Of a stretch of DNA of 64,000 nucleotides, positions 1 to 64,000 are shown piece by piece. Under the pieces are notes generated by a model. That model was given only the letters and a program-made list of their open reading frames with translations, was not told the DNA's origin and did no database searches. The DNA is taken from assembly GCA_964635055.1 (NCBI GenBank), contig CAZWMT010000006.1, positions 70,896 through 134,895 of the forward strand, written 5' to 3'. The position numbers and the translations under genes were made by a program. This stretch comes from an uncultured Microthrixaceae bacterium (GTDB lineage: Bacteria > Actinomycetota > Acidimicrobiia > Acidimicrobiales > DATDAH01). How positions within the stretch are numbered: position 1 is the first letter of the stretch; each line of letters opens with the position of its first letter.

Positions 1-2
1 TG

Positions 3-2261
3 TTGGGCACCGAGACCCGTCGTCGGGCGTGCCGGGTGCTGCTCGCACCCACCGTCAACCTGCACCGCTCACCCCTCGCCGGCCGCAACTTCGAGTGCTA
101 CTCGGAGGACCCGCTGCTGTCCGGCCTCCTCGCGGCCGCGTTCGTCCGTGGCGCCCAGTCGCAGGGTGTGGCCACGACCGTGAAGCACTTCGTGGGCAAC
201 GACGCCGAGTTCGAGCGCCTGACCATGAGCTCGGTGATCGACGAGCGCACCCTCCGTGAGCTCTACCTGGTGCCGTTCGAGATGGCCGTTCGCCAGGGCG
301 GCAGCCTCGGGGTGATGACCGGCTACAACCGGGTGAACGGCACCTGGTGCGCCGAGCACGGGCCGCTGCTGTCGACGCTGCGCGACGAGTGGGGATTCGA
401 AGGATTCGTGGTGACCGACTGGTACAGCGTGGCCTCGGCCACCGCCTCGTCCGCCGCGGGCCTCGACCTCGAGATGCCGGGACCGGCGCGGGCCTACGGT
501 GACGCCCTCGCCGAAGCGGTGCGGTCGGGCGTGGTGGACGAGGCGACCGTCGACGCCATCGTGAGCCGCCTGCTGTCGGTCTACGAGCGCATCGGGGCCC
601 TCGACGACACCGGCGACGAGCCCGCGACCTCCGTCGACGACCCCGCCGATCGGGCGCTCACCCGGGAGGCCGCCGTCGCCTCGATCGTCCTGCTCACCAA
701 CAACGGCCTGCTCCCGCTCGACGCCACCGCGCTCACCCGGGTCGCGGTCGTCGGCCCCAACGCCGACCGGGCGGTGATCATGGGCGGCGGGTCGGCCCGG
801 GTCATGCCGGCCTACCTCACCACACCCCTCGAGGCCATCCGCCGGCGGCTCGGCGACGACGTGGAGATCGTGCACGAGCCAGGCGTCGACATCACCCGCA
901 CCGCGCCCACGCTCGCGCTCGATCTCACCTACGAGTTCTGCGCCGGTCCGGACGATCCCGAGCCCAGGAAGGTCCTGAGGTCCGAGTCGCGGGCCACCGC
1001 CGAGCTGTTCGCGTTCGGGCCGCCGACGGGCGTGCCGGAGGGGTTCACCCTCCGGGCGACCGGGCGCTGGACACCCCCGACCGGCGGGCCGTTCGAGCTC
1101 TCGCTCATCCAGGCGGGCGGCACCCGCCTGACGGTGGACGGCACGGTGGTCATCGACGGCATCGCCGACCCCCCGCCGCCCGGGCGCAGCTTCTTCGGCG
1201 GTGGCAGCGCCCAGGCCACCGCCACCGTCGAGCTCGAGGCCGGCACACCGGTCGACGTGGAGATCGACTTCGAGGCCACCAGCCCGCACGGCATCCACGC
1301 CTTCAAGGTCGGCGGCCGCCCGCTGCTGCCAGACGATGCGCTGGAGCGGGCCGCCCGCGCCGCCGCCGGCGCCGATGTGGCCATCGTCGTCGTCGGCACC
1401 GACCACGAGTGGGAGTCGGAGGGTGCCGACCGCGAGTCCTGGGCGCTGCCGGGCGACCAGCACGCCTTGATCGACGAGGTGTGCCGGGCGAACCCGAACA
1501 CGGTCGTGGTGGTCAACGCGGGGTCGCCGGTCGACCTGTCCTGGGTCGACTCGGGGGTCGCGGTGGTGCAGGCCTGGTTCGGCGGCCAGGAGATGGCCGC
1601 GGCGGTCGCCGCGGTGCTGGTCGGCGACGTCGACCCGGGCGGTCGCCTGCCCACGACCCAGCCCATGGCCATCGAGCACAACCCGGCGTTCGGCAACTTC
1701 CCCGGCGAGAGCGACGAGGTGCGCTACGGCGAGGGCCTGCTGATGGGGTACCGGTGGTACGAGGCCCGCCGGCTGCCGGTGCGCTTCCCGTTCGGCCACG
1801 GCCTGTCGTACACCACCTTCACGTTCGGTGAGCCCGTGCTGTCGTCGGCCACGTTCGCCGAGGGCGACACCCTGACCGTGGGGGTTCCCGTCACCAACAC
1901 GGGCGACCGGCCGGGCTCGGAGGTGGTGCAGTGCTACGTCGAGCCGGGGCGGACGCGGGTGCAACGCCCCGTCAAGGAGCTGCGGGCGTTCGCCAAGGTG
2001 CATCTCGACCCTGGCCAGTCGACCACCGTCGCGCTGGCCCTCGACGACCGTGCCTTCGCCTACTGGGACGTCGGCACGCGCGACGGGCCGGAGATCCGTG
2101 AGCGCCTGCCGATGGGTGGGTCCCCGGCCGCCGACGCCCCCCGTCGCACCCCTGGATGGCGCGTCGACCCGGGCATGGCGACCGTGCACATCGGCCGCTC
2201 GTCGGCGGACATCTGGCACCGAGTGCCGGTCGAGATCGTGGCGCCGGCCGCCGGCGGCTGA
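3..2261 (+). CDS. Glycoside hydrolase family 3 beta-glucosidase, 5' end cut by window edge, with PA14-like insert
   Basis: The ORF runs off the left edge. GH3 motifs are present: 'SPLAGRNFECYSEDPLL', 'KHFVGND', 'GFVVTDW'. A second alpha/beta domain follows ('VAVVGPNADRAV', 'IVVVGTDHEWESEGADR'), with an inserted PA14-like segment and a C-terminal FnIII-like tail. Confidence 0.9.
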   Translation: MGTETRRRACRVLLAPTVNLHRSPLAGRNFECYSEDPLLSGLLAAAFVRGAQSQGVATTVKHFVGNDAEFERLTMSSVIDERTLRELYLVPFEMAVRQGGSLGVMTGYNRVNGTWCAEHGPLLSTLRDEWGFEGFVVTDWYSVASATASSAAGLDLEMPGPARAYGDALAEAVRSGVVDEATVDAIVSRLLSVYERIGALDDTGDEPATSVDDPADRALTREAAVASIVLLTNNGLLPLDATALTRVAVVGPNADRAVIMGGGSARVMPAYLTTPLEAIRRRLGDDVEIVHEPGVDITRTAPTLALDLTYEFCAGPDDPEPRKVLRSESRATAELFAFGPPTGVPEGFTLRATGRWTPPTGGPFELSLIQAGGTRLTVDGTVVIDGIADPPPPGRSFFGGGSAQATATVELEAGTPVDVEIDFEATSPHGIHAFKVGGRPLLPDDALERAARAAAGADVAIVVVGTDHEWESEGADRESWALPGDQHALIDEVCRANPNTVVVVNAGSPVDLSWVDSGVAVVQAWFGGQEMAAAVAAVLVGDVDPGGRLPTTQPMAIEHNPAFGNFPGESDEVRYGEGLLMGYRWYEARRLPVRFPFGHGLSYTTFTFGEPVLSSATFAEGDTLTVGVPVTNTGDRPGSEVVQCYVEPGRTRVQRPVKELRAFAKVHLDPGQSTTVALALDDRAFAYWDVGTRDGPEIRERLPMGGSPAADAPRRTPGWRVDPGMATVHIGRSSADIWHRVPVEIVAPAAGG

Positions 2262-2298
2262 CTGGCTCCACCCCGGGTGCCCTCCTAGGCTCGCCGGG

Positions 2299-4800
2299 TT
2301 GTCCTCCACCCTGGAAACCCCTGAAGACGCGCGCGTCCACATCGATGCCGATCCCGACGACTTCGACCGGCTCGACGCCGGCGACACCCGTCGGTACTAC
2401 TTCGAGATCTTCGCGGTCTCGATGGCAGGTCTGCTGATCGAGATCAGCTACACGCGCATCATCTCCTACAAGCTCTTCTACTACTGGGTCTACCTGGTGA
2501 TCGGCCTGGCCCTGTTGGGAATCGGCTCGGGCAGCGTGTTCGTCACCATCTCGAAGCGCCTGCGGCACTCGCCGACCCGGCCCATCATCATGTGGGGCTC
2601 GCTGGCGGCCGCGCTCAGCGTGGGCGTCGGCTACCAGGTGCTCGCCCGCACGCCGATCGACACCCTGAAGATCTGGCAGTACGGCACCGGCGACTCCGTG
2701 TTCAACCTGGGTGCGCTGGTGGTCATCTCGTTCTGCCTGTTCGCCTCGTTCGTGGCCATCGGCATCATGATCGCCACGCTGTTCGGACGGAAGTCCGAGC
2801 GCATCAACCGCCTCTACTTCGCCGACCTGGCCGGCGCCGGCCTGGCCTGTGCCATCGTCGTGACCCTGGTCGGCACCATCGGGCCGCCGTCGGTGGTGTG
2901 CCTCGCCGGTGTGCTGCTGGCCGCGGTGGGGCTCCGCCTGGCCTGGGGCGGGTCGAAGGTCGCGTTGATCGGCGGGGCCGTCCTCGCGGCGGTGCTGTTC
3001 GCCGGTGTGGTGGCGCCCAGCCTGCTGCCCGACATCCAGCTCGACGGCGTGAAGGACGAGGTCACCGGCAAGGACGACGCCTTCTCGGCGTGGAGCCCGG
3101 TCTTCCGTGTCGACGCGGTCCAGGTCGACGACGACACGAAGCTGCTCTATCACGACGGGCTGCCGGGCTCGGCAATCCACCGTTACGACGGCGACCCGGC
3201 GAGCCTCAGCCGGTTCGACGACGATCCGCGGTCGCTCCCGTTCGCGGTCACGGGCGAGTCGCCCGACGACGTGATGATCATCGGCGCCGCGGGCGGCAAC
3301 GAGATCCTCACGTCGCTGTACTACGACGCCGGCCACATCGACGCCATCGAGCTCAACCCGGTCACCTTCGACCTGCTGTCCGACCGGTTCGCCGACTTCG
3401 CGGGGAACATCGCCGACGACTCGCGGGTCAACTACGTCAACGGCGACGGCCGTTCCTTCCTGGCCCGCAGCGACGACGAGTTCGCCATCGTGTGGTTCCC
3501 CGCCCCCGACAGCTACGCCGCGACCAACGCGGCCAGCTCGGGGGCGTTCGTGCTCTCCGAGAGCTACCTCTACACGAAGGAGGCGGTGACGGACAGCCTC
3601 GACCACCTGCAGGACGACGGGATCCTCGCCGCCCAGTTCGGCGAGTTCGACTACGAGCGGCGGCCCAACCGCACCACGCGGTACGTGGCCACCGCACGCG
3701 AGGCGCTGGCCGACCGGGGCATCGACGACCCGCGCGACCACATCATGGTCGCCACCACCCCCGTCCCCGCCTTCGGCGGCCAACTCGCCACCATCCTCGT
3801 GAAGGAGGCGCCGTTCACCGACGAGGAGGTGGCCCGTTTCCTGGACGGCGTGGACGCGGTCGAGGGGTCGACGCTGCGCTACGCACCCGGGCATCCCGTC
3901 GAGGGTGAGCCGGTGAGCGACCTGGTGCTGGCCCAGGGCGACGAGGTGGACGCGTTCTTCGACGCCTACCCCTACGAGGTGGGCCCCATCACCGACGACG
4001 GCCCGTTCTTCTGGCACTTCACCTCGTTCAAGACCGTGCTCGGCGACTTCACCCACTCCGTGGCCGTGGACGACCCCGACGTGCTGGAGGTGGGCGGCAT
4101 CGGCGAGCGGGTGCTGATCCTGCTGCTGATCGTGGCCACCGGCTTCGCGGCGGTGTTCCTGCTGTTGCCGTTCGTGGCCATCCGCAAGATCTTCGTGGCC
4201 CTCCCGCGCAAGGGCCGCTCGGCGCTCTACTTCGCGTCGCTCGGGTTCGGCTTCATCTTCTTCGAGGTCACGTTGATCCAACGACTCACGTTGTTCCTCG
4301 GCTACCCCACGTACTCGCTCACGGTCACGCTGGCGTCGATCCTGTTGTTCACGGGTGTCGGCGCGCTCTTGAGCGGGCGCTACGCCGATCGACCCCACCA
4401 GGTGCTACCCGTGCTGGCCGGTGCCATCGCGGCGTTGACGCTGTTCTACGCCTTCGTGCTGCCGCTCATCACCGAGTCGCTGCTGACGGCGCCGCTGCCG
4501 GTGCGCATCGTGACCGCGTTCGTGGTGCTGGCGCCCCTCGGCATCTGCCTCGGCACCTTCATGCCCCTGGGTCTCGGCGCGGTGGCGGCCATGACCGACC
4601 ACCCCTCCGAGTACGTGGCCTGGGGCTGGGCGGTGAACGGCTTCGCCTCGGTGGTGGGCTCGGTGCTCACCACCATGTTGGCCATGACCTTCGGCTTCCA
4701 GGTGGTGCTCTTCGTGGCCCTGGCCGTCTATGTGGTGGCGCTGCTGGCCCTGCGGGGCCTCGTCGGTCCCGACCGGCCCGCCGCTACCGTGGCGGCGTGA
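2299..4800 (+). CDS. Polytopic membrane protein with central spermidine-synthase-like (aminopropyl/methyltransferase fold) domain
   Basis: From ORF 2050..4800. The first hydrophobic helix ('YYFEIFAVSMAGLLIEISYTRII') begins before the ATG at 2422, so the in-frame TTG at 2299 is preferred; the start is uncertain. SpeE-like core: 'VMIIGAAGGNEILTSLYYDAGHIDAIELNP'. Blocks of TM helices lie on both sides of the soluble domain. Confidence 0.75.
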   Translation: MSSTLETPEDARVHIDADPDDFDRLDAGDTRRYYFEIFAVSMAGLLIEISYTRIISYKLFYYWVYLVIGLALLGIGSGSVFVTISKRLRHSPTRPIIMWGSLAAALSVGVGYQVLARTPIDTLKIWQYGTGDSVFNLGALVVISFCLFASFVAIGIMIATLFGRKSERINRLYFADLAGAGLACAIVVTLVGTIGPPSVVCLAGVLLAAVGLRLAWGGSKVALIGGAVLAAVLFAGVVAPSLLPDIQLDGVKDEVTGKDDAFSAWSPVFRVDAVQVDDDTKLLYHDGLPGSAIHRYDGDPASLSRFDDDPRSLPFAVTGESPDDVMIIGAAGGNEILTSLYYDAGHIDAIELNPVTFDLLSDRFADFAGNIADDSRVNYVNGDGRSFLARSDDEFAIVWFPAPDSYAATNAASSGAFVLSESYLYTKEAVTDSLDHLQDDGILAAQFGEFDYERRPNRTTRYVATAREALADRGIDDPRDHIMVATTPVPAFGGQLATILVKEAPFTDEEVARFLDGVDAVEGSTLRYAPGHPVEGEPVSDLVLAQGDEVDAFFDAYPYEVGPITDDGPFFWHFTSFKTVLGDFTHSVAVDDPDVLEVGGIGERVLILLLIVATGFAAVFLLLPFVAIRKIFVALPRKGRSALYFASLGFGFIFFEVTLIQRLTLFLGYPTYSLTVTLASILLFTGVGALLSGRYADRPHQVLPVLAGAIAALTLFYAFVLPLITESLLTAPLPVRIVTAFVVLAPLGICLGTFMPLGLGAVAAMTDHPSEYVAWGWAVNGFASVVGSVLTTMLAMTFGFQVVLFVALAVYVVALLALRGLVGPDRPAATVAA

Positions 4801-5333
4801 CCGAGCCCTCGAGCCCCGACCCGCACGACGACCATACGGGCGACACCGGCGACGGTGACGCCGACGCTGCCGACAGCGCCGATGTCGTCTCGGTCGAGCG
4901 ACTGATCCCGGCGGCGGCGGGCGACATCTTCGCCCTGCTCGCCGACGCTCGGCGCCACAAGGACATCGACGGGTCGGGCACCGTGCGCGACGCCAAGGGC
5001 GACCCCGAGCCGCTGGTGCTCGGCTCGACGTTCGGCATGTCCATGAAGATGGGCATCCCGTACTCGATGCAGAGCACGGTGGTGGAGTTCGAGCCCGACC
5101 GGCGGATCGCCTGGCAGACGCGTGGGCCCGGCCCGATCGGCAAGTACGTCGCCGGCCGGATCTGGCGCTACGAGCTCGAGCCCACCGACGGCGGCACCCT
5201 GGTGCGCGAGAGCTGGGACATCACCCACGAGTCGATGTTCACCAAGCCCGTGGTGCGCATGGCCGCCGACAAGACCCGCGCCAACATGGCCGCCACGCTC
5301 GAGCGCATCGAGCAACTCCTGGCCGGCACCTGA
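4797..5333 (+). CDS. SRPBCC (polyketide cyclase/dehydrase-like) family protein
   Basis: The GTG start overlaps the upstream stop (GTGA at 4797-4800). Size and pattern ('VERLIPAAAGDIFALLADARRHKDIDGSG...') fit the SRPBCC ligand-binding fold. Family call is from memory. Confidence 0.6.
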   Translation: MTEPSSPDPHDDHTGDTGDGDADAADSADVVSVERLIPAAAGDIFALLADARRHKDIDGSGTVRDAKGDPEPLVLGSTFGMSMKMGIPYSMQSTVVEFEPDRRIAWQTRGPGPIGKYVAGRIWRYELEPTDGGTLVRESWDITHESMFTKPVVRMAADKTRANMAATLERIEQLLAGT

Positions 5334-5335
5334 CT

Positions 5336-6142
5336 TCAGTCGACGTAGTTCGGGGGGCGATCCTCCTTGCGGGACCGGATGTACTCCTCCAGGTTCTGGG
5401 TGGTGAGGCGGATGAGCAGCTGGTTGCGGTTCTCCAGGTCGATGGCCGCCTCGAGGCTGCCGATCTCGAGCGACGACCACAGCAGCTTCTTGGTCATGGC
5501 CACGCCGTGGGTGGAGAACCCGCAGATGCGCTCGGCCAGCTCGTAGCAGGTGTCGAGCAGCTCGCCGTCGGCCACGGTGCGCGACACCAGCCCGATGCGC
5601 TCGGCCTCGTCGGCGTGCACGTCGCGGCCCGACAGGCAGATCTCGAAGGCCCGGGACGAGCCGATGGCGCGGCTGAGCGTGTAGCTGAGGCCCAGCTCGA
5701 CCGCGCCGAGGCCGTTGTTGATGCCGGCGGCGCGCCAGTAGGCGGATTGCGCGGCCACCCGGATGTCCGCCCCGAGCGACAGGCACATGCCGCCGCCGAT
5801 GGCCGGGCCGTTGACCGCGGCGATCACCGGCTGGGGCATGTGGCGCATGATCGGCACCAGCTCGCTGAAGTGCTCCATGGCCCGGATGGCCATGCGCGAC
5901 AGCGGCAGGCCCTCGCTGTTGGGCGGCATGCCGGCATCCTCCAGGTCGAGCCCGGAGCAGAAGCCGGCCCCGGAGCCGGTGAGGACCACCGCCCAGGTGT
6001 CGTTGTCCTCCCCGGCCTCGCGCAGTGCGTCGCGCAGCGGCGTCACCGTGTCGAACGACATCGCGTTCATGCGCTCCGGCCGGTTCAACGTGAGCTGGCG
6101 CACGTGCGGGCGCGGCTCGGACACCTCGAGGTAGCTGGTCAT
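5336..6142 (-). CDS. Enoyl-CoA hydratase/isomerase (crotonase) family protein
   Basis: 'LTLNRPERMNAM', oxyanion-hole segment 'GSGAGFCSGLDL', 'AAVNGPAIGGG'. Clean 268-aa ORF. Confidence 0.9.
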   Translation of the reverse strand: MTSYLEVSEPRPHVRQLTLNRPERMNAMSFDTVTPLRDALREAGEDNDTWAVVLTGSGAGFCSGLDLEDAGMPPNSEGLPLSRMAIRAMEHFSELVPIMRHMPQPVIAAVNGPAIGGGMCLSLGADIRVAAQSAYWRAAGINNGLGAVELGLSYTLSRAIGSSRAFEICLSGRDVHADEAERIGLVSRTVADGELLDTCYELAERICGFSTHGVAMTKKLLWSSLEIGSLEAAIDLENRNQLLIRLTTQNLEEYIRSRKEDRPPNYVD

Positions 6143-6162
6143 GGACGCGGACCGTACTGCCC

Positions 6163-6208
6163 TCAGCTGCTCAGCTGCTCAGCTGCTCAGCTGCTCAGCT
6201 GCTCAGCT
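6163..6208. repeat. Tandem octanucleotide repeat (TCAGCTGC) x5.75
   Basis: Read directly: units at 6163, 6171, 6179, 6187 and 6195, plus a partial unit at 6203-6208. The array fills the gap between the stop of the serine hydrolase gene (TAG at 6207-6209, minus strand) and the crotonase start (6142). Each unit contains a CAGCTG palindrome. Confidence 0.95.
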
Positions 6209-7442
6209 ATGCCAGCAGCGCCTGCTTGACCAGTTGCTTGAACTGGGCGCGGAGGGTGTAGGTGCTCGACGGGAGCAGCTGGGTGAGGAACACGGCGGTG
6301 ACGTCCTCGACCGGGTCGACCCAGAAGCCCGTCGACGCGGCCCCGCCCCACGAGAACTCGCCCGGTGACGAGGGGGTCTTGGCCGCAGCCGGGTCGATCA
6401 CCACCGCGAAGCCGAGACCGAACCCCACGCCGTCGTAGGCCGTCTCGGCGAAGGTGGACTGGCCGAACTGCTCGAGGTCGACGCCGCCCGGCAGGTGGTT
6501 GACCGTCATGTAGGCGAGGGTGCGGGGGCCGAGCAGTCGGGCACCGTCGAGCTCGCCGCCGCGACGGAGCATCTCGGTGAAGCGCAGGTAGTCGTGGGCG
6601 GTCGACACCAGTCCACCGCCGCCCGAGAAGAACCGGGGCGGCTTGCGGGCCACGTCGCCGATGGGGTCGTAGCGGAGAGCCCGGCCGGTCGTGGGTTGGG
6701 GCACGTACAGCGCTCCCAGCCGGTCGCTCTTGTCGCCGTCGGCCCAGAACGACGTGTCGCGCATGCCGAGGGGCCCGAAGACTCGATCGGCCAGGAACCG
6801 GTCGAGGGGCAGGCCGGACCACACCTCGACGAGGCGCCCCACCACGTCCGTGGCGTGCGAGTAGTTGAACCGGGTGCCGGGCTCGTTGACCAGCGGCAGG
6901 CCGGCCCAGGTGTCGACGCAACCGGCGAGGTCTCGGTCCCGGGGCGACCCGAAGTCGAACCCGGCGTCGCGGTACAGCTCGTCGGTGGGGTGCACCCGGT
7001 GGAAGCCGTAGGTGAGGCCGGCGGTGTGGGTGAGCAGGTGCCAGACCCGCACCGGCTCGGTGGCGGGGACGGTGACCGGGTGCTCGGCGGTGCCGCCGGT
7101 GAACACCCGCACGTCGGCGAAGCTGGGGATGTAGCGGCTGACCGGGTCCTTCAGCTCGAACCGCCCTTCCTCGTAGAGCATCATCGCCGCCACCGACGTG
7201 ATCGGCTTGGTCATCGAGTAGATGCGGAACACGGTGTCGTCCTCGACCGGCAGGTCGTTCTCGACGTCGCGGTGGCCGTAGCGGGCGACGTGCACCCGCT
7301 TCCCGGCCCGCGTGACCACCAACTGCCAGCCCGGCAGCCGCCCGTCGTCCACGTAGCGGGCGAAGTGGGCGTCGATGCGGGCCAGGCGGCCGGCGTCGAA
7401 CCCGGCCTCGGCGGGGTCGACCTCGGGTGTGAGCGTGGTCAT
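6207..7442 (-). CDS. Serine hydrolase, beta-lactamase (class C-related) family
   Basis: The real start is the ATG at 7442 ('MTTLTPEVD...'). It carries the SxxK motif 'YSMTKPITS'. The upstream part of the 624-aa ORF is Arg/Gly-rich junk. Confidence 0.85.
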   Translation of the reverse strand: MTTLTPEVDPAEAGFDAGRLARIDAHFARYVDDGRLPGWQLVVTRAGKRVHVARYGHRDVENDLPVEDDTVFRIYSMTKPITSVAAMMLYEEGRFELKDPVSRYIPSFADVRVFTGGTAEHPVTVPATEPVRVWHLLTHTAGLTYGFHRVHPTDELYRDAGFDFGSPRDRDLAGCVDTWAGLPLVNEPGTRFNYSHATDVVGRLVEVWSGLPLDRFLADRVFGPLGMRDTSFWADGDKSDRLGALYVPQPTTGRALRYDPIGDVARKPPRFFSGGGGLVSTAHDYLRFTEMLRRGGELDGARLLGPRTLAYMTVNHLPGGVDLEQFGQSTFAETAYDGVGFGLGFAVVIDPAAAKTPSSPGEFSWGGAASTGFWVDPVEDVTAVFLTQLLPSSTYTLRAQFKQLVKQALLA

Positions 7443-7570
7443 GGCGTGTCGGGCCTCCTCGGTCGGCGCCCCGTCGGGTTCCGACCGACCGGTTGTCGGC
7501 GGGACTCGCCGCCAGGTGGTCTCGGGGCCATGGCGGCGACGGTACTCATCGGCGGGGCGGCCGCGGCCGC

Positions 7571-8476
7571 TCACTGACCGTTGGCGCTGAAGTGCTGGTA
7601 GTCCTTGAGACTGTTCCAGACGCCGCCCCAGCTCCAGCCGACGGCGGCGAAGGCGGCCACCACGGCGTCGCCGTCGTGGATCACACCCGGCGAGGTACGG
7701 GAGCGGTCGAGGTAGGCCGAGGCCAGTTCGGGCACCACCAGGTCGCCCTTCACGTACGGGTTCAGGAACGGGTTGACGTCGATGGCCAGGCCGTAGGCGT
7801 GCTGCGACCAGGAGGTGGCCCCGGTGGTCGCCCGGCACACGAACGCCGTCGTGTTGTTGCCGTCGCCGGTGGGCGGGTAGTCGAGCTCGGGGGCGTCGAC
7901 CACCCGCATCTCCTCGATCGGGTAGCGCAGGCCGTCGAGCGCTCGGAACACCGCGACCATGTCGTCGGCCGCGGCGGCGTTCACCAGCAGCTCGCCGCGG
8001 TGGTGCTCGCCGTCGAAGCCCCAGTAGGTGACCGTCAGGTAGCGGAGCTGGTCGAGGGTGACCGGGCAGCCGGGTGACCACGTGGACCGGGCCGCCACGT
8101 CGGCGGGCACCGGGTCGTTGGTGGACTCGAACGCGTCGGACGCGGGCGGCGGCAACGGGCCCTCGATCTGGAACCGGCGATCCACCAGCTCGGGTGGCGT
8201 GGGCTGGATCTCGCCGAACCCGTCGGGGCGCAACGGCAGGACCCGGGTGCCCAGCCAGGCCGGCGGCGCGAACGGGTCGACCGTCGTGGTGGTGGGTGCG
8301 ACGGTCGTCGTGGTCACCGGCGCGGCGGTGGTGGTCGTCGCTCCAGAGGTCGGTGGCGCCGCGGTGCGCTCGCCGGCGGCGCTGCGGTCACCGGCGCCGC
8401 ACCCGGTGAGCAGGAGCGCGCCGGCCAGGGTGAGCAGCGCCGTCCTGCGGCTGGCGGAGCGACGGCGCGGGCTCAG
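7571..8476 (-). CDS. M15 family (VanY/D-Ala-D-Ala carboxypeptidase-like) metallopeptidase, probable lipoprotein
   Basis: Peptidase core: 'SWSQHAYGLAIDVNP' and 'DYQHFS'. The first canonical start (GTG 8317) falls inside a Thr/Pro linker. The same frame upstream encodes a full lipoprotein signal, 'SPRRRSASRRTALLTLAGALLLTGCGAG'. The only start-like codon there is CTG 8476, which overlaps the upstream TGA as CTGA. The 5' end is therefore uncertain. Confidence 0.7.
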   Translation of the reverse strand: MSPRRRSASRRTALLTLAGALLLTGCGAGDRSAAGERTAAPPTSGATTTTAAPVTTTTVAPTTTTVDPFAPPAWLGTRVLPLRPDGFGEIQPTPPELVDRRFQIEGPLPPPASDAFESTNDPVPADVAARSTWSPGCPVTLDQLRYLTVTYWGFDGEHHRGELLVNAAAADDMVAVFRALDGLRYPIEEMRVVDAPELDYPPTGDGNNTTAFVCRATTGATSWSQHAYGLAIDVNPFLNPYVKGDLVVPELASAYLDRSRTSPGVIHDGDAVVAAFAAVGWSWGGVWNSLKDYQHFSANGQ

Positions 8477-9848
8477 GGGAAGCCGGTGCGGATCTCGCAG
8501 GTCTGCTGGGTGTCGGTGCCGCCGTTGCCCCGGCAGGTGTCGTTGCCCTTGCCGCCGACGGTGCGGTCGTTGCCGTTGCCGCCGTTGAGCGTGTCGGAGC
8601 CCTTGAACCCGAACATGCGGTCGTTGCCCTCGCCGCCGTTGACGGTGTCGCCCCGGTCGCCGGCGCAGATGCGGTCGTTGCCGCCGAGGGCGTTGATGGT
8701 GTCGGGCCCGGGGGTCCCGAGGATGACGTCGTCACCGTTGGTGGGTGTGTCGCCGTCGTTCAGGTCGACCGTGATCGCCAGGCCGTCGCACGAGGGCGGA
8801 TCCACGGCGATTCGGGCGATGCGACGAGTCGAGCTGCCGCCGCCGGCCGCCCACAGCGTGTTCCCCGGACCGGGGGCGATCTCGTGGGGGCTGGGCCCGA
8901 ACTGGAGGCCGCTGGCGGTGAACGTGGTGTAGCCGGTCCCCGCCGTGCTGATGCGGGCCACCGTGCCCGTGTTGCCGCGGATGAACCACAGGTTCCCGTC
9001 GTCGCCGGCGGTGATCCCCTTGGGGTTGCTGTCCGCGGGGATCGGGAAGGTCGTGAACGTGTTCGTGCCGATCACGTAGCGGGCCACCCCGGGGCTGCTG
9101 ATCCCGCCGTAGGTGAACCACAGGTTGCCGTCGGGGCCGATGGTGAGCTGGCGGGGGTTGATGTCGCCCTGGGGGATGTCGAAGGCCTGGGACTGGCCGG
9201 TGGTGGGGTTGATCCGCACCAGTTCGTGGTTGTCGTTCGCTTGGTGATCCAGATGTTCCCGTCAGGCCCGAGGGCGATGTCGCCGGAGGAGCCGTTGTTC
9301 CCGGTGGCGGCGCCGAGCGTCCCGGCCGTGCCGGTCCCACCGGTGTGCATGCGCTGCGCAGCGCTGCCGTCGAACCAGATGCTGCCGTCGGCTGCGGTGG
9401 TGATCTTGAACGGGAAGATGACGCTGCCGGGGGAGAAGAAGGTGAAGGCGTCGGTGGTCAGGTTCAGGCGGCCGATGCGACCGGTCTGCTGGCCGGGTGG
9501 GCCGGCGGTCGGGTCGGTGAACCAGATGTTCCCGTCGCCGCCGACGGTGAGGTCGGCGGGACCGTCGATGGCGGGATCGGTGTGGAAGGTGATGGCGCCC
9601 GACGGTGTGATCTCGCCGATGCCGTTGGTCGGGCCCGATCCCCACGGGTTGGCGAAGTACATGTGGCCGTCCGGCCCCTCGACGATGCCGCCGGTGGGGA
9701 AGAGCCCTGATGTCGAGGCGCCGAACAGGGTGATCGACCCCGTCGCAGCCATGGCGGAGGGTCCCGACCCGCCGATGGGAAGCACCGCGGCGGCCAGTGC
9801 CGCGACGGTCAGCGCGGCGAGCGCGCGTGCCCTGCTCCGTGTCGACAT
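8473..9848 (-). pseudogene. Secreted Vgb-like beta-propeller repeat protein with C-terminal RTX (GGxGxD) calcium-binding repeats, split by a frameshift near 9225-9240
   Basis: ORF 9072..9848 has a signal peptide ('MSTRSRARALAALTVAALAAAVLP') and 'GPDGNIWFT'-type repeats. It leaves the repeat pattern after 'DIALGPDGNIWIT'. The -1 frame (ORF 8473..9219) continues with 'QANDNHELVRINPTTG...GPDGNLWFT' and ends in 'GGNDRICAGDRGDTVNGGEGNDRMFGFKGSDTLNGGNGNDR'. Confidence 0.65.
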
Positions 9849-9905
9849 CTCTCACCTTCCCTCGTCGCTGGTGACGATGAGGCTAGCGAGCGACGGTGCA
9901 CGGTT

Positions 9906-10631
9906 TCAGGCGGACTCGGTGAAGCGGAGCGCGAACTCGATCGCGCCGCTGTCCTCCACCTGGGCCGGGCCACCGCTGGGGTCGTTGATGGAGAAGTCCG
10001 ACCAGGTCACCGGGATGCTGCCGGTCACCTCGATGGCCGCGCCGTTCCTCCGGGTGGTCAGGTCGACGGTGACGGCCTGGGTCACGCCGTGGGCGGTCAG
10101 GTCGCCGGTGGCGGTCACCGTCACCTCCTGCTGGTCCTCGGGTTCGCTACCGATCTCGATCGGGTCGGTGAGCTCGAACGTGGCGGTGGGGAATTGGCCG
10201 GTCTCGAGGATGCGGTTCTGCACCTGGCCGTCGCGGATGTCCTCGTCGCTGCTCAGGCCGGTGAGATCGACCTCGAGGCTCGTGGCGGTGACGGTGGTGC
10301 CGTCGATCTCGAGCGTGCCGGTCACCCCCTCGGTGCGGCCGGCGGCCTCGTTCGACTGCCCGAACAGCACCTCGGTGGCCCGGTAGCCCGCTGTCGAGCC
10401 GTCGGCGACCGCCCACGAGCCGTCGATGGTCCCGTCGTCGACGGCGGTCGAGCCGGCGCTGGTGGTCGTGGTGATGTCCGAGAAGCCCAGCGGGTCGGGC
10501 GCGTCCTCCTGGATGAAGTTGAAGTACACGAAGGGGCCCACGACGACCGCGAGCAGGATCACCACCGGCACGGCGATCAACCAGGTGCGGGGCTTGCGGA
10601 GCTGGTCTTTGAACGACATGGCCGACAGCAT
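9906..10631 (-). CDS. YceI family periplasmic/secreted protein with N-terminal membrane anchor
   Basis: TM helix 'WLIAVPVVILLAVVVGPFVYF', then a YceI-like pattern ('STAGYRATEVLFGQSNEAAGRTEGVTG', 'ATFELT', 'TATGDLTAHGVTQAV'). Confidence 0.85.
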   Translation of the reverse strand: MLSAMSFKDQLRKPRTWLIAVPVVILLAVVVGPFVYFNFIQEDAPDPLGFSDITTTTSAGSTAVDDGTIDGSWAVADGSTAGYRATEVLFGQSNEAAGRTEGVTGTLEIDGTTVTATSLEVDLTGLSSDEDIRDGQVQNRILETGQFPTATFELTDPIEIGSEPEDQQEVTVTATGDLTAHGVTQAVTVDLTTRRNGAAIEVTGSIPVTWSDFSINDPSGGPAQVEDSGAIEFALRFTESA

Positions 10632-10767
10632 GCCCCATCGACCTCCGATTTCCCTGAGAATCCCGTGAAATCCTGGCGCCTACCTCTCCCCTCGGCGCAT
10701 CCACCCACCGCTCGGGTAGGTCGGTGCGCCGAGCTCGGGCGGTTCAGGGTGCCGGCGTCAACCGGTG

Positions 10768-12978
10768 TCAGGGCTCGTCGACCTCGACGGGCAGCCGCCG
10801 GTCGGTCAGGGTCTGGTCGCCGAGCTGGCCCTGGAGGTTTCTGCCCCAGCAGCGCACCCGTCCGTCGTCCAGCACGGCACACGCATGGCCGATGCCGCCC
10901 ACGCTCACGTCGGACGCGGTGGGCAGGCCGGTACCCCCGCCCACCGCGGTGGGGAGGTACCGCAGGATGCCCGCCGTGCCGTCACCGATGGTGCCGTACG
11001 AGTTGTCGCCCCAGCACCAGGTGCGTCCGTCCTCGGTGACCGCGCAGGTCGCGTACCACCCGGCGGCGAGGTGTCGGACGCCGGTGAGTGGCCCCGATCC
11101 CGACGGATCGAGGACCACGACGGGGCGATGGGTGGGTTGTACGCCGCTGCCCGGTTCGATGATCACCGGGGGGCGACCGAGCTGACCCTGGTCATTGCCC
11201 CAGCAGCGAGCCTGCCCGTCGGTCAGCCGCGCACAGGTGTGGTCCCAGCGAGCGGTGATGTCGATCACGCCGGTGAGCGGGCCCGTGCCCTCGGGGTTGA
11301 CGACGGTGACGGGCGTCAGGGAGCCGGCGGTCGTCCCATCGCCCAGGCGTCCGGACCCGCCGTCGCCCCAACAGCGCACCTCACCGCCGGCGAGGGCGGC
11401 GCAGCTGAACCCGAGACCGGCGGCGACGCGTTGCACGCCGGTGAGCGGGGCCCCGCTCGCCTCCCGGACCACGACCGGGACCGAGGAGGGGGTCGTGGTG
11501 CCGTCCCCGAGCTCCCCGTCGACGTTGTCGCCCCAGCAGACCGCATGGCCGGAGGTGAGCCGGCCACACGCGTGGGTGAAGCCGGCGGCGATCTGGGTCA
11601 CGCCGAGGAGGGGACCCGTGCCCTCGGGAGCGACGACCGGCGTCGGCAGGTCCCGGTCACCGGTGGAGCCGGTGCCGAGGCGACCGTGCCAGCCGGAGCC
11701 CCAACACCGTGCCTGGCCGTTCCCGAGCACCGCGCAGGCGAACGCGGGGCCGACGGAGAGGTCGGCCACGTCGGTGAGCGGCCCGTCGCCGCCCTCGTCG
11801 AGCACGGCGACGGGCCAGGTGGTGTGAGCGCTGGACGGGCGGCCCAATGCGTAGGAGCCCCAGCATCGGGCCTGGCCGCCGGCCACGACGGCGCACGTGG
11901 CGAAGTAGCCGGTGTCGATGCGGGTGGCCCCGGTGAGCGGGGGTCCGGCGCGGTTGGCGAACGTGCACGTGGCCTGTTCGCCCGCTGCCAGCGTGATGGT
12001 GGCGCGCCGTGCTGCGAGGTCGACGGCTTCGCCAGGGCAGGTCAGGTCAGCCAGCCGGTGGTCGGGCACCTCGTCCTGGGTGACGGTGTAGGTGCCGCTG
12101 GGAATCGGGCCCGAGTGCAACCGATCGGTGCGGGTGGCATCCGTGCCGGCGTCGTCGTCGAGGGCGAACGTGCTGCAGCCGCTGCCGAGGCAGCCGGTGA
12201 ACGTCAGGTCCGCTCCGGTGTCCAGGAGGTCGTCCTCGACGATGGTGAGGGTCTGGGTGACGTCGGTGAAGGTGCACGTGCGGTGGTCGCTCGGCCCGCT
12301 GAGGACGATGGTGACCTGCCGGTTGGGAAGGTCCGTGGTGATGCCGGTGGTGGTGTTGCAGGTGACGGCGGTGAGGGGCCAGGTGGCGTCGGCGGATTGG
12401 GTGACGGTGTAGGTGCCGGGGGCGAGGCCGCCGCCGGTGACGGTGTCGGGCAGGGTGGGATCGGCGTCGTCGTCGAGGGCGAAGGTGCTGCAGCCGGTGC
12501 CGAGGCAGCCGGTGTAGGTCATGTCCTGGCCGTGGTCGGGGCTCGTGTCCTGGACGATGGCGATCGAGGGGGACTGGTCGGTGAAGGTGCAGGTGACGGC
12601 CTTGCCGTCGGTGAGGGTGATGGTGGCGCGGCGGGTTGCGAGGTTGGTGGCGCCGCCGCTGGTGCACGTGAGCGAGGTGAGCGTCCAGCCGGGGACGACG
12701 TCCTGGGTGATGGTGTAGGTGCCGGGGGCGAGGCCGGTGGCGGTGACCCGGTCGGGCAGGGTGGGGTCGGTGTCGTCGTCGAGGGTGAACGGCCCGCACC
12801 CGGCGCCTTGGCAGCCGGTGAACCCGACGTCGGTCCCGTCGGCCGGGTTGGCGTCGAGCACGATCGTGATGGTCCCCCCGGTGGCCGCCGCCACGGGAGT
12901 GGGTTGGCTCACCGCCAGCGCGGCGGCGACAGCCGCCAACGCCGCGACCACCGCGACGAGGTGGCGGCGCCAGCGCAT
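10768..12978 (-). CDS. Secreted protein: signal peptide + 4 Cys-containing prealbumin/SpaA-like modules + 7 RCC1 repeats
   Basis: Signal 'MRWRRHLVAVVAALAAVAAALAVSQPTPVAAA'. Four modules of about 90 aa ('FTGC..GC..F.LDDD...PGTYT.TQ...W.L..L.C....C.F'). Seven 'RCWG.N..GQLGDGT' blades. Confidence 0.85.
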   Translation of the reverse strand: MRWRRHLVAVVAALAAVAAALAVSQPTPVAAATGGTITIVLDANPADGTDVGFTGCQGAGCGPFTLDDDTDPTLPDRVTATGLAPGTYTITQDVVPGWTLTSLTCTSGGATNLATRRATITLTDGKAVTCTFTDQSPSIAIVQDTSPDHGQDMTYTGCLGTGCSTFALDDDADPTLPDTVTGGGLAPGTYTVTQSADATWPLTAVTCNTTTGITTDLPNRQVTIVLSGPSDHRTCTFTDVTQTLTIVEDDLLDTGADLTFTGCLGSGCSTFALDDDAGTDATRTDRLHSGPIPSGTYTVTQDEVPDHRLADLTCPGEAVDLAARRATITLAAGEQATCTFANRAGPPLTGATRIDTGYFATCAVVAGGQARCWGSYALGRPSSAHTTWPVAVLDEGGDGPLTDVADLSVGPAFACAVLGNGQARCWGSGWHGRLGTGSTGDRDLPTPVVAPEGTGPLLGVTQIAAGFTHACGRLTSGHAVCWGDNVDGELGDGTTTPSSVPVVVREASGAPLTGVQRVAAGLGFSCAALAGGEVRCWGDGGSGRLGDGTTAGSLTPVTVVNPEGTGPLTGVIDITARWDHTCARLTDGQARCWGNDQGQLGRPPVIIEPGSGVQPTHRPVVVLDPSGSGPLTGVRHLAAGWYATCAVTEDGRTWCWGDNSYGTIGDGTAGILRYLPTAVGGGTGLPTASDVSVGGIGHACAVLDDGRVRCWGRNLQGQLGDQTLTDRRLPVEVDEP

Positions 12979-13039
12979 GAACTCCCCATCGGCAGGTAGG
13001 ACAGTCGTTCAACGGGAACCCGGCCCTCGTCCCTCGGGC

Positions 13040-15292
13040 TCAGGGCTCCGGGTCGCCCACCGCCACCGGGAAGACGCGGTCGACGGCGGTGCCGTCGCCC
13101 AGCACGCCGCCGTAGTTGTGTCCCCAGCACCGGGCCTCGCCGTTGCGGAGCAGCGCGCAGACGTGGTTGTAGGTGCCGCTCAGGGCGGTGACCTCGCCCA
13201 GGGTCCCCACGCCGCCGATGCCGGCCACTGGGACGGGGATCGCGGTCGAGCCGGAGCCGGCGGACCCGAGCGACTCCCCGGCGCACCGCGCGACGGCATC
13301 CGTCGTGACGACGCAGAGCCGGAGGTAGCCCGCCTCGATGGCATCGCTGTCGGACCGGGCGTTGGTGCCGTCCTCGGCGAGGATCGCGCTCGGGAGTGTG
13401 TGCGACCGGCCACCGCCCTCCGGGGTCTGTCCCCAACACCACGCCCGGCCGTCGGTGTGGCGCCCGCAGGAGAGGACGAAGCTGGACGAGATCTGCTCGA
13501 TCCCCGTCAGCGGTCCGGTTCCGGCGGCGTTCTGGACGACCACCGGTCGTGGCGACGCCACCTTGGTGCCGTTGCCCAGAGCGCCCTGGCTGTTCGACCC
13601 CCAGCACCGCACCTCGCCGGATTCGAGCAGTGCGCACGAGTGCCAGTAGCCGCTGGCCACCGAGGTGACGTCGGTCAGGGGGGTGTCGCCGTCGACGGCG
13701 ACGACCGCTGCAGGACGTGAGCGGTCCGTCGACGTACCGTCGCCCAACTGGCCGAACGTGTTCCGGCCCCAGCAGAGCGCTCTGCCGTCGTCGAGCACGG
13801 CGCAGGTGTGCTGGTTCCCGCGGGCATCGATCTGAGCGATCCCGGTGAGCGGGCCGGAACCGTCGATGCTCCGCACCACGACCGGCAGGCTGGCATTGGC
13901 GGAGGTCCCGTCGCCGAGCTGACCGTAGGAGTTCGCCCCCCAGCACACCGCTCGACCGGAGCCGAGCAGCGCACAGGTCCGGGCCCATCCGGCAGAGAGC
14001 CGGGTGATGTCGGTGAGCGGCCCCGAGCCCTCGGGATCCAGCACCACCACCGGGCGCATCGAGTCGGTCGTGGTTCCGTTCCCCAGTTGCCCGTGATGGT
14101 TGATGCCCCAACAACGCGCCTGGCCGCTGGTCAAGAGCGCGCAGGTGTGTTGCTCGCCGGCGGCGATCTGCTCGATGCCCGTGAGCCGGGGCGGGATGGG
14201 TCGGTTCGAGAAGGTGCAGGTGACGTCGTCACGGGGGCCGAGCGTGATGGTGGCCCGGCGGGCGGCGAGGTCGACCGTCTCGCCGGGGCACGAGATGGCG
14301 GTGAGCTCGTGCCCGGGGACGTCGTCCTGGGTGATCGTGTAGGTGCCCGGCACCAGGCCGTGAGAGGTGATCGTGCGGGGCAGCCCGGCATCGGCGTCAT
14401 CGTCCATCGAGAACGTGCTGCAGCCCGACCCGAGGCAGCCCGTGAACCCGAAGTCCTGCCCGGAGTCGGGCGCGGTGTCCTCGACCAGGGTGATCGACTG
14501 GCTCCGGTTGGTGAAGGAGCAGTACACCGCCTCACCCGGATGCACGGTGATCGTGACCCGTCGGCGGGCAAGGTCGATCACCTCCGTCTCGTTGCACGTG
14601 AGCTCGGTCAGGTCCCATGCGGCGTTCGGTGCCTGCGTGACCGTGTAGGTGCCGGTCGGAAGGGCGTTCGTCTCCACGCGGACCGGGAGGCCGGGATCGG
14701 TGTCGTCGTCGAGCGAGAACGTGCCGCAGTTCGACGACTCGTCACACCCGGTGAAGGCGAAGTCCTGAGGGCCGTTCGGTTCGGTGTTCTGAGTGATCCG
14801 GATCGTCTGCGTGCGGTTGGCGAACGTGCAGAACACACCTTGCCCGGCCTGGAGGTCGACGGTGACCTGTCGTCGGGCCAGGTCGACCACCTCGGTCGTG
14901 GTGTTGGAGCACGAGATGCCCACCAGCGGCCAGTTCGCCGTCGGCGCCTGGGTGATCACGTAGGTGCCGGGGGAGAGCCCCATGCCCGTACGGGCGCCGG
15001 GGACCGTCGGATCCGAGTCGTCGTCGAGGACGAACGAGTCACACGCCGTGCCCGAGGTGCCCATGCAACCGGTGAACGTGAAGTCCTGCGCGTGCGAGGG
15101 TGACGACGACTGGCTCACCGACAGGAACGGCAACGTCACGATGGACGGCCGTGCGCCTCGCACGAACTCGGGCGCGCCGGCGGCGGGCTCGGGGCCGGCC
15201 GCCGCCACCGGGGTGGGCTGGCTCACCGCCAGCGCCGCGGCCACGGCCGCCAGCGCCGCGACCACCGCGATGAGGTGGCGGCGGAGGCGCAT
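13040..15292 (-). CDS. Secreted RCC1-repeat protein, tandem paralog of 10768..12978
   Basis: Same architecture as its neighbour and a nearly identical signal peptide ('MRLRRHLIAVVAALAAVAAALAVSQPTPVAAA'). DNA of 15214-15292 closely matches 12900-12978. Confidence 0.85.
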   Translation of the reverse strand: MRLRRHLIAVVAALAAVAAALAVSQPTPVAAAGPEPAAGAPEFVRGARPSIVTLPFLSVSQSSSPSHAQDFTFTGCMGTSGTACDSFVLDDDSDPTVPGARTGMGLSPGTYVITQAPTANWPLVGISCSNTTTEVVDLARRQVTVDLQAGQGVFCTFANRTQTIRITQNTEPNGPQDFAFTGCDESSNCGTFSLDDDTDPGLPVRVETNALPTGTYTVTQAPNAAWDLTELTCNETEVIDLARRRVTITVHPGEAVYCSFTNRSQSITLVEDTAPDSGQDFGFTGCLGSGCSTFSMDDDADAGLPRTITSHGLVPGTYTITQDDVPGHELTAISCPGETVDLAARRATITLGPRDDVTCTFSNRPIPPRLTGIEQIAAGEQHTCALLTSGQARCWGINHHGQLGNGTTTDSMRPVVVLDPEGSGPLTDITRLSAGWARTCALLGSGRAVCWGANSYGQLGDGTSANASLPVVVRSIDGSGPLTGIAQIDARGNQHTCAVLDDGRALCWGRNTFGQLGDGTSTDRSRPAAVVAVDGDTPLTDVTSVASGYWHSCALLESGEVRCWGSNSQGALGNGTKVASPRPVVVQNAAGTGPLTGIEQISSSFVLSCGRHTDGRAWCWGQTPEGGGRSHTLPSAILAEDGTNARSDSDAIEAGYLRLCVVTTDAVARCAGESLGSAGSGSTAIPVPVAGIGGVGTLGEVTALSGTYNHVCALLRNGEARCWGHNYGGVLGDGTAVDRVFPVAVGDPEP

Positions 15293-15336
15293 GAAGCCCT
15301 ATCGGGCAATTCGACCTCGCTCTGAGCGGCCGATTG

Positions 15337-15391
15337 CACGAAGTCGGCGCCGTTGATCCGCCGACAGCGGACTGGATGCGCCGACTTCGTG
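15337..15391. promoter_or_regulatory. Perfect 14-bp inverted repeat (CACGAAGTCGGCGC / GCGCCGACTTCGTG) with nested CCGC/GCGG stem, in divergent intergenic region
   Basis: Arms at 15337-15350 and 15378-15391, separated by a 27-nt spacer. It sits between the RCC1 gene start (15292, minus) and the methyltransferase ATG (15419, plus). The structure is read directly; its function (operator or 5' UTR hairpin) is inferred. Confidence 0.5.
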
Positions 15392-15418
15392 GGGTCACGG
15401 GCCAGACTCGGCCGCAGG

Positions 15419-16462
15419 ATGATCAAGTACCTGGGGTCGAAGCGGCGGCTGGTGCCGGTGCTGGGCGAGCTGTTCACCGCGTCCGGGGCCCACACCGCGC
15501 TCGACCTGTTCACGGGCACCACCCGGGTCGCCCAGGAGCTCAAGCGCCGCGGCGGGGTGGTCACGGCCGTCGACACCGCCCGCTACGCCGAGGTGTTCGC
15601 CCAGTGCTACATCGCGCTGTCGGCCGACGAGGTGGACGACCGAGCGCTCGACGACGCGCTGGCCGACCTCGCGGCGCGACCAGGGTCCCCCGGGTACTTC
15701 ACCGACACGTTCTGCGTGCGGTCCCGGTTCTTCCAGCCGTTCAACGGCGAGCGGGTCGACGCCATCCGCGACGCCATCGAGGCCGACCACCGCGACAGCG
15801 CGCTCCACCCGGTGCTGCTGACCAGCCTGATCGAGGCCGCCGACCGGGTCGACTCCACCACCGGTGTGCAGATGGCCTACGTGAAGCAGTGGGCCAAGCG
15901 GTCGTACAAGCCGCTCGAGCTGCGCCGGCCCGAGTTGCTGTCGGGCACCGGCACGGCGCTGCGGGCCGACGCCCTCGAGGTGGCGGGCTCGCTCGGCCCG
16001 TTCGACTTCGCCTACCTCGACCCGCCGTACAACCAGCACCGCTACTTCACGAACTACCACGTGTGGGAGACGCTGGTGGCCTGGGACGCCCCCGAGCACT
16101 ACGGCGTGGCCTGCAAAAGGGTCGACGCGCGCGACCCCGCCACGAAGAGCGTGTTCAACGCCAAGCGGGCCATGCCTGACGCCCTGCGGGCGGTGATCGA
16201 GGCGATCGATGCCCGCCTGGTCGTGGTGTCGTACAACGACGAGTCGTGGGTGGGCCTCGACGACCTCGTCGAGGCCTGCTCGGCCCACGGCCGCGTCGAG
16301 GTGCTGGCGTTCGACTCGAAGCGCTACGTCGGCGCGCAGATCGGCATCCACAGCCCCACCGGGGAGCGGGTGGGCGAGGTGTCGCACCTGCGCAACGTCG
16401 AGTACGTGCTGGTGGCCGGCGCCGACGCCGAGGTGCAGCGGGCGCTGGCGCCCCGCACCTGA
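15419..16462 (+). CDS. D12-class N6-adenine DNA methyltransferase (Dam-like)
   Basis: 'MIKYLGSKRRL' N-terminus, 'DLFTGTTRVA' (AdoMet motif I variant) and the catalytic 'YLDPPYNQH' (DPPY). The ATG at 15419 is preferred over the ORF-track start at 15353. Confidence 0.85.
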   Translation: MIKYLGSKRRLVPVLGELFTASGAHTALDLFTGTTRVAQELKRRGGVVTAVDTARYAEVFAQCYIALSADEVDDRALDDALADLAARPGSPGYFTDTFCVRSRFFQPFNGERVDAIRDAIEADHRDSALHPVLLTSLIEAADRVDSTTGVQMAYVKQWAKRSYKPLELRRPELLSGTGTALRADALEVAGSLGPFDFAYLDPPYNQHRYFTNYHVWETLVAWDAPEHYGVACKRVDARDPATKSVFNAKRAMPDALRAVIEAIDARLVVVSYNDESWVGLDDLVEACSAHGRVEVLAFDSKRYVGAQIGIHSPTGERVGEVSHLRNVEYVLVAGADAEVQRALAPRT

Positions 16463-16509
16463 CACGGAGGAAGCTGACACGAGCGCGGTCACGAGGGCAC
16501 AATGGGTGC

Positions 16510-18549
16510 GTGCGGGTGGGGGACACCAGGGGCGCGCGTCGCTGCCGGATCATCGTTGCCGGTGCAGTCGTGTCGCTGTGCGCTTCCGTGCTGGCGGTCG
16601 CCGCGCCCGCACCGACCCCCGCACTGGCCACCGGCACCCGCTACGTCGCCCTCGGCGACTCGTACACCTCGGGCCCCCTCATCCCCAATCAGTCCGGGCA
16701 GCCGCTCGGGTGCCTCCGCTCCGACCGTGACTACCCGCACCTGGTCGCGAGCGCGCTGGGCCTCTCGCTCACCGATGTGAGCTGCAGCGGCGCCGAGACC
16801 GAGGACATGACGAACGCCCAGGGGGTGACCCCGGGCCCCAACCCGCCTCAGTTCGACGCCCTCACCGCCGACACCGACGTCGTCACGGTCGGCATCGGCG
16901 GCAACGACATCGGCTTCTCCTCGATCGTGAAGGACTGCGTGGCCATCCTGCCGATCACCGCGGTCTGCCAGCCCGACTACGTGCGCAACGGGGTCGACGA
17001 GATCAGCAACCGCATCGCCGCGACCGCACCGAAGATCGCCGCGGTGATCCATGGGATCCGGGCGCGTTCGCCGCGCGCCCGCATCTACGTGGTGGGCTAC
17101 CCGGCGATCCTGCCCGAGACCGGCGGCGGGTGCTGGCCCTCGCTGCCGCTGTCCAACGCCGACCTCCCCTGGTTGCGGGCGAAGAACAGGGAGCTCAACA
17201 CCATGTTGGCCACCCAGGCGGCGGCCAACGGTGCGCACTACGTGGACGTGTACACGCCGGGCATCGGCCACGACGCCTGCCAGGGCGACGGCACCCGTTG
17301 GGTCGAGCCGATCATCCCCAGCGGCCTCCAGGCGGCGCCGGTGCACCCCAACGCGACGGGCATGGCCGGCATGGCCGCGGCGGTCGCGGCCAGGATCACC
17401 GCCACGCCGAACGCCCCGTCCGCGCCTCGCGGCCTGACCGCAGTGGCGGGCGACGGCCAGGTGTCGTTGTCGTGGACGGCCCCGGTCGACGACGGGGGTG
17501 GCGCGGTCTCGGCCTATCGCGTGTTCCGCGATGGCGTCCTGGCCCACACCACCGCGAACGGGGCGACGAGGTCGTTCGTCGACACCGGCCGCACCAACGG
17601 TCAGACCTACCGCTACACGGTCGTCGCGGTGAACGGGGCGGGCCCAGGCCCCGCATCGGCGGCGGCGTCGGCCACCCCACTGGGGTTGCCGTCGGCTCCC
17701 GGCACCCCCACCGCGACCGGGGGTGACGGTCAGGTGACCCTGTCGTGGACGGCGCCGTCCTCGACCGGGGGATCGCCGGTCACCGGGTACCGGCTGTACC
17801 GCGACGACACAGCACTTGCGGCCACGCTCGGCGCGACCGACCTCGACTACGTGGACACCGATGTGGCCAACGGCCAGGCCTACCGGTACCGGGTGGCGGC
17901 CCGCACCGCGGTCGGTGAAGGCGCCCGCAGCGGGGAGGCCTCGGCCACGCCGGTGGCCGCCTTCACCTGCTGCCCGCCCAATGGCTACACCGACGTCGGC
18001 CCCGACCTCGACGGAGCGGTCGACTGGGCCACCTACTTCGACGTGGCCACCGGGTTCGGCGACGGCACCTTCCGGCCCGCCCGGGCGTTGAAGCGCAAGC
18101 AGGTCGTGTCGATGCTCTGGCACCTCATGGACGAGCCGAGCGGTTCGCCCCACATGTCGTACCTCGACGTGGCGACGACCGCGCCCTACGCCGAAGCCCT
18201 CGACTGGGCCACCGCGCAGGGTCTCGTGTCCGGGTACCGCGACGGTTCCTTCCGCCCGACCACCGCGGTCACGCGCGCCCAGCTCGTCGTCATGATGTGG
18301 CACCTGGTCGGCGCCCCTGCCGGGAGCCCACCGCACCCCTACACCGACACCCGCCCGGGTGCCTTCTACCAGGTGGCGCTGGACTGGGCCGCCGACCACG
18401 GGCTGGTCGACGACCCCGCCGGCGGGACGCGGTTCCGTCCGAAGGACACCGCCACCCGCGGGGTGATCGTCACCTGGCTGCACAACCTTGCCTGGACGGC
18501 CGAGGCGTGGGGTGACGTCTCGCCGCTGCCCGACGCCGTCCTGTTCTGA
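16510..18549 (+). CDS. Secreted SGNH/GDSL hydrolase - 2x fibronectin type III - 3x SLH domain protein
   Basis: GTG start at 16510 (or 16516), followed by a signal peptide. 'YVALGDSYTSG' is the GDS block. Two FN3 units ('PSAPRGLTAVAGDGQVSLSWTAP', 'PSAPGTPTATGGDGQVTLSWTAP'). C-terminal SLH-like units (e.g. 'GYRDGSFRPTTAVTRAQLVVMMWHL'). Confidence 0.8.
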   Translation: MRVGDTRGARRCRIIVAGAVVSLCASVLAVAAPAPTPALATGTRYVALGDSYTSGPLIPNQSGQPLGCLRSDRDYPHLVASALGLSLTDVSCSGAETEDMTNAQGVTPGPNPPQFDALTADTDVVTVGIGGNDIGFSSIVKDCVAILPITAVCQPDYVRNGVDEISNRIAATAPKIAAVIHGIRARSPRARIYVVGYPAILPETGGGCWPSLPLSNADLPWLRAKNRELNTMLATQAAANGAHYVDVYTPGIGHDACQGDGTRWVEPIIPSGLQAAPVHPNATGMAGMAAAVAARITATPNAPSAPRGLTAVAGDGQVSLSWTAPVDDGGGAVSAYRVFRDGVLAHTTANGATRSFVDTGRTNGQTYRYTVVAVNGAGPGPASAAASATPLGLPSAPGTPTATGGDGQVTLSWTAPSSTGGSPVTGYRLYRDDTALAATLGATDLDYVDTDVANGQAYRYRVAARTAVGEGARSGEASATPVAAFTCCPPNGYTDVGPDLDGAVDWATYFDVATGFGDGTFRPARALKRKQVVSMLWHLMDEPSGSPHMSYLDVATTAPYAEALDWATAQGLVSGYRDGSFRPTTAVTRAQLVVMMWHLVGAPAGSPPHPYTDTRPGAFYQVALDWAADHGLVDDPAGGTRFRPKDTATRGVIVTWLHNLAWTAEAWGDVSPLPDAVLF

Positions 18550-18550
18550 C

Positions 18551-19237
18551 GTGGCGATCACCAGGCGGCCTTGCGCCGCGGCTGCAGCGGTCATGCTCGC
18601 GGGGTCGCTCACGATGGTCTCGCTCGTCGGCCCGGCGCTGCTGGCGGCGGGCGCCGAGCAGGTCGGCGGCGCCGACGGGGTCGACCAGGGTGACTTCGAG
18701 ACGCCGTTCCCCTGCGGCCAGGTCTGGGGGGCCAGCACCCACGCCGACCACCCGGCGGTCGACTGGAACGGCGTCGGCCCCGCCGCCGGGTCGGCCGACC
18801 TCGGCCTGCCTGTGGTGGCCGGCCTGGACGGCACGGTGATCGACGCGGGTGAGCAGAGCGGGTACGGACAACGCGTGGTCGTCGACCACGGCGACGGGTG
18901 GACCACCCTGTACGCCCACCTGTCGGCAATCACCGTGCTGGTCGGCCAGCACGTCGTGATGGGCACGACCCTCGGCAACGTGGGCGACACCGGCACCTCG
19001 GGCGGCCCCCACCTGCACTGGGAGCAGCGGTTCCTCGGGCAGCCGGTGCCGGTGCTGTGGGCCGGTGGCGCACCGATCGACACCACCTACGGCTCACCCG
19101 GTCCCACCTACGTCAGCGGCAACTGCGCCTCCCACAGCTACGGCGTGTCGGTGGTCGCCCCGCCCGGCGCCGGTCCGCCGCTGGTGGCCGTCGGGCCTGC
19201 TGCCTGCGCCCCCGGCGGCGGCTGCGCCTACGGCTGA
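18551..19237 (+). CDS. M23 family (LytM-like) metallopeptidase, secreted
   Basis: The GTG at 18551 lies 2 nt after the upstream stop. Signal/TM 'AAAAVMLAGSLTMVSLVGPALLAAGA'. M23 motifs 'VVVDHGDGWTTLYAHLS' and 'GPHLHWE'. Confidence 0.85.
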   Translation: MAITRRPCAAAAAVMLAGSLTMVSLVGPALLAAGAEQVGGADGVDQGDFETPFPCGQVWGASTHADHPAVDWNGVGPAAGSADLGLPVVAGLDGTVIDAGEQSGYGQRVVVDHGDGWTTLYAHLSAITVLVGQHVVMGTTLGNVGDTGTSGGPHLHWEQRFLGQPVPVLWAGGAPIDTTYGSPGPTYVSGNCASHSYGVSVVAPPGAGPPLVAVGPAACAPGGGCAYG

Positions 19238-19254
19238 ACGCAGGGCAGGGCGCG

Positions 19255-19302
19255 TTCTGGCACCGGATTCCGGTGCTACCGCCCCGAAGTCCGGTGCCAG
19301 TT
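19255..19302. repeat. Family-A palindromic element, diverged copy (A1)
   Basis: TTCTGGCACCGGATTCCGG...CCGAAGTCCGGTGCCAGTT. The arms CTGGCACCGGA (19257-67) and TCCGGTGCCAG (19290-300) pair perfectly. It lies between convergent genes (M23 stop 19237, VOC stop 19341). Confidence 0.75.
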
Positions 19303-19340
19303 CACCAGTTCAGGGGGCGGCGCCCCACCTCTGGGGCGGC

Positions 19341-19793
19341 TCAGAGCCGGAGCGGGCGGACGGGGCTCATCATCAGCTCGGGCTGGTTGGCCCAGTCGAC
19401 GCCCGGGACGTCGATGTAGAGCTCGATCTCGTTGCCGTCGGGGTCGAGGATGTAGAGGCTGTGGGTGACGGTGTGGTCGCTGGCCCCCGCGATGGGCACG
19501 CCGGCGGCCTCGACCGTGGCCAGCGCCTCACGCAGCTCGTCGTCGGTGTCGCCCACCTTCAGGCCGAAGTGGTACAGCCCGACACGGCGGCCCTGTGGCA
19601 CCGCGGTGGCGTCGGGGCCGACCTCGATCAGGAGCAGCTCGTGGTGGGTGCGGCCGCTCGTGAAGGCAGCCGCCCCCCGGATGGGGGCGTCGGCGTCGAC
19701 CGGTGCCCACCCGAGCACGTCGCGGTAGAACGCGACCGACCGCTGCAGGTCTCGCACGTAGAGCACCAGATGCCCGAGCTCCTTGATCTCCAT
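19341..19793 (-). CDS. VOC/glyoxalase family protein
   Basis: Start at ATG 19793 ('MEIKELGHLVLYVRDLQRSVAFYRDVLGW'). 'HHELLLIE' and 'LYILDPDGNEIELY' are typical VOC modules. Confidence 0.8.
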   Translation of the reverse strand: MEIKELGHLVLYVRDLQRSVAFYRDVLGWAPVDADAPIRGAAAFTSGRTHHELLLIEVGPDATAVPQGRRVGLYHFGLKVGDTDDELREALATVEAAGVPIAGASDHTVTHSLYILDPDGNEIELYIDVPGVDWANQPELMMSPVRPLRL

Positions 19794-19883
19794 CGACCTC
19801 TCCTCGTCCTCGGCGTGGCGTCCGGCACGGCCACGGTTCTGCAACACGGTCTGCAACACCGGGCGCCGCCCCGGTATGCCGGA

Positions 19884-20330
19884 TCAGCGACGACCGCGGG
19901 TGGCCGTGGCGTGGGCCACGAACTCGTCGACCGGTGTGGCCGCGATCATCTCGCCGATCACGTCGAGCGGCAGCGCGTCCAGCCGTCTGAACCGCACACA
20001 ACTGGCACCCATGTCGGGCTTCAGGCCGGCGTCGGCGAATCCCTGTTCCAGGCGCGCTCGCAACGCGGGATCGGCGTACACGTTGCTGAGGTAGACGGCC
20101 ATGTGGCGCTTCTGCGAGGCCAGGCCCGCATACGACAGTGGCTCGCCGTTGTAGGTGTCCGGACAGATGGCCAGCGGTACCTCGTAGCTGATCATCCCCC
20201 AATTCATGACCTCGACGTACCCGGCGGGCAGGTTCTCCAGGATCACCGCGCGCACGGCCTCGAGTGCCTGACGCCGATCGGCCGGCAACTGCTCGAGGTA
20301 GGCCTCGACCGAGGTCGCATCGCTGTGCAC
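19884..20330 (-). CDS. DUF1801 (YdhG-like) domain protein
   Basis: 'VEAYLEQLPADRRQALEAVRAVILENLP' and 'FASQKRHMAVYL'-type pattern. Family call is from memory. Confidence 0.6.
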   Translation of the reverse strand: MHSDATSVEAYLEQLPADRRQALEAVRAVILENLPAGYVEVMNWGMISYEVPLAICPDTYNGEPLSYAGLASQKRHMAVYLSNVYADPALRARLEQGFADAGLKPDMGASCVRFRRLDALPLDVIGEMIAATPVDEFVAHATATRGRR

Positions 20331-20340
20331 GGCGCGGAGG

Positions 20341-21456
20341 TTACCGGTGGGTGGCCACCTGGTTCAGGGCGCCGAGGGTGTCGAGGTCGGATGTCGCCGT
20401 CGCCGCCCGGTCGAGGCCCGCTCGCCACTGGGCTTCGGGCTGGAGGCGGTCGCCCATGGCCGCGGTGAACACGGCGCCCCGCAGCGCGTCGAGGGCGTAG
20501 AGGCGGTAGTGGAGCCAGGCGTCGTCACGGTCGGGTGGGTCGACGCCGAGCCGGCGCAACTCGCCGAGGTAGTGATCGACCCAGTCCCGCTCGTGCGCCC
20601 GCCGCATCTCCACCGGGGTGGACAGCACCGAGAAGTAGGCCACGTCCCGCAGGCCGTGGCCCTGCTGGAGCACCTGCCAGTCGTACAGACCGGCGCGGCC
20701 GTCGGGCAGGGCGTAGGTGTTGCCGAGGTGGGTGTCGCCGTGCAGCAGCGTCGTCGGTCCGGTGGCCCGGTGGTCGTCGAGGGCGTGGTCGAGGGCCTGG
20801 GCGCGCTCCAGGAGGCGGGCGTTGCTGTCGCCGAGCTCGTCCGCGAGTCGCGACCGGGCCCGGCGCAGCGCGGTGCTGAGCAGCAGGCGCTGGAGGCGGC
20901 GCACCCGGTCGTTGTCGGCTGGCCGGAACACCCAGCGCAGGTCGCCCCCGAACCGGCGGCTGCCCCAGAGCGGCGCGTGCACCCGGGCCAGGGCGGTCAT
21001 CACCGCGTCGGCGTGGTCGGCCGAGCATCCACCGGCGACCGTGGGGAAGTGGGCGCCGGTACCGGCCAGGTCCTCGAGCAGGAGGGCGAAGCGCCCGGCC
21101 CGCCCGCGGTCGGCGACGTACCCACGAGGCGCGGGCAGGTCGACGTGGGGTCGGATGGTGGCGTAGAAGCCCACCTCGTTGGCGCCGAGCCCGATCAACG
21201 TGCCGAACAGGCGGGCACCGGCGCCGTCGGCGGGCAGCTTCACGAACATCGACGCCGGCGGTTCGGCGACCGGATCGTCATCGCCCTCGGGTGCCGGGCC
21301 CCAGGTCAGGTGGAGACGGGCCCGAGAGGTGGTGCCTGACTCGAGCGGTTGCACGCCGACCGCGCGGAGCCGCGCCGGGTCGAGGCCGGTCTCCGGGCCG
21401 GCGCCGGCCAGTGCCGCGCGCAGCCAGGTCAGGTCGAGGTCCCCCGTGGTCAGCAC
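20341..21456 (-). CDS. Phosphotransferase (APH/choline-kinase-like) family protein
   Basis: 'LLHGDTHLGNTY' catalytic loop and 'LYDWQ' (DxD-type) segment. 371 aa. Confidence 0.8.
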   Translation of the reverse strand: MLTTGDLDLTWLRAALAGAGPETGLDPARLRAVGVQPLESGTTSRARLHLTWGPAPEGDDDPVAEPPASMFVKLPADGAGARLFGTLIGLGANEVGFYATIRPHVDLPAPRGYVADRGRAGRFALLLEDLAGTGAHFPTVAGGCSADHADAVMTALARVHAPLWGSRRFGGDLRWVFRPADNDRVRRLQRLLLSTALRRARSRLADELGDSNARLLERAQALDHALDDHRATGPTTLLHGDTHLGNTYALPDGRAGLYDWQVLQQGHGLRDVAYFSVLSTPVEMRRAHERDWVDHYLGELRRLGVDPPDRDDAWLHYRLYALDALRGAVFTAAMGDRLQPEAQWRAGLDRAATATSDLDTLGALNQVATHR

Positions 21457-21485
21457 CGCACCGTCACCATGGGGGAGAGTGAACC

Positions 21486-22139
21486 ATGCCCCGACTCCGA
21501 GAGATCCCCCGCAGTGAGGTGACGGCCCCGATCGTCACGATGATGTACGACCACCTGTTCGGCGATCGCGACCCCGTCGCCGAGCCCGGCACCACCACCG
21601 GCACCCCCGGCGACTGGTGGACCGTCTTCGCCGCGGTGCCCGACGTCTTCGAGCACGCGGTGGCGGGCTTCGGCCTCTACCAGAGCCCCAAGCGGGTGCT
21701 CGACCCCGTGCTGCGCGAGCTGGGCCAGACCCGTGCGGGCTGGGTGGTGGGCAGCCAGTTCGTGTTCTCGCAGCACTGCAAGTCGTGCCGCCTGCTGGGC
21801 ATGAGCGAGGCCAAGATCGCCGCCATCGCCCACTGGCCGGCGTCGGACGAGTTCACCGAGGTCGAGCGGCTCGTGCTGGCCTACACCGACGCGCTGGCGC
21901 TGCAGGGTGGGCGCATGCACGAGGGACTGTTCCGGGCCCTCCACGATCACCTGGGCGAGGCCGAGATCCTCGAGCTCACCTACATCACGGCCATGTACAT
22001 CATGCACGCCATCATGAGCCGCGCCCTTCGCACCGAGTGGGACGACCGCGACGACCCGATCGTCGAGATCGCCGGCCCCGACGGCTTCACCGGCTACGAC
22101 GTGGGCGCCGAGATCAGCGCCCCGCCCGCGGACGACTGA
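21486..22139 (+). CDS. Carboxymuconolactone decarboxylase (AhpD-like) family protein
   Basis: 'LRELGQTRAGWVVGSQFVFSQHCKSCRLLGMSEAKI' and 'ERLVLAYTDAL' fit the CMD/AhpD-like fold. Confidence 0.75.
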   Translation: MPRLREIPRSEVTAPIVTMMYDHLFGDRDPVAEPGTTTGTPGDWWTVFAAVPDVFEHAVAGFGLYQSPKRVLDPVLRELGQTRAGWVVGSQFVFSQHCKSCRLLGMSEAKIAAIAHWPASDEFTEVERLVLAYTDALALQGGRMHEGLFRALHDHLGEAEILELTYITAMYIMHAIMSRALRTEWDDRDDPIVEIAGPDGFTGYDVGAEISAPPADD

Positions 22140-22150
22140 TGTATCCCTCG

Positions 22151-22198
22151 TTCTGGCTCCCGATTCGACCGCGATAGCGATCGAATCGGGAGCCAGAA
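22151..22198. repeat. Family-A palindromic element (A2), perfect 18-bp stem; probable bidirectional terminator
   Basis: TTCTGGCTCCCGATTCGA (22151-68), a 12-nt loop, then TCGAATCGGGAGCCAGAA (22181-98). It sits between convergent stops at 22139 (+) and 22215 (-). Confidence 0.85.
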
Positions 22199-22214
22199 GC
22201 ACGGAGGTCCGAGG

Positions 22215-24464
22215 TCAGGCGGGGGTGACGGTGACGGGGACGCCGTTCAACACGGCGTTGCCCGACAGTGGGTCGAGCGCGCCGTCGTCGGTCAGGACGT
22301 TGGTGTTCACGCCGGCGTGGGCCGCGGCCACCGCCATCTGTGCGCCGGAATCGTCGTGGCCCCACCCGTGGGGCAGGCTGACCACACCGGCCAGGATCTC
22401 GTCGGTCACCTCGACCGGCGCCACCACCTTGCCCACCCGTGAGGTCACCTCCGCCTGGCCGCCGTCGCGGAGGCCCAGCCGATCGGCGTCGTCGGGGTGC
22501 ACCTGCAGCGTGCACCGGTCCTTGCCCTTCACCAGCACGTCCACGTTGTGCATCCACGAGTTGTTCGAACGCACGTGGCGCCGGCCGATCAGGGTGAGGT
22601 GCCCGTTGCGGGGCGCGCCCAGCGCCTCCACGAGCCGGGGCAGGTCGGCGAGGAAGGCGTCCGGCGCCAGCTCGACCTGGCCGGTAGGGGTCTTGAGCAC
22701 CTCGGGGATGCGAGGTTGGAGGGGCCCGAGGTCGAGGCCGTGGGGGTGGTCGAGCAGGGTCTGGAAGGTGACCCCGTCGGGGTTCGCCCCGAACCCGTCG
22801 CCGTACGCCCCGGTGCGAACCATGGCTTCGAGCACCTGCTCGGGGCCGTCCTCGGCCACCATCAGGGCGAGCAGGTCGGCCACCGTCTTGCCCTCCGCCA
22901 CGCCGCCGGGCTTGGTGGCCCGGCCGAGCACCCGGTCGAGCACGAGGCCGTCGATGATGGCCGGATCCGCGGTGGCGCCCATCCCGCCCAGCACGAGCGC
23001 GAGGCGGGCGAGGATGGTGTGCTCGGGCAGCTGGTCGGCGGGGTCGGCGGGCAGCACCGCGGGCGAGTAGTTGGCCACGTTGCGCACCGACAGGGTGGTG
23101 AAGGCGAGGTCGTAGTGACTCTTCTCCAGGGCGTCGGGGGGCGGCAGGATCACGTCGGCGTGGCGGGTGGTCTCGTTGCGGTAGGGGTCGATGCTCACCA
23201 TGAACTCGAGCGACGCCAGCGCCGACTCGAGGTGGGTGCTGTTGGGCGCCGAGCGGGCCGGGTTGCCGGCGAGGGTGATGAGCGCCCGCACCTGCCCGTC
23301 GCCCGGTGTCTCGATCTCGTCGGCGAGGGTGGCGATGGGGAACTCGGAGCGGACCTCGGGGTGGCCCTTCACCCGGCTGGTGGACCGGCCGGTGCTGAAG
23401 CCGCGACCCTTGCCCGAGCCCTTCGCGCCGGTGAGGGCGAGTGGGAACATCATCCCGCCGGGACGGTCGAGGTTGCCGGTGAGGGCGGTGACGAGGTCAG
23501 ACGCCCAGGAGGCGATGGTGCCGAAGGCGACGGTGTTGGTGCCGATGCGCCCGTAGACCGCGGCGGACTCGGCGGCGGCGACCTCACGGGTGAGGCGGCG
23601 GATGGTGTCGGCGTCGATGCCGGTGTGCTCGGCGACGGCCTCGGGGGAGAAGGGCTCGACCGCGTCGCGCACGGCCTCGATCCCGCTGAACACCGCAGGA
23701 TCGAGCTCGGCCGACACGAGGTCCTCGGCGAACAGCACGTGGACCATGGCTAGGAGGAGGTGGCCGTCGGCACCGGGGCGGATGGGCACGTGCTCGTCGG
23801 CGTTCTTGGCCGTCTTGGTCAGCCGCGGGTCGACCACGACCACCTTCCCGCCGCGGGCACGGATGGCTTCGAGGCGGCCGGGGAAGTCGGGCGCGGTGCA
23901 CAGGCTGCCGTTCGACTCGTACGGGTTGGCACCGAGCATCAGCAGGTGGCTCGTGCGATCGAGGTCGGGGACGGGAATGGCGTCGGGGCTGCCGTACATC
24001 GCACCGCAAGAGACGTGCCGGGGCATCTGGTCGACGGTGCTGGCCGAGTAGAGGTTGCGGCTGGCCAGCGAGGTGATCAGGGCCCGGGCGTAGATGCCGG
24101 CGCCGAGGTTGTGCACGGTCGGGTTGCCCAGGTACAGCGCCACCGCATCTCGTCCGTGCTCCTCCATGAGGGGCAGGAGGCGGCGCTCGATCTCGGCGAA
24201 GGCCTCGTCCCAGCTCACCTCGGCCCAGGTGGCGTCGGCGCCCTCGCCGGAGCGGATGAGCGGCCGGCGGATTCGGTCGGGGTCGGTGTGGAGCTGCTTC
24301 AGGGTCGAGCCCTTGGGGCAGATGAACCCGTGGCTGAACACGTCGTCGCGGTCACCCCGGATGCGCACCACCTCGTCGCCCTTGGTGGTGATCTCCAGCC
24401 CGCACGTGGCCTCGCACAACGGACAGGTGCGGAAGTGCGTCTGCGTCTCGGCGCTGTCGGTCAC
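22215..24464 (-). CDS. Molybdopterin (bis-MGD) oxidoreductase, formate-dehydrogenase-like
   Basis: GTG start at 24464. The N-terminal 4Fe-4S Mo/W-bis-MGD motif is 'CPLCEATCGLE...FICPKG'. Length 749 aa. Confidence 0.9.
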   Translation of the reverse strand: MTDSAETQTHFRTCPLCEATCGLEITTKGDEVVRIRGDRDDVFSHGFICPKGSTLKQLHTDPDRIRRPLIRSGEGADATWAEVSWDEAFAEIERRLLPLMEEHGRDAVALYLGNPTVHNLGAGIYARALITSLASRNLYSASTVDQMPRHVSCGAMYGSPDAIPVPDLDRTSHLLMLGANPYESNGSLCTAPDFPGRLEAIRARGGKVVVVDPRLTKTAKNADEHVPIRPGADGHLLLAMVHVLFAEDLVSAELDPAVFSGIEAVRDAVEPFSPEAVAEHTGIDADTIRRLTREVAAAESAAVYGRIGTNTVAFGTIASWASDLVTALTGNLDRPGGMMFPLALTGAKGSGKGRGFSTGRSTSRVKGHPEVRSEFPIATLADEIETPGDGQVRALITLAGNPARSAPNSTHLESALASLEFMVSIDPYRNETTRHADVILPPPDALEKSHYDLAFTTLSVRNVANYSPAVLPADPADQLPEHTILARLALVLGGMGATADPAIIDGLVLDRVLGRATKPGGVAEGKTVADLLALMVAEDGPEQVLEAMVRTGAYGDGFGANPDGVTFQTLLDHPHGLDLGPLQPRIPEVLKTPTGQVELAPDAFLADLPRLVEALGAPRNGHLTLIGRRHVRSNNSWMHNVDVLVKGKDRCTLQVHPDDADRLGLRDGGQAEVTSRVGKVVAPVEVTDEILAGVVSLPHGWGHDDSGAQMAVAAAHAGVNTNVLTDDGALDPLSGNAVLNGVPVTVTPA

Positions 24465-24515
24465 GAGTGTCCCCCTCGATGGCGTACCCCTGATCCTGCC
24501 ACCGGTTCCCCGAAC

Positions 24516-24556
24516 TCAGCGCAGAATCCGGCGCGCGACGCCGGAAGTTGCGCTGA
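24516..24556 (-). terminator. Imperfect long hairpin downstream of ppk2
   Basis: TCAGCGCA-gaa-TCCGGCG-cgcga-CGCCGGA-agt-TGCGCTGA. It lies 38 nt after the PPK2 stop (24594) and 52 nt before the oxidoreductase start. There is no U-tract, as is usual in GC-rich actinobacteria. Confidence 0.45.
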
Positions 24557-24593
24557 CTTCGAGGCTGGCTCGTGGTCACGGGTGCGGGGGGCG

Positions 24594-25358
24594 TCAGCGC
24601 AGGAGGGTGCGGGCGGGGGCGGCGATCGCGGGGTCGGGGGCCACGGCCGCCGCCGGGTCCTTGCCGTCGTAGTCGAGGGAGTGGAGCACGTGGCGGATGG
24701 CGTGGAGGCGGGCGACCTTCTGGCGGTTGGCGTTCACGCCCGTCCACGGGGCCCACTCGGTGTCGGTGGCGTCGAGCATGGTGTGCAGCGCCTCGGTGTA
24801 GGCGTCGTACTTCTCCATGGCCACCTCGTCGATGGGGCTGATCTTCCACGCCTTGAGTGGATCCTCGCGGCGCTCTTGAAGGCGCTCGGCCTGCAGGTCG
24901 CGGTCCACGTCGAGGTAGAGCTTGAACAGGTGGACGCCGTCCTCGACCAGGGCCTGCTCGACCTCGGGGGCCTGACGCAGGAACAGGCGGTGCTGGTCGT
25001 CGGTGCAGAAGCCCATCACCGGCTCGACGCCGGCCCGGTTGTACCAGGAGCGGTCGAAGAAGACGATCTCGCCGGCGGTGGGGAGCTGCGCCACGTAGCG
25101 CTGGAAGTACCACTGGCCCTTCTCGGCGTCGCTCGGCTTCGGGAGGGCCACCACCCGGGCCTGGCGGGGGGCGAGGTGCTCGCGGAAGGCCTCGATGGTG
25201 CCGCCTTTGCCGGCGGCGTCGCGCCCCTCGAGCAGGATCACCACCCGCGCCCCCGAGGCGATCACCCACTGCTGCAGCTTCACCAGCTCCAGGTGCAGGG
25301 CGTGGAGTTGCTCGTCGTAGTCGTCGCCGTCGATCTTCGGGGGACGCGTCAGGGCCAC
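24594..25358 (-). CDS. ppk2: Polyphosphate kinase 2
   Basis: 'VVILLEGRDAAGKGG' (Walker A) and 'FDRSWYNRAGVEPVMGF'. The GTG at 25358 is chosen because the ATG at 25457 would overlap the upstream gene by 71 nt. Confidence 0.9.
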   Translation of the reverse strand: MALTRPPKIDGDDYDEQLHALHLELVKLQQWVIASGARVVILLEGRDAAGKGGTIEAFREHLAPRQARVVALPKPSDAEKGQWYFQRYVAQLPTAGEIVFFDRSWYNRAGVEPVMGFCTDDQHRLFLRQAPEVEQALVEDGVHLFKLYLDVDRDLQAERLQERREDPLKAWKISPIDEVAMEKYDAYTEALHTMLDATDTEWAPWTGVNANRQKVARLHAIRHVLHSLDYDGKDPAAAVAPDPAIAAPARTLLR

Positions 25359-25386
25359 GGTCGGCTCGCCTGGGGATCCGTGGCCG

Positions 25387-27123
25387 TCAGCGCTGGCCGC
25401 GCACGAGGCGGCCGGGACGGGCGCCCGTGTCGACGTCGTTGCGGCGGGTGACGGCACCGGCCACCACGGTGGCGGTGTAGCCGGACGCCTCCTGCAGCAG
25501 GCGCCGCCCGCCGCCGGGGAGGTCGTGGGCGAGCCGGGGTGAGCGCAGGGTGAGCGCGGCGTGGTCGATCACGTTGAGGTCGGCCCGTTGGCCGACCTCC
25601 ACCGTGCCCCGGTCGCCGAGGCCGTAGAGCTGGGCGGTGCGCTGGGTCTGCATCTGGATCACGCTCTCCAGCGACAACTGCGGCCCGCGGCTGCGGTCAC
25701 GGGCCCAGTGGGTCAGACCGTAGGTGGGGAGTGAGGCGTCGCAGATCATCCCGCAGTGGGCGCCCCCGTCCCCGAGCCCGAGCGCGGCCCGGGGATGGGT
25801 CATCTGCTCGCGGAGCACGTCGTGGTTGCCGTGGGTGTAGTTGAACAGCGGCAACATGAGCAGGGCCCGGCCCTCGTCCTCGCAGAGGAGGTCGTAGACC
25901 ATCTCGTCGGCGCTGACCCCGGCGGCCTCGGCCAGCGCCGCCGCCGACTGGTCAGGGGTGGGCTCGTACTCGGGTGGGTCGCCCATGACGAACAGCTTCT
26001 GGGGAATCGTGCGCAGGAAGGACGGGAGGCCGGCCCAGAGGCTGCCGTCGCCCGGCGCGTCCTCCTCGGTGAGGATGGCGGCGCGGACCTTCGGCTCGCG
26101 CAGTCGGCGCACGCGCTCGTCGAGGGGCAGGCCGGCGAGGGTCAGGTACGACGGTCGCAGCGCGAACGGGTGATGGGTCTGGAACCCGATCAGCATCCCG
26201 AACGGCCGGTTGGCGATCTGGGGGTAGATCTCGGCGCCCTCGTCGAGCGCCGTCATCGACTCCTCCATCTGCATCTTCCAGAGGTCCGGGGCGAGGTCGA
26301 CCTGCAGGACGATGAAGGTGACCGGGCGTTCGATCTCGGCGGACAGGCGGCGCATCCAGCTCATCTCCGCCGCGGCCGGCGAGAGATCGAGGCCGTCGAC
26401 ACCGGCGGGGGCGAGCTCGAAGATGGAGGCGCCGCCGCGGGCCATCGCCCGGCCGATGCCGAACAGCTCCTCTTCGGCGGCGTACGTGCCCGGGACGGGC
26501 TCGCCGTCGATGGCCCGGTGGGCGATGGTGCGCGAGGTGGAGAAGCCGAGGGCGCCGGCCTCCACCGCCTCCTGCACGATGTCGGCCATGGCCGCGATGT
26601 CCTCGGGGGTGGCAGGCTCGTTGCGGGCGCCGCGCTCGCCCATCACGTAGCCGCGCACGGCCCCGTGGGGGATCTGGGTGCCGATGTCGACCGCGAAGTG
26701 CCGGGCGTCGAGGGTGTCGAGGTACTCGGGGAAGGTCTCCCAGCCCCACGTCATCCCTTCCGCCAACGCAGTGCCGGGGATGTCCTCCACGCCCTCCATG
26801 AGCTGGATGAGCCACTCCTCCTGGCCGGGGTGGACGGGGGCGAAGCCGACGCCGCAGTTGCCCATGACGAGGGTGGTGACGCCGTGGCCCGCCGAGGGGT
26901 CGAGCGAGGTGTCCCAGGTGGCCTGGCCGTCGTAGTGGGTGTGGATGTCCACGAACCCCGGCGTGACCAGTTGGTCGGTGGCGTCGATGGTCTCGGCCGC
27001 CTCGGCCTCGATGGACGGAGCCACCTCCGTCACCAGGCCGTCCTTGACGCCGACGTCGGCGCGGCGGGCGTCTGCCCCCGTGCCGTCCACCAGCGTTCCC
27101 CCCGTGATGATCATGTCGAACAT
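25387..27123 (-). CDS. N-acyl-D-amino-acid deacylase (D-aminoacylase) family amidohydrolase
   Basis: 'MFDMIITGGTLVDGTG', 'TPGFVDIHTHYDGQATWD', 'GNCGVGFAP'. A strong SD (GAAGGAGGG) lies 11 nt upstream of the ATG. Confidence 0.85.
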   Translation of the reverse strand: MFDMIITGGTLVDGTGADARRADVGVKDGLVTEVAPSIEAEAAETIDATDQLVTPGFVDIHTHYDGQATWDTSLDPSAGHGVTTLVMGNCGVGFAPVHPGQEEWLIQLMEGVEDIPGTALAEGMTWGWETFPEYLDTLDARHFAVDIGTQIPHGAVRGYVMGERGARNEPATPEDIAAMADIVQEAVEAGALGFSTSRTIAHRAIDGEPVPGTYAAEEELFGIGRAMARGGASIFELAPAGVDGLDLSPAAAEMSWMRRLSAEIERPVTFIVLQVDLAPDLWKMQMEESMTALDEGAEIYPQIANRPFGMLIGFQTHHPFALRPSYLTLAGLPLDERVRRLREPKVRAAILTEEDAPGDGSLWAGLPSFLRTIPQKLFVMGDPPEYEPTPDQSAAALAEAAGVSADEMVYDLLCEDEGRALLMLPLFNYTHGNHDVLREQMTHPRAALGLGDGGAHCGMICDASLPTYGLTHWARDRSRGPQLSLESVIQMQTQRTAQLYGLGDRGTVEVGQRADLNVIDHAALTLRSPRLAHDLPGGGRRLLQEASGYTATVVAGAVTRRNDVDTGARPGRLVRGQR

Positions 27124-27126
27124 GTC

Positions 27127-27269
27127 GCTCTGTCCCTCCTTCGTCGGGACGGCTTCGCCATCCGGTTCGTCCTCGGTGCTGCTCCACTCCGTTGCGCAGC
27201 GTCGGTCCTGCGTCGGGACGGCTTCGCCATCCGGTTCGTCGGTGCTGCTCCACTCCGTTGCGCAGCGTC
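27127..27269. repeat. Family-B element, two tandem copies (B1, B2), supplying the 5' leader/SD of the D-aminoacylase gene
   Basis: Units 27141-27203 and 27211-27269 (CGGGACGGCTTCGCCATCCGGTTCGTC..GGTGCTGCTCCACTCCGTTGCGCAGCGTC). 27127-27169 is the reverse complement of 30744-30786, identical over 43 nt. Confidence 0.9.
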
Positions 27270-27305
27270 ACCGCCGCCGGGTGCTTCCCCCGTGACCCCA
27301 GTCTC

Positions 27306-27782
27306 TCAGGTGGTGGGGCCCGTGGGGTCCTCGGGGGTGTGGTCGATGCCCGTGGTCGAGTAGCCGTCCATGATGTGCTCCATCCACCACACCGGCGCGG
27401 CGTCGAGCAGCCCTTGGAGGTCGGGGTAGTCCCACCAGCGGGTGAGGCGGCCCTCGAAGTCGATCTCGTGCACCGAGACGAAGCGCACCGTGAAGGTCTC
27501 GCCGGTGTGCCAGTGCCACTCCTCGGCGTGCTCGGTCATCACGCACTGCTCGTCGGCGACGATGCGCCCGGGGTGGTGGAGGATGTCCTCCAGGGGCTCG
27601 AGGCCGAGGCGCAGACGCGCGGCGATCTGTGCCGGGCCGATGGCCACGTCCTCGTCGGGCGTGAACACGTCGGTGTACTGCCCGTCCGGCGTGAAGTACG
27701 CGCCCACCGCCTCGAAGTCGCGCCGGTAGAGGTCCTGCCAGAAGCGCTCGATCAGTTCCCTGTTGGCGTCGGCTGTCCGCAT
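27306..27782 (-). CDS. SnoaL/NTF2-like (limonene-1,2-epoxide-hydrolase-like) protein
   Basis: 'NRELIERFWQDLYRRDFEAVGAYFTPDGQYTD'. Size is 158 aa. Fold call is from memory. Confidence 0.7.
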   Translation of the reverse strand: MRTADANRELIERFWQDLYRRDFEAVGAYFTPDGQYTDVFTPDEDVAIGPAQIAARLRLGLEPLEDILHHPGRIVADEQCVMTEHAEEWHWHTGETFTVRFVSVHEIDFEGRLTRWWDYPDLQGLLDAAPVWWMEHIMDGYSTTGIDHTPEDPTGPTT

Positions 27783-27814
27783 GCCGCGACGTTAAGGCGT
27801 CCACGGCTGGGTCG

Positions 27815-27870
27815 GGAACTGGCTCCCGATTCGACGGTCCTGGCGGTCGAATCGGGAGCCAGGACGGATC
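27815..27870. repeat. Family-A palindromic element (A3)
   Basis: GGAACTGGCTCCCGATTCGAC-ggtcctggcg-GTCGAATCGGGAGCCAGGACGGATC. The 17-bp stem is perfect. It lies in the divergent region between 27782 (-) and 28016 (+). Confidence 0.9.
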
Positions 27871-28015
27871 TGCGGACGGCCACGCCGCGCGGTCCCTCGG
27901 CTCAGGGGTCCCGACCCGCCCTGGCGCCAGGAAGTGACTTTGCGCCCTAGGCCCACGAGGCGGACCGGTCGATCATGGGTACGGGCGGCCCGCAGTCACC
28001 CATGAGGAGCGAACG

Positions 28016-30553
28016 ATGCGAGCGATCCGGATCTCGACCTCGGTGGTGGCGACGACGGCGCTCGTCGCCCTGCTCACGTTGGCCTCGGGCCCTGCCGTGG
28101 CCGCACCGGCGCGGGCCCACATCGTCACCGCGTCGCCGGAGGTGACCGTCGTGTCGGTCGCGAGCGCCGGCGATTACCGGCGGGCGCTCGCTGACCTCTC
28201 GCGCCTGGTGGGGACGGGCTCCAGTCGCATCGAGGTCACCGCCGACTTCGCCATGAGCGGCTCGGCGTGGCCCACCTACGACGGGTCCCGCTCGCTCACC
28301 GTCGACGGCAACGGCCACCGGGTGGACGGGGGCCCGGCCCTGCGCCCGTTCCTGCTGGTCGAGGGCGGTCCGGCGGTGAAGGTGCAGGACGTCACCCTCG
28401 CCGGCTTCCGCAACTCGGCGATCATCGCTACGCCCGATGTGCTCGACCGGTGGGGCCAGCTGATCGTGCGGCGCAGCCGGTTCAGCGGGAACTCGGCCTC
28501 TGGACCGGGTGGCGCGATCGCCGCGGCGTGGGTGGACGTCAACCAGAGCACGTTCGACGGCAACCACGCGACCGGTGAGGACCACTGGGGCGGCGGCGCC
28601 GTCTACGCGCAGTACTACCTGACCGCCACCCGCAGCACCTTCACCGGGAACTCGTCCGACTTCGACGCGGGCGCGCTCCAGTCGTCGGGCGACCTCTTCC
28701 TGAACGCATCGACCGTCGTCGACAACACCTCCCCGGCCACGTCCGTACACGTCGACGACACCCTCGAGTCGATGGGGTCGGTCGTCGCCAACACCCTCGG
28801 CGGTGGTGAGGGCTGCGCGGTCGGAACCACCAATGACCACGGCAGCTTCTCGTCCGACGCATCGTGCGGCTTCGACATCACCGACGCCACCGATCCCGGC
28901 CTGGCACCGCTGGCCGACAACGGCGGCGCCACGCCCACCCGCATGCCTGGCGAGGACTCGCCCCTCGTCGATGCCGGGCCCGGCGGTGACCCGCTGTCCG
29001 ACCTGTTCTGCTACCCGACCGACCAGCGTGGGGTGCGCCGCCCGGTGGGCGGGGCGTGCGACCTCGGTGCGGTCGAGCGGGGCTGGGGCCAAGTGGTGAC
29101 GACCGGTGCCGACGCCGGGCCGGGCTCGTACCGCCAAGCCGTCGTCGACGCGTCGGCCGCGACCCTGCCGGTGCGCATCGACCTCGACCAGCAGCAGGTG
29201 TCACTCACCAGCGGGGACGTCGTCTACAGCGGCGTTCAACCGCTGGAGGTGCACGGCGTGCCGGGCGCGGGGATCGACGGTGGCGGTGCCGGTCAGATCC
29301 TGCGGGCCACGGTCTCGCCGTCGGTCTCGGTGGTGGACCTGGTCCTGCAGCACGGGGCGTCGGACGACTCGGGCGGCGCGGTCGAGGTCGAGGCCACCGG
29401 CGGGGACCTGACGATCGAGCGCTCCGCCCTCCTCGACAACTCGGCCGACGTGTACGGGGGCGCGGCCGGCTCGCAGGGCACCCTGGTGGTGCGCAACTCG
29501 ACGGTGTCGGGCAACGAGGCCGGCATCGGCGGCGGCGGGGTCGCCGCCGCGGGGGTGCTCACCCTCGAGCACGCCACGGTCACCGACAACACCTCGGGCG
29601 TGGGGGCCAACGCTGCGGGCTTCTCGGCCATCCACTCCTTCGGCTCCGTCCTCGCCGAACCGCACGGCCCGTCGAACTGCTCGTTCTCCGGGGCCACCGT
29701 GTCGGAGGGTCACAACTACTCGACCGACACCACCTGCAACCCGGGCACCGGCACCGACGTGGCCAGCGGTGCCGATCCCCGCCTCGGACCGGCGCGCGAC
29801 AACGGGCGGGCGACCCCCACACGTTTCCCGCTGGCGGGATCACCGCTCGTCGACGCCATCCCCGTCGAGGACTGCCGGGCGCCGTTCGACCAGCGTCAGG
29901 TCGACCGCCCGTTCCCGGTCGAGGGCCCGTGCGACATCGGTGCCATCGAGGGCGTGTACCCGGGCCACCACTTCACCGACGTCCCGGACAAGTACGACGC
30001 CGCCGTGCGCTGGATCTCGAGCGACGTCAACGATCCCGCGCTGATGACCCCCTACGCCGGCGGGGCGTTCCTCCCGAGGCTCAGCCTGACCCGCGGCAAG
30101 CTGGCGCTCACGCTCTACCGCCAGGCCGGTACGCCCGACGTGTCGTCGTTGCCGCCCGTCGCCTTCACCGACGTGCCCGCCGCGCAACGAGACGCCGTGC
30201 GGTGGGCGGTCGGCACCGGCATCCTCGCCGGGCGCACGCCGACCCGCTTCGGGACCGGCGACCCCAGCACACGTGTCCAGGTGGCCGGTGCCCTCTACCG
30301 TGCCGCCGGGTCACAGGACGTCACCCCGTTCCCGTTCCACGGGCTCGATGACGTCCCCGCATGGGCCGACGACGCGGTCACGTGGGCCGTGCACCACGGG
30401 ATCATGGTCGGGTCCGGAGGGTCGTTCCACTCCCGGGAGCCGGTCACCCGCGGCCAGTTCGCCCGATCCGACTACCGGATGGTCATCGACCCGGGAGCCT
30501 GGGCCGACCCGTCGGCGGCGCCGTCGACGGTGCCGTTCCGCCCCTCACCCTGA
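28016..30553 (+). CDS. Secreted right-handed beta-helix (PMP/choice-of-anchor-Q-like) protein with 3 C-terminal SLH domains
   Basis: SD GAGGAG is followed by ATG 28016, then a signal peptide 'ALVALLTLASGPAVAAPA'. Beta-helix repeats ('GGAI..', 'F.GN.A') are present. The motifs 'DQRGVRRPVGGACDLGAVE' and 'DQRQVDRPFPVEGPCDIGAIE' follow. SLH units: 'FTDVPDKYDAAVRW', 'FTDVPAAQRDAVRW', 'LDDVPAWADDAVTW'. Confidence 0.75.
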   Translation: MRAIRISTSVVATTALVALLTLASGPAVAAPARAHIVTASPEVTVVSVASAGDYRRALADLSRLVGTGSSRIEVTADFAMSGSAWPTYDGSRSLTVDGNGHRVDGGPALRPFLLVEGGPAVKVQDVTLAGFRNSAIIATPDVLDRWGQLIVRRSRFSGNSASGPGGAIAAAWVDVNQSTFDGNHATGEDHWGGGAVYAQYYLTATRSTFTGNSSDFDAGALQSSGDLFLNASTVVDNTSPATSVHVDDTLESMGSVVANTLGGGEGCAVGTTNDHGSFSSDASCGFDITDATDPGLAPLADNGGATPTRMPGEDSPLVDAGPGGDPLSDLFCYPTDQRGVRRPVGGACDLGAVERGWGQVVTTGADAGPGSYRQAVVDASAATLPVRIDLDQQQVSLTSGDVVYSGVQPLEVHGVPGAGIDGGGAGQILRATVSPSVSVVDLVLQHGASDDSGGAVEVEATGGDLTIERSALLDNSADVYGGAAGSQGTLVVRNSTVSGNEAGIGGGGVAAAGVLTLEHATVTDNTSGVGANAAGFSAIHSFGSVLAEPHGPSNCSFSGATVSEGHNYSTDTTCNPGTGTDVASGADPRLGPARDNGRATPTRFPLAGSPLVDAIPVEDCRAPFDQRQVDRPFPVEGPCDIGAIEGVYPGHHFTDVPDKYDAAVRWISSDVNDPALMTPYAGGAFLPRLSLTRGKLALTLYRQAGTPDVSSLPPVAFTDVPAAQRDAVRWAVGTGILAGRTPTRFGTGDPSTRVQVAGALYRAAGSQDVTPFPFHGLDDVPAWADDAVTWAVHHGIMVGSGGSFHSREPVTRGQFARSDYRMVIDPGAWADPSAAPSTVPFRPSP

Positions 30554-30579
30554 CGGGCCGCGCGGACCGGCTGTCAGCA

Positions 30580-30635
30580 GATCCGTTCTGGCTCCCGATT
30601 CGACCGCCAGGACGGTCGAATCGGGAGCCAGTTCC
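30580..30635. repeat. Family-A palindromic element (A4), inverted relative to A3/A5
   Basis: The reverse complement matches A3 at all but about 4 positions over about 66 nt, flanks included. It starts 27 nt after the stop at 30553. Confidence 0.9.
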
Positions 30636-30710
30636 CGATCTGTCCGCTCGACCCGTCCTGGGTCGTGGGAGGGTGGTGGTGATCGGCGGGGTGGGGCGTG
30701 GGGACGTGGG

Positions 30711-30786
30711 AGGCTGCGCAGCGGAGCGGAGCAGCGGCGCCGTCGAACCGGATGGCGAAGCCGTCCCGACGAAGGAGGGACAGAGC
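30711..30786. repeat. Family-B element (B3), inverted relative to B1/B2, supplying the 5' leader/SD of the downstream gene
   Basis: GCTGCGCAGCGGAGCGGAGCAGCGGCGCCGTCGAACCGGATGGCGAAGCCGTCCCGACGAAGGAGGGACAGAGC, followed directly by agcATG (30790). Confidence 0.9.
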
Positions 30787-30789
30787 AGC

Positions 30790-31509
30790 ATGGAGAAGCT
30801 GATGTACGTGGTGCGGGACCCGGCACGGGGGAGTGGTGACGGACTGCGCGACGCGCTGATCGGGGCCACCGACCGTTTCGTCGCCGCGGGCGCACGGGCG
30901 CTGACCGTCGACGCCGACGACTCGGCGTCGGACGTGGCGCCACCCCTGCCGCCCCCCGAGGACGAGCCGAGCTTCCGAGCGCTCGTGTCGGTGTGGCTCG
31001 CGAGCTACGAGCGGCGGGGCCCGATCGAGGCGCTGCTCGACGAGCTGGTGCCCGACTACGACGGCTACCTGGTGGTCGAGTCGCTCTACACCGACTACGG
31101 CGAGAACGCCCACGCCGCGCCCCGCGACTGGCCCGACGGCCGGCGCTCGCCCGGCCTGCTCACCGTGACCCTGCTGCAGAAGCCCGATGCCCTGTCGTAC
31201 GAGGAGTGGATCGACCACTGGCACGGGCACCAGTCACCCATGTCCGAGGCCATGCAGCCCCGCTCCCGCTACGTGCGCAACGAGGTGGTGCGGGGCGTGA
31301 CCCACGACGCCCCGCCGTGGCGGGCCATCGTCGAGGAGGCGTGGCCCAGCCCGGAGCACATCACCGACCCGTTCCTCTTCTACTCCGCCTCCTCGCAGGA
31401 CGAGCTGAACGCCAACCTGGCCACGATGCTCGACAGCGTCAACACCCTGACCGACCTGTCCACCCTGCGGGTCGCCACGATGAGCGAGTACCTCCTCCGC
31501 TCGCTGTGA
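30790..31509 (+). CDS. Hypothetical protein, possibly EthD-like dimeric alpha/beta-barrel
   Basis: ATG 30790 follows a strong SD. Codon bias is high. 'MEKLMYVVRDP...' and 'LLTVTLLQKPDALSYEEWIDHWHGHQSP' resemble EthD-type halves. The function call is weak. Confidence 0.6.
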   Translation: MEKLMYVVRDPARGSGDGLRDALIGATDRFVAAGARALTVDADDSASDVAPPLPPPEDEPSFRALVSVWLASYERRGPIEALLDELVPDYDGYLVVESLYTDYGENAHAAPRDWPDGRRSPGLLTVTLLQKPDALSYEEWIDHWHGHQSPMSEAMQPRSRYVRNEVVRGVTHDAPPWRAIVEEAWPSPEHITDPFLFYSASSQDELNANLATMLDSVNTLTDLSTLRVATMSEYLLRSL

Positions 31510-31526
31510 GTCGAGCCGAGCCGAGC

Positions 31527-32372
31527 TCAGTCGCTCACGGCGTCGAGCCATGCGACCGCGGCGTCGAGGTGGTGGTGGATCCGGTCGTGGCCGCCTCCGG
31601 CGCTGGCGCGCGCCGCTGCCGCCAGGGCGTGGGCCACGTCCGGGCGGGCCGCCAACACGCCAAGGGGCACCACCTGCACGCGGATGGTGAACAGCACCGC
31701 GCCCGAGCGGGGAAGGCGTCGCAGGGTCTGGCGCTCGCTGCGCAGCCACAGCCGGTCGCCGGCGCTCGCGGGGGTCACCCCGGCGGCGGGTGGCGGGTGC
31801 TCGGGGGCGAACAGCGTGGGGTGGTCGTGCACGCCCCAGTTGCGGCGCACGACGATGCGGCCCTCGGGGAGGCGCTCGAGGAAGCGGTCCACCTTGGTCG
31901 ACAGCTCGGTGGCGTAGTGGGGGACGGGGCCGTGGATGGCCGCCGCCGAGCCGCCGATCTTGTCGGCCAGGCGCCAGTGCGACGGGAAGCTGAGCGACGC
32001 GGCCACGAGCCGGGACGCCCCGTCGCGCTCCGCCATCAGGCACAGGTCCTCCTGCACCAACAGCCCCGCGGCCTCGAGCGGGTGCCGGTCGGGGTCCACC
32101 GCCAGGGCTGCCTGCGGGTGATGGGTCGACAGGGCACCGACGATCAGGTCGAGCGCCTCCTGCCCGGCCGCCTCGGTGCGGGCGAGGGCGGCGAACACGT
32201 CGTCGCGACGTTCGGCGAGCAGCCGGCGCTTCAGGGCCAGCTCGTCACCTCGTCGATCGTCCACCTCCAACCAACGGTCCTCGGCGATGGTGCGCAAGCC
32301 CATGTGCAGCCAGGGTGGCCCGGGCTCGAGCACCAGCTCGTCCAGCCACGCCGGCGGGGGCGTGTGCGACAC
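31527..32372 (-). CDS. DUF3445-like (heme-dependent oxidative N-demethylase family-like) protein
   Basis: 'MGLRTIAEDRWLEVDD', 'LVQEDLCLM', 'SLSFPSHWRLADKIG', 'VRRNWGV'. The GTG at 32372 is chosen; the alternative is the ATG at 32303. Family call is from memory. Confidence 0.6.
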   Translation of the reverse strand: MSHTPPPAWLDELVLEPGPPWLHMGLRTIAEDRWLEVDDRRGDELALKRRLLAERRDDVFAALARTEAAGQEALDLIVGALSTHHPQAALAVDPDRHPLEAAGLLVQEDLCLMAERDGASRLVAASLSFPSHWRLADKIGGSAAAIHGPVPHYATELSTKVDRFLERLPEGRIVVRRNWGVHDHPTLFAPEHPPPAAGVTPASAGDRLWLRSERQTLRRLPRSGAVLFTIRVQVVPLGVLAARPDVAHALAAAARASAGGGHDRIHHHLDAAVAWLDAVSD

Positions 32373-32381
32373 TGACCTGCG

Positions 32382-32822
32382 ATGGCCGAGCCGCGGGGTG
32401 TCACCGTCAACCATGTGGGGCAGTGTGTCAGCGATCTCGACCGGTCCCGGGCCTTCTACGAGGGTGTGTTCGGCTTCCGCGCGGTGCGCGAGCTGGCCGT
32501 GCCGGACGGCGCCTCGCCCCTCCTGCGGTTGACGCCGCCCGTGGGCATGACCGCCCTCTACCTCGAGCTCGACGGGTTCGTGCTCGAGCTGTTGCACTTC
32601 GCGGCGGCGGGGACCGTCGACGCACCCGAGCGGGTGATGAACCACCTGGGCCTCACCCACCTGTCCATGGGCGTGGACGACCTCGACGCCGCGCTCGGAG
32701 CGGTGCGGGCCCACGGCGGCGAGGTGCTCGACGACACCAACGTCGGGGTCGCCGCGTTCGTACGCGATCCCGACGGCCAGTTGATCGAGTTGCTCACCGT
32801 TTGGACGAAGCCGACCGGCTAG
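32382..32822 (+). CDS. VOC/glyoxalase family protein
   Basis: 'VNHVGQCVSDLDRSRAFYEGVFGF', 'GLTHLSMGVDDLDAA', 'FVRDPDGQLIELL'. Confidence 0.8.
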   Translation: MAEPRGVTVNHVGQCVSDLDRSRAFYEGVFGFRAVRELAVPDGASPLLRLTPPVGMTALYLELDGFVLELLHFAAAGTVDAPERVMNHLGLTHLSMGVDDLDAALGAVRAHGGEVLDDTNVGVAAFVRDPDGQLIELLTVWTKPTG

Positions 32823-32834
32823 CCCTGCCGGCGG

Positions 32835-33293
32835 TCAGTGGGTGAGGCCCGCCAGGGCCGACAGCGCCTTGTCGGCGTGGGTGTTCATGTTCAGCTCGCT
32901 CGACACCACCTCGAGCAGCACATGGTCGGTACCGATCACGAAGGTCGACCGCTTGTTGGGGAGCGGCCCCCGACGGGCGACGCCGTAGGCGGCGGCGACC
33001 GCACGGTCGGGGTCCGACAGGAGCGGGTACCCGAGGCCGTGCTTGTCGTCGAACTCGGCCTGCTTGTCCACCGCGTCGGCGCTGATGCCGATGCGTTGCG
33101 CTCCGGATTCCGCGAACTCGGCGTCGAGGTCGCGGAAGTGGCAGGCCTCACGAGTGCACCCGGTGGTCATCGCCTGGGGGTAGAAGAACAGCACCACCGG
33201 CCCATCGGTCAACAGTGATTCGAGCGTCAGCGTCGTGCCCGTCTGGTCGGACAACTCGAAGTCAGGGGCACGATCGCCCGGTTTCAGCGCCAT
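32835..33293 (-). CDS. bcp: Thiol peroxidase Bcp (peroxiredoxin)
   Basis: 'GDRAPDFELSDQTG', 'VVLFFYPQAMTTGCTREAC', 'GISADAVDKQAEF'. Confidence 0.9.
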   Translation of the reverse strand: MALKPGDRAPDFELSDQTGTTLTLESLLTDGPVVLFFYPQAMTTGCTREACHFRDLDAEFAESGAQRIGISADAVDKQAEFDDKHGLGYPLLSDPDRAVAAAYGVARRGPLPNKRSTFVIGTDHVLLEVVSSELNMNTHADKALSALAGLTH

Positions 33294-33369
33294 GGGTGCA
33301 GGCTACTGCCGGTTCCGGCGAGGGCTACCCGACGATGGCGCCGTTGACGCCCTCGGTACCCTGAGGGCG

Positions 33370-34149
33370 ATGTCGAAGCGGCGCCGCACCCTCGCGGTCT
33401 CTCTGGTCGGGCTCGTGCTCGCGGGGGCGACGATCGCACTCCGCTTGAGCGGCACCACCTCGGTCGAGACCTCCGCGCTGGCGCAGAGCCTGGCCGGCGT
33501 CGAGCCCGCCCCCCCGTCGTCCTCCACCACCAGCACCACCGCCGACCCTGCGACCGAAGGGTTCATGGCCGCGCACGCCGGGGTCCCGTCGGTCGCCCTC
33601 TACGACTCACCCACCGCCACCCAGCCCGTGGGGACACTGGCCAACCCGACGGCGGAGAACGTGCCCCTGGCCTTCCTGGTGCGGGCCGAGCAGGGCACCC
33701 GCTATCGCGTGGCCCTGCCCGAACGACCGAACGGCGCCGAGGCCTGGGTGGACAAGCAGGCGGTGTTCACCAACCCGGTGCCCAACCGGATCGTGGTGGA
33801 GGTGGGCGCACGCCGTCTCACCGTGTACCGCGGCCACAGTGACGAGGTCGTGATGGCCACGAACGTGGCCGTCGGCAAGGACGCCACGCCCACCCCGCTC
33901 GGCCACTTCTACGTCGACATCTCCGTGGCCCAGAACACCTACACCCCGTGGATCCTGAGCGTGGCCGGCTTCTCCGACGTGCTGCAGAGCTTCGGGGGCG
34001 GAAGGGGCCAGATCGCCATCCACGGGTGGAGCGACACGTCGGTGCTGGGCCAGAACGTCAGCAACGGCTGCGTGCGGGTGAGCTTCGACGACCTGTGGCG
34101 CCTGCGCGATCTCGCGCCCGTGGGCACCCCGGTCGACATCGTCGCGTGA
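33370..34149 (+). CDS. L,D-transpeptidase (YkuD domain), membrane-anchored
   Basis: ATG 33370 ('MSKRRRTLAVSLVGLVLAGATIAL'). Catalytic motif 'IAIHGWSDTSVLGQNVSNGCVRV'. Confidence 0.85.
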   Translation: MSKRRRTLAVSLVGLVLAGATIALRLSGTTSVETSALAQSLAGVEPAPPSSSTTSTTADPATEGFMAAHAGVPSVALYDSPTATQPVGTLANPTAENVPLAFLVRAEQGTRYRVALPERPNGAEAWVDKQAVFTNPVPNRIVVEVGARRLTVYRGHSDEVVMATNVAVGKDATPTPLGHFYVDISVAQNTYTPWILSVAGFSDVLQSFGGGRGQIAIHGWSDTSVLGQNVSNGCVRVSFDDLWRLRDLAPVGTPVDIVA

Positions 34150-34203
34150 CACTGGTTCCGACTCCGTCGGAACGGCTTCGCCATCGGGGCTCGTCGGCGT
34201 CGG
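34150..34203. repeat. Family-B element, partial copy (B6), filling the gap between convergent stops
   Basis: CACTGGTTCCGACTCCGTCGGAACGGCTTCGCCATCGGGGCTCGTCGG. It starts 1 nt after the TGA (34147-49) and ends 2 nt before the kinase stop (34205). It aligns with 58648-58700. Confidence 0.8.
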
Positions 34204-34204
34204 G

Positions 34205-35383
34205 TCAGTAGCCGAAGGGCACCAGCAGTCGCCCGTCCACCCAGGCCTCCCAGCCGTTGGAACAGCGGATGTGGGCCCAGTCGCCGTGCCAACCCAGCAC
34301 CCCGACGTCCAGGTCGGGGTCGAGGATCGCGGTCACCGGCAGGCGCAGGTCGGGCCCGGCCCACGCGTGCATGCCGGTCCAGGGCACCCGGTGGGTGGGC
34401 TGGTAGGTGTGCGAGGGCGACGCCACCGTGGCGTAGCCGGCATCGGCCACAGCGGTGTTCGAGGTGATCACGCGCTCGACCGCGGTGGCGGCCAGCCCCC
34501 CACCGTCCACGTCCTCGGCGGTCCGGGGAGGCGCCACCCCGTCGGCGGGCGCCACGTCGAGGCGGCGCGACAGCTCCTGGAGCGACCGGGCCACCTCCGC
34601 CACCGACGACGGACGTCGGGCCGCGTCCTTGGCCATGGTGGACCGCACCAGCGTGGCCACCTCGTCGGGCACGCCCGACGCCCGGAGATCGGCCGGCTCC
34701 TCGTCCAGGATGCGCCGGAGCAGCGACGGGAGGGCCTCGTCGCGGTGGGACGGGAAGGGCGGTCGCCCGCTGATCAGCTCGTACAGGGTGGCCCCGAACG
34801 AGTAGATGTCCGAGGCCGCCGAGGGTGAGTGGCCGTTGATCACCTCGGGCGGCGCGTAGAGGAAGCTGGCGGTCACCCCAGCGGTGTGGGTGGTCTGCTC
34901 ACCGGCGATGCGAGCGATCCCGAAGTCGGCGAGCTGCGGGGAGCCGTCGGCGGTGGTCAACACGTTGGCCGGCTTCAGGTCGCAGTGCGTCACGCCGGCG
35001 TCGTGAGCTGCCGCCAACGCCCCGGCCAGTTGGCCTCCCACGCGGAGGGTGTCGGCCCAGCCCAGCGCGCCGGTCCGGGCCAACCGATCGGCGAGTGAGC
35101 CGCCCGAGAGGTACGCCATCACGAGGTAGGGGCGGCCCTCGGCGTTGAAGCCGGCGTCGTGCACCGTGACGATGCCGGGGTGCTCGGACAGCACCCCCAG
35201 TGCCTCACATTCGCGTTCGAAGCGTCGCCGGGCCCGGTCGTCGACGTCGACCGTGATCACCTTCACCGCCACCGGCCGTTTGAACGCGGGCTGGAAGGCC
35301 TTGTACACGACCGCGAACCCGCCCGAGCCGATGCGCACCGGGTCGGAGAGCCCCGGGATCCCCAGATCCGTCGGGTCGGTCAC
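34205..35383 (-). CDS. Ser/Thr protein kinase with C-terminal SH3-like domain
   Basis: GTG start at 35383. 'IGSGGFAVVYKA', 'VAVKV', 'HCDLKPANVL', 'DFGIA', 'YAPPE'. C-terminus 'GWHGDWAHIRCSNGWEAWVDGRLL'. No TM segment seen. Confidence 0.9.
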   Translation of the reverse strand: MTDPTDLGIPGLSDPVRIGSGGFAVVYKAFQPAFKRPVAVKVITVDVDDRARRRFERECEALGVLSEHPGIVTVHDAGFNAEGRPYLVMAYLSGGSLADRLARTGALGWADTLRVGGQLAGALAAAHDAGVTHCDLKPANVLTTADGSPQLADFGIARIAGEQTTHTAGVTASFLYAPPEVINGHSPSAASDIYSFGATLYELISGRPPFPSHRDEALPSLLRRILDEEPADLRASGVPDEVATLVRSTMAKDAARRPSSVAEVARSLQELSRRLDVAPADGVAPPRTAEDVDGGGLAATAVERVITSNTAVADAGYATVASPSHTYQPTHRVPWTGMHAWAGPDLRLPVTAILDPDLDVGVLGWHGDWAHIRCSNGWEAWVDGRLLVPFGY

Positions 35384-35482
35384 GACGAGATCCTCGTCTG
35401 CTGTCCGGTCGGGGGAACCGCTTCCGTGCGACCAGGGACGTCGTGCGGCGTTGGGCGGCCGAGCGAGAGGATGGGCATCCTC

Positions 35483-36940
35483 CTAGGAGACGCTGAACTC
35501 CACAGGTGTGGAGTCGGTGCCGCCGCCGCTCAGCGTCCCACCGTCGCTGGTGACCTCTTGGCCCCCGACCAGGACGGTGAGCGTGAAGTCGGTGGTGTCG
35601 CCCAGGTTGCGTGCAAATGCCGAGTAGCTGCCCGACGGTGCCGTGCCGGTCGGCCAGAAGATGTTCTCGACGTGCGGGCCGGAGTCGGCGCACGTGCTGC
35701 CCGGGATGCAGTCCACGTCGAGCTGGCCACCGCTGGAGGACGTGGGTGAGCTGAAGCTGATCTCCTCGCCGGAGGGGTCGATGACGTGCAGGTCGACGTC
35801 GGACCCGCCACTCCACCGCAGGGTCACCTGGACGTCGCCCGTCCCCAGCACCGGGCCCTCGGTGGTGGCCGTCGACGTGTCGGGCGGGCTGCTGGTGCTG
35901 GTGGTGCCTCCCGACCCCGGGGAGTCGTCGCCTCCATCGGTGCCGGTCGGCCGGTTGAAGGTGACCGTGGTGCTCACGTTGTTGGTGATGTTGGTGACCA
36001 CGAAGATGTCGATGTTCTGCACCACGGTGATCCGGGTGATGTTGGTCGGGGAGAACCCGGTCCATCGGGTGCCGGTGAACGTGGGTGTGGACGAGGTGGC
36101 GCGGGGCTCGAGCAGGGGGTTGCCGCAGGCGCACCGGGCGCGCGGAATGCCTCGGGCGTCGACCAGCACGGCGGTGCCCGCCTGCAGCACGGTCTGGTAG
36201 GGGGTGGCCCGCCCGTTGCGGAAGCCGTGGTTGGTGACACGGGTGTCGAAGCGCAGGCGCATGGGGGTGAGGGAGCGGATGAAATCGGGGATGTCGCCGA
36301 CCGCGATGCCCTGCACACCCGCCCAGGCCCGCGCTTTGTCCTGGTTCTCGGTGAGGAAGCTGATGAGCTGCTCGCGGTCGCAGGTGGACTGGTTCTGCGT
36401 GCCGCCGTACAGACCGGGCTGCGACCCGACCTGGCTCACGACCTCGATGGAGGAGTTGTTCCCCCCGGAGCCGCCACCGGTGGCGGTGCCGGTGATGCCG
36501 GTGTCCTGGCCGGATGCAGAGACGGTCTGGGTGAACGGGTCCCGGCCGACCTCACCCGCGGGATCGAGGAAGATCTCGCCCGCGGACGCCTCGTCGTCAT
36601 CGGTCAACACGAGGACGCCGACGATGAGCAGCACCACCAGCAGGGCGGCGCCACCGAGGATGCCCCACCGCGCGCCGGGGCTCATCCCGGGCTTGCGGGG
36701 CGGCGGTGCGCCGTAGCCGGGAGGTGCACCGTAACCACCGGGGGGTCCCCCGGGAGGAGCGCCGTAGCCCCCCGGCGCGCCGTAGCCGCCGGGTGCGCCG
36801 TAGCCCCCCGGCGGGCCGTAGCCCCCGGGTGATGGATAGCCGCCCGGCGGCGGCGTGGGCGTTCCCCCCGGCGGTCCGAGCGGGCCCGGCGGCGGTCCGG
36901 AGGGCCCTGACGGCGGCCCCGACGGGGGAGGCATGGACAT
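35483..36940 (-). CDS. Single-pass membrane protein: Pro/Gly-rich cytoplasmic N-terminus, extracellular conserved domain (DUF6777-like?) and C-terminal beta-sandwich
   Basis: ATG 36940 ('MSMPPPSGPPSGP...GGYGAPGGYGAPGGYGAP'). TM 'WGILGGAALLVVLLIVGVLVL'. 'TRVTNHGFRNGRATPYQTVLQAGTAVLVDARGIPRARCACGNPL'. Tail 'VQVTLRWSGGSDVDLHVIDPSGEEISF'. Domain names are from memory. Confidence 0.7.
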   Translation of the reverse strand: MSMPPPSGPPSGPSGPPPGPLGPPGGTPTPPPGGYPSPGGYGPPGGYGAPGGYGAPGGYGAPPGGPPGGYGAPPGYGAPPPRKPGMSPGARWGILGGAALLVVLLIVGVLVLTDDDEASAGEIFLDPAGEVGRDPFTQTVSASGQDTGITGTATGGGSGGNNSSIEVVSQVGSQPGLYGGTQNQSTCDREQLISFLTENQDKARAWAGVQGIAVGDIPDFIRSLTPMRLRFDTRVTNHGFRNGRATPYQTVLQAGTAVLVDARGIPRARCACGNPLLEPRATSSTPTFTGTRWTGFSPTNITRITVVQNIDIFVVTNITNNVSTTVTFNRPTGTDGGDDSPGSGGTTSTSSPPDTSTATTEGPVLGTGDVQVTLRWSGGSDVDLHVIDPSGEEISFSSPTSSSGGQLDVDCIPGSTCADSGPHVENIFWPTGTAPSGSYSAFARNLGDTTDFTLTVLVGGQEVTSDGGTLSGGGTDSTPVEFSVS

Positions 36941-37004
36941 AGCAGGAGAAGCTTTGCAGGTTTCGCCTTCTGCCGTACCGAAAAGCGCGTGCCCCGGCCG
37001 GCGC

Positions 37005-38111
37005 TCACGCGGCGGCCGTCGCACCTCCCTCGGCAACCACACCTGGCACCACGAACCGGTAGCCCTGGCGCCTCAGGGCCGTGATCACGTAGGGCAGCGC
37101 GTCGACGGTGGCCTGGCGGTCACCGCCGCCGTCGTGGAACAGGATCACCGCCCCCGGCTCGACCGCGGCGAGCAGGGAGGGAACGAGCGTGGTCGGCGCA
37201 GGGTGCTCGAAGTCCTCGGTGTCGACGGCCCAGCCGAGGGCCCGCATCCCCTGCGCGTTGGCCGTGGCCACCACGGCGTCGGTGAACGCGCCGTACGGTG
37301 CCCGGAAGAACGCGGGCCGCCGGCCGGTGATCCGGGCCACACGGTCCGCGGTGGGCCCGATCTCCGCGGCCAGTTGCGACGCGGTGGCGCCGTCCAGGTC
37401 GGGGTGGCCCACGCTGTGGTCGCACAGGCGGTGGCCCTCGGCGGCGATCCGAGCGACGAGGTCGGGGTGGACGTCGACCATCTCACCGACCACGCAGAAC
37501 ACGGCGCGCACGTGGCGCCGCCGCAGGATGTCGAGCACCTGTGGGGTCCACTCGGCGTGGGGACCGTCGTCGAAGCTCAGGGTGACCACCCGGCCGGTCA
37601 CCGCTCGCGGCGGTACCGGCGCCGTGACCAGCGTCTGGCGAACGGTCTCGCCACTGCGGGCGCCGACGACGACCTGCCGGGCCCCGTCGGACCCGGGCCG
37701 CCACACGTGGGTCTCCACGGCCGGCAGCCCCGTTGCGGGCACCACCGAGGTGCGGGCCAGCCCGGCCTCGATCCAGTCGTGACCGTCGGAGGTGTGCAGC
37801 CGGTCGCCGTCGCGCACCGGGTCGGTCGCAACCGCAGCGACGCCGTTGCGGGTCACCCGGGGCGGGTCGACGTGATGGCCGATCACCGTGTGGGTGACCG
37901 CGGCGCGGAGGCGCCCCGCGCGAAGGTGCACACCGGCCGCCGCGAGCACCCCTGCGACGGTCGCGGGCTGGCCGACCGTGACAGGCCGCCCGTCGACCCA
38001 CGCGTGGACGGTGACGGCCGGGGGTGGGGCGACGACCACGCCGAACCCCGCCAGCGCGAGGGGCACGGTCAGCCACGCGGCGACCGACCGCCGGGCGCGA
38101 CGCCGGCGCAC
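37005..38111 (-). CDS. Polysaccharide deacetylase (NodB/CE4) with N-terminal TM anchor and DUF348-like segment
   Basis: GTG 38111 lies 10 nt after the upstream stop. 'RRRRARRSVAAWLTVPLALAGFGVVV'. NodB motifs 'TLSFDDGP' and 'CDHSVGHP'. Confidence 0.8.
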   Translation of the reverse strand: MRRRRARRSVAAWLTVPLALAGFGVVVAPPPAVTVHAWVDGRPVTVGQPATVAGVLAAAGVHLRAGRLRAAVTHTVIGHHVDPPRVTRNGVAAVATDPVRDGDRLHTSDGHDWIEAGLARTSVVPATGLPAVETHVWRPGSDGARQVVVGARSGETVRQTLVTAPVPPRAVTGRVVTLSFDDGPHAEWTPQVLDILRRRHVRAVFCVVGEMVDVHPDLVARIAAEGHRLCDHSVGHPDLDGATASQLAAEIGPTADRVARITGRRPAFFRAPYGAFTDAVVATANAQGMRALGWAVDTEDFEHPAPTTLVPSLLAAVEPGAVILFHDGGGDRQATVDALPYVITALRRQGYRFVVPGVVAEGGATAAA

Positions 38112-38121
38112 GGCGCTCAGG

Positions 38122-38526
38122 TCACCGGGGGCCGACCCGTTGGCCACAGACGGGCCAGGGGCTCGCGCCGCGCTCGTCCCAGAGCGCGCGGGCCATCGCA
38201 TCCTGCTCGACCGGCGCCGCCTTGTGGGGGCCGAGGCCCGAGAGCCAGGGGTAGTAGCGGCCGGCCACGTCGTTCCACGTGGCCCGGGAGAACTGGTAGG
38301 CGCCGAAGTAGCGGTGGTTGGCGCTCTTGGCCTCGTAGTTGTCGCCCGACTCGCACAGCCGCAGCTGCAGCAGTTGGCGGTCGGTGAGCACGTCGTGGTG
38401 CCTCGGTTCCTCACGGAGGAAGGCGGCGAGCTGGTCGGAGGTGCAGCTCGACAGGCCGAGCACCAGTGCGATCACCACCAGGATGATCCGCCAGGAGTGC
38501 GAGCACCGGGTCGTCATGGCGTTCAT
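38122..38526 (-). CDS. Transglycosylase-like (Rpf/Sps-type) domain lipoprotein
   Basis: ATG 38526. Lipobox 'IALVLGLSSC'. 'CESGDNYEAKSANHRYFGAYQFSRATWNDV'. Only the last 134 codons of the 641-aa ORF look real. Confidence 0.75.
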   Translation of the reverse strand: MNAMTTRCSHSWRIILVVIALVLGLSSCTSDQLAAFLREEPRHHDVLTDRQLLQLRLCESGDNYEAKSANHRYFGAYQFSRATWNDVAGRYYPWLSGLGPHKAAPVEQDAMARALWDERGASPWPVCGQRVGPR

Positions 38527-38640
38527 GGGCTTCCGTCGGCGGGGCCACCAGGACCTTGAGCACACGGGGCGCGGGCACCCGTGCCACCGGGCGCGAGTGG
38601 GTAGGGTCGCGGGCTGCGCCGACGGACGAGAGCGGGAGCG

Positions 38641-40098
38641 ATGAGCGACATCACCAACCACGATCTGTTGATCGGTGGGCAGCGACGCCCGGCCCGTTCG
38701 GGAGCGACCTTCGCGGTCAACGAGCCCGCCGCCGGAGCGACGATGGCCACCGTTGCCCGGGCCGGCACGGCCGACGTCGATGACGCGCTCGGGGTCGCGA
38801 CCCGGGCCTTCGACGACGGCCCGTGGCCGAGGATGTCGCCCACCGAGCGGGGCAGGGTGCTCCTGCGGGCGGCCGCGCTGCTGCGTGAGCGCAGTGAGGA
38901 ATTCGCGCTCGTGGAGGCCCGCAACGCGGGCAAGCCCATCGGCGACGCCCGGTGGGAGGTGGTCGAGGCGGCCGCCGCGAGCCTCGAGTACTTCGGAGGG
39001 GCGGCCGACAAGCTGGCGGGCGAGGTGGCCCCGATCTCGGCGCCTGGCCTGGGCCTGATCCTGCGCGAGCCGGTGGGCGTCTGCGCCCTGATCGTGCCGT
39101 GGAACTTCCCGCTGATGATCGCGACCTGGAAGATCGCCCCGGCCCTCGCCTGCGGCAACTCGGTGGTGCTGAAGCCGGCGTCGTACACACCGCTGACCGC
39201 GCTGATGCTGGGCGAGCTGCTGATCGAGGCGGGCGTGCCCGACGAGGTGGTGTCCGTGCTGCCCGGACCAGGGGGTGAGGTGGGCAACGCCCTGGTCGCC
39301 GATCCACGGGTCGCCAAGATCTCGTTCACGGGTGAGACCGGTACCGGCGCATCGATCCTGGCTGCTTCGGCACCGAACATCGCACGGGTGTCGCTCGAGC
39401 TCGGGGGGAAGTCGGCGTGCATCGTGTTCGGCGACGCCGATGTGGACCGTGCGGTGGACGAGTTGGCCGGCGCGGTGTTCGGCAACGCCGGTCAGGACTG
39501 CTGCGCCCGCAGCCGGGTCCTGGTCGAGCGGTCGGTGTACGACCAGTTCCTCGAGGCGTTCGTGAGGCGCACGGAGGCGGTGAAGGTGGGCCAGCCGCTC
39601 GACGAGTCCACCCAGATGGGCCCGCTGATCTCCGAGGCCCAACGCTCCACGGTGCGGGGCTACGTCGATGCCGGCCTGGCGGACGGCGCCACGGTGGCCA
39701 CCGGTGGGGACGAGCCCGACGACCCGTCGCTGGCCGCCGGCTCGTTCCTGCGCCCGTGCGTCCTGAGTGGGGTCGCCAACGACATGACCGTGGCCCAGGA
39801 GGAGATCTTCGGGCCCGTGGCCGCGGTGGTGGCCTTCGAGGGTGAGCACGAAGCGGTCTGCCTGGCGAACGACTCGATCTACGGCCTGTCCGGGTCGCTG
39901 TGGACCCGTGACCTGGGTCGGGCCCTGCGGGTGGCCAAGGGGGTGCGCACCGGCGTCCTGTCGGTGAACTCGAACCGCAGCGTGCACCCCCAGATGCCCT
40001 TCGGTGGCCACAAGCGCAGTGGGCTCGGCCGTGAGCTGGGCATGCACGCGATGGCGGCCTACACCGAGGTGAAGAGCGTCTACCTGTCGGACCAGTGA
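38641..40098 (+). CDS. NAD(P)-dependent aldehyde dehydrogenase
   Basis: 'VPWNFPL', 'LELGGKSA', 'FGNAGQDCCARSR' (catalytic Cys), 'EEIFGPV'. Confidence 0.9.
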   Translation: MSDITNHDLLIGGQRRPARSGATFAVNEPAAGATMATVARAGTADVDDALGVATRAFDDGPWPRMSPTERGRVLLRAAALLRERSEEFALVEARNAGKPIGDARWEVVEAAAASLEYFGGAADKLAGEVAPISAPGLGLILREPVGVCALIVPWNFPLMIATWKIAPALACGNSVVLKPASYTPLTALMLGELLIEAGVPDEVVSVLPGPGGEVGNALVADPRVAKISFTGETGTGASILAASAPNIARVSLELGGKSACIVFGDADVDRAVDELAGAVFGNAGQDCCARSRVLVERSVYDQFLEAFVRRTEAVKVGQPLDESTQMGPLISEAQRSTVRGYVDAGLADGATVATGGDEPDDPSLAAGSFLRPCVLSGVANDMTVAQEEIFGPVAAVVAFEGEHEAVCLANDSIYGLSGSLWTRDLGRALRVAKGVRTGVLSVNSNRSVHPQMPFGGHKRSGLGRELGMHAMAAYTEVKSVYLSDQ

Positions 40099-40105
40099 GC
40101 CGTCG

Positions 40106-41176
40106 ATGGCACCGGTGAACCTGCGCTTCTGCTTCTACAACGCGTTCCTGTTGCGGGCGGGGCGGCTGCCGTTGCCCGGGCCGAAGCGCTTCCTCCACTC
40201 GGTGCCGGCGGTCGACGCCCGGGCGGCCGAGTTGGGGCGGCGGTTGGCCGGACGGTACGACGTGGCCGCCCTGTGCGAGGTGTTCGACCAGTCCGAGCGA
40301 CGGGCGATCATGGCGGGGTGGTACCGGCGGGACCGAGGAGGCGACCGCGGCGGCGGAGGACGGGCCGGGCACTGGAGCCGTGGTGGGCGGGGGCGCCGAC
40401 CCCGGCTGCGCACCGCCTCGGGCCCGCCGGTGCTCACCGGGCGGATGCCGCTGGTGAAGACCAGTGGCCTGCTCACGGTGGTGGACGGCCCGCGGGTGGC
40501 GAGGACCGCCACCCACCTCTACCGGGTGCGGGGCCACCGGTTCCTCGACGCCGACGCGTGGGCCAACAAAGGGGCGTTGCTCGTCGAGGTGGACGTCGGT
40601 GCCGGCGCCAACCTCGAGGTCTACAGCACCCACCTGATCTGGGGTGGCGACCTGCTGTTCCGCCGTGAGCGAGGCCATCGCTCGGCGGTGGCCGACTACC
40701 GCCAGGCGCAGGCCCACGAGTTGCTCGACTTCGTCCGGCGGACCCACGTCGACGGCAACGCCACCCTGATCGTCGGGGACTTCAACATCGATGCCCTGCA
40801 TCCCAGCCCCGCGTACGCGGACCTGACCGCGGCGATGGGCGACGCCGGCTTCGACGACGTCTGGCTCGAGCACGGTGTCGGCCCGGGCTACACCTGCGAC
40901 GCCCGGGAGTTGGGTGACGCCATCGCTGTGCCCGACCCTGCCGACCCCGACCTGTGCCTGGACCGCGACGGCGCTGACGCCCCCGAGATCACCGAAGCCG
41001 CGAAGCGCATCGACTTCGCGTGGCTACGCCGTCCGGGCACGGGCGACGGCGTGGCCGTGGAGGTGGCGGCGATGCGCCGTGCCTGCTTCCCTCGCACCCC
41101 GGGGGTCGAGGGCTACGACGACCTGCCGTACCTGTCCGACCATCTCGGCCTGCACCTCGAGCTCATCCTGTCCTGA
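40106..41176 (+). CDS. Endonuclease/exonuclease/phosphatase (EEP; sphingomyelinase-like) family protein
   Basis: 'DVAALCEVF', 'TLIVGDFNIDA' and terminal 'LSDHLGLHLEL' are classic EEP blocks. There is a Gly/Arg-rich insert near aa 70-110. Confidence 0.75.
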   Translation: MAPVNLRFCFYNAFLLRAGRLPLPGPKRFLHSVPAVDARAAELGRRLAGRYDVAALCEVFDQSERRAIMAGWYRRDRGGDRGGGGRAGHWSRGGRGRRPRLRTASGPPVLTGRMPLVKTSGLLTVVDGPRVARTATHLYRVRGHRFLDADAWANKGALLVEVDVGAGANLEVYSTHLIWGGDLLFRRERGHRSAVADYRQAQAHELLDFVRRTHVDGNATLIVGDFNIDALHPSPAYADLTAAMGDAGFDDVWLEHGVGPGYTCDARELGDAIAVPDPADPDLCLDRDGADAPEITEAAKRIDFAWLRRPGTGDGVAVEVAAMRRACFPRTPGVEGYDDLPYLSDHLGLHLELILS

Positions 41177-42290
41177 CCCGTTGGCGGACGAGGGCCAGTG
41201 CGGCGGCGGGCAGGAGCACGGCGACGGCCAGTACCGCGAGAGGGGCGAGCCACGGCGCGAAGGGGCCCGCCGGCCGGTCGTCGACCGCGGGTCGCGCCGG
41301 GTGCAGTGCGGCGGCGGCGGTGACCGCCGCGTCCGCGTCCACGAGGCCGGCGCCGAGCCGCGGGTCGTCGTCGGGGTTGCGGGCGGTGGTGATGAGCGTC
41401 TGGCGGACCTCGTCGGCCGAGAGGCCCTGGGCGAGGAGCAGGGCGGCGACGCCCGAGACGTAGGCCGCCGACATCGAGGTTCCGTCCATCGTCTCGTAGC
41501 CGTCGGTGCCGGTCGGCCACCGCATCGTGGGCGCGCGGGGGGCGGACGACACGATGTCGGTGCCCGGCGCCGCCAGCGCGCTGGGGTCGCCGAAGGTGGT
41601 GAAGGGCGCCGGGTTCCCCGAGCGGTCGGTGGCGTTCACCACCAGGACGGGCACGGTGGGCCGGTACGCATCCTCGTCGATGGCCTCGTTGCCGGCCGCG
41701 GCCACCACGACCACCCCCCGGGTCACCGCGTTGCGCACCGCTCGGCTGAGCGGCCCGTTCTGGAAGAGCGCAGGAGCGAGACCGTCGCCCCCGAGTGAGA
41801 GGTTGACCACCCCGGCCCCGTGGGCGACGGCCCAGTCGACGCCGTCGGCGATGGTGCGAGGTGACCCCGACCCGTCGGTGCGCAGCACCCGGATCGGGAG
41901 CAGCCGCGCCTCGGGTGCCGCGCCGGTGACCCCCTCGCCGTTGCCGCTCGTGGCCGCGGCGATCCCGGCCACGTGGGTGCCGTGTCCGTTGGGGTCGTCG
42001 GGGTCGTCGTCGCCGTCGACCAGGTCGACACCCGGCTCGACGTGGTCGATCAGGTCCGGGTGGGTCGGGTCGACACCGGTGTCGACGATGGCGATCAGCT
42101 GGCCGGCGCCGCGGGTCTGGGCCCACGCCTGGGGCAGGTGCAGGGCGTCGAGTGCGTACTGCTCGGACCGCAACGGATCACCGGCACGGCTGCGGCTGTC
42201 GAAGCGCCCGGTGCGGGCGGGGGCGGGCGTGGCGAGGAGGAGCAGCCAGATCGCAGTGACGAGCAGCGCCGAGGCGAGCCGACGGCCCAT
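41163..42290 (-). CDS. S8 (subtilisin) family serine peptidase with signal peptide and C-terminal TM anchor
   Basis: Triad blocks 'AIVDTGVDPTHPDL', 'HGTHVAGIAAA', 'GTSMSAAYVSGVAALL'. C-terminus 'WLAPLAVLAVAVLLPAAALALVRQRVRTG'. Overlaps the convergent EEP gene by 14 nt. Confidence 0.9.
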   Translation of the reverse strand: MGRRLASALLVTAIWLLLLATPAPARTGRFDSRSRAGDPLRSEQYALDALHLPQAWAQTRGAGQLIAIVDTGVDPTHPDLIDHVEPGVDLVDGDDDPDDPNGHGTHVAGIAAATSGNGEGVTGAAPEARLLPIRVLRTDGSGSPRTIADGVDWAVAHGAGVVNLSLGGDGLAPALFQNGPLSRAVRNAVTRGVVVVAAAGNEAIDEDAYRPTVPVLVVNATDRSGNPAPFTTFGDPSALAAPGTDIVSSAPRAPTMRWPTGTDGYETMDGTSMSAAYVSGVAALLLAQGLSADEVRQTLITTARNPDDDPRLGAGLVDADAAVTAAAALHPARPAVDDRPAGPFAPWLAPLAVLAVAVLLPAAALALVRQRVRTG

Positions 42291-42358
42291 GCTGCTCCGT
42301 CGGCGGGCGGGGACGGCGCGTGAGGGTCCGAGTCGTACCCGCCGCCGAGGGGTGGGCC

Positions 42359-42586
42359 TCAGGCGGCCTCGGAGCGGCGTGCCGGGTGGTCGTCCGCGAC
42401 GTCGACGTCGGCTCCGGGACCTTCCGCGGCGCCGGTGCGGGCCTCGCGAAGCTGGTCGAGGAGGCGCTCCCAGCGCAGCTCACCGGCCAGCCAGGCCGCC
42501 GCCTCCCGACGGCTGCTCTCGGGGGAGTTCGTGATCGTGTTCACAACCTCGACCGTACAGACGAGAACGCGTTCTAGTTCGGTCAT
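42359..42586 (-). CDS. Small hypothetical protein (75 aa), upstream of S8 peptidase
   Basis: ATG start and mostly G/C third positions. It lies 68 nt upstream of, and co-directional with, the S8 gene. No recognisable motif. Confidence 0.4.
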   Translation of the reverse strand: MTELERVLVCTVEVVNTITNSPESSRREAAAWLAGELRWERLLDQLREARTGAAEGPGADVDVADDHPARRSEAA

Positions 42587-42633
42587 GAGCGGTGATACCT
42601 GTCACACCTGCACCCGCCCCCGAGGAGCACGCG

Positions 42634-42666
42634 GAGGGAGCCTCGACGAATCGTCGAGGCTCCCTC
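42634..42666. terminator. Perfect 15-bp stem / 3-nt loop hairpin
   Basis: GAGGGAGCCTCGACG-aat-CGTCGAGGCTCCCTC, verified base by base. It lies about 70 nt downstream of the 42738 stop (minus strand) and about 50 nt upstream of the 42586 start. Confidence 0.6.
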
Positions 42667-42737
42667 GTGGTCCAGTCTGATCGTTGGTTCGTCCCGGGCC
42701 CGCCACCCCCGCCGGAGGCGTCAGGGAACCGCGACGA

Positions 42738-42941
42738 TCAGGCGGCGTCGCCTGCGGAGGGGAGGCGGACCGACGTGGCCGGGCTGACCCAACGCACCTC
42801 ACCCGTCTCCGACACCTGCAGCCGTCGATCTTGCAGCAATGCCCCCTTTGCGATCAGCGTGGAAACTCGAGGCACCATCTCATCAGCGACGTGCTTGTCG
42901 CCGATCAGAAGGTGCGTCCCCTCCTCTGTCCGCGTGTTGTC
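42738..42941 (-). CDS. Small hypothetical protein (67 aa)
   Basis: 'MDNTRTEEGTHLLIGDKHVADEMVPRVSTLIAKGALLQDRRLQVSETGEVRWVS...'. About 80% G/C at third positions, in a locally less GC-rich stretch. Followed by the strong hairpin. No SD and no family recognised. Confidence 0.35.
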   Translation of the reverse strand, partial: DNTRTEEGTHLLIGDKHVADEMVPRVSTLIAKGALLQDRRLQVSETGEVRWVSPATSVRLPSAGDAA

Positions 42942-43149
42942 CATGGGAAGGCAAACGACACGCCTCGGGGGCCTCTGAAGGCCTATGGGTCGGCCGGACC
43001 ATGGAAATGAACCGAACGGCCCATGCAGCCGCGCCCGCAGCACCCGACGGCGTCACCCGGCGTGGTCGCGGCAGCTGTTCACGCCTGTTTCACGCACCGG
43101 CAACGACGTGCCCGCTCTGGTGTCAGGCGAGCGACGTACCGTCCGGGCC

Positions 43150-43347
43150 ATGAGCGAAGCCGACAACCTGACAGGGCGTGAGCGGGCCGTCGTCGCGGCC
43201 GTCGCCGCGCTGATCGCGGTGCTGGCCATGCTGCGGCCGACCCCGTCGCTGGGCGACCAGGACGACCGCGTCGACGTCGTGCCGATCGACGCCACCGCGC
43301 TCAGCGGCGCCGGCCCGCGCGCCTCGGCGGCCCCGTCTGCGGGCTAG
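43150..43347 (+). CDS. Small membrane protein (65 aa)
   Basis: '[30 protein letters not shown]...'. One TM helix and near-saturated GC3. Its end overlaps the convergent gene by 4 nt. Confidence 0.45.
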
Positions 43348-43871
43348 CCCGCGCGGTTGCGCCGCTTGCGCCGTAGCGCCCAGCTGAGCGCGAACAGCAC
43401 CGCGGTGAGGGCCACGCCGATGCCCACCTTCTTGGCGGGCCCGGACCTGGCTGCGTCGTCGCGGGGGCTGGGCGCCGTCGTGGCGCCGGAGGCGGGCACG
43501 GGGGCGGCCCCGGTCGTGACCGGCTCGGGCTCGGCGACCGGCTCGGCCTCGGGCTCCGCGACAGCCTCGGGCTCGGCGACAGCCTCGGGCTCGGCGACAG
43601 CCTCGGGCTCGGCGACAGGCTCTGGCTCTGGCTCTGGCTCTGGCTCGGGCTCGGGCTCGGGCACGGCGAGAGCCTCGGCGGCCGGTTCGGATTCGGCAAC
43701 CAGCTCGGGTTCGGGCTCGGCGATCGTCTCGGGCTCGGCGACCGGCTCCGGGTCGTCGGCCGCAGGGTCGGAGTCGTCGGCGGCGACGTCGAGCAGGTCG
43801 TCCACGGGTGCGGGCTCGTCGCTCGCCGGCTTGGGGCGGGCGTGGCCCTTCTGGGGGTCGTAGGTGGCCAT
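43344..43871 (-). CDS. Acidic, Pro/Glu/Ala repeat-rich protein with C-terminal TM anchor (tail-anchored), ParA-associated
   Basis: The start is 7 nt after the ParA stop. 'AEPEAV' x4 and 'EP' x8 repeats. It ends with '[27 protein letters not shown]'. Confidence 0.7.
43558..43660. repeat. In-frame coding tandem repeats: 18-mer (GCGACAGCCTCGGGCTCG) x3 then hexamer (GGCTCT/GGCTCG) x7
   Basis: Read directly: 18-mers at 43558, 43576 and 43594, and hexamers over 43617-43658. Confidence 0.9.
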
Positions 43872-43877
43872 CTGCTG

Positions 43878-44654
43878 CTAAGTGTGGTCGGGGACGACCT
43901 GGCCGAGCAACGTGGCGAACTCCGCGGCCGCGGTGTCGGCCCCGGGGCGGTGGCCGAGCGCGTGCAACGGCATCGACTGCGCCGACGCCTCGGCGATGGC
44001 CGCGCGCAGGTGGATCGGGCCGAGCACGAGCGGGCCGTACGACTCCACGAGCTGGTCGTGCCAGTAGCGGGCGTCGCGGGTGCGTCCCAAGCGGTTCACC
44101 ACCACGCCTGCGGTGGTGAGGTCGATGCGCTGGCGCTCGCGCACCCGGTCGATGGTGCGCAGCATCTGGGCCACACCGTCGGAGGCCCAGGCGGCCGGCT
44201 CGCTGACCACCACCACCCGGTCGGCGGCGACCAGCCCGTTGACCGTGAGCAGCCCCAGCGACGGCGGGCAATCGATGATGACGAGGTCGTGGGGGATGCC
44301 CTTGAGGGCGGTGCGCAGCCGGTCCTGGGCACCCACTGCGTCCGTGGCCAGCTGCAGCTCACGCCCGGCCAGGGCCGGCGTGCTGGGCGCGACGTCGGGC
44401 ACCGTGCCCTCGCCACCGGGCCATGCGGCAGGGATCACGACACGCTCGAGGCCACCGGGCTGGTCGACGGCCAACGCGTCGTCCACCGTGGTGGACGCGT
44501 CCCACACGCCGAGACCCGTGGTGGCGTTGGCCTGGGGGTCGAGGTCGACCACCAGCACCCGCCGGCCCTGGAGGGCAGCGGCGGCGGCGAGTCCGAGGGC
44601 GACGGTGGTCTTGCCCACCCCACCCTTCTGGTTGGCCACGGCGAGGACCGGCAT
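43878..44654 (-). CDS. ParA/Soj/MinD-family P-loop ATPase
   Basis: Deviant Walker A 'VANQKGGVGKTT', 'VLVVDLDPQANAT', 'DLVIIDCPPSLG'. 258 aa. Confidence 0.9.
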   Translation of the reverse strand: MPVLAVANQKGGVGKTTVALGLAAAAALQGRRVLVVDLDPQANATTGLGVWDASTTVDDALAVDQPGGLERVVIPAAWPGGEGTVPDVAPSTPALAGRELQLATDAVGAQDRLRTALKGIPHDLVIIDCPPSLGLLTVNGLVAADRVVVVSEPAAWASDGVAQMLRTIDRVRERQRIDLTTAGVVVNRLGRTRDARYWHDQLVESYGPLVLGPIHLRAAIAEASAQSMPLHALGHRPGADTAAAEFATLLGQVVPDHT

Positions 44655-44745
44655 GGCGAAACGCTACCAACCGCACTCCCGCGCCCAGGGGACCCGCAGG
44701 TCGCCGGGGCGCACATCCCGGTGTCAGGTGCGATGATCGTCGGCG

Positions 44746-46773
44746 ATGAAGGGGACGCTGGTCGTGGGGGTGGCCATAGCGCTGCTCGCCGCGGCGTGCG
44801 GCAGTGACAGCGTCGGCGGTGGTGGGGCAGCCGACGACGGCCCCGATGACGCCGCCGTCGGCCAGTGCGACTGGCCGATGTGGGGCCAGTCGCCGGAGCG
44901 TCGCTTCGCGTTGCCGGACGCGTGTGCGACCGACCTGTCCCCCGACTCCGTCGGTGGGCTCGAAGAGGCGTGGTTCTTCAACACCGAGGACGTGGTCACG
45001 GCCACGCCGGCCGTCGTGGGGGACACGGTCTACGTCGGTGACTGGACCGGGCGGTTCTACGCCCTGGACCGTGACGACGGCGACCCCCGATGGACCTTCG
45101 ACGCCCCGCGTCACGAGCGCGTCTACGCCGGTCAGATCGTCTCCAGCGCGGCGGTGGCCGACGTCGCCGGCGCCCGCACGGTGTACTTCGGGGCCGGCAA
45201 GACGCTCTTCGCGCTCGACGGCGCGTCGGGCGAGGAGATCTGGCGCCACGAGCTGAACCCCGACGGCGAGGACGACGACCCCACCGAGATCGAGACCTCA
45301 CCGGTCGTGGTCGACGGTGACGACGGCCCGATGGTGCTCGTGGGATACGACGGTCACAACACGCCGGGCGTGCGCGCCGGCGTGGTCGCCCTCGACGCCG
45401 CCACCGGCGCCGCGCTCTGGACCTTCGACCCCGATCGGGGTCGTGCCCCCACCGGTTGCGTGGACGTGTGGTCCTCACCGGCGGTCGACGTGGGTCGCGG
45501 CCTCGTGTACTTCGGCACCGGGAACTGCAACACCTCCCCGGACGACTGGACGCGGTTCACCGAAGCCCTGATCGCGGTCCATCTCGACAGCGGACGGCCG
45601 GCGTGGACCTACCAGCCCCACGAACCGAACAACGACGACCTCGACTTCGGCGCGACGCCGAACCTCTTCTCGGCCGGTGGCCAGGACCTGGTCGGCATCG
45701 GCAACAAGGACGGCGACTACTACGCGGTCGACCGCGACAGCGGCGAGCTCGTGTGGCGGGCCGATGCCACCGAGCCGGGGCTGAACGAGCCGGGGAGCAA
45801 CTTCTCGACGGGGGGCTTCATCGGCCCGGCGGCGGTGCTCGGCGTGCTGGACCGCCCGTCCCGGCGGGGCGACGTGCTCGAGGGTGGCGAGCAGGTCATC
45901 GTGGGCGGCACCGCAGTCGGCCCGTGCCCGTGCCTCCACGGCATCGACGCCGCCACCGGGGACGTGGCCTGGCAACAGGACCTGGCGTCCCCGACCTACG
46001 CGGCGACCGCCGGTGTGCACGGCGTGGCGTTCTCCGGCGGCACCGACTTCACCTTCCGGGCGATCGATGCGGCTCGGGGTGACGTGCTGTGGGAGCACGA
46101 GATGAGTGGACCGGTGGCGGGGGGCGCCGCCATCTCGGGCAACGACGTGTTCGCGGTGGCCGGCCTCCGCGAGCCCGGGCAGGACATCCGGGCCGAGAAC
46201 AGCGGTGTCTACCGCTTCACCCTGCCGGGTGACGACGCCCCGACGACCACCACCGAGGCGGCCGCGCCCACGACGACGGCGGTGCCCATCGACGCGTTCA
46301 TCGACGAGGGCCAGGACTGCGTGGGCGAGCCGTGCGACTTCTCGTTCTCGCTGAAGGACCCTCCGGCGGGCATCGACCCTCGGATGTCGCTGCGGATCAC
46401 GGCCGACCCGGCCTCGGTGACCGTGCAGGCGAGTGGGCTCGGTCCGCCACGAGAGTGGCTGCGACCCGGCAGCCCGGCGGACAACGCCGGCGCGTCCAGC
46501 TACGCGGTGTTCCTGTCGAAAGGCGTCGACAACCCCAACGGGGCCCTCGTGTGCGTGCTCACGCCCGTGGACGACACCGCGGGCGGCGACGGCGACACCG
46601 AGCCGGGCGCGATGTCGTGCGAGAGCGACGCCATCGCCGATCTGGGCAGTGACTTCGACCGCGTCAGCGTGCTGGCCGTCGACGACACCACCGCGCTCCC
46701 GCCCATCGCCGAGGGCTACGACCGCCTGGTCGACACCATCTCGTTCGACCCACCGTTGCGGCCGGCGCCGTGA
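44746..46773 (+). CDS. PQQ-like beta-propeller repeat lipoprotein with extra C-terminal domain
   Basis: Lipobox 'IALLAAAC'. Repeats of the type 'TATPAVVGDTVYVGDWTGRFYALDRDDGDPRW', 'LFALDGASGEEIW' and 'FRAIDAARGDVLW'. Confidence 0.8.
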   Translation: MKGTLVVGVAIALLAAACGSDSVGGGGAADDGPDDAAVGQCDWPMWGQSPERRFALPDACATDLSPDSVGGLEEAWFFNTEDVVTATPAVVGDTVYVGDWTGRFYALDRDDGDPRWTFDAPRHERVYAGQIVSSAAVADVAGARTVYFGAGKTLFALDGASGEEIWRHELNPDGEDDDPTEIETSPVVVDGDDGPMVLVGYDGHNTPGVRAGVVALDAATGAALWTFDPDRGRAPTGCVDVWSSPAVDVGRGLVYFGTGNCNTSPDDWTRFTEALIAVHLDSGRPAWTYQPHEPNNDDLDFGATPNLFSAGGQDLVGIGNKDGDYYAVDRDSGELVWRADATEPGLNEPGSNFSTGGFIGPAAVLGVLDRPSRRGDVLEGGEQVIVGGTAVGPCPCLHGIDAATGDVAWQQDLASPTYAATAGVHGVAFSGGTDFTFRAIDAARGDVLWEHEMSGPVAGGAAISGNDVFAVAGLREPGQDIRAENSGVYRFTLPGDDAPTTTTEAAAPTTTAVPIDAFIDEGQDCVGEPCDFSFSLKDPPAGIDPRMSLRITADPASVTVQASGLGPPREWLRPGSPADNAGASSYAVFLSKGVDNPNGALVCVLTPVDDTAGGDGDTEPGAMSCESDAIADLGSDFDRVSVLAVDDTTALPPIAEGYDRLVDTISFDPPLRPAP

Positions 46774-48101
46774 GCGACTCCATGAGCCACACCACGAGCC
46801 ACGCCACGAGGGTCCTGTCGCGCGGTCCCGCCCGCGGCCGTCGCCACACGCCACCGGTGGCCGTGGTGGCGCTGCTGCTGGCGGCGGCGGTCGCAGCGGC
46901 CTCGTGCTCGGGGGGCGACGACGGCGTCGCATCGACCACGACCCAGCCGACCACGGCGCCGGCCTCCACGCCGGCACCGACCACCACCGAGCCGGCACCC
47001 GCGGTGCCGCTGGTGTTCAGCCCGGAGGGCAACAACCTGTGGGTCTACGCCGACACACCGGGCTACCCGTCCCAGGAGGTCGACACCAACGCCACCGACG
47101 ACCCCGCCCGCGGGCGCGACATCAACGCCCAGGTGTGCTTCGTGCCCGATGGTTCCGGGCGCTTCATCGCGGGTGAGGACACGAACCAGCCTCACCCCCG
47201 CGCCGGGTTCGGGGTGTTCCGGCTCGAGGGCGACCGGGTGGGCGAATTCTCCGTCGAGCAGGTGGGCAAGCTCACGCCGACCTACCAGAGCCACCCGGAC
47301 AACTTCGGGTGCGGCTTCCTGTCCGACGGCTCGCTGGTGACGACCGACATCGGCAACACCGTGACCGGCCCGGGGGACGGCCAGCTGATCGTGTGGTTCC
47401 CGCCGTTCTCGGGTGGCGCGCTCGACGCGACGGCACCCAACGCCGGCTTCGACCGGGTGGCGTACTGCAAGGTCGACACCGGCATCGCCACCCCGGGCGG
47501 CATCTACGTGGACGCCGACGACAACGTCTACGTGGGCTCGGCCCGCCCGCCGACCGCCGGGGTGCTCCGCTACTCGGGCGATTGGCCGACCGGTGCGGAT
47601 GCCGCCGGTGGCTGTGGCCGCACCGACGCCACCGGCAAGCCGCTCGTCGACCGCGGCGCGATCGACCGCGAGGTGTTCATCCCGGCCGGCCCGCACCGCC
47701 TGGCGTCGCCGCACTCGGTGGCGCCGGCGCCCGACGGCGGGCTCTACGTCTCGAGCGTGATCAACGGGGTGATCGACGAGTTCGATGCCGACGGCGGCTT
47801 CGTGCGGACGATCCTCGCGCCGCCCGCCGGCGAGGAACTGGGCGCCGAGCCCTTCTCGACGGGGACGCCGCTCGGCCTGGCCACCGGCCCCGACGGCAGC
47901 CTCTTCTACGCCGACATCGGCATCGTGGCCGACCCGGTCGACGGCTTCGGGCCCGGCGAGCGCACCGGCTCGCTGCGGGTGATCCGCTTCGTGGACGGTG
48001 AGCCGCAGCCGCCCGACACCATCGCCGACCACCTCCGGTTCCCCGACGGTCTGGGTGTGGTCGCGCCGGGAGGCGGCACCGACGTGTCGTCGGTCCTCTG
48101 A
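46770..48101 (+). CDS. Beta-propeller (NHL/SMP-30-like) lipoprotein, paralog 1
   Basis: GTG start overlapping the upstream stop (GTGA). Lipobox 'AAVAAASC'. 'GIYVDADDNVYVGS', 'DGGLYVSSVINGVIDEFD', 'GPDGSLFYADIG'. Confidence 0.75.
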   Translation: MSDSMSHTTSHATRVLSRGPARGRRHTPPVAVVALLLAAAVAAASCSGGDDGVASTTTQPTTAPASTPAPTTTEPAPAVPLVFSPEGNNLWVYADTPGYPSQEVDTNATDDPARGRDINAQVCFVPDGSGRFIAGEDTNQPHPRAGFGVFRLEGDRVGEFSVEQVGKLTPTYQSHPDNFGCGFLSDGSLVTTDIGNTVTGPGDGQLIVWFPPFSGGALDATAPNAGFDRVAYCKVDTGIATPGGIYVDADDNVYVGSARPPTAGVLRYSGDWPTGADAAGGCGRTDATGKPLVDRGAIDREVFIPAGPHRLASPHSVAPAPDGGLYVSSVINGVIDEFDADGGFVRTILAPPAGEELGAEPFSTGTPLGLATGPDGSLFYADIGIVADPVDGFGPGERTGSLRVIRFVDGEPQPPDTIADHLRFPDGLGVVAPGGGTDVSSVL

Positions 48102-48150
48102 TCCCTCCAGCGAACCTACGCTGGCTGTCGACCACCCCACGGGAGCCACG

Positions 48151-49374
48151 ATGAGCCGATTCACGAAGCTGGCGCTGGTCGCCGTCGTCACGGTGCTGCT
48201 GGTCGCCGCCTGCAGCAGCAGTGACGCCGACGCCGGTGGCGAGGGCGGGGCGAGCGAGGGCGATGCGGCCGCGACCACCTCGTCGCTGCCGCCGCCGGCC
48301 CCGATCGTGTTCAGCGGGCAGGGCAACGACCTGCTGGCCTACGCCACCGACGGCAGCGGCGACTCCCAGGTCCTGTTCACCAACAAGGAGGACGACCCCG
48401 AGACGGGCCGCGACATCAACGCCCAGATCTGCTTCTTCCCCGACGACCCGAGCCAGTTCATCGCCGGAGAGGACACCAACCAGCCGGACCCCCTGCAGGG
48501 CTGGGGCATCTTCGAGGTCGACGGCGAGACGGTCGGCGACCTGGCCGCGACCCAGGTCGGCAAGCTCACCCCGACCTACCAGGGGTCGGGCGACAACGCC
48601 GAGAACTACGGGTGCGGCTTCCTGTCCGACGGCCGCGTCCTCACCACCGACGTGGGCAACCAGGCCAACGGGGACGGTGACGGGCAGCTCATCGTGTGGT
48701 TCCCGCCCTTCACCGGGGGCGAGTACGTCGACGGGGCCGACAACGCCGGCTTCGACGACGTCGCCTTCTGCAAGGTCGACATCGGCATCGCCACCGCGGG
48801 CGGCATCTACGTCGACGGTGACGACAACGTGTACCTGGGCTCGGCCCGGCCGCCCACGAGTGGCGTGCTGCGCTACTCGGGTGACTGGCCGACCGGGCCC
48901 GACGCCGCCGGCGGGTGCGGCCGTACCGACGGCACGGGGGCGCCGCTCGTCGACGACGGCGCGGTGACGCGCGAGGTCTTCATCCCCGCCGGGCCCCACG
49001 GGCTGTCCACCCCGCACTCGGTGGCGCCGGCACCCGACGGCGGGTTCTACGTGTCCAGTGTGATCACCGGGGTCATCAACGAGTACGACGCCGAGGGGGC
49101 GTTCGTCAGGACCGTCCTCGAGCCACCGGCCGGCGAGGAGCTGGGCCCCGAGCCGTTCTCGACCGGCACGCCCCTCGGCATCGGCGTCGCCCCCGACGGC
49201 ACCCTCTACTACGCCGACATCGGCGTGGTGGCCGACCCCGTCAACGGGTTCGGCCCCGGTGAGGACACCGGCTCGGTCCGGTCCATCACCTTCGTCGACG
49301 GCGAGCCCCAGCCCCCCGAGACCCTGGACGACGGCCTGGCCTTCCCCGACGGCATCGGCGTCTTCGCACCATGA
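48151..49374 (+). CDS. Beta-propeller (NHL/SMP-30-like) lipoprotein, paralog 2
   Basis: GGGAG SD followed by ATG 48151. Lipobox 'LLVAAC'. Collinear with 46770..48101 over nearly its full length, with many identical blocks (e.g. 'GRDINAQ.CF', 'DGQLIVWFPPF', 'GSARPPT.GVLRYSGDWPTG'). Confidence 0.8.
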   Translation: MSRFTKLALVAVVTVLLVAACSSSDADAGGEGGASEGDAAATTSSLPPPAPIVFSGQGNDLLAYATDGSGDSQVLFTNKEDDPETGRDINAQICFFPDDPSQFIAGEDTNQPDPLQGWGIFEVDGETVGDLAATQVGKLTPTYQGSGDNAENYGCGFLSDGRVLTTDVGNQANGDGDGQLIVWFPPFTGGEYVDGADNAGFDDVAFCKVDIGIATAGGIYVDGDDNVYLGSARPPTSGVLRYSGDWPTGPDAAGGCGRTDGTGAPLVDDGAVTREVFIPAGPHGLSTPHSVAPAPDGGFYVSSVITGVINEYDAEGAFVRTVLEPPAGEELGPEPFSTGTPLGIGVAPDGTLYYADIGVVADPVNGFGPGEDTGSVRSITFVDGEPQPPETLDDGLAFPDGIGVFAP

Positions 49375-50498
49375 GAGTGGTCGTCGTCGGTGGGGGCGCG
49401 ATGGGCAGCGCCGCCGCGTGGTGGCTGGCCCGGCGGGGCGCCGAGGTGACCCTGCTCGAGCAGTTCGAGCGTGGTCACGACCGGGGCTCGTCACACGGCA
49501 CCGTGCGCATCTTCCGCCTGGCCTACGCCGACGACCTGTACGTGCGGATGGCGAAGGCCGCCGAGCCGCTGTGGACCGAGCTCGAGGAGGAGGCCGACGA
49601 GGATCTGCTCGAGCGCACCGGTGCGTTGGACCACGGGGACGCCGGCCGCATCGCCGCGGTCGCGGAGGCCCTCGGGCGCAACGACGTGCGCCACGACCTG
49701 CTCGACCCCGACCAGGTCGTCGAGCGGTGGCCCGGCCTGCGGGTGGAAGGGCCCTCGGTGTTCCAGCCCGACGGCGGCGTGGTGTTCGCCGACCGCACCG
49801 TCCGTGCCGCCCAGCACGCCGCGACCGCACGGGGGGCCGAGGTGGCGTTCACCGAGCCCGCGCGGGCGATCCACCTGCGCGACGGCGGCGTCGTGGTCGA
49901 GACCGACCGACGCGAGCTGCGGGCCGACGTGGTGGTCGTGGCGGCGGGCTCGTGGGCCGCTCCGGTGGTGGGCGACCTGGCACCACTGCCGCCGCTGCGC
50001 GTCACGGTGGAGCAGCCGGGCTGGTTCGCGCCCCGCGACCCGGCGCTGCACTTCCCCTCGTTCATCCACTACCGGGACGGCGCCGGCTCGTCGCCCACCG
50101 CCTTCGGCGCCTACGGCATGGGCGACCCTGGGGTGGGCGGCCGGCGCACCACGTTCCCCGGCACCGCGGTGAAGGTGGGCGAGGAGAGCGTGCGCACCGT
50201 GGTCGACCCTGCCGACGGGCCCTTCGAGGTGAGCCACGACGCCCTGCGCCGGCTGGCCGACTACGTGGAGATCTGGCTGCCCGGTCTCGACCCCGTGCCG
50301 CTGCGGGCCGAGACCTGCCTCTTCACGTCCACCCCGAACGACGACTTCGTGCTCGACCGGCGGGGGCCTGTCGTGGTGGCGTCGCCGTGCTCGGGCCACG
50401 GCTTCAAGTTCACGCCCCTGATCGGCCGCATGGTGGCCGACCTGGCCCTCGACCCCGACGCCGGCTCGCCCGACCCCCGCTTCGCCCTTCCCCGCTGA
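49371..50498 (+). CDS. FAD-dependent N-methyl amino acid oxidase (monomeric sarcosine oxidase / MTOX family)
   Basis: ATGA overlap with the upstream stop. 'VVVVGGGAMGSAAAWWLARRG' dinucleotide fold. 'SPCSGHGFKF' is the covalent-FAD Cys block. Confidence 0.85.
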   Translation: MRVVVVGGGAMGSAAAWWLARRGAEVTLLEQFERGHDRGSSHGTVRIFRLAYADDLYVRMAKAAEPLWTELEEEADEDLLERTGALDHGDAGRIAAVAEALGRNDVRHDLLDPDQVVERWPGLRVEGPSVFQPDGGVVFADRTVRAAQHAATARGAEVAFTEPARAIHLRDGGVVVETDRRELRADVVVVAAGSWAAPVVGDLAPLPPLRVTVEQPGWFAPRDPALHFPSFIHYRDGAGSSPTAFGAYGMGDPGVGGRRTTFPGTAVKVGEESVRTVVDPADGPFEVSHDALRRLADYVEIWLPGLDPVPLRAETCLFTSTPNDDFVLDRRGPVVVASPCSGHGFKFTPLIGRMVADLALDPDAGSPDPRFALPR

Positions 50499-50544
50499 GG
50501 GGCCGAACGACGAAGGAGGGCAACGGGACCTGGCGGACAGGGCT

Positions 50545-50600
50545 GGAACTGGCTCCCGATTCGACGGTCCTGGCGGTCGATTCGGGAGCCAGAACGGATC
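50545..50600. repeat. Family-A palindromic element (A5)
   Basis: GGAACTGGCTCCCGATTCGAC-ggtcctggcg-GTCGATTCGGGAGCCAGAACGGATC. There is one stem mismatch. It lies between convergent stops at 50498 (+) and 50626 (-). Confidence 0.9.
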
Positions 50601-50625
50601 GTCCGGCGGCCAATCCGCGCGGCCC

Positions 50626-51855
50626 CTACGCCAGCAGGTTGCGGGCGATCTGGGAGACCTGGATCTCGTCGGTGCCGGCGTAGATCTGGAGGACCTTGGC
50701 GTCGCGGGCGAGCTGCTCGACGTGGTACTCGGCCATGTAGCCGTTGCCGCCGAAGACCTGGACGGCTTCGAGGGCGACCTCCATGGCGGCCTGGGCGGAG
50801 TAGAGCTTGCAGGCGCTGGCCTCGGTGAGGTCCATGCCCGAGCCGGCGGCCGCCATCTCGATCTGGCGGAAGACCAGGTTCTGGATGTTGAGGCGGGCGA
50901 CCTCCATCTTCGCCAGCTTCAGCTGGATGAGCTGGAACTCGCCGATGGGCTTGCCGAACTGCACCCGCTCCTTGGCGTAGTCGGTGCAGAGCTCGAGGCA
51001 GCGCTCGACGATGCCGAGCGCCATCGCCGCGACACCGGTGCGCTCCATGTTGAAGGTGGCCTTGGCGCCGTCCCGGCCGCCGGCGGGCAGGTCCTCGGTC
51101 TCGCCCAGCAGTCGGTCGATGCCCACGCGGACGTCGTTGAGGAAGAGCTGGCCCGTGGGGGAGGAGTGCATGCCCATCTTGCGGAGGGGCTTCGACTGCT
51201 CGAGGCCCGGCATGCCCGCATCGAGCACGAAGCTGAGGATCTTGCGCTCGTCGCTCGGGTTCCCTTCGTCGAGCTTGCAGATGAACACGATGGTGTCGGC
51301 GTAGGGGCCGTTCGTGATGAAGGTCTTCGAGCCGTTCAGCACGTACTCGTCGCCGTCACGGCGGGCGGTGGACTTCATGGAGCCGAAGGCGTCGGAGCCC
51401 GAGTCGGGCTCGGTGATGGCCCACGACCCGATCTTGTCGAACGTGAGGAGGTCGAGCGCCCAGCGCTCCTTCTGGGCGGTGGTGCCCTTGGACATGATCG
51501 CGGAGGCGGTGAGGCCCACGCTGACGCCCATGGCCGTCACCATGCCGGGGCAGTAGCGGCACAGCTCGATGATGGGGATGAGGGTGAGCGAGCCGTCGCC
51601 GCCCCCTCCCTCCCTCTTCTCGCCCGCCTCCACGGGTGTCTCGCCGTCGGCGGCCGCCTTCTCGCGGTCCATCTGGCGCTTGAAGCGGTCACGGGCCATG
51701 GCGTCCATGCCGAAGGTGGACCACAGCTTGCGCAGCACGTCGTAGGGCGGGGTGTCGCCGTGCTCGAGCTCCTCGAGGTTGGGGACGATCTCGGCCTCCA
51801 CGAACCGCCGCATGGCGTCGCGCAACATCAGGTGCTCTTCGGTCCACTCGTACAT
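50626..51855 (-). CDS. Acyl-CoA dehydrogenase
   Basis: ATG 51855 ('MYEWTEEHLMLRDAMRRF'). 'GSWAITEPDSGSDA', 'KTFITNG', 'QVFGGNGY', 'IYAGTDEIQ'. Confidence 0.9.
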   Translation of the reverse strand: MYEWTEEHLMLRDAMRRFVEAEIVPNLEELEHGDTPPYDVLRKLWSTFGMDAMARDRFKRQMDREKAAADGETPVEAGEKREGGGGDGSLTLIPIIELCRYCPGMVTAMGVSVGLTASAIMSKGTTAQKERWALDLLTFDKIGSWAITEPDSGSDAFGSMKSTARRDGDEYVLNGSKTFITNGPYADTIVFICKLDEGNPSDERKILSFVLDAGMPGLEQSKPLRKMGMHSSPTGQLFLNDVRVGIDRLLGETEDLPAGGRDGAKATFNMERTGVAAMALGIVERCLELCTDYAKERVQFGKPIGEFQLIQLKLAKMEVARLNIQNLVFRQIEMAAAGSGMDLTEASACKLYSAQAAMEVALEAVQVFGGNGYMAEYHVEQLARDAKVLQIYAGTDEIQVSQIARNLLA

Positions 51856-51931
51856 GTCGCCAGTATCGGCGTTCGTGCCCGGGCGGGCCAGACCGCGCCG
51901 ACGAGAGATCGGCGGTCGACGGTCCCGCGGG

Positions 51932-53269
51932 CTATGCGGGCGCGGCGAGCCGGGTGCCGCAGCCGGCGCAGAACGCCGCGCCCGGCCGGGCCGCGGCGGC
52001 GCACTCGGGACAGGTCGCGGCGGCGGTGACGGTGGCTGGTGTCGACGCGGTGGCTGGCGTCGCGGCGGGGGAGGGAGGCGTCGGCCCGTGTTGTGCGGGC
52101 GCCGTTCGTGGGTCCGCAGCCGGTGACGCCGGAGCAGGTGGTGACTCGGCCGGTGGTGGCGCAGGTGACGTCGCCGCGGGTGGCTGCGACGCAGGCGACG
52201 GAGTCGCGGGTGCCGCTGCTGGTGACGCCGGCGGTGGCGCCGGGTCAGGGGCCACCGGTGGCGGTGACGGCGCCGCACCGTCGGGCGGGTCGAGGACGAC
52301 GACGAGGCGCTCGGGCATCCGGGTGGGTGCGCTCGCCGGCGATGCCGTGGAGGTCGACGCCGATCCGGTCGCGGGTGCCGGCCCGAGCGTGATCTGCAGC
52401 GGCGGTGGTTCGGGAGGGGTCGCCGCGTGCGGTGCTGTCACGGGCGGTGCTGTTGCGTGCGATGGCGTCGCGCGCGGGGCTGTCGCCAGAGGTGCTGTCG
52501 CGGGCGGGGCCGCCGCCGCGGTGGGTGGGTCGACCGCCGCCGCCTCGGGGTAGGCGGTCTTGGCCGACACGAACCAGTAGTCCGGCATCGTGTAGAGGAC
52601 GAACTTCTTCGGCGCGGCCTCCCGAGGGGAGGTGACCGAGAGCGCTTCGTAGGCCTCCCGCTTCTCGGGGGTGAGCGTGTGGTCGTGCGCCAGCCGGTAG
52701 CCCGCGCAGCGGCGGGCGATGCTGTGGGCGACTCGGGCCGCGCTGGCCCCGCGGCCCAGCGAGAAGTCGAGGTACACCTTCTTGCGGCGGCCGTTCTCCG
52801 ACACGCCCACGACCACCCGCAGGTCCTCGGTGCTCAACAGCCCCGCCTTGGGGCTGAAGCCCACGTCAGAGATCCACGGGTAGCGGGCGTGGCCCACGAG
52901 CATCTTGCCCTTGCGGCGGTGTGCGGCCCGGGCCTTGCTGGCCACGTTCAACACGCCGGCGGTGACGAGGCCGGCGGCGCCGAAGCCCATCCAGCCACCG
53001 CCCTTGTCGAACTTCGCACAGGCCACGGCCACCCGGGCGTCGGTGACGTACAGGGTGGGCTCGACCTCGAGCAGCTTGCTCGTGGTGACCAGCTTGCCGT
53101 CGATCGACTCCCGCACGTAGATCGCCTTGATCGGTGCCTGATCGATGGCGGTGCCGTCGAGCGGCTCGACGGCGATGAGGTGCCGGCGGTCGTCGGCCGC
53201 GCCCAGGACCGGGTAGAGCGAGCCGTCGTCCTCCTCGGCGGTGCGTATGGCGAGGAATTGATAGCCCAT
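51932..53269 (-). CDS. Hypothetical protein: ~250-aa unknown N-terminal domain, ~170-aa Pro/Ala-rich linker, C-terminal zinc ribbon
   Basis: The 445-aa ORF has good codon bias. Its C-terminus is 'CPECAAAARPGAAFCAGCG'. No TM or signal peptide seen. Confidence 0.7.
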   Translation of the reverse strand: MGYQFLAIRTAEEDDGSLYPVLGAADDRRHLIAVEPLDGTAIDQAPIKAIYVRESIDGKLVTTSKLLEVEPTLYVTDARVAVACAKFDKGGGWMGFGAAGLVTAGVLNVASKARAAHRRKGKMLVGHARYPWISDVGFSPKAGLLSTEDLRVVVGVSENGRRKKVYLDFSLGRGASAARVAHSIARRCAGYRLAHDHTLTPEKREAYEALSVTSPREAAPKKFVLYTMPDYWFVSAKTAYPEAAAVDPPTAAAAPPATAPLATAPRATPSHATAPPVTAPHAATPPEPPPLQITLGPAPATGSASTSTASPASAPTRMPERLVVVLDPPDGAAPSPPPVAPDPAPPPASPAAAPATPSPASQPPAATSPAPPPAESPPAPASPAADPRTAPAQHGPTPPSPAATPATASTPATVTAAATCPECAAAARPGAAFCAGCGTRLAAPA

Positions 53270-53302
53270 CGCGCCACGACGCTACTTCAGGCGGTCGCCA
53301 CT

Positions 53303-53587
53303 TCAGGCTGGCGCGGGCGCATCGGTGACCCCACCGTCGCCCGCATGGCGGCGAGCGGCGATCGCACGGTCACCCTCGGGCGCGTCGTCGCCGGCCGGCG
53401 CCGGCGCGCCGTGCCACGATCCGGCCGACCGGACCGCCTCGTGCGAGCGCCGACGGGCCGCGGCGCCACGGTGCGCCCGCTGGGCATCGGGGTGCTCGCC
53501 GACGTCGCGGCCCCCCGGCGCATCGAAGTAGAACACCGCCTTACCCCGGTGGGGGGTGCCCGGTGCGCCCGTCGCCCATAGCGACAA
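53303..53587 (-). CDS. Possible small hypothetical protein (94 aa, TTG start)
   Basis: G/C-rich third positions. It is co-directional with, and 33 nt upstream of, 51932..53269. No motif. Weak call. Confidence 0.3.
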   Translation of the reverse strand: MSLWATGAPGTPHRGKAVFYFDAPGGRDVGEHPDAQRAHRGAAARRRSHEAVRSAGSWHGAPAPAGDDAPEGDRAIAARRHAGDGGVTDAPAPA

Positions 53588-53624
53588 AGCTACAGTAATT
53601 GTAATTTCAACTCAATCATTTTCC
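53585..53624. promoter_or_regulatory. 40-nt AT-rich island in divergent intergenic region
   Basis: CAAAGCTACAGTAATTGTAATTTCAACTCAATCATTTTCC. It contains a tandem GTAATT GTAATT and TANNNT hexamers (TACAGT, TAATTT). It is the only clearly AT-rich stretch I saw in the window. Confidence 0.4.
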
Positions 53625-53676
53625 ACCGCTCGCCCGCTCGCTCACAGTCCGCCCGCCACCGGCCGATGTAGTCCCT

Positions 53677-54762
53677 ATGGCCCATGGCGCGCGTCTGGTG
53701 GTGGTCCTGGCCGCCGCTGCCGCCCTCGTGGCGGCGGCCGGCTGCACCGCCGATTCGGGCCGCGACATCGACGCCCTGCAGAACCCGACCCCGACGACAC
53801 TGGCACCGTTCGTCGAGCCTCACTTCGACGACACCCGCGACGTGGCGCTCGACCCGGTCGCACCCGGGGCGCCGATCGCCTTCCCGGTGACGATCCACGG
53901 CGGCGACGCGTCGCTCAGCGGCACGTTGAGTGGCCCTGACGGGCCCGTCGAGCGCGGGCGGGTGCGCCTCGAGCGCTTCGTGGGCGAGGCGACCGCCGTC
54001 CTCGAGGTCGCCACCAACGGCGAGGGGCGCTGGAACGCCAAGGGCATCCTCGGGGGTCGTTACCGGGTGCGGGGCTGGCGGATGCCCGACCTGGCGATGA
54101 ACTCGTCCACGGTGCTGTTCCTGGGTGCTGACGAGACGCGTGCGGTCGATCTCGCCGCCACGGTGCAAGGTGGCGTCGACGTCCAGGCCGACCTGCTGAC
54201 CGCGGTCCCCACCGTCGACGTGGCCGTGACGGTCAGCGCCCTGATCACCCGTCACCAGGTCGACGGCGACGGCATCGTGCAGGGCGTGCCGCTGGCGGGC
54301 ACGGTCGCCACCATCTCCGGTCCCGCCGGATGGGACATCCCGGTGCCGCAGGCGACCGTGGACGGTGCCGGTGAGGCCACGTGGTCGGTCACCTGTCGGA
54401 CGGCACGTCCCGCAGACCTGGTGGTCTCGGCGGGCGGCGGCTCGGCGCGCCTCACGGTGGCCGCCTGCAACCGGCCCAGCCCGCCCACGACGGCGGTCAC
54501 CATCCCGGACCGGCCCGTGGCCGACTTCCCGGTGGGCTCGACCTTCACGCCGCCGTTCGCCGGCCCGCTGCCGGCCGGCACCTACACGGTGACGGGCGAC
54601 GCCGCCTCCTGCGCCCTGGTGTACGAGGTGTGGGACGGGACCGCGTGGAGCGACGACCGGGTGACCGCCACGGGCACGGACGCCGTGGTGCTCGACACGT
54701 TCGCCCGCAACCTGGAGACGATCGGCGACGCCCCGCCCTGCACCTACGAGCGCACCGCGTGA
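53677..54762 (+). CDS. Hypothetical lipoprotein with carboxypeptidase-regulatory-like beta-sandwich segment
   Basis: Lipobox 'LVAAAGC'. 'GRVRLERFVGEATAVLEVATNGEGRWNAKGILGGRYRVRG'. Confidence 0.7.
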   Translation: MAHGARLVVVLAAAAALVAAAGCTADSGRDIDALQNPTPTTLAPFVEPHFDDTRDVALDPVAPGAPIAFPVTIHGGDASLSGTLSGPDGPVERGRVRLERFVGEATAVLEVATNGEGRWNAKGILGGRYRVRGWRMPDLAMNSSTVLFLGADETRAVDLAATVQGGVDVQADLLTAVPTVDVAVTVSALITRHQVDGDGIVQGVPLAGTVATISGPAGWDIPVPQATVDGAGEATWSVTCRTARPADLVVSAGGGSARLTVAACNRPSPPTTAVTIPDRPVADFPVGSTFTPPFAGPLPAGTYTVTGDAASCALVYEVWDGTAWSDDRVTATGTDAVVLDTFARNLETIGDAPPCTYERTA

Positions 54763-54796
54763 GCCGGGAGCGCACCATGAGCCAGGGGCGTGCCGC

Positions 54797-56935
54797 GTGA
54801 GCAACGGTCGGACCGTCGCCTACCCGCCGCGCAAGCGGCGCCGGCGTTGGTGGGGGATCCCCCGGATGACGGTGAAGGTGGCGGTGCTGGCGGTGGTGGT
54901 CGTCGGCGTCTGCATCCCGGCCGCGGCGGCGACTGCGTTCTGGACGCTCATCAAGGCCGATGTGCCGGGGTCGCTCCCGACCGACCGCAACCCTCGTGTG
55001 CGCTCGATGCCCACCACGGTGTACGACGCCGCGGGGAACCCCATCAGCCAGTTCCGTGAGTTCGAGCTGACCGTGCCGACCCGCCCCGGCGACATCCCCG
55101 ACGTGCTGGAGAACGCAGTGGTGGCGGTGGAGGACCGCAACTTCTGGAGCCACGACGGCGTCGATCCCGAGGCCATCGTCCGAGCGGCGCTGACCAACTT
55201 CGAGAACGGCGAGACCGTCGAGGGCGGCTCCACCATCACCCAGCAGTACGTCAAGAACACCTACACGCACGGTGAGCGGAACCTGAGCCGCAAGCTGCGC
55301 GAGGCGTTGCTCGCCAGTCGGCTCGAGCGGGAGGTGCCCAAGGAGACGATCCTGTTCCGGTACCTCACGACCATCTACTTCGGCGACGGCGCCTACGGGG
55401 TGGGGGCCGCGGCCGAGTCGTACTTCCGCAAGCCCGTGTCGGAGCTGACCGCGTCGGAGGCGGCGATGTTGGCGGGCACCATCGCATCGCCGAACAACTA
55501 CGGCCCTCGTGGCAACGCAGATGTGGCCGAGCGCCGCCGGGTGCAGTCGCTGCGGGCCATGCGTGACCAGGGGTACCTCACCCGCGCCGAGTTCCGGGCG
55601 GCTCGAGCCGAGCACCTCTGGTACTCGCCCTTCGGTGACCCACCGGGGCCGGCCACCGTGGTGTACCCGCCACCGCAGAACGACGTGCACACCGTGCATC
55701 CGTACTTCGTGGACTACGTGCGCCGGTACCTGCTGGCCCGGTTCGGTCACGACACCCTCTACCGGGGCGGGCTGCGGGTGGAGACGACCATCGACCCGAC
55801 CCTGCAGGTGCAGGCCGAGCAGTCGGTGGCCCGGACGCTCGACGGCACGGCACCACCGCTGGAGATGTCCCTGGTCACCGTCGACCCGGTGACCGGCCAC
55901 GTGAAGGCCATGGTGGGCGGGCGCGACTTCGCCCAGAACCAGGTCAACCTGGCACTGGGTGGGACGCTGGGTGTCCAGCCGGGGTCGTCGTTCAAGGCCT
56001 TCGTGCTGGCGTCCGCGTTCGAGCGGGGCATCGAGCCGGACGACCGCTACCCGGCCCCGTCGTCGATCACCCTGCCGAACTGCACCGGCGAGTGCACGAT
56101 CTCGAACGCCGAGCCGGGCAACGGCGGGGTCGAGGACCTGCGCCAGGCCACCGCCCACTCGGTGAACACCGTGTTCGCCCAGCTGATCCAGGACGTCGGG
56201 CCGCAGAACGTGGCCGAGCTGGCCCACCGGCTCGGCGTGCGGTCCATCGACCCCGAGACCACCCAGTACGGCGTCTCGCTGGCACTGGGGGCCTACGAGA
56301 CGTCGCCGCTCGAGATGGCCGCCGGCTACTCGGTGTTCGCGAACCACGGCGTCCGGGTGCCGGCCAGCCCCATCCTGCGGGTGCTCGACCACCAGGGCCG
56401 GGTGCTCATGGACAACAGCGCACCCCAGGGCGATCAGGTGCTCGACCCTGCGGTGGCCGACACGGTCACGTCCTTGCTCGAGGGTGTGATCACCGGGGGC
56501 ACGGGCACGGCCGCCGACATCGGCCGGCCGGCCGCGGGCAAGACGGGCACCGCGCAGGAGCACCGGGCGGCCTGGTTCGTGGGCTACACGCCCCAGCTGT
56601 CCACCGCCGTGTGGATGGGCTACTCGGACGTGCCCCGGCCCCTGCTGGGCATCAAGGGTGCGGGCTCGGTGTTCGGGGGAGGGTTCCCCGCCCAGACCTG
56701 GGCCGACTTCATGCGGTCGGCCCTGGCCGATCAGCCGGTGGTGGCGTTCCCCGTCCCGGGCCCGTTGCCGACGCCGGTGGCACTCGCCCCCACCCCGGCG
56801 CCCGCCGCCGACCCGGAGGCCCCGCCGACGACGGCACCGTTCGTCCCGGAGCCGGGCGATCCGATGTCGCCGACCCAGATCCCCACCGATTGCGGGGGCC
56901 CGTGCGACCAGACCCCCGATCTGGGGTCACCGTGA
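54797..56935 (+). CDS. Class A penicillin-binding protein (GT51 transglycosylase + transpeptidase)
   Basis: GTG start at 54797, then a TM anchor. GT51 motifs 'VAVEDRNFWSHDGVD' and 'GGSTITQQYVKN'. TPase motifs 'GSSFK', 'SVN', 'KTGT'. Pro-rich tail. Confidence 0.9.
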   Translation: MSNGRTVAYPPRKRRRRWWGIPRMTVKVAVLAVVVVGVCIPAAAATAFWTLIKADVPGSLPTDRNPRVRSMPTTVYDAAGNPISQFREFELTVPTRPGDIPDVLENAVVAVEDRNFWSHDGVDPEAIVRAALTNFENGETVEGGSTITQQYVKNTYTHGERNLSRKLREALLASRLEREVPKETILFRYLTTIYFGDGAYGVGAAAESYFRKPVSELTASEAAMLAGTIASPNNYGPRGNADVAERRRVQSLRAMRDQGYLTRAEFRAARAEHLWYSPFGDPPGPATVVYPPPQNDVHTVHPYFVDYVRRYLLARFGHDTLYRGGLRVETTIDPTLQVQAEQSVARTLDGTAPPLEMSLVTVDPVTGHVKAMVGGRDFAQNQVNLALGGTLGVQPGSSFKAFVLASAFERGIEPDDRYPAPSSITLPNCTGECTISNAEPGNGGVEDLRQATAHSVNTVFAQLIQDVGPQNVAELAHRLGVRSIDPETTQYGVSLALGAYETSPLEMAAGYSVFANHGVRVPASPILRVLDHQGRVLMDNSAPQGDQVLDPAVADTVTSLLEGVITGGTGTAADIGRPAAGKTGTAQEHRAAWFVGYTPQLSTAVWMGYSDVPRPLLGIKGAGSVFGGGFPAQTWADFMRSALADQPVVAFPVPGPLPTPVALAPTPAPAADPEAPPTTAPFVPEPGDPMSPTQIPTDCGGPCDQTPDLGSP

Positions 56936-57198
56936 GGCACCGGCGCGCGATCCCCGTCGCCACCTCGCTGCTCGGTGGTGGCCCACCGCCGGGGTGGCTG
57001 CCCACCGCGAGCGGTCGCTGGCGAGACGACGGCGGGTGGCGGTTGGCGGTTGGCGCTCAGGGTGCCGGCGATCCCGCCGATGAGAGACACCATGAGTGAA
57101 GCGCGTGGCCCCGGCCGGCGTGGCCCGGACACCCGATCGACCACGGTCGCGGTCGACCGCCGACCGCTCGACCCGTGCTCTCGACGGGAGCGGGACGC

Positions 57199-58647
57199 AT
57201 GATCGACCGGGCCGAGCACGCCGCGACCAGGCGGCTGCACCGCGAGCTGCGCTCACCGCTTCCCGCCGAGGGCGACGCCGGCGGGGTCGACCACGTCGAC
57301 GACCTGCGCGAGCTGTGGGACGGTCTCGTCGCCGACGCCATGCCCGTGGAGCCGATCGTGGAGTCGATCCCTCCGGTCGAGTCGGCCACACCGGTGGCGC
57401 CGCTGCCCCCGCTGCCCACCCGGACCAACCGCAGGGGAGCCGAGACGGTGGCGCCCGAGTGGCCCGCGGTGGCGCCACGGGTGGCAGGCCGCACCGTGAT
57501 CCCCACCGGCGAGCCCGACCTGGTGATCCTGCCGTCGGGCGAGCCGGCCACGCGCACCGCGCCGCCCGGTCCCGCAAGCTCCCCCGGTCCGACGCCCGGC
57601 ACGATCGCCACACCCGCGGGCGACGCCCTCCGCCCCCCCGCCGGCGCGGCCGCTCCCACCGATGCCGGCGCAGACGCCGACGGGCCCGAGCCCGATCCGG
57701 AGGTCGGGGCGAAGAAGCCGTCGCGACGCGAGCGCCGGGCGGCCAAGCGGTTGGCGAAGGACGAGAAGCGTGGTGCCCGTCTCGAACTGCGCCGGCACCG
57801 CATCCTGCCCCGCACCGTCATCGGCATCACCATGATGCTCCTCGCCGCCGCGGTCGGCGCCGCGTTCTCGGGAGCGCTGCTCTACGCCTATTACGACTGG
57901 CGCCTCTCGACCAACGAGGACCGGGTGGGCGTCCTGGCCGAGAGCCTGCAGCAGCGGCTCACCGACGCGGGGGCCTCCATCGACGAAGCCCAGCAACAGG
58001 CGCTGGCCGAGTTGCAGGATCGGGCCGGGCCCCTGATCGACCAGAAGAGCGACGCCGTGGCCATGGCCGACCTCACCCCGGTGGTGCTGCCCTCCACCTG
58101 GTTCGTGTCGACCCTCGACGAGAACGGCCAGCCGTCGGTGGGCACCGCGTTCGTCGTGTCGTCCGACGACACCAGCACCCTCCTGTTGACCTCGTACCGG
58201 GCCGTGTCGGCATCGACCACCCAGCCCGGCCCGGAGATCCAGCTGACCAACGACGGTGGCGACCCGGTGGTGGCGCAGCTCTACAGCTGGGACCCCGAGC
58301 ACGATCTGGCCCTGCTCACCATCGACCGGGGCGGCCTGACGCCGTTGACTTGGGCCACCGGCGACGACGCCGCGGTTACGGGGGAGCGGGTGTACGCGGC
58401 CAGCGGCGTGGGGGCCGAGGGCGTGACCTTCAGCCCCGGGACCGTGCTCGACCAGAGCGCCGACGGCATCCAGATGACCGCACCGGTCGGCAGCTCGTGG
58501 CAAGGAGGCCCGGTGGTGACCCAGGACGGCAAAGTGGTGGCGGTGGCGTCGCTGGCCTACCAGCCGCTCGGCTTCAACCCCGGCCAGGTGCCCTTCGCCC
58601 CGCCCGTCGACGCCGCCTGCGAGCGCGTCCTCGACTGCGGCGCGTAA
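57199..58647 (+). CDS. Membrane-anchored trypsin-like (S1C-fold) domain protein, catalytic residues apparently degenerate
   Basis: GGGAG SD followed by ATG 57199. Pro-rich cytoplasmic region, then TM 'VIGITMMLLAAAVGAAFSGALLY'. 'GTAFVVSSDDTSTLLLTSYRAV', 'EHDLALLTI', 'GSSWQGGPVV'. Confidence 0.7.
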   Translation: MIDRAEHAATRRLHRELRSPLPAEGDAGGVDHVDDLRELWDGLVADAMPVEPIVESIPPVESATPVAPLPPLPTRTNRRGAETVAPEWPAVAPRVAGRTVIPTGEPDLVILPSGEPATRTAPPGPASSPGPTPGTIATPAGDALRPPAGAAAPTDAGADADGPEPDPEVGAKKPSRRERRAAKRLAKDEKRGARLELRRHRILPRTVIGITMMLLAAAVGAAFSGALLYAYYDWRLSTNEDRVGVLAESLQQRLTDAGASIDEAQQQALAELQDRAGPLIDQKSDAVAMADLTPVVLPSTWFVSTLDENGQPSVGTAFVVSSDDTSTLLLTSYRAVSASTTQPGPEIQLTNDGGDPVVAQLYSWDPEHDLALLTIDRGGLTPLTWATGDDAAVTGERVYAASGVGAEGVTFSPGTVLDQSADGIQMTAPVGSSWQGGPVVTQDGKVVAVASLAYQPLGFNPGQVPFAPPVDAACERVLDCGA

Positions 58648-58863
58648 CACTGGCTCGGACTCCGTCCGAGCGGCTTCGCCACCCGGTTCGTCGGTGCCGC
58701 TGCTCCGCTCCGCTGCGCAGCGTGGCCTCTCGCGGTGGCTCGGACCCGTGTGGTCGGCTTCGCCATCCGGTTCGTCGGTGCTGCTGCTCCGCTCCGCTCC
58801 GCTCCGCCGCGTGGCCTCTCGCGGTGGCTCGGACCCGTCCGCTGGACCCGTCGAAGGTCAGCG
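58648..58863. repeat. Family-B element, tandem array of ~89-nt units (B4, B5, partial B5')
   Basis: Units 58648-58736 and 58737-58825, plus a partial unit at 58826-58863. The array begins 1 nt after the TAA (58645-47) and lies between convergent genes. Confidence 0.9.
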
Positions 58864-58923
58864 TCGCTCGGATTGGCGCCTGATGCTCGTCCTGACCCTC
58901 GCGTCGGGCGCCGGTTCGCGTGC

Positions 58924-59982
58924 TCAGGGACCGGGCGCCGCCGTCGTCGGCGTGGTCGCCGGGGGCAGGGTGGTCGGCGTCGGGGCGCCGCCCGGCAGGT
59001 CGGCCTCGAGGGCGGCGAAGATCGCGTTGGCGGCGCGGTCGCCACCGGCCCGGGTGAGGTGGATGCCGTCACTGTTGCGCATGTTCACCAGCTCGCCGCC
59101 GGCGCCGGTCAGGTAGTCCGAGTAGCTGCCGTTCTCGTCCTCGAACAGGTCGTACAGCGACACCACGGTGGTGTTGGGGTGGTCGGCGGCCACGTCGGCG
59201 AAGATGCCGTTCATCAGCCGGAGTCGGGCCGAGTAGTCGGCGTCGCGGGCGATGGGCTGGCCGATCCAGTACACCCGGACCCCCTGCTGTTCGAGGTAGG
59301 TCATCACCGCGTCGACCCGGCGGGCGTACGCGGCGTTCCACTCGGGGTCGCCGGGCTGGAACACACCAGTGTCGAGCTCCATGCCCTGGCCGTCGTTGGC
59401 CCCGAACACCACCACCATCGCGTCGGGGTGGTTGGTCTCCACCACCGACTGGATCTCGGCGGGCCAGTTGTAGAAGTCGGGTCGGGTGAGGCCACTCGAG
59501 AACTCGAAGTCGAGCGTGGCCTCCATCACACCGGTGGAGTCGGCCCGCTCGATCAGCGACTGGCCGAGGACCTCGGCCTGCGAGTCGCCCACGATCCAGA
59601 TCGTGAGCGGGTCCTCGGCGGTGGGCTCACGGAGGGCGGCGGCGTCGGCTGCGGGGGGCGGGCCCTCGGTGGGCGCCTCGGCCAACTCGTCGAAGGCGGC
59701 GGCGTCGCCGAAGGTGTGGCCCAAGGCGTCGTCGGCGGTCTGCCGCGGGCGGTCCAGCAGCACGAGGTGGCTGAGCCCGTCGATGGGCCTCACCAGCGCC
59801 AACTCCACCGTCCGCTGCCAGCCGAACGGCTGGCGTTCGATGATGCGCAGCAGGCTCGAGGCGTTCATCAGCGTGAACAGGCCGAACGCCACGACGCCCA
59901 CGATCGTGACCTGCCGCAGGGTGAGCGGGCGGGTCTCGGGGGCCGGAGGCGGGCGCAGTGCGGTGCGTTGGTGCTCGGGCAT
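58924..59982 (-). CDS. SGNH/GDSL-like hydrolase (DUF459-type), membrane-anchored; partner of MBOAT
   Basis: TM 'VTIVGVVAFGLFTLM'. 'IWIVGDSQAE' (GDS block), 'VVVFGANDGQ', 'NSDGIHLT' (DxxH). Confidence 0.75.
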   Translation of the reverse strand: MPEHQRTALRPPPAPETRPLTLRQVTIVGVVAFGLFTLMNASSLLRIIERQPFGWQRTVELALVRPIDGLSHLVLLDRPRQTADDALGHTFGDAAAFDELAEAPTEGPPPAADAAALREPTAEDPLTIWIVGDSQAEVLGQSLIERADSTGVMEATLDFEFSSGLTRPDFYNWPAEIQSVVETNHPDAMVVVFGANDGQGMELDTGVFQPGDPEWNAAYARRVDAVMTYLEQQGVRVYWIGQPIARDADYSARLRLMNGIFADVAADHPNTTVVSLYDLFEDENGSYSDYLTGAGGELVNMRNSDGIHLTRAGGDRAANAIFAALEADLPGGAPTPTTLPPATTPTTAAPGP

Positions 59983-59997
59983 GAGACCTGGAGGGGA

Positions 59998-61422
59998 TCA
60001 GAACTGGAAGTAGATGAAGGGTACGGCCTCGCCGCCGCTGAAGAGGATGATGGCCACGATGAACGAGCCGTAGAGCATGCCCTGCACCGCCGGGCGCAGG
60101 GCCAGCATCGGGGTGTGGGTCTCGCGGTTGCGCTGGGTGAGGTCGATGGTGAGGCTGATCAGGGCCACCAGGGCCAGCAGGGGCACGAAGCCGGCCGCCA
60201 CGGTGCCGGACTGGAGGGTGAAGATGCCCCGGATCACGTCGAAGGCCTGGGTGAAGTTCGCGGCCCGGAAGAAGATCCAGGCGAAGCACACGAACTGGAA
60301 CGTGACGATCGCCGGGACGATGTCGACCCGGGTGAAGCGACCTGGCCGGTTGTGGGTACGGGACGAGCCGGTGCGCTCCTGGTAGTAGCGGTGGGCGCAC
60401 AGGTAGAGGCCGTGAAGGCCGCCCCACGCCACGAACGTCCACGCCGCACCGTGCCAGAGCCCGCCGATCAACATGGTGAGCATGAGGTTGCGGTAGGTGG
60501 TGCGGTCGGTGCCCCGGTTGCCCCCCAGTGGGATGTACAGGTAGTCGCGCAGCCAGTTCGACAGCGAGATGTGCCAGGTGCGCCAGAAGACGGTGGGGTT
60601 CCGCGACAGGTACGGCTGCTCGAAGTTGATGGGAAGCTCGATCCCCAGCAGGCGTGACGAGCCGCGGGCGATGTCGGAGTAGCCGGCGAAGTCGCCGTAG
60701 ATCTGCAGTGCGAAGCCCCAGGTCGCCGCCACCAGCGTGATCCAGGACTGCTCACCCGGACGGGCGAACGCCTCGTTCACGTAGGGCGCGATGGCGTCGG
60801 CGATCACCACCTTCTTGAACAGCCCGAGCAGGATGAGGGCGAGGCCCGACTTCACCTGCTCCCAGCGCAGCGGGGGCCGGTCGTGCTCGAACTGGGGCAA
60901 CTGGATGTGCGCCCGGCCGATGGGCCCCGCGACCAGCTGGGGGAAGTAGGCGACGAAGACGGCGAAGTCCAAGACGTTGTCCGCCGGCTCGATGTCGCGG
61001 CGGAACACGTCGAAGGTGTAGGAGATGCCGTGGAACGTGTAGAAGCTGATGCCCACCGGCAACAGCACCCGGAGGGTCGGCTCGTTGGCCTGGATGCCGA
61101 GGCCGTCGAGCAGGTCGACCGCCGAGCCGATGAAGAAGTTGAAGTACTTGAAGAAGCCGAGCACCACCAGGTTGAGGCCCAGGCTGATGGCGAAGGCCCG
61201 CTTGCGCTGCCGGTCCTCCTCGTGGGCGGCCAGGTAGCGGCCCACCAGGTAGTCCACCGCCGTGGTGAGCCACATCAGCCCGAGGAAGCGCCAGTCCCAC
61301 AGGCCGTAGAACAGCCAGGACGCGAAGAGCAGCAGCAGGTTCTGGCCGCGCCGCTTGAGCTGCCAGTAGACGGCGAAGACCACGGGCAGGAAGAGCGCGT
61401 ACTGGAGGGAGTTGAATACCAC
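59998..61422 (-). CDS. MBOAT family O-acyltransferase (AlgI/DltB/PatA-like)
   Basis: GTG start at 61422. Polytopic. 'FWRTWHISLSNWLRDYLYIPLGGNR' contains the conserved His. Confidence 0.9.
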   Translation of the reverse strand: MVFNSLQYALFLPVVFAVYWQLKRRGQNLLLLFASWLFYGLWDWRFLGLMWLTTAVDYLVGRYLAAHEEDRQRKRAFAISLGLNLVVLGFFKYFNFFIGSAVDLLDGLGIQANEPTLRVLLPVGISFYTFHGISYTFDVFRRDIEPADNVLDFAVFVAYFPQLVAGPIGRAHIQLPQFEHDRPPLRWEQVKSGLALILLGLFKKVVIADAIAPYVNEAFARPGEQSWITLVAATWGFALQIYGDFAGYSDIARGSSRLLGIELPINFEQPYLSRNPTVFWRTWHISLSNWLRDYLYIPLGGNRGTDRTTYRNLMLTMLIGGLWHGAAWTFVAWGGLHGLYLCAHRYYQERTGSSRTHNRPGRFTRVDIVPAIVTFQFVCFAWIFFRAANFTQAFDVIRGIFTLQSGTVAAGFVPLLALVALISLTIDLTQRNRETHTPMLALRPAVQGMLYGSFIVAIILFSGGEAVPFIYFQF

Positions 61423-61431
61423 GGGTCGCTA

Positions 61432-61456
61432 GGTGTCCGGGGGAGGGTGTCCGGGG
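61432..61456. repeat. Direct repeat GGTGTCCGGGG x2 (14-nt period) just upstream of the MBOAT start
   Basis: Copies at 61432-61442 and 61446-61456. On the coding (minus) strand the leader is C-rich, with no SD. Confidence 0.6.
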
Positions 61457-61477
61457 AGTGGTTCCGGTCGGGAGGCG

Positions 61478-63982
61478 TCAGGCCTCGGAGAGGGTGAGCG
61501 CGTTGTTGATGACGCCGAGGTGAGAGTACGCCTGCGGGTGGTTGCCGAGAGAGCGCCCGTGCTCGGGGTCGTACTCCTCGGGCAACAGGCCCGTGGGGCC
61601 GGCCAGTTCGACGAGGCGCTCGAACAGCTCGTGGGCGTCTGCGGTCCGCCCCACCAGGTGCAGGGCGTCGATCAGCCACGACGTCATGAGGTGGAAGCCA
61701 CCCTCGGTGCCGGGGAGCCCGTCGTCGTGGTGGTAGCGGTAGACGGTGGGCCCGACCCGGAGCTCGCGCTCGACGGCCTCGACCGTCGCCACGAACCGGG
61801 GATCGTCGGCCTCGACCAGCCCCGAGAGACCCACGGCGAGCACCGACGCATCGAGGTCGGTCCCGTCGTAGGCCGCGGTGAACGCGCCGACGTCGTCCTT
61901 CCAGCCGTGCTCGAGCACGTCGGTGGCGATGCGCTCGCGGAGGGCCTGCCACTCGTGCTGGTCGGGGTCGGTGAAGTGCTCGGCCACGGCGATGGCCCGG
62001 TCGACGGTGACCCAGCACATGACCTTCGAGTGCACGTGGTGGCGGGGGGCCTTGCGGATCTCCCAGATGCCGTTGTCGGGCTCGTGCCAGCGGCGCTCGA
62101 CCGCGCGCACCATGGCCTCGACCAGACGCCAGTGCTGCGACGACAGCGGGGCGCCGGCGTCGACGAGCAGCCGCACCAGGTCGACGATGGGGCCGAAGAC
62201 GTCGAGCTGCACCTGGCGCTCGGCCGCGTTCCCCACCCGCACGGGCCGGCTGCCGGCGTAGCCCGCCAGCTCCGCGATCTCGGCCTCGGGGGGCAGGTGA
62301 CGGCCCGTCACCAGGTAGAGCGGGTGGAGGCGCTCGGGGTCGTCGCGCTGCTCGAGGATCCGCAGCACCCAGTCGAGGTAGGCCATGGCCTCCTCGTCGC
62401 TGCCCAGGCGCACGAGCGCGGCGGCGCTGAGGGCGGCGTCACGCAGCCAGCAGTAGCGGTAGTCCCAGTTCCGCACGCCGCCCAGGTGCTCGGGCAGGCT
62501 GGTGGTGGGGGCGGCCAGGATGGCGCCGGTGGGCGCGTGGCACAGCGCCTTCAGGACCAGCGCGCTGCGCCGCACGAGCGGGCCCTGCACCTCGGGGTGG
62601 CGCAGCCGGTCGGCCCAGTCGGTCCAGAACCGGTCGGTGGCCTCCCGGCGGGCGGCCTCGTCGGCGGCCTCGGCCCGGAGGTTGGCGGTGCCGCAGCGCA
62701 ACTCGAGCACCCGGGGGCCGTCGCGCAGGTCGACCCGGGCGCGGGCGGTCTGGTGGGGGCCGTCCTCGACGATCTCCCAGTCGATCCCCGGGGCCCGGAG
62801 GACCATCAGGTCGGATGCACCCTCCACCTCGATGCCGTCGTCGCGGCGCCCGAGCCGTGTCGGGAACCGTCCGAAGTCGAGCCGCGGGGCGAATTCCACG
62901 ACCGCGTCGTCGTCGCCCTCGAGCACCCGGATGAGATCGCTGCGGCCGGCGAGCCGGCCGGGCCGACCCCCCGAGCAGTCGAGGTAGTCGGTGGTGGTCA
63001 TCCGGGGCCACGTCGTCTCGAGCACCATGGTGTCGCCCAGGTAGCGCTGGCGCGACGGCGCCCCTCCGTCGGCCGGCCCGACCCGGAACGCACCGGCCCC
63101 CGGCCCACCCACGAGCTCGGCGAACACGGCCGCCGAGTCGATGCGGGGCACACACCACCAGACGATGCCGGCGTCGGGGGTGACGATGGCCGCGGTGCGC
63201 AGGTCGGAGAGCATCGAGTGCTCGTCGATGGCGGCGATGCCGGCGCCGGCCAGCCACGACGACCGCTGCTCGTTCAACTGGGCCAGCAGCCGGCCGACCG
63301 CCACGGTGCCCCCGACCCGGAACTCGGCCATGGTGGGCGCGTCACCCACCTTCACCCCCACGTCGGGCCCGGTGAGGGTGGCGAAGGCATCCTCGTCGGT
63401 GACGTCGTCGCCGAGGTAGAGCACGGTCGAGGCGCCCACCTGGTGGCGGATGGCCTCGAGGGCCTTGCCCTTGTCGGTGGGTATGAGGGCCAGCTCCACC
63501 ACGTGGTTGAGGTGGCGCACGTGCACGCCGTCGAGCGCGCCGGGGCCGGCCTCGATCTCGGCCAGCGCGGCGTCGGCTGCGGCGGTTGCCACGGTGCGGT
63601 AGTGGAAGGCCACGGCCGCGGGCTTGGGCTCGACGATGGCGCCCTCGGTGCGCAGCGCGATGGCCCGCAGGGCCGTCTCGACCTTGGCCCGGACGGCGGT
63701 GGTCTCCGGGCTGAGCCCGGCGCCGAACCCGATGTCGAACTCGGTGCCGTGGCTGCCCACCAGATGTATCTCGGCGGGCATGCGGCTGAGGGTGGCGAGG
63801 TCGCGCAGCGAGCGTCCGGAGATCACCGCGACATGGGTCTGGGGCAACAGGGCCAGTGCCCGCATGGCCACGACCGTCTCGCGGTAGGGGTGCGCGGCCA
63901 TGGGGTCATCCACGAGGGGGGCGACGGTGCCGTCGTAGTCGCAGGCCACGAGGAGCTGCGGGGCGCGCGCCAGGTGGGCCAT
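61478..63982 (-). CDS. Fusion protein: trehalose-6-phosphate phosphatase (HAD-IIB, OtsB-like) + glycoside hydrolase family 15 domain
   Basis: N-terminus: 'LVACDYDGTVAP' (DxDGT), 'VISGRS', 'YLGDDVTDEDAF'. C-terminus: 'NWDYRYCWLRDAA' and a GH15-like (alpha/alpha)6 pattern running to 'YSHLGVINNAL'. Confidence 0.85.
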   Translation of the reverse strand: MAHLARAPQLLVACDYDGTVAPLVDDPMAAHPYRETVVAMRALALLPQTHVAVISGRSLRDLATLSRMPAEIHLVGSHGTEFDIGFGAGLSPETTAVRAKVETALRAIALRTEGAIVEPKPAAVAFHYRTVATAAADAALAEIEAGPGALDGVHVRHLNHVVELALIPTDKGKALEAIRHQVGASTVLYLGDDVTDEDAFATLTGPDVGVKVGDAPTMAEFRVGGTVAVGRLLAQLNEQRSSWLAGAGIAAIDEHSMLSDLRTAAIVTPDAGIVWWCVPRIDSAAVFAELVGGPGAGAFRVGPADGGAPSRQRYLGDTMVLETTWPRMTTTDYLDCSGGRPGRLAGRSDLIRVLEGDDDAVVEFAPRLDFGRFPTRLGRRDDGIEVEGASDLMVLRAPGIDWEIVEDGPHQTARARVDLRDGPRVLELRCGTANLRAEAADEAARREATDRFWTDWADRLRHPEVQGPLVRRSALVLKALCHAPTGAILAAPTTSLPEHLGGVRNWDYRYCWLRDAALSAAALVRLGSDEEAMAYLDWVLRILEQRDDPERLHPLYLVTGRHLPPEAEIAELAGYAGSRPVRVGNAAERQVQLDVFGPIVDLVRLLVDAGAPLSSQHWRLVEAMVRAVERRWHEPDNGIWEIRKAPRHHVHSKVMCWVTVDRAIAVAEHFTDPDQHEWQALRERIATDVLEHGWKDDVGAFTAAYDGTDLDASVLAVGLSGLVEADDPRFVATVEAVERELRVGPTVYRYHHDDGLPGTEGGFHLMTSWLIDALHLVGRTADAHELFERLVELAGPTGLLPEEYDPEHGRSLGNHPQAYSHLGVINNALTLSEA

Positions 63983-64000
63983 GCGTGCCCCGAGCGGCGC

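Follow-up and report, generated by a model that had tools for sequence, protein, structure and literature searches.

A family of palindromic hairpin repeats dispersed at gene 3' ends in Microthrixaceae

Known palindromic repeats and the copies in the window

Several kinds of small palindromic repeat have been described in bacteria. TRIT is present in 147 copies in M. tuberculosis; it is palindromic, mostly bidirectional and tied to gene termini (Gardner et al. 2011, PMC3152330), and it overlaps the end of the coding sequence, with a peak at about -8 from the stop codon (PMC3152330). REPs are extragenic palindromes of 20-40 bp in total, those of the CGTC class having stems of 8-9 bp (Di Nocera et al. 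2013, PMC3733652). The RAYT-REP systems of Nunvar et al. 2010 are all proteobacterial, mainly gamma (PMC2817692), and tagged REPs are known in 8 phyla (PMC3733652). Finally, MITEs, including SPRITE of Streptococcus pneumoniae, provide small, intergenic, terminator-like examples (review PMC10969869).

The repeat analyzed here, Family A, resembles each of these in part. Like TRIT, it is a conserved palindromic hairpin with dispersed copies in a high-GC actinobacterium, restricted to one lineage, lacking canonical U-tract logic and tightly associated with gene termini. However, TRIT overlaps the coding sequence whereas Family A lies at +6 to +60 past the stop, and the hosts differ (Mycobacterium versus the class Acidimicrobiia); the two repeats are compared here by description. 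Beside TRIT, Family A has documented subfamily exchange and empty sites between species. Like REPs and REPINs, Family A consists of extragenic palindromes downstream of coding regions, in convergent or co-directional spacers (PMC2817692, PMC3116915, PMC3733652). In both cases the palindrome is kept by compensatory change, there is no target-site duplication, and each lineage has several sequence classes, inherited largely vertically but with turnover. In contrast to the REP head, GTAG/GTGG or CGTC, the flank of Family A is (C/G)(G/C)-WW; CGTC stands at a palindrome end in one copy only (27819, reverse strand), by chance. The stems of CGTC-class REPs are also short compared with the essentially perfect 20-bp stem of Family A. 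REPINs/BIMEs are inverted dimers or clusters whereas Family A copies are singletons, and no RAYT gene between two inverted repeats, as known for REPs, was seen among the window ORFs or the called genes of the orthologous loci L062-L073.

With MITEs and SPRITE, Family A shares the small, non-autonomous, intergenic character, inverted termini, a stable RNA structure, a possible terminator-like role and a copy number that differs between related genomes. The size of MITEs (about 50-500 bp, against 52-105 nt here), their terminal inverted repeats (TIRs) and their lack of coding capacity also correspond. However, MITEs have TIRs around an interior, a duplication and a parent IS, whereas Family A is a single perfect hairpin for which neither duplication nor parent IS was seen and which has no U-tract. 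The first-pass annotation of this DNA had called the elements REP/MITE-like. This is apt for their behavior but not for their features, since among those of REPs the GTAG/CGTC head and inverted dimers are absent and no RAYT was seen, and among those of MITEs the duplication is absent and no parent IS was seen. Family A is a previously undescribed repeat and otherwise an ordinary relative of the bacterial REP/TRIT-type repeats.

The window, that is, the whole 64-kb stretch of DNA analyzed, has a G+C content of 71-74%. At up to 3 mismatches the 17-nt arm CTGGCTCCCGATTCGAC matches it 8 times, against 0.40 matches expected and with 0 of 100 shuffles reaching 8; these matches form 4 near-perfect hairpins of about 44 nt each. 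The five copies first listed were all recovered, with essentially unchanged coordinates, by the arm scan, sequence inspection and a family covariance model (R1), and a repeat finder puts them in one group. With R1 the window contains six copies in 64 kb, in mixed orientations. Their gene context was taken from a GC3 gene map and Pfam. It confirms the assignments made at first reading, with three copies in convergent spacers, one after a stop codon in a co-directional pair and one in a divergent spacer.

Two of the five are short. The diverged copy at 19251..19306 (plus strand; core 19257-19300; arms CTGGCACCGGATTC and GAAGTCCGGTGCCAG; 56.3 bits with R1) is of the CTGGCACCGGATTTCGGTGC subfamily and represents the CTGGCACCGGATTTCGGTGCC variant; it lies in the convergent spacer between an M23 peptidase gene (stop 19237) and a glyoxalase gene (stop 19341). 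The type-A short-form copy at 22147..22202 (plus strand; core 22153-22196; stem 22151-22198) belongs to the fully palindromic class (TT...AA) and scores 66.7 and 65.3 bits on the two strands with R1. Its computed RNA fold reaches about -45 to -50 kcal/mol (z -7.7 to -10), and it sits in a 75-nt convergent spacer between a CMD-family gene (stop 22139) and a molybdopterin oxidoreductase gene (stop 22215).

Three copies are of a long form. The one at 27796..27911 (minus strand; core 27819-27862; 72.2 bits on that strand with R1) has, in canonical orientation, its left flank at 27898-27863 and its right flank at 27818-27803, and occupies the divergent spacer 27783-28015 between a SnoaL-like gene (start 27782) and an SLH/beta-helix gene (start 28016). 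Inverted relative to it and in canonical orientation, the copy at 30552..30650 (plus strand; core 30588-30631; 79.3 bits with R1; RNA fold -62 kcal/mol, z -5.9) stands directly 3' of the TGA stop (30551-30553) of the same SLH/beta-helix gene (28016..30553), the next co-directional gene being 30790..31509. The copy at 50524..50627 (minus strand; core 50549-50592; one arm mismatch; 71 bits with R1) fills a 127-nt convergent spacer between a DAO oxidoreductase gene (stop 50498) and an acyl-CoA dehydrogenase gene (stop 50626-50628). The sixth copy, at 58867..58920 (plus strand; GATTGGCGCCTGATGC...GTCGGGCGCCGGTTCGCG; 21.7 bits, E 3e-4 with R1, filters off), is decayed and akin to the CTGGCGCCYGATCTACTGGC subfamily; it also lies in a convergent spacer and ends 3 nt short of the stop of a DUF459/SGNH gene (58924..59982, minus strand).

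The hairpin unit, its subfamilies and their distribution

Family-wide, the unit is a hairpin of about 52-56 nt of the form (C)G-WW-CTGGC.CC.GA...20-bp stem...TC.GG.GCCAG-WW-C(G). The stem and loop sizes first proposed have to be corrected: the stem is longer, at 20-21 bp, and the loop has 4-6 nt, with CAGG as its commonest center. All perfect-arm copies are exactly 44 nt long. An alignment of 57 copies has (C/G)(G/C)TT 5' of the stem, TTC(G/C) 3' of it, and an invariant stem base (C7, G9, G10, C13, C14, G16 and A17, with the bases paired to them), above which the stem covaries freely. In this gapless alignment 92.9% of the cells are paired and 11 of the 22 pairs have changed on both sides (77 cells). 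The observed values are reached in 0 of 500 shuffles, and sliding the partner columns gives only 19-47% paired. Across the folded copies the hairpin is highly stable, with z values of -3.3 to -10.

Profile and regex searches of fetched loci yielded variant hairpins (CTGGCTCCCGATTTCGGTGCC, CTGGCACCGGATTTCGGTGCC, CTGGCGCCYGATCTACTGGCC and others) with the same ends and loop and with different, mutually complementary upper stems. The three largest subfamilies, namely type A (48 non-redundant sites), CTGGC[A/T]CC[G/C]GATTTCGGTGC (7 sites) and CTGGCGCCYGATCTACTGGC (4 sites), form discrete groups, every one of them represented at several loci and in several genomes. Such recurrence of one subfamily sequence at different loci is not explicable by drift in place. 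The termini G-WW-CTGG...CCAG-WW-C are kept even in members with a different or poorly paired interior (L063, L066:13637 and L070). Beyond the 52-nt unit the flanks are unrelated even within one subfamily, and subfamily-specific long flanks were accordingly rejected.

The WW dinucleotides give the element a direction. Among 65 matches to the type-A pattern, the pairs are TT/TT in 27, AA/AA in 16, TT/AA in 15 and AA/TT in 0; the lone AA/TT case is a variant copy (L010:3126). TT/TT and AA/AA are one class read on opposite strands (43/65), with the two dinucleotides opposed and unpaired, while those of the TT/AA class are paired. In TT/TT copies the loop center is CAGG or CAGA 18 times versus CCTG 4 times, so that the element has an intrinsic polarity in spite of its palindrome.

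In the long form, of about 105 nt, additional flanks (about 36 nt at one end, about 20 nt at the other) lengthen the hairpin. The asymmetric flanks reported at first reading for the three long copies of the window are indeed shared, over 87-93 nt at 87-90% identity. Two further long forms were found in the sister species, one in L007 (4903-5018), at a locus orthologous to none of the window copies, and one with a different core in L062; the flank motif did not occur without the hairpin. When the three window copies and that of L007 are aligned, identity is 98.5% over the 34 arm positions, 93% in the loop and 71% in the co-inherited flanks (arms versus flanks, Fisher p = 2e-19). Either selection or ongoing copying of master sequences keeps the arms uniform, and the remainder drifts. 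Decayed orthologous copies also exist (L010:1371, window 58867 and L071:12286). The long form, probably derived by the addition of flanks, is a subtype and not the family-wide unit. The oriented unit of about 100 nt proposed in the first-pass annotation therefore describes three of the six window copies, but not the family, whose unit is the hairpin of about 52-56 nt.

The census was made by exact-pattern (perfect-arm) scans of a genome and a metagenome collection, neither of which contains the window contig itself. A scan of species-representative genomes gave 25 loci, all in four MAGs labeled Acidimicrobiales or Microthrixaceae, and the metagenome scan gave 36 further loci. After collapsing identical flanks, 45 non-redundant sites remain, from the four MAG species and from assemblies under 15 other metagenome accession prefixes; owing to the exact-arm ascertainment, the apparent arm conservation outside the window is inflated and the perfect arms are partly an artefact. 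Non-ascertained extra copies occur at about 1 per 35 kb of related loci. With these sites and the variant subfamilies, the family clearly extends beyond the window, and the flanking genes are unrelated, so the copies are not confined to one operon context; both results are those expected from the initial reading of the palindromes as dispersed repeats. The nearest relative of the window that was found is the MAG JBGAOY01 of assembly GCA_044221555.1, with about 91-92% nucleotide identity over 18 kb.

Two patterns searched against IMG/VR viral contigs gave no match, and PLSDB plasmids gave no match to Family A; a phage or plasmid vector was rejected on these searches. Rfam at gathering score had 0 matches in the whole window, and at E<=1 in 27000-31000 the sole match was a spurious miRNA. 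A literature search by sequence returned no account of Family A, the sole hit being 14 nt of a Thauera 16S FISH probe that agree by chance. Family A appears to be specific to Microthrixaceae (Acidimicrobiales).

Position at gene ends and turnover between species

All the copies are intergenic. Heuristic (crude GC3) gene calling at the non-redundant loci places 38 copies in classifiable spacers: 19 copies are in tandem spacers, 16 in convergent ones and 3 in divergent ones. Copies are underrepresented in the divergent class (3/38 copies versus 26% of the spacer DNA, binomial p = 0.006). The core follows the stop codon at a median distance of 26.5 nt, generally at 6-60 nt and at no more than 60 nt in 35/38. 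In tandem spacers, the polarity of the element agrees with that of the upstream gene in 10 cases and opposes it in 6. Copies are single, their nearest neighbors being at least about 350 nt away with genes between. Locally, almost all the spacers can be occupied, as in L010 and L055, which carry four copies each within about 3 kb, amid acyl-CoA dehydrogenase and SDR genes. Several copies of the family are near acyl-CoA dehydrogenase genes; the neighbors overall are of mixed function.

Comparison of orthologous spacers shows that their occupants change. L010 and L055 come from two species with about 88% nucleotide identity; four spacers are filled in both, with the same polarity but, in three of the four, with a different subfamily. 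In L031 and L036, one spacer holds type A in both, and the adjoining spacer holds two different subfamilies. The ACAD|DAO spacer, occupied in the window by a type-A long form, contains in JBGAOY01 (L062) an oppositely oriented long form whose core is different, in JACJWK01 (L063) a diverged member, and in L066, which is more distantly related, a 22-bp palindrome unrelated to the family. Similarly, the CMD|Mo-oxidoreductase spacer has type A in the window, another subfamily, reversed, in L073, a third variant in L070, and nothing in L069 (JAEUJM01), where the spacer is 12 nt long.

L069 has about 93% amino-acid identity to the window in the oxidoreductase. The first-pass annotation had proposed a comparison of orthologous loci for insertion polymorphism, and such polymorphism exists: L069 lacks the window copies 19251, 22153, 27819 and 30588, that is, all four within its range, and other relatives differ in subfamily or orientation. 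No Family A member was found by the family model in the 22 kb of L069 that were scanned. The spacer orthologous to 19251 has a short hairpin of its own instead, and at the position of 30588 no copy follows the orthologous stop codon. Positions 27803-27911 of the window, 109 nt, are an insertion relative to L069 with the direct repeat GTCC at its two ends, the only comparison with a short repeat. Because the filled and empty species are about 7-9% diverged, exact insertion boundaries are blurred, and no junction caught in the act was seen. The absences in L069 show that the elements are dispensable at individual loci. Over the time in which species diverge, copies appear, disappear and give way to others.

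Origin, possible function and rival explanations

The window's lack of a transposase gene, already pointed out at first reading, was borne out by Pfam: none of 50 window ORFs (all GC3-called genes and the large gap ORFs) has a transposase or RAYT domain. Nor has any of the called genes of the orthologous loci (L062-L073; about 150 kb). In the approximately 0.75 Mb of sequence examined there are no IS, no transposases and no isolated arms, the half-sites that a parent IS would show. The target-site duplications that the first-pass annotation suggested looking for did not materialize at any boundary offset: for 61 non-redundant copies, direct repeats of 3-5 nt were no commoner than in shuffled pairings at offsets 0-9. 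A 2-bp TT duplication within a CGTTCG target was also considered. It fits 43/65 copies but fails for the 15 TT/AA copies, for the absence of AA/TT among the 65 type-A matches, and at the empty sites, since those of L069 have no CGTTCG-like target.

The best overall explanation, to which we would assign a probability of roughly 0.7, is that Family A is a palindromic repeat of REP/TRIT type which is non-autonomous and spreads by copying. That it is an interspersed repeat family propagated by copying is likely. This REP-like reading is based on the occurrence of subfamilies at unrelated loci, the turnover of spacers, a polarity independent of transcription, pairing of the full stem and the invariant stem base. 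A trans-acting DNA enzyme probably recognizes the folded hairpin and makes new copies, the conserved stem base and the usually unpaired WW dinucleotides being the likely recognition features. HUH/Y1 enzymes (RAYT and IS200/IS605-type) recognize folded hairpins on single-stranded DNA, and recognition of Family A would probably follow a similar single-strand logic. Such an enzyme would account for the need for pairing, the polarity, the absent duplication and the transcription-blind orientation, although mobilization of a single-stranded hairpin by an HUH-type enzyme in particular is less likely than not. Copies may persist at gene 3' ends because insertion there is harmless.

Once transcribed, the hairpin (predicted at about -40 kcal/mol) could form a barrier or pause structure at the 3' end of one or both convergent mRNAs; the chances that Family A acts as a 3'-end RNA hairpin seem about even. 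No U-tract follows the hairpin, the 3' flank being TTCG or AAC(G), and a terminator scan of 18000-32000 gave no canonical terminators. A requirement for a U-tract in intrinsic termination is reported for mycobacterial RNA polymerase (PMC3993855), and it is therefore doubtful that the hairpin terminates transcription as such.

The main rival to the mobile-repeat reading, and one not exclusive of it, is a 3'-end signal selected by the host in the manner of TRIT. Under this explanation the hairpin is a sequence-specific RNA or DNA signal for some protein of the cell, for instance one that acts in termination or processing or that binds dsRNA, and its spread is secondary, via gene conversion or recruitment and not through a dedicated transposase. 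Filled spacers that remain filled across species, close to the stop codon, would fit well, as would the invariant stem base beneath a freely covarying upper stem and the 98.5% identity of the long-form arms against 71% in the flanks; relatives without the element can even hold unrelated hairpins in the same convergent spacers (L066 and L069). However, a host signal is difficult to reconcile with tandem-spacer orientations that are unbiased (10 versus 6) despite a clear polarity, with the few copies in divergent promoter spacers, for example 27819, and with dispensability as seen in L069, which has none in 22 kb and only 12 nt at the CMD|Mo-oxidoreductase spacer. Identical subfamilies at unrelated loci would still require a copying mechanism, and in M. 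tuberculosis TRIT-type predictions overlap just 2-4% of mapped 3' ends (10.1101/2022.06.01.494293). We regard a host signal as an unlikely explanation.

Mobility of another kind is proposed if Family A is a classical MITE, its arms being the TIRs of a DDE-type IS elsewhere in the genome after extreme internal deletion, mobilized in trans by cut-and-paste or copy-paste transposition. The termini G-WW-CTGG...CCAG-WW-C, common even to members with a divergent interior, the 4-bp direct repeat in one filled/empty comparison, and a size of 52-105 nt at intergenic sites, which fits MITEs (PMC10969869), all point in this direction. But the 61 non-redundant copies have no variable duplication at any offset, about 0.75 Mb contains no single arms, IS or transposase, and the whole 20-bp stem is kept paired by compensatory change. 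Recognition of TIRs by a DDE transposase needs no pairing along the whole stem, and a MITE origin appears very improbable. The explanation with the least to recommend it, hardly tenable in our view, is a non-mobile dyad-symmetric site on double-stranded DNA, bound by a dimeric regulator as its operator or by a nucleoid-associated protein, with the copies forming a regulon or a structural set. A palindrome with invariant positions in each half-site, and several copies near acyl-CoA dehydrogenase genes, might suggest such a site. However, 35/38 copies are downstream of stop codons and not at promoters, the neighboring genes are functionally unrelated, positions beyond protein contact still covary between the arms, and copies are present or absent between close species. 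An operator for lipid metabolism in particular is ruled out by position and by the mixed functions of the neighbors.

Returning to the mobile repeat of REP/TRIT type, Family A alone reveals no new mechanism. There is a small chance that the hairpins are substrates of an undescribed hairpin-specific DNA enzyme in Acidimicrobiia, or that the stem base and the unpaired WW bubble are read by a dedicated RNA-binding factor, or both. If so, the enzyme would install, invert and replace palindromic cassettes of about 50 nt at the 3' ends of genes, and its action would account for the different subfamilies and orientations that sister species have in one and the same spacer; the factor would represent a factor-dependent system of 3'-end formation in a lineage without U-tract terminators. 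After TRIT, Family A provides a second actinobacterial example of dispersed hairpins that are conserved in sequence, lie at gene ends and have no known mobilizer or reader, and the availability of several genomes with exchange and empty sites makes the question of spread and reader more tractable by comparative and metatranscriptomic analysis. On the practical side, the annotation of Microthrixaceae/Acidimicrobiales MAGs gains a recognizable repeat family with a working covariance model. Its copies mark gene 3' ends, could serve as strain-typing markers and may break assemblies.

Some other identities were considered for individual features. The arm contains a T-loop-like TCGAATC, but a tRNA-derived element was rejected because ARAGORN found no tRNA. 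In integron attC sites, the GTT and AAC motifs are arranged about the stem in the reverse order to that of Family A, and no integrase or cassette array is present; an attC site was discarded on both grounds. A 161-aa ORF between two copies in L010 was examined as a possible RAYT, but it encodes an acidic protein with no domain. In the window, the sole gene between inverted copies is that of the SLH/beta-helix surface protein (28016..30553), flanked by inverted long forms as in a composite transposon. L069, however, has the SLH gene without the repeats, indicating that the gene is not transposon cargo.

Family-A copies at edges of homology

In the comparison of two other loci, L046 (1172-1870) and L058 (4420-5139), homology starts exactly at a family-A copy, and none is found on the other side of the copy. 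This suggests that the element marks a synteny break or the boundary of an indel. Compared with two loci from relatives, L071 and L073, the window has the SLH/beta-helix surface-protein gene (28016-30553, plus strand) as an insertion; in those loci a 243-aa gene adjoins a SnoaL-like gene with no SLH/beta-helix gene between them. In L069, the JAEUJM01 locus, the SLH/beta-helix gene is present and the flanking family-A copies are absent.

Upstream of an S8 peptidase gene, a low-coding stretch holds a perfect 15-bp hairpin, GAGGGAGCCTCGACG-AAT-CGTCGAGGCTCCCTC (42634-42666), which is exactly conserved in the sister species JBGAOY01 (L062, 19143-19171). The covariance model ruled it out as a member of family A, to which it is unrelated.

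A second repeat family

The window also carries a second repeat family, named B, with a unit of about 65-80 nt and the sequence GCGCAGCGGAGCGGAGCAGC..GACGAACCGGATGGCGAAGCCGTCCCGACGAAGGAGGGACAGAGC, which had no match in Rfam. Copies are found at 27121-27203, 27208-27271, 30710-30792 (inverted), 58660-58723 and 58744-58807, and outside the window in L069 (about 3600-3690) and L073 (about 6728-6800); the repeat is in some cases duplicated in tandem. In two cases the repeat terminates in a Shine-Dalgarno sequence and the ATG of a gene follows immediately; the genes are an amidohydrolase gene (25387..27123, minus strand) and a 239-aa gene (30790..31509, plus strand). Family B is present upstream of orthologous genes in some relatives and absent in others. 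It may be a dispersed 5′-leader or promoter cassette.

Repeat-rich proteins and a DNA methyltransferase

Two adjacent RCC1-repeat/SpaA-domain paralogues (10768-12978 and 13040-15292, minus strand) contain many internal repeats and are 89% identical in their signal-peptide regions. A third paralogue, of 1204 aa, lies between the PPK2 and Mo-oxidoreductase genes in L069 and in L070, from another relative; it is missing from this position in the window. An 18-nt tandem repeat (43502-43805), inside an ORF on the minus strand (43344..43871), encodes a low-complexity, proline-rich and highly acidic protein; a ParA/MinD-like ATPase gene (43878..44654) lies directly upstream.

Among the Pfam hits of the window ORFs, no restriction-enzyme domain accompanies the D12-class (Dam-like) N6-adenine DNA methyltransferase gene (15353-16462, plus strand), which is conserved at three orthologous loci, L069, L070 and L071.

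Follow-up and report, generated by a model that had tools for sequence, protein, structure and literature searches.

A dispersed hairpin-rich repeat that probably provides portable translation starts in an uncultured Acidimicrobiales lineage

Two unrelated genes in a 64,000-nt stretch of DNA from an uncultured Microthrixaceae bacterium (the whole stretch is here referred to as the window) share an identical 43-nt leader. We found that this leader is the 3' end of an interspersed repeat of about 90 nt (family B), as the sequence-only reading had claimed, and that copies of this hairpin-rich repeat are dispersed over genomes belonging to an uncultured lineage of Acidimicrobiales. On balance, family B is probably a dispersed repeat with a built-in ribosome-binding site (RBS), in other words a portable translation-start cassette, and not a sensor.

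The window contains the 43-mer, CGAACCGGATGGCGAAGCCGTCCCGACGAAGGAGGGACAGAGC, at two places and no others, namely 30744-30786 on the plus strand and 27127-27169 on the minus strand, and it is absent from all 100 dinucleotide-preserving shuffles (0/100). The identity of the two segments was thus confirmed, as was the further claim that three nucleotides (AGC or GAC) and then an ATG follow each copy, at 30790 and 27123, respectively. The ATG at 27123 starts a gene on the minus strand (25387-27123) for an N-acyl-D-amino-acid deacylase (D-aminoacylase) of 578 amino acids, which was named from its Pfam match (Amidohydro_3) and from the names of its homologues; its N-terminus reads MFD.... The ATG at 30790 starts a conserved hypothetical gene on the plus strand (30790-31509; 239 amino acids), whose start, MEK..., is native. 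The 239-amino-acid protein has no Pfam match, and its homologues are widespread in Acidimicrobiales. This gene also has a second ATG at 30802 with a GGAG 6 nt upstream, which is preferred by some gene callers. Upstream of B and the deacylase gene lies a SnoaL-like gene on the same strand as the deacylase (27306-27782, minus strand), and upstream of the hypothetical gene lies an SLH/beta-helix gene on the strand of the latter (28016-30553, plus strand). Since a same-strand gene precedes each of the two genes, both B elements are in intercistronic or leader positions. Another palindromic repeat, belonging to a separate family (family A, 30552-30647), is located directly upstream of the B copy of the hypothetical gene and outside the shared leader. 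Only in this genome are the two leaders identical at 43 of 43 positions; the corresponding pairs in relatives show differences of 1-4 nt, and the deacylase leader has CAGAGC in the window versus CAAAGC in the related loci L242, L156 and L238.

Pattern, repeat and covariance-model searches together gave six solid copies of family B in the window. The leader copy of the hypothetical gene spans 30701-30789 on the plus strand (covariance-model match 30701-30793, 85 bits), and the leader of the deacylase gene spans 27124-27212 on the minus strand (match 27119-27212, 86.5 bits). Upstream of the latter there is a tandem copy, also matched by the covariance model, that is truncated and has neither the Shine-Dalgarno (SD) sequence nor the 3' stem (27213-27278, minus strand). 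The covariance model also matched a copy with hairpins 1 and 2 between two convergent genes (34143-34246, minus strand), whose 3' end is flush with the TGA at 34147-34149. The remaining two are tandem copies (58641-58733 and 58742-58805, together 58641-58805, minus strand), and their 3' end directly adjoins the TAA stop of a convergent gene. Two further covariance-model matches, at 17987-18098 and 9341-9412, are weak and are not counted here; the first of them reads like coding DNA.

Outside the window, a first scan of public sequences with a loose 17-mer returned 118 loci, of which 116 were chance matches; true copies were present only in L022 and L072, two contigs of the Acidimicrobiales MAG AAO_AS.63, whose deacylase is 97% identical to that of the window. 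A scan with a 19-mer brought in metagenome contigs, and the catalogue, including these two contigs, now holds about 70 family-B copies outside the window. The family consensus is ..GACGTTGCGGAGCGGAGCGGAGCnGCnGCGCCGACGAACCGGATGGCGAAGCCGCnCCGACGnAGGAGGAGCCAGTGTGAnG. Rfam was searched at gathering thresholds and with the limit relaxed to E <= 10, and neither search matched B.

We then scored covariation on 55 aligned family-B copies, a check that had been proposed when the hairpins of the leader were first drawn, and the result supports hairpins 0 and 2 and not a 7-bp hairpin 1. First, hairpin 0 (30713-30735, plus strand) consists of a GCTG...CAGC stem with a loop of GGAGC repeats, and two of its four outer pairs covary (UA in 23 versus GC in 21 copies, and GC in 41 versus CG in 6 copies). 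Second, hairpin 1 had been read from the sequence as GGATGGC-GAA-GCCGTCC with one U.G pair (30750-30766, plus strand), and only its GGC-GAA-GCC core (30754-30762) and the invariant U.G pair are common to family B; the pairs of this core never vary, and the A-U pair fails to form in 36 of 52 copies. Third, hairpin 2, GTCCC-GACGAAGGA-GGGAC (30763-30781, plus strand), possesses a covarying 5-bp stem and a purine-rich loop of 9 nt. Its cells are paired in 95.6% of cases among the 55 copies, both partners have changed in four of its five pairs, and the stem variants include GTCCC/GGGAC, GCTCC/GGAGC, GGCCC/GGGCC and GCTGC/GCAGC. Hairpins 1 and 2 both exist as drawn and overlap in GTCC, but hairpin 1 in its 7-bp form is neither conserved nor covarying across the family, and its right arm varies to suit hairpin 2. 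The observed covariation score was reached by none of 500 shuffles (0/500), and the signal collapses when the partners are slid by 1-3 columns. Moreover, U.G pairs were found in 27 copies in hairpin 0 and in 55 of 55 copies at the U.G position of hairpin 1, and the fold z-score is -2.2 on the plus strand versus -1.15 on the reverse strand, which together indicate the SD-bearing strand as the folding strand. Some family-B copies have an 8-bp stem with a GGA loop in place of the usual hairpin 2.

Read in order, a family-B element comprises hairpin 0, the invariant GGC-GAA-GCC mini-hairpin, hairpin 2 carrying AAGGAGG, and a short tail reaching to a start codon, with the 9-nt purine loop and the 3' stem of hairpin 2 together spelling a canonical SD sequence. 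In the leader of the hypothetical gene, this SD-like AAGGAGG was read from the sequence at 30772-30778 (plus strand), 11 nt before the ATG at 30790. In the deacylase leader, both the SD (27135-27141, minus strand) and hairpin 2 (27132-27150, minus strand) lie within the family-B copy. Hairpin 2 had been thought to bury the 3' half of the SD. The last two G residues do pair, but AAGGA lies in the loop, and partition-function folds of both leaders predict it to be mostly unpaired, with the last GG paired, from 20 to 55 C. As AAGGAGG is mostly in the loop and largely unpaired over this range, the element does not look like an occlusion switch. An element that displays its SD in a loop would rather be a constitutive, portable RBS than a ligand or temperature switch.

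These data bear directly on the suggestion that the leader is an expression platform, that is, a cis-regulatory switch (riboswitch, thermosensor or riboregulator) that works through an exchange between hairpins 1 and 2 and so uncovers or hides the SD. We consider such a switch highly improbable. Within the GTCCC subfamily, GTCC is common to both hairpins, whose predicted energies when folded singly lie close together (-9.8 kcal/mol for hairpin 1, -7.5 kcal/mol for hairpin 2), so that competition is possible there, and the plus-strand leader folds better than shuffled sequence, as its z-score indicates. However, the extended hairpin 1 has no support in the alignment, and the folds predict that the SD core is single-stranded in the hairpin-1 conformer as well as in the hairpin-2 conformer, with an accessibility that hardly changes from the lowest to the highest temperature. 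A conserved multi-helix ligand pocket is also lacking, and the copies precede unrelated genes, many sit in positions outside 5' UTRs, and they match no Rfam family. The suggested riboregulator or thermosensor is accordingly not supported.

Comparison with orthologous loci revealed filled and empty sites. Upstream of the deacylase gene, the number of tandem copies varies among genomes from zero to one or two. Two copies are present in the window (the reference, 100%) and in L242 (97% amino acid identity of the deacylase), one copy is present in L238 (90%) and one in L156, and three sites are empty. In L241 (86% amino acid identity to the window), the SnoaL stop TGA is followed by gagactcctgac and ATG; in L243, which was found via the neighbouring hypothetical gene (78%), it is followed by aagactcctggc and ATG; and in L240 (80% amino acid identity) the spacer is 61 nt long and contains an AAGGGGG of its own, and the gene starts with GTG. 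The empty junctions of L241 (TGAgagactcctgacATG) and L243 (TGAaagactcctggcATG) have only 12 nt between the SnoaL stop and the ATG and contain no strong SD. The left flank TGA[G/A]AGACT can still be made out at the filled sites of the window, L242 and L156, and the B tail reaches the native deacylase ATG, with the MFD... N-terminus unaltered. These orthologous empty sites mean that B was inserted, and the insertion put AAGGAGG 10-12 nt upstream of the native ATG. Judged from such B-free loci, and from the occurrence of the same tail before the starts of unrelated genes, the claim that the repeat supplies the leader including its SD is supported.

The hypothetical gene is preceded by B in the window and in L242, L156, L241, L243 and L240. 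An orthologue without B, which is 56% identical and located in another genomic context, has a start, ATGGAGAAG, that overlaps the stop codon of the upstream gene. Because the hypothetical-gene copy is present in L241, L243 and L240, where the deacylase copy is absent, the two insertions are independent and of different ages; from this distribution, the insertion at the hypothetical gene is the older and that at the deacylase gene the younger. The same distribution bears on the two window copies as an inverted pair. They are complementary at 88% over 83 nt, 3.5 kb apart, with their SD ends outward, and could be read as the terminal inverted repeats of a composite element carrying the SnoaL and SLH genes. 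We give this reading almost no credence, given that L156 has both leaders without the SLH gene, that L241, L243 and L240 have the hypothetical-gene copy only, and that there is no target-site duplication. A composite transposon is thus ruled out by synteny.

The ends of the repeat were also inspected for marks of transposition. Filled and empty sites at the deacylase and YkuD loci show no target-site duplication, and the two ends of the repeat, ..TGACGYTGC and CCARTGT.., agree at only 5-7 of 9 positions and so do not form terminal inverted repeats. A duplication of the form TNA was considered and dropped, since about 5 copies fit and about 8 did not when the 3-base flanks were compared by eye.

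After insertion, the element has been conserved. For the B copy at the hypothetical gene, identity between the orthologues and the window is 95, 90, 92 and 80%, which comes near the value for codon positions 1 and 2 (88-97%); third positions are 57-81% identical, and the spacer upstream of B 24-55%. GGAGG is invariant in 10 of the 10 orthologous leader copies listed. The L240 copy is the most decayed, with the 3' stem of hairpin 2 broken (GGCAC) and TTG as the start codon, and its AAGGAGG is intact. Gene conversion among the family members, rather than selection for translation, could be the source of this conservation.

We further analyzed the placement of the copies across the family. A crude gene caller based on GC3 supplied the gene contexts, and single calls may therefore be wrong; we checked them by eye and merged orthologues manually. 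On this basis, the element is followed by the start of a same-direction gene at about 14 loci and by the stop codon of a convergent gene at about 20 loci, and about half of the copies either point at a convergent gene's 3' end or sit in tandem arrays. A preference of the copies for start codons, which was named as a test of the expression-platform view, is thus not seen family-wide. On the other hand, the RBS-bearing element adjoins the start codons of at least seven unrelated genes. In the GTCCC/GGGAC subfamily, to which the window copies belong, the tail is A[AGT][AC]GC[ACG]A[GC]C-ATG and precedes the deacylase and hypothetical genes, an AMP-binding gene (L122) and a gene of the inositol-monophosphatase family (Inositol_P; L197/L212). 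Typical copies have AGGAGG, 5 nt, ATG or GTG, and then TGA(TG), and are found before DUF3097, luciferase-like and other genes; a B tail lies directly before the start of a SnoaL_2 gene as well.

The boundary between element and gene is sharp on both sides of this division. Same-direction copies are flush with start codons, and at about 10 independent loci the convergent stop codon abuts the ..CCARTG end with a gap of 0 nt. The YkuD gene is an example, with filled sites in the window (TGA|CACTGG) and in L242 (TAA|CACTGG) and an empty orthologue in L240 that encodes the same C-terminus (..IVA, stop TAG). Since the C-terminus is the same at the empty site, the stop codon is the gene's own, and B sits exactly behind it. 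In L124, a luciferase-like gene starts at a GTG inside the B tail, and its empty orthologue in L131 starts at its own ATG; B probably donated the start codon of the L124 gene. It is possible, though we think it doubtful, that B is a gene-boundary-targeting mobile element, which integrates exactly at stop or start codons and compensates for its own insertion. Its initiation module would then consist of the loop-displayed SD, an ATG or GTG 5 nt later, and an immediate TGA. This TGA often overlaps a further ATG, which would give a start-stop mini-ORF from which the downstream cistron could re-initiate. To our knowledge, codon-boundary-directed insertion without terminal inverted repeats or target-site duplication has not been described for bacterial repeats.

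The leader had also been proposed as a mobile promoter/RBS cassette, and only the RBS part of this proposal is supported, as the repeat carries an SD-like sequence and no promoter-like one. A promoter cassette that drives the downstream genes has known counterparts, with promoters carried by REP2 of Neisseria and by Correia elements (PMC3184786), and the distance from B to the divergent SnoaL start is only about 30-75 nt in L156, L241 and L243, so that a promoter of its own would hardly fit between them. We nevertheless hold it to be very improbable for family B. There is no sigma-70-like promoter in 27000-31000, many copies aim into the 3' ends of genes, and the TA dinucleotide occurs 0 times in the window copy and 0 times in the family consensus. 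Without TA, an actinobacterial TANNNT -10 box is impossible within B, and transcription must therefore come from upstream. The region 27000-31000 likewise contains no terminator consensus and no U-tract terminator. We infer that B is transcribed with the downstream gene and that AAGGAGG is the SD in use.

An objection to this use comes from the view that B is purely a selfish or structural repeat (REP- or MITE-like), in which AAGGAGG is an incidental purine loop. The hairpins would then serve propagation, mRNA 3'-end stability or termination, and the genes would be translated by coupling, by leaderless initiation or from a downstream ATG. We rate this view as unlikely, with a chance that is not negligible. 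Copies at convergent gene ends and within arrays also contain the motif: the GGAGG core was counted in 15 of 19 copies near a start codon, 11 of 26 copies facing convergent genes and 7 of 20 copies inside arrays. These counts are confounded by orthologous copies; once orthologues are merged manually, the proportions are about 10/14 for start-proximal copies versus 9/20, a modest and suggestive enrichment in a small sample. The hand count of same-direction and convergent loci shows no bias of orientation towards starts, which also fits a selfish repeat. Moreover, the gap between GGAGG and ATG is long in the window's subfamily (10-12 nt), with SDs that do not come from B lying 3-10 nt from the start codons in related loci. 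About half of the genes in these loci have no SD and carry a TANNNT box directly before the start codon, as leaderless genes would, and an SD is hence not obligatory in this lineage.

Several observations weigh against the purely selfish view. B put 118-182 nt of hairpin-rich RNA between the SnoaL and deacylase genes, which removes close-range coupling, and no -10-like element lies between B and the deacylase ATG, which excludes leaderless initiation for the deacylase gene. Furthermore, AAGGAGG has been kept in L240, where the surrounding stem has decayed, the typical copies keep the geometry of an initiation site, with the start codon 5 nt after AGGAGG, and the lack of a U-tract argues against a role in termination.

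We therefore return to the translation-start cassette as the preferred explanation. B would spread and then stay on flush against gene boundaries. Where a same-direction gene lies downstream, it would become the 5' leader or intercistronic spacer of this gene, and its SD would take over the recruitment of ribosomes. The window would then record two independent insertions, the younger of which replaced the 12-nt SnoaL-to-deacylase junction, and the constitutive RBS would make insertion into operons tolerable. The filled and empty sites illustrate how a small repeat may rewire translation initiation, turning a short junction into a structured leader of more than a hundred nucleotides with a strong SD of its own. 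Such elements account for identical leaders before unrelated genes, and they are a caution that shared structured leaders are not automatically riboswitches. A built-in RBS may be a general way for intergenic repeats to stay tolerable in compact, high-GC operons, and the flush placement at starts and stops hints at an unusual insertion rule.

Family B resembles several groups of small structured repeats. Like REP/BIME, ERIC, Correia, BOX/RUP/SPRITE and SMAG elements, B is GC-rich, palindromic and extragenic, often lies between convergent genes and directly after stop codons, occurs in either orientation and is sometimes clustered. The hallmark of REP/BIME is a conserved GTAG head beside the palindrome, with an associated RAYT gene, and the B consensus has no GTAG. 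MITEs are marked by terminal inverted repeats together with target-site duplication; unlike Correia elements, B has no terminal inverted repeats, and no TA duplication was found. We know of none of these families that is defined by a built-in SD and start codon. With ROSE and fourU thermometers and with riboswitch platforms, B shares a hairpin that overlaps the SD directly upstream of the start codon. It differs from them in that the SD core lies in the loop with 2 nt paired, the alternative helix is not conserved, and there are copies outside leaders.

The closest descriptions are those of elements that bring their own start signals. REP2 of Neisseria and IR-A/IR-B of Borrelia carry a promoter, an RBS and an ATG directly upstream of genes (PMC3184786). 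They are like B in being dispersed intergenic sequences of about 100-150 nt with stem-loops and an RBS, which end at the ATG before unrelated genes (PMC3184786). However, REP2 carries a promoter and is described as being mainly upstream of genes, whereas B lacks any promoter-like sequence, has about half of its copies at convergent stops or in arrays, and is built of three hairpins, one of which displays the SD in its loop. REP2 and B also come from different phyla, and the likeness drawn here is one of layout. MIRUs are actinobacterial like B, 40-100 nt long, and occur in operon intergenic regions and in variable tandem arrays (PMC3184786, PMC12548453). MIRUs appear to insert at start codons, and their internal ORF is coupled to the target gene (PMC12548453). 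Filled and empty sites and insertion at start codons are thus common to both, and MIRU insertion does minimal harm to expression (PMC3184786, PMC12548453). Many B tails end in ATG/GTG-TGA-TG, a start/stop overlap that resembles a coupling junction. In MIRUs the internal ORF is translationally coupled to the neighbours, whereas B units of 67-88 nt have no frame-preserving ORF: the unit spacings in arrays are 67, 68, 69, 70, 72 and 83-88 nt, mostly not multiples of 3, and a MIRU-like continuous ORF through the arrays is therefore ruled out. MIRU filled sites also have tetranucleotide direct repeats, and none were observed for B. By analogy with these systems, B would best be classed as a new repeat family whose functional type is already documented in REP2, the Borrelia IR elements and MIRUs.

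At about 10 independent loci the copies of family B, the dispersed intergenic repeat of about 90 nt, directly adjoin a convergent gene, whose stop codon touches the 3' end of the repeat (..CCARTG) with a gap of 0. Such stop-codon-flush copies lie at 34147-34149 and about 58645-58652 of the window and at many other loci, including L195, L135, L022, L162, L211 and L174. Comparison with the empty orthologue in L240, where the repeat is lacking, identifies both the C-terminus and the stop codon beside a flush copy as native to the gene. No target duplication was found at the stop-codon-flush copies.

The repeat also meets coding sequence at a gene start. In L124 (about 300-345), a GTG within the repeat tail (ccaatGTGAAGTTC) is the start of a luciferase-like monooxygenase gene, whereas the orthologue without family B in L131 (about 6085-6110) begins at cgcgtATGCGGTTC. 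It seems that in L124 the repeat supplied this start codon together with a portion of codon 2. Within the element, hairpin 0 has a loop made of GGAGC pentanucleotide repeats (for example, at 58780-58812 of the window and about 1660-1700 of L197). Their number differs among copies of the element, from 2 to at least 6, and GGAG is contained in every unit.

Of the genes called in five related loci (L242, L240, L243, L245 and L238), roughly half lack a Shine-Dalgarno sequence within 25 nt of their starts. In many, a TANNNT-like hexamer, such as gcgTTACGGTcccgacATG at the SnoaL-like gene, stands about 6-7 nt ahead of the start codon. These starts, lacking a Shine-Dalgarno sequence and carrying such hexamers, suggest that leaderless mRNAs are widespread in the lineage. 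For the hypothetical gene with a family-B leader, in-frame ATGs occur at both 30790 and 30802 of the window, a distance of 12 nt. Some gene callers choose the second, which GGAG precedes by 6 nt, and so predict products of 235 aa; a 56%-identical orthologue keeps the MEK.. N-terminus that begins at the first.

Among the loci compared, only the window and L242, the 97%-related MAG locus, carry an SLH/beta-helix gene (28016-30553 of the window) between the SnoaL-like gene and the hypothetical gene. In L156, L241, L243 and L240, by contrast, the two neighbors are directly divergent, and only about 30-75 nt separate family B from the start of the SnoaL-like gene. In the window the SLH gene is flanked by two inverted copies (27812-27898 and 30552-30647; 87 nt, 90% complementary) of a second repeat, family A, in which a perfect palindrome of about 44 nt (CTGGCTCCCGATTCGAC...GTCGAATCGGGAGCCAG) lies inside units of about 90 nt; other copies are near 19253, 22149 and 50545. 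An approximate pattern search of L242 matched family A only near 14005 and at neither SLH-flanking position, and family-A insertions are therefore polymorphic among close relatives.

Extensive internal DNA repeats were also observed in long ORFs of the window, with periodic units of 165-190 nt and 306-315 nt at 10800-15300, GCGCCGTAGCC repeats at 36700-36840 and 18-nt periodic repeats of the GGCTCGGCGACAGCCTCG type at 43500-43810. These ORFs probably encode repetitive-domain or low-complexity proteins. Separately, in L189 and L140 (about 1018-1100) a small ORF is situated directly downstream of a family-B copy, and this ORF (..GRTNIVIDDELV..) was judged, on sequence alone, to resemble a VapB-type antitoxin.

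Follow-up and report, generated by a model that had tools for sequence, protein, structure and literature searches.

Two neighbouring genes on the reverse strand of the window, a stretch of 64,000 nucleotides from an uncultured Microthrixaceae bacterium, encode a ParA-type ATPase and a small acidic protein with a hydrophobic C-terminal helix. Their conservation suggests, with roughly even confidence, that they form a self-contained ParA/partner module specific to Acidimicrobiia. The ATPase gene (43878..44654, reverse strand) encodes a 258-aa protein of the Soj/ParA type. The partner gene (43344..43871, reverse strand) encodes a 175-aa protein that is acidic and repeat-rich and ends with a hydrophobic helix and RRKRRNR. 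The original prediction had proposed both genes, and both are present, the ATPase with its deviant Walker A motif KGGVGKT by its ORF and Pfam match and the partner in the ORF list. A short gap separates them as proposed, but it does not measure 7 nt. The spacer CAGCAG (43872..43877, reverse strand) has 6 nt and leads in frame from the ParA stop codon TAG to the partner ATG. No Shine–Dalgarno sequence was present in this spacer, and no promoter or terminator was found in a scan around the operon.

At 50% identity, the family of the partner numbers no fewer than 372 representatives. Each has 88–202 aa, is matched along its whole length and is free of fusions. They share a signature in which M-x-YDP and a basic cluster are followed by PVDxLL; a disordered linker of variable make-up then leads to a TM helix, and the protein ends in poly-Arg. 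Neither Pfam nor NCBIfam has a model for the family. GC contents at codon positions 1, 2 and 3 are 0.84, 0.56 and 0.90 in the partner gene versus 0.78, 0.51 and 0.93 in the ParA gene. Within the genus, synonymous changes equal or outnumber non-synonymous ones in the N-terminal 30 codons of the partner. Judged by these sequence features, the partner ORF is a real gene family, previously unnamed.

The partner gene is conserved next to ParA homologues, as the original prediction required. All 19 related genomes with a ParA of 60% identity or more keep the pair, and so do all 14 class-level loci. The pair is also present at loci L068–L071 and in the cultured strain Rhabdothermincola salaria (GCA_021246445.1, L117), which makes it testable. 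We compared 38 distinct pairs from several orders of Acidimicrobiia. The two genes overlap or lie at most 12 nt apart in 34 of them, and the commonest junction is a 1-nt stop/start overlap (15/38). Flanking genes change between lineages while the pair stays, indicating that the conserved unit is the pair itself. Neither gene was met without the other, and every examined member of the ATPase clade is followed by a partner-family gene. About 230 genomes from classes other than Acidimicrobiia yielded no orthologue of the ATPase at E ≤ 1e-45. The N-terminal motif of the partner, searched with the family profile, was not found outside Acidimicrobiia in 400 Actinomycetota genomes. The partner was therefore rejected as a homologue of SCO2900 or of other actinobacterial tail-anchored proteins. 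Many ParA/MinD ATPases are "orphan" because their partners are too diverse to be recognised (10.1101/2022.06.09.495121). Here, strict synteny assigned a partner family to one orphan ParA clade.

The ATPase matched the Pfam families AAA_31 (1.2e-41) and CbiA (1.3e-26). Across 37 orthologues, the deviant Walker A motif with its signature lysine (K10-GGVG-K15-T), switch I (D37-L-D39-P-Q), Walker B (LVIID128CPP) and R191 (in NRLGRTRDA) are all invariant. R191 aligns with the arginine of "GRT" in Thermus thermophilus Soj, which we take to be equivalent to R189 of Bacillus subtilis Soj, an arginine of the DNA-binding surface. The AlphaFold 2 (AF2) model of the ATPase has pLDDT values of 85–97. In a Foldseek search, the top PDB fold match was T. 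thermophilus Soj (2bej, TM 0.87), and 8ray gave 0.86. The McdA structures 6non and 6nop were among the matches, and the MinD structures 1hyq and 1ion (TM 0.75–0.77) ranked below Soj. According to this model, the ATPase is Soj-like in fold, with its catalytic motifs intact. By homology, it may bind DNA in an ATP-dependent manner. A MinD identity was rejected, as TIGR01968 (minD_bact) gave 25.5 bits against a cut-off of 212.9 and the model ends in ordinary Soj-type C-terminal helices. No match to MinD in the whole genome reached the family cut-off. A defence system was also rejected, as PADLOC matched the ATPase weakly, in the P-loop, and did not match the partner at all.

Get3/ArsA have the deviant Walker A fold in common with ParA, and the partner lacks a signal peptide and carries its TM helix at the C-terminus. 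The ATPase could accordingly be imagined as a Get3-like chaperone that catches the hydrophobic tail of the partner, its client, and delivers it to the membrane. Get3 needs a large helical, Met-rich TM-binding subdomain, which is inserted in its ATPase core. Secondary structure fills residues 3–263 of the AF2 model, leaving no room for such an extra subdomain, and Soj superposes over the whole length (TM 0.87). Matches to Get3/ArsA models cover the P-loop alone (residues 10–50) and stay far below cut-offs; the ArsA_ATPase match covers residues 10–43, and NosAFP gave E 1.9e-4, far below its own cut-off. The invariant N-terminal peptide of the partner would also be left unexplained. A Get3/ArsA-type targeting ATPase was thus rejected as very improbable.

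The ATPase is 41% identical to the canonical ParA of the genome. The canonical dnaA, rsmG, parA and parB genes lie together on another contig (C2), and the only ParB_N match of the genome is there, next to the canonical parA. The scpA gene is on contig C5, and every ParA-like match in the genome lies on other contigs. In the phylogenetic tree, 37 partner-linked ParAs split from 29 canonical ParAs with 100/100 support. The description of the ATPase as an orphan was thus sustained, since it is distinct from the chromosomal Soj and has its own clade, and a canonical parAB, for which a check had been suggested, exists elsewhere in the genome. An ordinary explanation would take the ATPase for the chromosomal Soj, whose ParB gene happens to lie elsewhere, or the partner for a chance ORF in GC-rich repeats. 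High-GC genomes do carry many spurious ORFs, and the centre of this ORF is of low complexity. The parAB genes beside dnaA and rsmG, the conserved ends of the 372 representatives, the partner's third-position GC and the synonymous changes in its first 30 codons refute this explanation, leaving it a negligible probability.

The partner has a pI of 4.06 and 32 prolines, and all of its 40 D/E residues are within residues 1–150. Its sole family matches were of low complexity (PARP repeat and TonB spacer), both below cut-offs. As originally noted, it matched no ParB or HTH model, and membership of the chromosomal ParABS system was rejected on this ground. The N-terminal peptide (residues 1–30; 43782..43871, reverse strand) contains YDP, the basic cluster and the PVDxLL helix. 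In 62 diverse members, Y4, P6, V23, D24 and L27 are invariant, and D5, Q7, R12, P20–P22 and L26 are at least 90% conserved. AF2 gave pLDDT values of 72–77 for residues 1–20 and placed a helix at residues 22–32. The motif is single in the genome (peptide HMM, E 1.7e-14; next match, 0.15).

The linker (residues 31–148; 43428..43781, reverse strand) is acidic and Pro/Ala-rich. Its AF2 pLDDT is about 50–58 without secondary structure, which agrees with the suggestion of intrinsic disorder. It is net negative in 128/128 members (mean −8). Its length and sequence vary freely, whereas the N-terminal peptide is nearly invariant. The linker owes its (EP)n and VAEPEA units to tandem DNA repeats at 43518..43678 (strand not applicable). 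Tandem Repeats Finder reported a period-18 array at 43518–43678 (8.6 copies, 77% matches) and a period-6 array at 43522–43666 (24 copies). The predicted 18-mer and hexamer arrays are thus real, but their proposed span, 43558–43660, was too narrow. Similarly, the protein is acidic and repeat-rich as described, but the counts needed correction: AEPEAV occurs three times, not four (VAEPEA occurs four times), and there are 20 EP dipeptides instead of eight, with (EP)7 as the longest run. The expected variability in repeat length was observed between species, as the partner ranges from 97 to 175 aa within the genus. The nearest species, with a 95%-identical ParA, has a 158-aa partner with another repeat set.

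The hydrophobic TM helix (residues 149–166; 43374..43427, reverse strand) is followed by the polybasic tail RRKRRNRAG (residues 167–175), which with the stop codon occupies 43344..43373 on the reverse strand. AF2 modelled a helix at residues 151–173 with pLDDT 90–94, and no coiled coil is present in the model. The single hydrophobic helix plus RRKRRNR proposed for the C-terminus was thus recovered by sequence and model alike. A C-terminal 19-residue window with a Kyte–Doolittle value above 1.6 was found in 128/128 members. The partner sequence contains no N-terminal hydrophobic signal and no LPXTG or PEP motif. A C-terminal sorting signal (LPXTG, PEP-CTERM or MYXO-CTERM) was rejected, since the partner has the TM helix and the basic cluster without the signal peptide and the motif. 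One automatic JGI annotation labels a family member MYXO-CTERM-like.

We give about an even chance to a dedicated pair, in which the N-terminal peptide of the partner contacts the ATPase and its C-terminus anchors it in the membrane. The ATPase would form ATP-dependent dimers on nucleoid DNA, like Soj. The C-terminal helix of the partner would fix it in the cytoplasmic membrane and leave the N-terminal part facing the cytoplasm. There the N-terminal peptide, with the basic cluster K8/R12/K14 and the short PVDDLL helix, would dock on the ParA dimer and, like the corresponding peptides of ParB, MinE, McdB and PomX, trigger hydrolysis of ATP and release. With the long spacer, a peptide tied to the membrane could still touch the surface of the nucleoid. 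The pair would thus provide a dynamic chromosome–membrane link, which may either position the membrane protein and bound cargo relative to the nucleoid or hold the nucleoid to the envelope. Known ParA/MinD partners touch the ATPase via a positively charged, disordered N-terminus (10.1101/2022.06.09.495121). Against the proposal, the N-terminal peptide here is net slightly negative (+3.7/−4.4), unlike the strongly basic tails of ParB and McdB. An in-frame read-through fusion of the two proteins (TAG read as Q, ParA alignment rows only) was modelled with AF2; the ATPase folded well, and the peptide had pLDDT values below 50. MAFFT co-alignment placed partner peptides on the ParA switch-I region, and hhalign gave this ungapped alignment too, with ParA residues 38–66 (P 0.1, probability 0.6%). 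The peptide HMM had no match among the ParA genes of the genome, and an origin of the peptide as a copy of this ParA segment is a conjecture.

The two proteins may instead be co-expressed without being direct partners. They would then have an operon, and perhaps a pathway, in common, while the ATPase would really be activated by a different protein, for instance ParB, a paralogue of DivIVA or a component of Tat/secretion. The same has been proposed for the orphan ParA PldP of Corynebacterium glutamicum. PldP, which lacks an adjacent partner, acts indirectly on TatA dynamics (10.1101/2025.07.02.662783), the genome contains five DivIVA-family matches, and the AF2 fusion model gave no docking signal. 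The strict co-occurrence argues against this explanation: the 37 partner-linked ParAs are all on the ATPase-clade side of the fully supported branch, and 0/29 canonical ParAs have a partner gene. Stop/start overlaps are the rule across the 38 pairs, and the pair is kept while its flanks change, neither gene being seen alone. We regard indirect coupling as improbable. PldP and the Mycobacterium smegmatis protein of structures 4pfs and 5ihp are likewise second ParAs in actinobacteria that also have ParAB, and both are linked to membrane and division processes. The ATPase matched 4pfs with E 1.5e-28 and 103 bits, compared with 111–119 bits for Soj, indicating that it is no closer to the orphan actinobacterial ParAs than to Soj. 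Unlike the ATPase of the window, PldP has no described adjacent partner.

The dedicated pair resembles several known systems in part. In chromosomal ParABS (T. thermophilus Soj 1wcv, 2bej and 2bek; Helicobacter pylori Soj–DNA–Spo0J 8jmj), the ATPase shares its fold and motifs with the one here (2bej: 38% identity, TM 0.87), and the partner gene is directly downstream, as here. Both partners have a conserved N-terminal peptide in which basic residues precede a hydrophobic-Asp-x-Leu-Leu helix; the corresponding sequence of the genome's own ParB is MATRKGGLGRGLGALIP. Unlike ParB, the partner lacks an HTH, a ParB/CTPase domain or a DNA-binding fold and ends in a membrane helix. As it has no ParB-type domains, no centromere is implied. 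The ATPase also differs from chromosomal ParA, standing in a clade of its own in a genome that has a complete ParABS system besides.

Similar to the case of McdA–McdB, a ParA-type ATPase is paired with a small, mostly disordered partner without a known fold, whose sequence is highly variable and whose N-terminal contact region is conserved. McdB is soluble, has a basic N-terminus and a coiled-coil core and binds carboxysome shells, whereas the partner here is acidic and membrane-anchored. No carboxysome or organelle genes were found near the pair. An McdB-type partner was rejected for these reasons, namely the low pI, the TM helix and the absence of a coiled coil and of nearby carboxysome genes. 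In MinD–MinE, a deviant Walker A ATPase gene is also followed by a small activator gene, and the N-terminal region of MinE contacts the dimer. MinD binds the membrane by its own C-terminal amphipathic helix and MinE is soluble, so that the roles would be reversed in the proposed pair.

A disordered, membrane-tethered ParA adaptor had been called unusual, but it has a precedent in HubP/FimV (PMC12918733). In Vibrio and Pseudomonas, these single-pass polar landmark proteins have a long acidic, repeat-rich cytoplasmic region and recruit ParA-type ATPases such as ParA1, ParC and FlhG (PMC8789113, PMC12918733). They are very large, with periplasmic LysM, an N-proximal TM helix and a C-terminal FimV/TPR region, and are not encoded beside the ParA gene. 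No sequence similarity was found between HubP/FimV and the partner, and Pfam gave no LysM or FimV domain in it; the TM helix and acidic repeats are all that they have in common. What stood of the claim is the adjacent gene with its predicted architecture: a putative docking peptide, a disordered leash and a membrane tie without a cargo-binding domain are, as far as we searched, not described in the literature.

The orientation of the partner in the membrane bears directly on the dedicated pair. The mean number of K/R residues is 5.2 after the TM helix and 1.8 before it, and the excess after the TM helix was found in 128/128 members. By the positive-inside rule, N-out is predicted for all of them, the reverse of the orientation in the proposal, and for this reason the label "tail-anchored", with the N-terminus in the cytoplasm, is a tentative one. 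An N-out partner would be a signal-less, reverse-anchored protein. Its acidic, Pro-rich part would cross the membrane, span the wall and show the peptide outside; the poly-Arg tail alone would be cytoplasmic, and ParA would meet this tail or act indirectly, e.g. by placing the partner along the cell. Besides the charges, the acidic (EP)n resembles the envelope-spanning rod of TonB (a weak NCBIfam match, E 0.002, far below cut-off), and the MYXO-CTERM-like label points the same way. Streptomyces coelicolor SCO2900 (110 aa), which has no signal peptide and carries a TM helix plus 4 basic residues, was N-out by protease protection (PMC3087755). SCO2900 and SCO7133 (about 100 aa; PMC3087755) resemble the partner in having no signal peptide and a C-terminal TM helix plus a few basic residues. 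The conserved residues reported for SCO2900, P29, R34 and P37, differ from those of the partner family.

Other features of the family disfavour N-out. No signal peptide is present in the partner, whose extreme N-terminus carries a conserved basic cluster. In six members (five representatives and L032), Lys-rich (A/P)KK(A) repeats with 17–27 K/R lie between the peptide and the TM helix. Repeats of this kind are typical of the tails by which histone H1 and HupB bind DNA. Such Lys-rich segments are hardly exportable and, by their sequence, argue for N-in. An N-out orientation would also let the membrane part the most conserved region of the partner from its only conserved neighbour, the ATPase, and known ParA partners use N-terminal peptides. 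We consider N-out unlikely.

Within the dedicated pair, a more specific version is possible, and we hold it tentatively. The two genes may constitute a minimal system for nucleoid-to-membrane positioning, with the partner itself as the cargo: a tail-anchored tag that is carried or spaced along the membrane by a gradient of the ATPase on the chromosome. If so, Min-less Acidimicrobiia, including filamentous Microthrixaceae, could use the nucleoid as a reference to mark envelope sites for division, wall growth or secretion, and members with Lys-rich linkers would tether DNA directly to the membrane. If the peptide activates the ATPase, the pair would couple the chromosome to the envelope in a poorly studied, Min-less class that includes the sludge-bulking Microthrix relatives, and a very small, portable positioning tag may become possible.

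The end of the partner gene overlaps a convergent gene (43150..43347, forward strand) for a small membrane protein of 65 aa, or of up to 120 aa if it starts at 42985. This ORF, also predicted, proved real and shares a 4-nt stop overlap, CTAG, with the partner gene. It was not found beyond the genus. Its GC content at codon position 3 is 0.94, and its sequence identity is 90% to the counterpart in the nearest species and 41–49% elsewhere in the genus. By this distribution, the convergent gene is a genus-level neighbour that lies outside the conserved module.

The ATPase is encoded on the reverse strand (43878..44654, -) by an ORF of 258 aa with the deviant Walker A motif KGGVGKT. Its product matched Pfam AAA_31 (1.2e-41) and CbiA (1.3e-26) and reached no equivalog cut-off in the NCBIfam model search. 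Behind its TAG stop, a 6-base spacer (CAGCAG) leads to the ATG of a second ORF of 175 aa (43344..43871, -), here called the partner. Both ORFs are in the same reading frame, and no Shine-Dalgarno sequence was found within the spacer. The close linkage described in the original prediction was seen, with an in-frame spacer of 6 nt and not the 7 nt it gave. The codon-position GC of the partner gene (0.84/0.56/0.90) resembles that of the ParA gene. The partner has a pI of 4.06, with 32 Pro and 40 Asp/Glu, all within residues 1-150, and includes (EP)7 and four VAEPEA units. These repeats are encoded by a period-18 array of 8.6 copies (43518-43678) plus a period-6 array. The C-terminal end consists of an 18-residue hydrophobic segment followed by RRKRRNRAG. 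In an AlphaFold 2 (AF2) model built on the family alignment, residues 1-20 had moderate confidence (72-77) and lacked regular structure, residues 22-32 formed a short helix, the linker was disordered (~55), and a C-terminal helix at 151-173 was modeled confidently (90-94). The observation of a KGGVGKT ATPase followed by an acidic, repeat-rich ORF with a hydrophobic, basic end was confirmed, and its interpretation is supported in the parts accessible to sequence analysis.

The genome (6.24 Mb, 100 contigs), in which the window occupies C6:70896-134895, has a single ParB_N match, at C2:39472-39756 on contig C2. It is directly preceded by a canonical ParA, 41% identical to the window's ParA, and upstream of this parA-parB lie rsmG (C2:37.8 kb) and dnaA (C2:33.3 kb). 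The original prediction had left room for the ATPase being the chromosomal Soj itself; the canonical parAB on C2 indicates that the ATPase is a second ParA, distinct from it. The scpA gene is on contig C5 and every ParA-like match is on other contigs, placing the window's ParA gene outside a PldP-type context. No MinD match up to the family cut-off was found in this genome by family-model search, and DivIVA paralogues were present. The AF2 model of the ATPase was confident (pLDDT 85-97). The fold search gave T. thermophilus Soj 2bej as the best superposition (TM 0.87), followed by ParA 8ray, H. pylori Soj, M. smegmatis ParA-like 4pfs and McdA, with MinD structures lower. Walker A K10 and K15, switch I D37-L-D39-P-Q, Walker B D128 and R191 were invariant in 37 ATPase orthologues. 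In the alignment, R191 falls on the Arg of 'GRT' in T. thermophilus Soj, the equivalent of B. subtilis Soj R189, a non-specific DNA-binding residue. Four tryptophans (W51, W78, W156, and W198) were also invariant across the 37 aligned partner-linked ParAs, accompanied by an insertion of ~8 residues (AWPGGEGT); the canonical ParA of the same genome has Trp at none of the equivalent positions. These tryptophans are candidate partner-binding surface residues.

In 41 related genomes, 19 loci carry a ParA that shares 60% identity or more with that of the window, and a partner-family gene stands immediately behind every one. They span two genera of Microthrixaceae and four further families of the order; two are incomplete, one ending with its contig and one being broken by Ns. 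The conserved partner start of ~30 residues (N-motif) was used for a class-level scan of 301 genomes. It was found in 15, concentrated in a few Acidimicrobiia families (9/9 in f25, 2/2 in f32, also f57, f60, and f50), and was missing from most other families scanned (f7, f22, f37, f40). A ParA gene lay just upstream in 14 of 14 class-level loci, the window's own excluded, and the GC of the N-motif loci ranged from 0.42 to 0.73. The cultured Rhabdothermincola salaria has the pair, and R. sediminis is named as the source of another ATPase orthologue. The distance from ParA stop to partner start was -1 nt in 15 of 38 distinct pairs, and 34 of the 38 showed overlap or a spacing of at most 12 nt. 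Flanking genes were not conserved between the lineages compared: ferrochelatase, PD-(D/E)XK and gyrB flank the pair in one, AhpC and a response regulator do so in a second, and Rhabdothermincola has Nramp. In a maximum-likelihood tree, a branch with 100/100 support separated 37 partner-linked from 29 canonical ParAs of the class; only a very long-branched third ParA paralogue of uncertain position departed from this split. Only three proteins, from one Acidimicrobiia family, matched the window's ParA at E <= 1e-45 in 251 Actinomycetota genomes, and about 370 non-Acidimicrobiia genomes gave no N-motif match. The original prediction called for a test of pair conservation across Actinobacteria; in the genomes searched, the pair was found only in the Acidimicrobiia. 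By these comparisons the two genes are a fixed pair, suggesting that a ParA clade restricted to the class is joined to a new partner family that is disordered and anchored in the membrane.

A third ParA paralogue, neither canonical nor partner-linked, occurs in several Acidimicrobiia families (genomes G043, G064, G046, and others) and is 40-46% identical to canonical ParA. The ParA of locus L026 may be of this type.

Searched against 5.8 billion proteins, the partner had 26 clear homologues of ~100 aa, from Acidimicrobiales metagenomes. Their N- and C-termini are nearly invariant, and the acidic linker between them is unalignable. A profile built from remoter members matched 174 clusters defined at 90% identity. 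The same profile, run as an exhaustive HMM scan against 1.84 billion representatives, yielded 372 proteins at E <= 1e-3, 124 of them at E <= 1e-10. The best 150 of the 372 measure 88-202 aa; in nearly all of them the match covered the whole protein from residue 1, and none carried a fusion to another domain. Family members had no Pfam domain and, where named by their sources, were called 'hypothetical protein', with one JGI entry labelled 'MYXO-CTERM'. Judged by homology, the partner ORF belongs to a real, unnamed protein family. Sixty-two diverse members share the signature M-x(1,2)-Y-[DN]-P-x3-[RH]-x-[RH]...[AS]-P-V-D-x-[LIF]-L, in which Y4, P6, V23, D24, and L27 are invariant. The N-motif is unique in the window's genome (E 1.7e-14, next match 0.15). 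Partner residues 4-32 (in 43782-43871) aligned ungapped with ParA residues 38-66 (44457-44543), the switch-I segment, pairing YDPQ-x15-VDDLL with LDPQ-x15-VDDAL, twice by MAFFT and also by hhalign (P 0.1, probability 0.6%). This likeness may be accidental, may go back to an old partial duplication, or may be mimicry.

The linker is the variable part. Partners within the genus are 97-175 aa long, the window's copy being the longest seen there and close to the upper limit of the family. A species with a 95% identical ParA has a 158-aa partner with another set of PE repeats, indicating that the repeat region expands and contracts; the predicted length variation was seen here between species. The net charge of the linker was negative in all 128 members first analyzed (mean -8). 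Exceptions are five of 250 representatives (P0362, P0395, P0290, P0297, and P0347), whose Lys-rich linkers hold (A/P/V)KK(A/S) runs; the stretch that separates the N-terminal peptide from the TM helix contains 17-27 Lys/Arg. The partner in MAG BC1.42 (L032:4001-4593) also has Lys-rich repeats, behind a ParA of the same clade. A 1-nt frameshift splits its gene within the repeats; the break could be real or due to an error in assembly. Repeats of the (A/P)KK(A) type are typical of DNA-binding tails such as those of histone H1 and actinobacterial HupB. In f25 (L043-L047, L037, L040, and R. salaria L117:3933-4385), the linker is not PE-rich and consists of three to four acidic repeats, strand-like and approximating DADVEIxxxGDDVVVxT, that may fold into a small beta structure.

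Lys and Arg residues averaged 5.2 after the hydrophobic helix and 1.8 before it, with the excess after it in 128 of 128 members. This distribution favors an orientation with the N-terminal part outside the cell and the C-terminus inside. S. coelicolor SCO2900, a 110-aa protein without a signal peptide whose TM is followed by four basic residues, has a similar layout and was reported to be N-out by protease protection (Craney et al., PMC3087755). However, the partner has no signal peptide and carries a basic cluster at its very N-terminus, and the Lys-rich linkers of some members look made for DNA and would hardly be exportable. The characterized ParA/MinD partners all contact their ATPase by an N-terminus that is disordered and positively charged (10.1101/2022.06.09.495121), and in an N-out partner the membrane would part the most conserved segment from its only conserved neighbor. 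The N-out orientation is plausible but the less likely of the two, and the partner is probably a true tail-anchored protein with its N-terminus inside. The N-in orientation leaves the conserved poly-Arg end outside the cell without explanation.

The order of an ATPase gene followed by a small putative activator with an N-terminal contact peptide resembles ParA-ParB, MinD-MinE and McdA-McdB. Membership in ParABS was ruled out by the partner having no ParB domain, in Min by the MinD score below cut-off and the Soj-like ATPase fold, and in McdAB by the partner being acidic and membrane-bound. The partner's closest functional counterpart, by analogy, is HubP/FimV, which spans the membrane once and recruits ParA-type ATPases by an acidic, repeat-rich cytoplasmic region (PMC8789113, PMC12918733). 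HubP differs from the partner in its large size, its LysM and FimV domains and the lack of a ParA gene alongside. PldP, the orphan ParA of C. glutamicum, is a second actinobacterial ParA acting on membrane processes such as TatA dynamics (10.1101/2025.07.02.662783), but it has no specific relationship to the window's ParA and no reported partner in the adjacent position.

The sequences show a fixed pair with tight coupling, a separate ATPase clade that keeps its catalytic residues, and a partner made of three parts. In the mechanism proposed, the ATPase would dimerize with ATP on the nucleoid. The N-terminal peptide of the partner (basic cluster and PVDxLL helix) would bind the dimer and stimulate hydrolysis, and the linker would serve as a leash by which the membrane-fixed partner reaches the nucleoid surface. 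The outcome would be a chromosome-membrane coupling or positioning device. The N-terminal peptide resembles the GLGRGLxAL peptide of the same genome's ParB in pattern, but not in sequence. When a natural read-through ParA-partner fusion was modeled using AF2, the partner's peptide stayed unplaced.

Downstream of the pair, two small ORFs and an S8 subtilase gene follow on the same strand. The first ORF, of 67 aa (42738-42941, -), starts MDNTRTEEGTHLL and is 75-97% identical across the genus. The second, of 75 aa (42359-42586, -), shows conservation within the genus, weak conservation in the sister genus, and no family in the Pfam search. In Microthrixaceae both are placed between the pair and the protease. 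The subtilase (41163-42290, -) carries a TM helix at its C-terminus, with basic residues after it. In several genomes of Microthrixaceae (L018, L020-L024) its gene lies behind the pair; in other families it is absent from that position, indicating that it is outside the conserved module.
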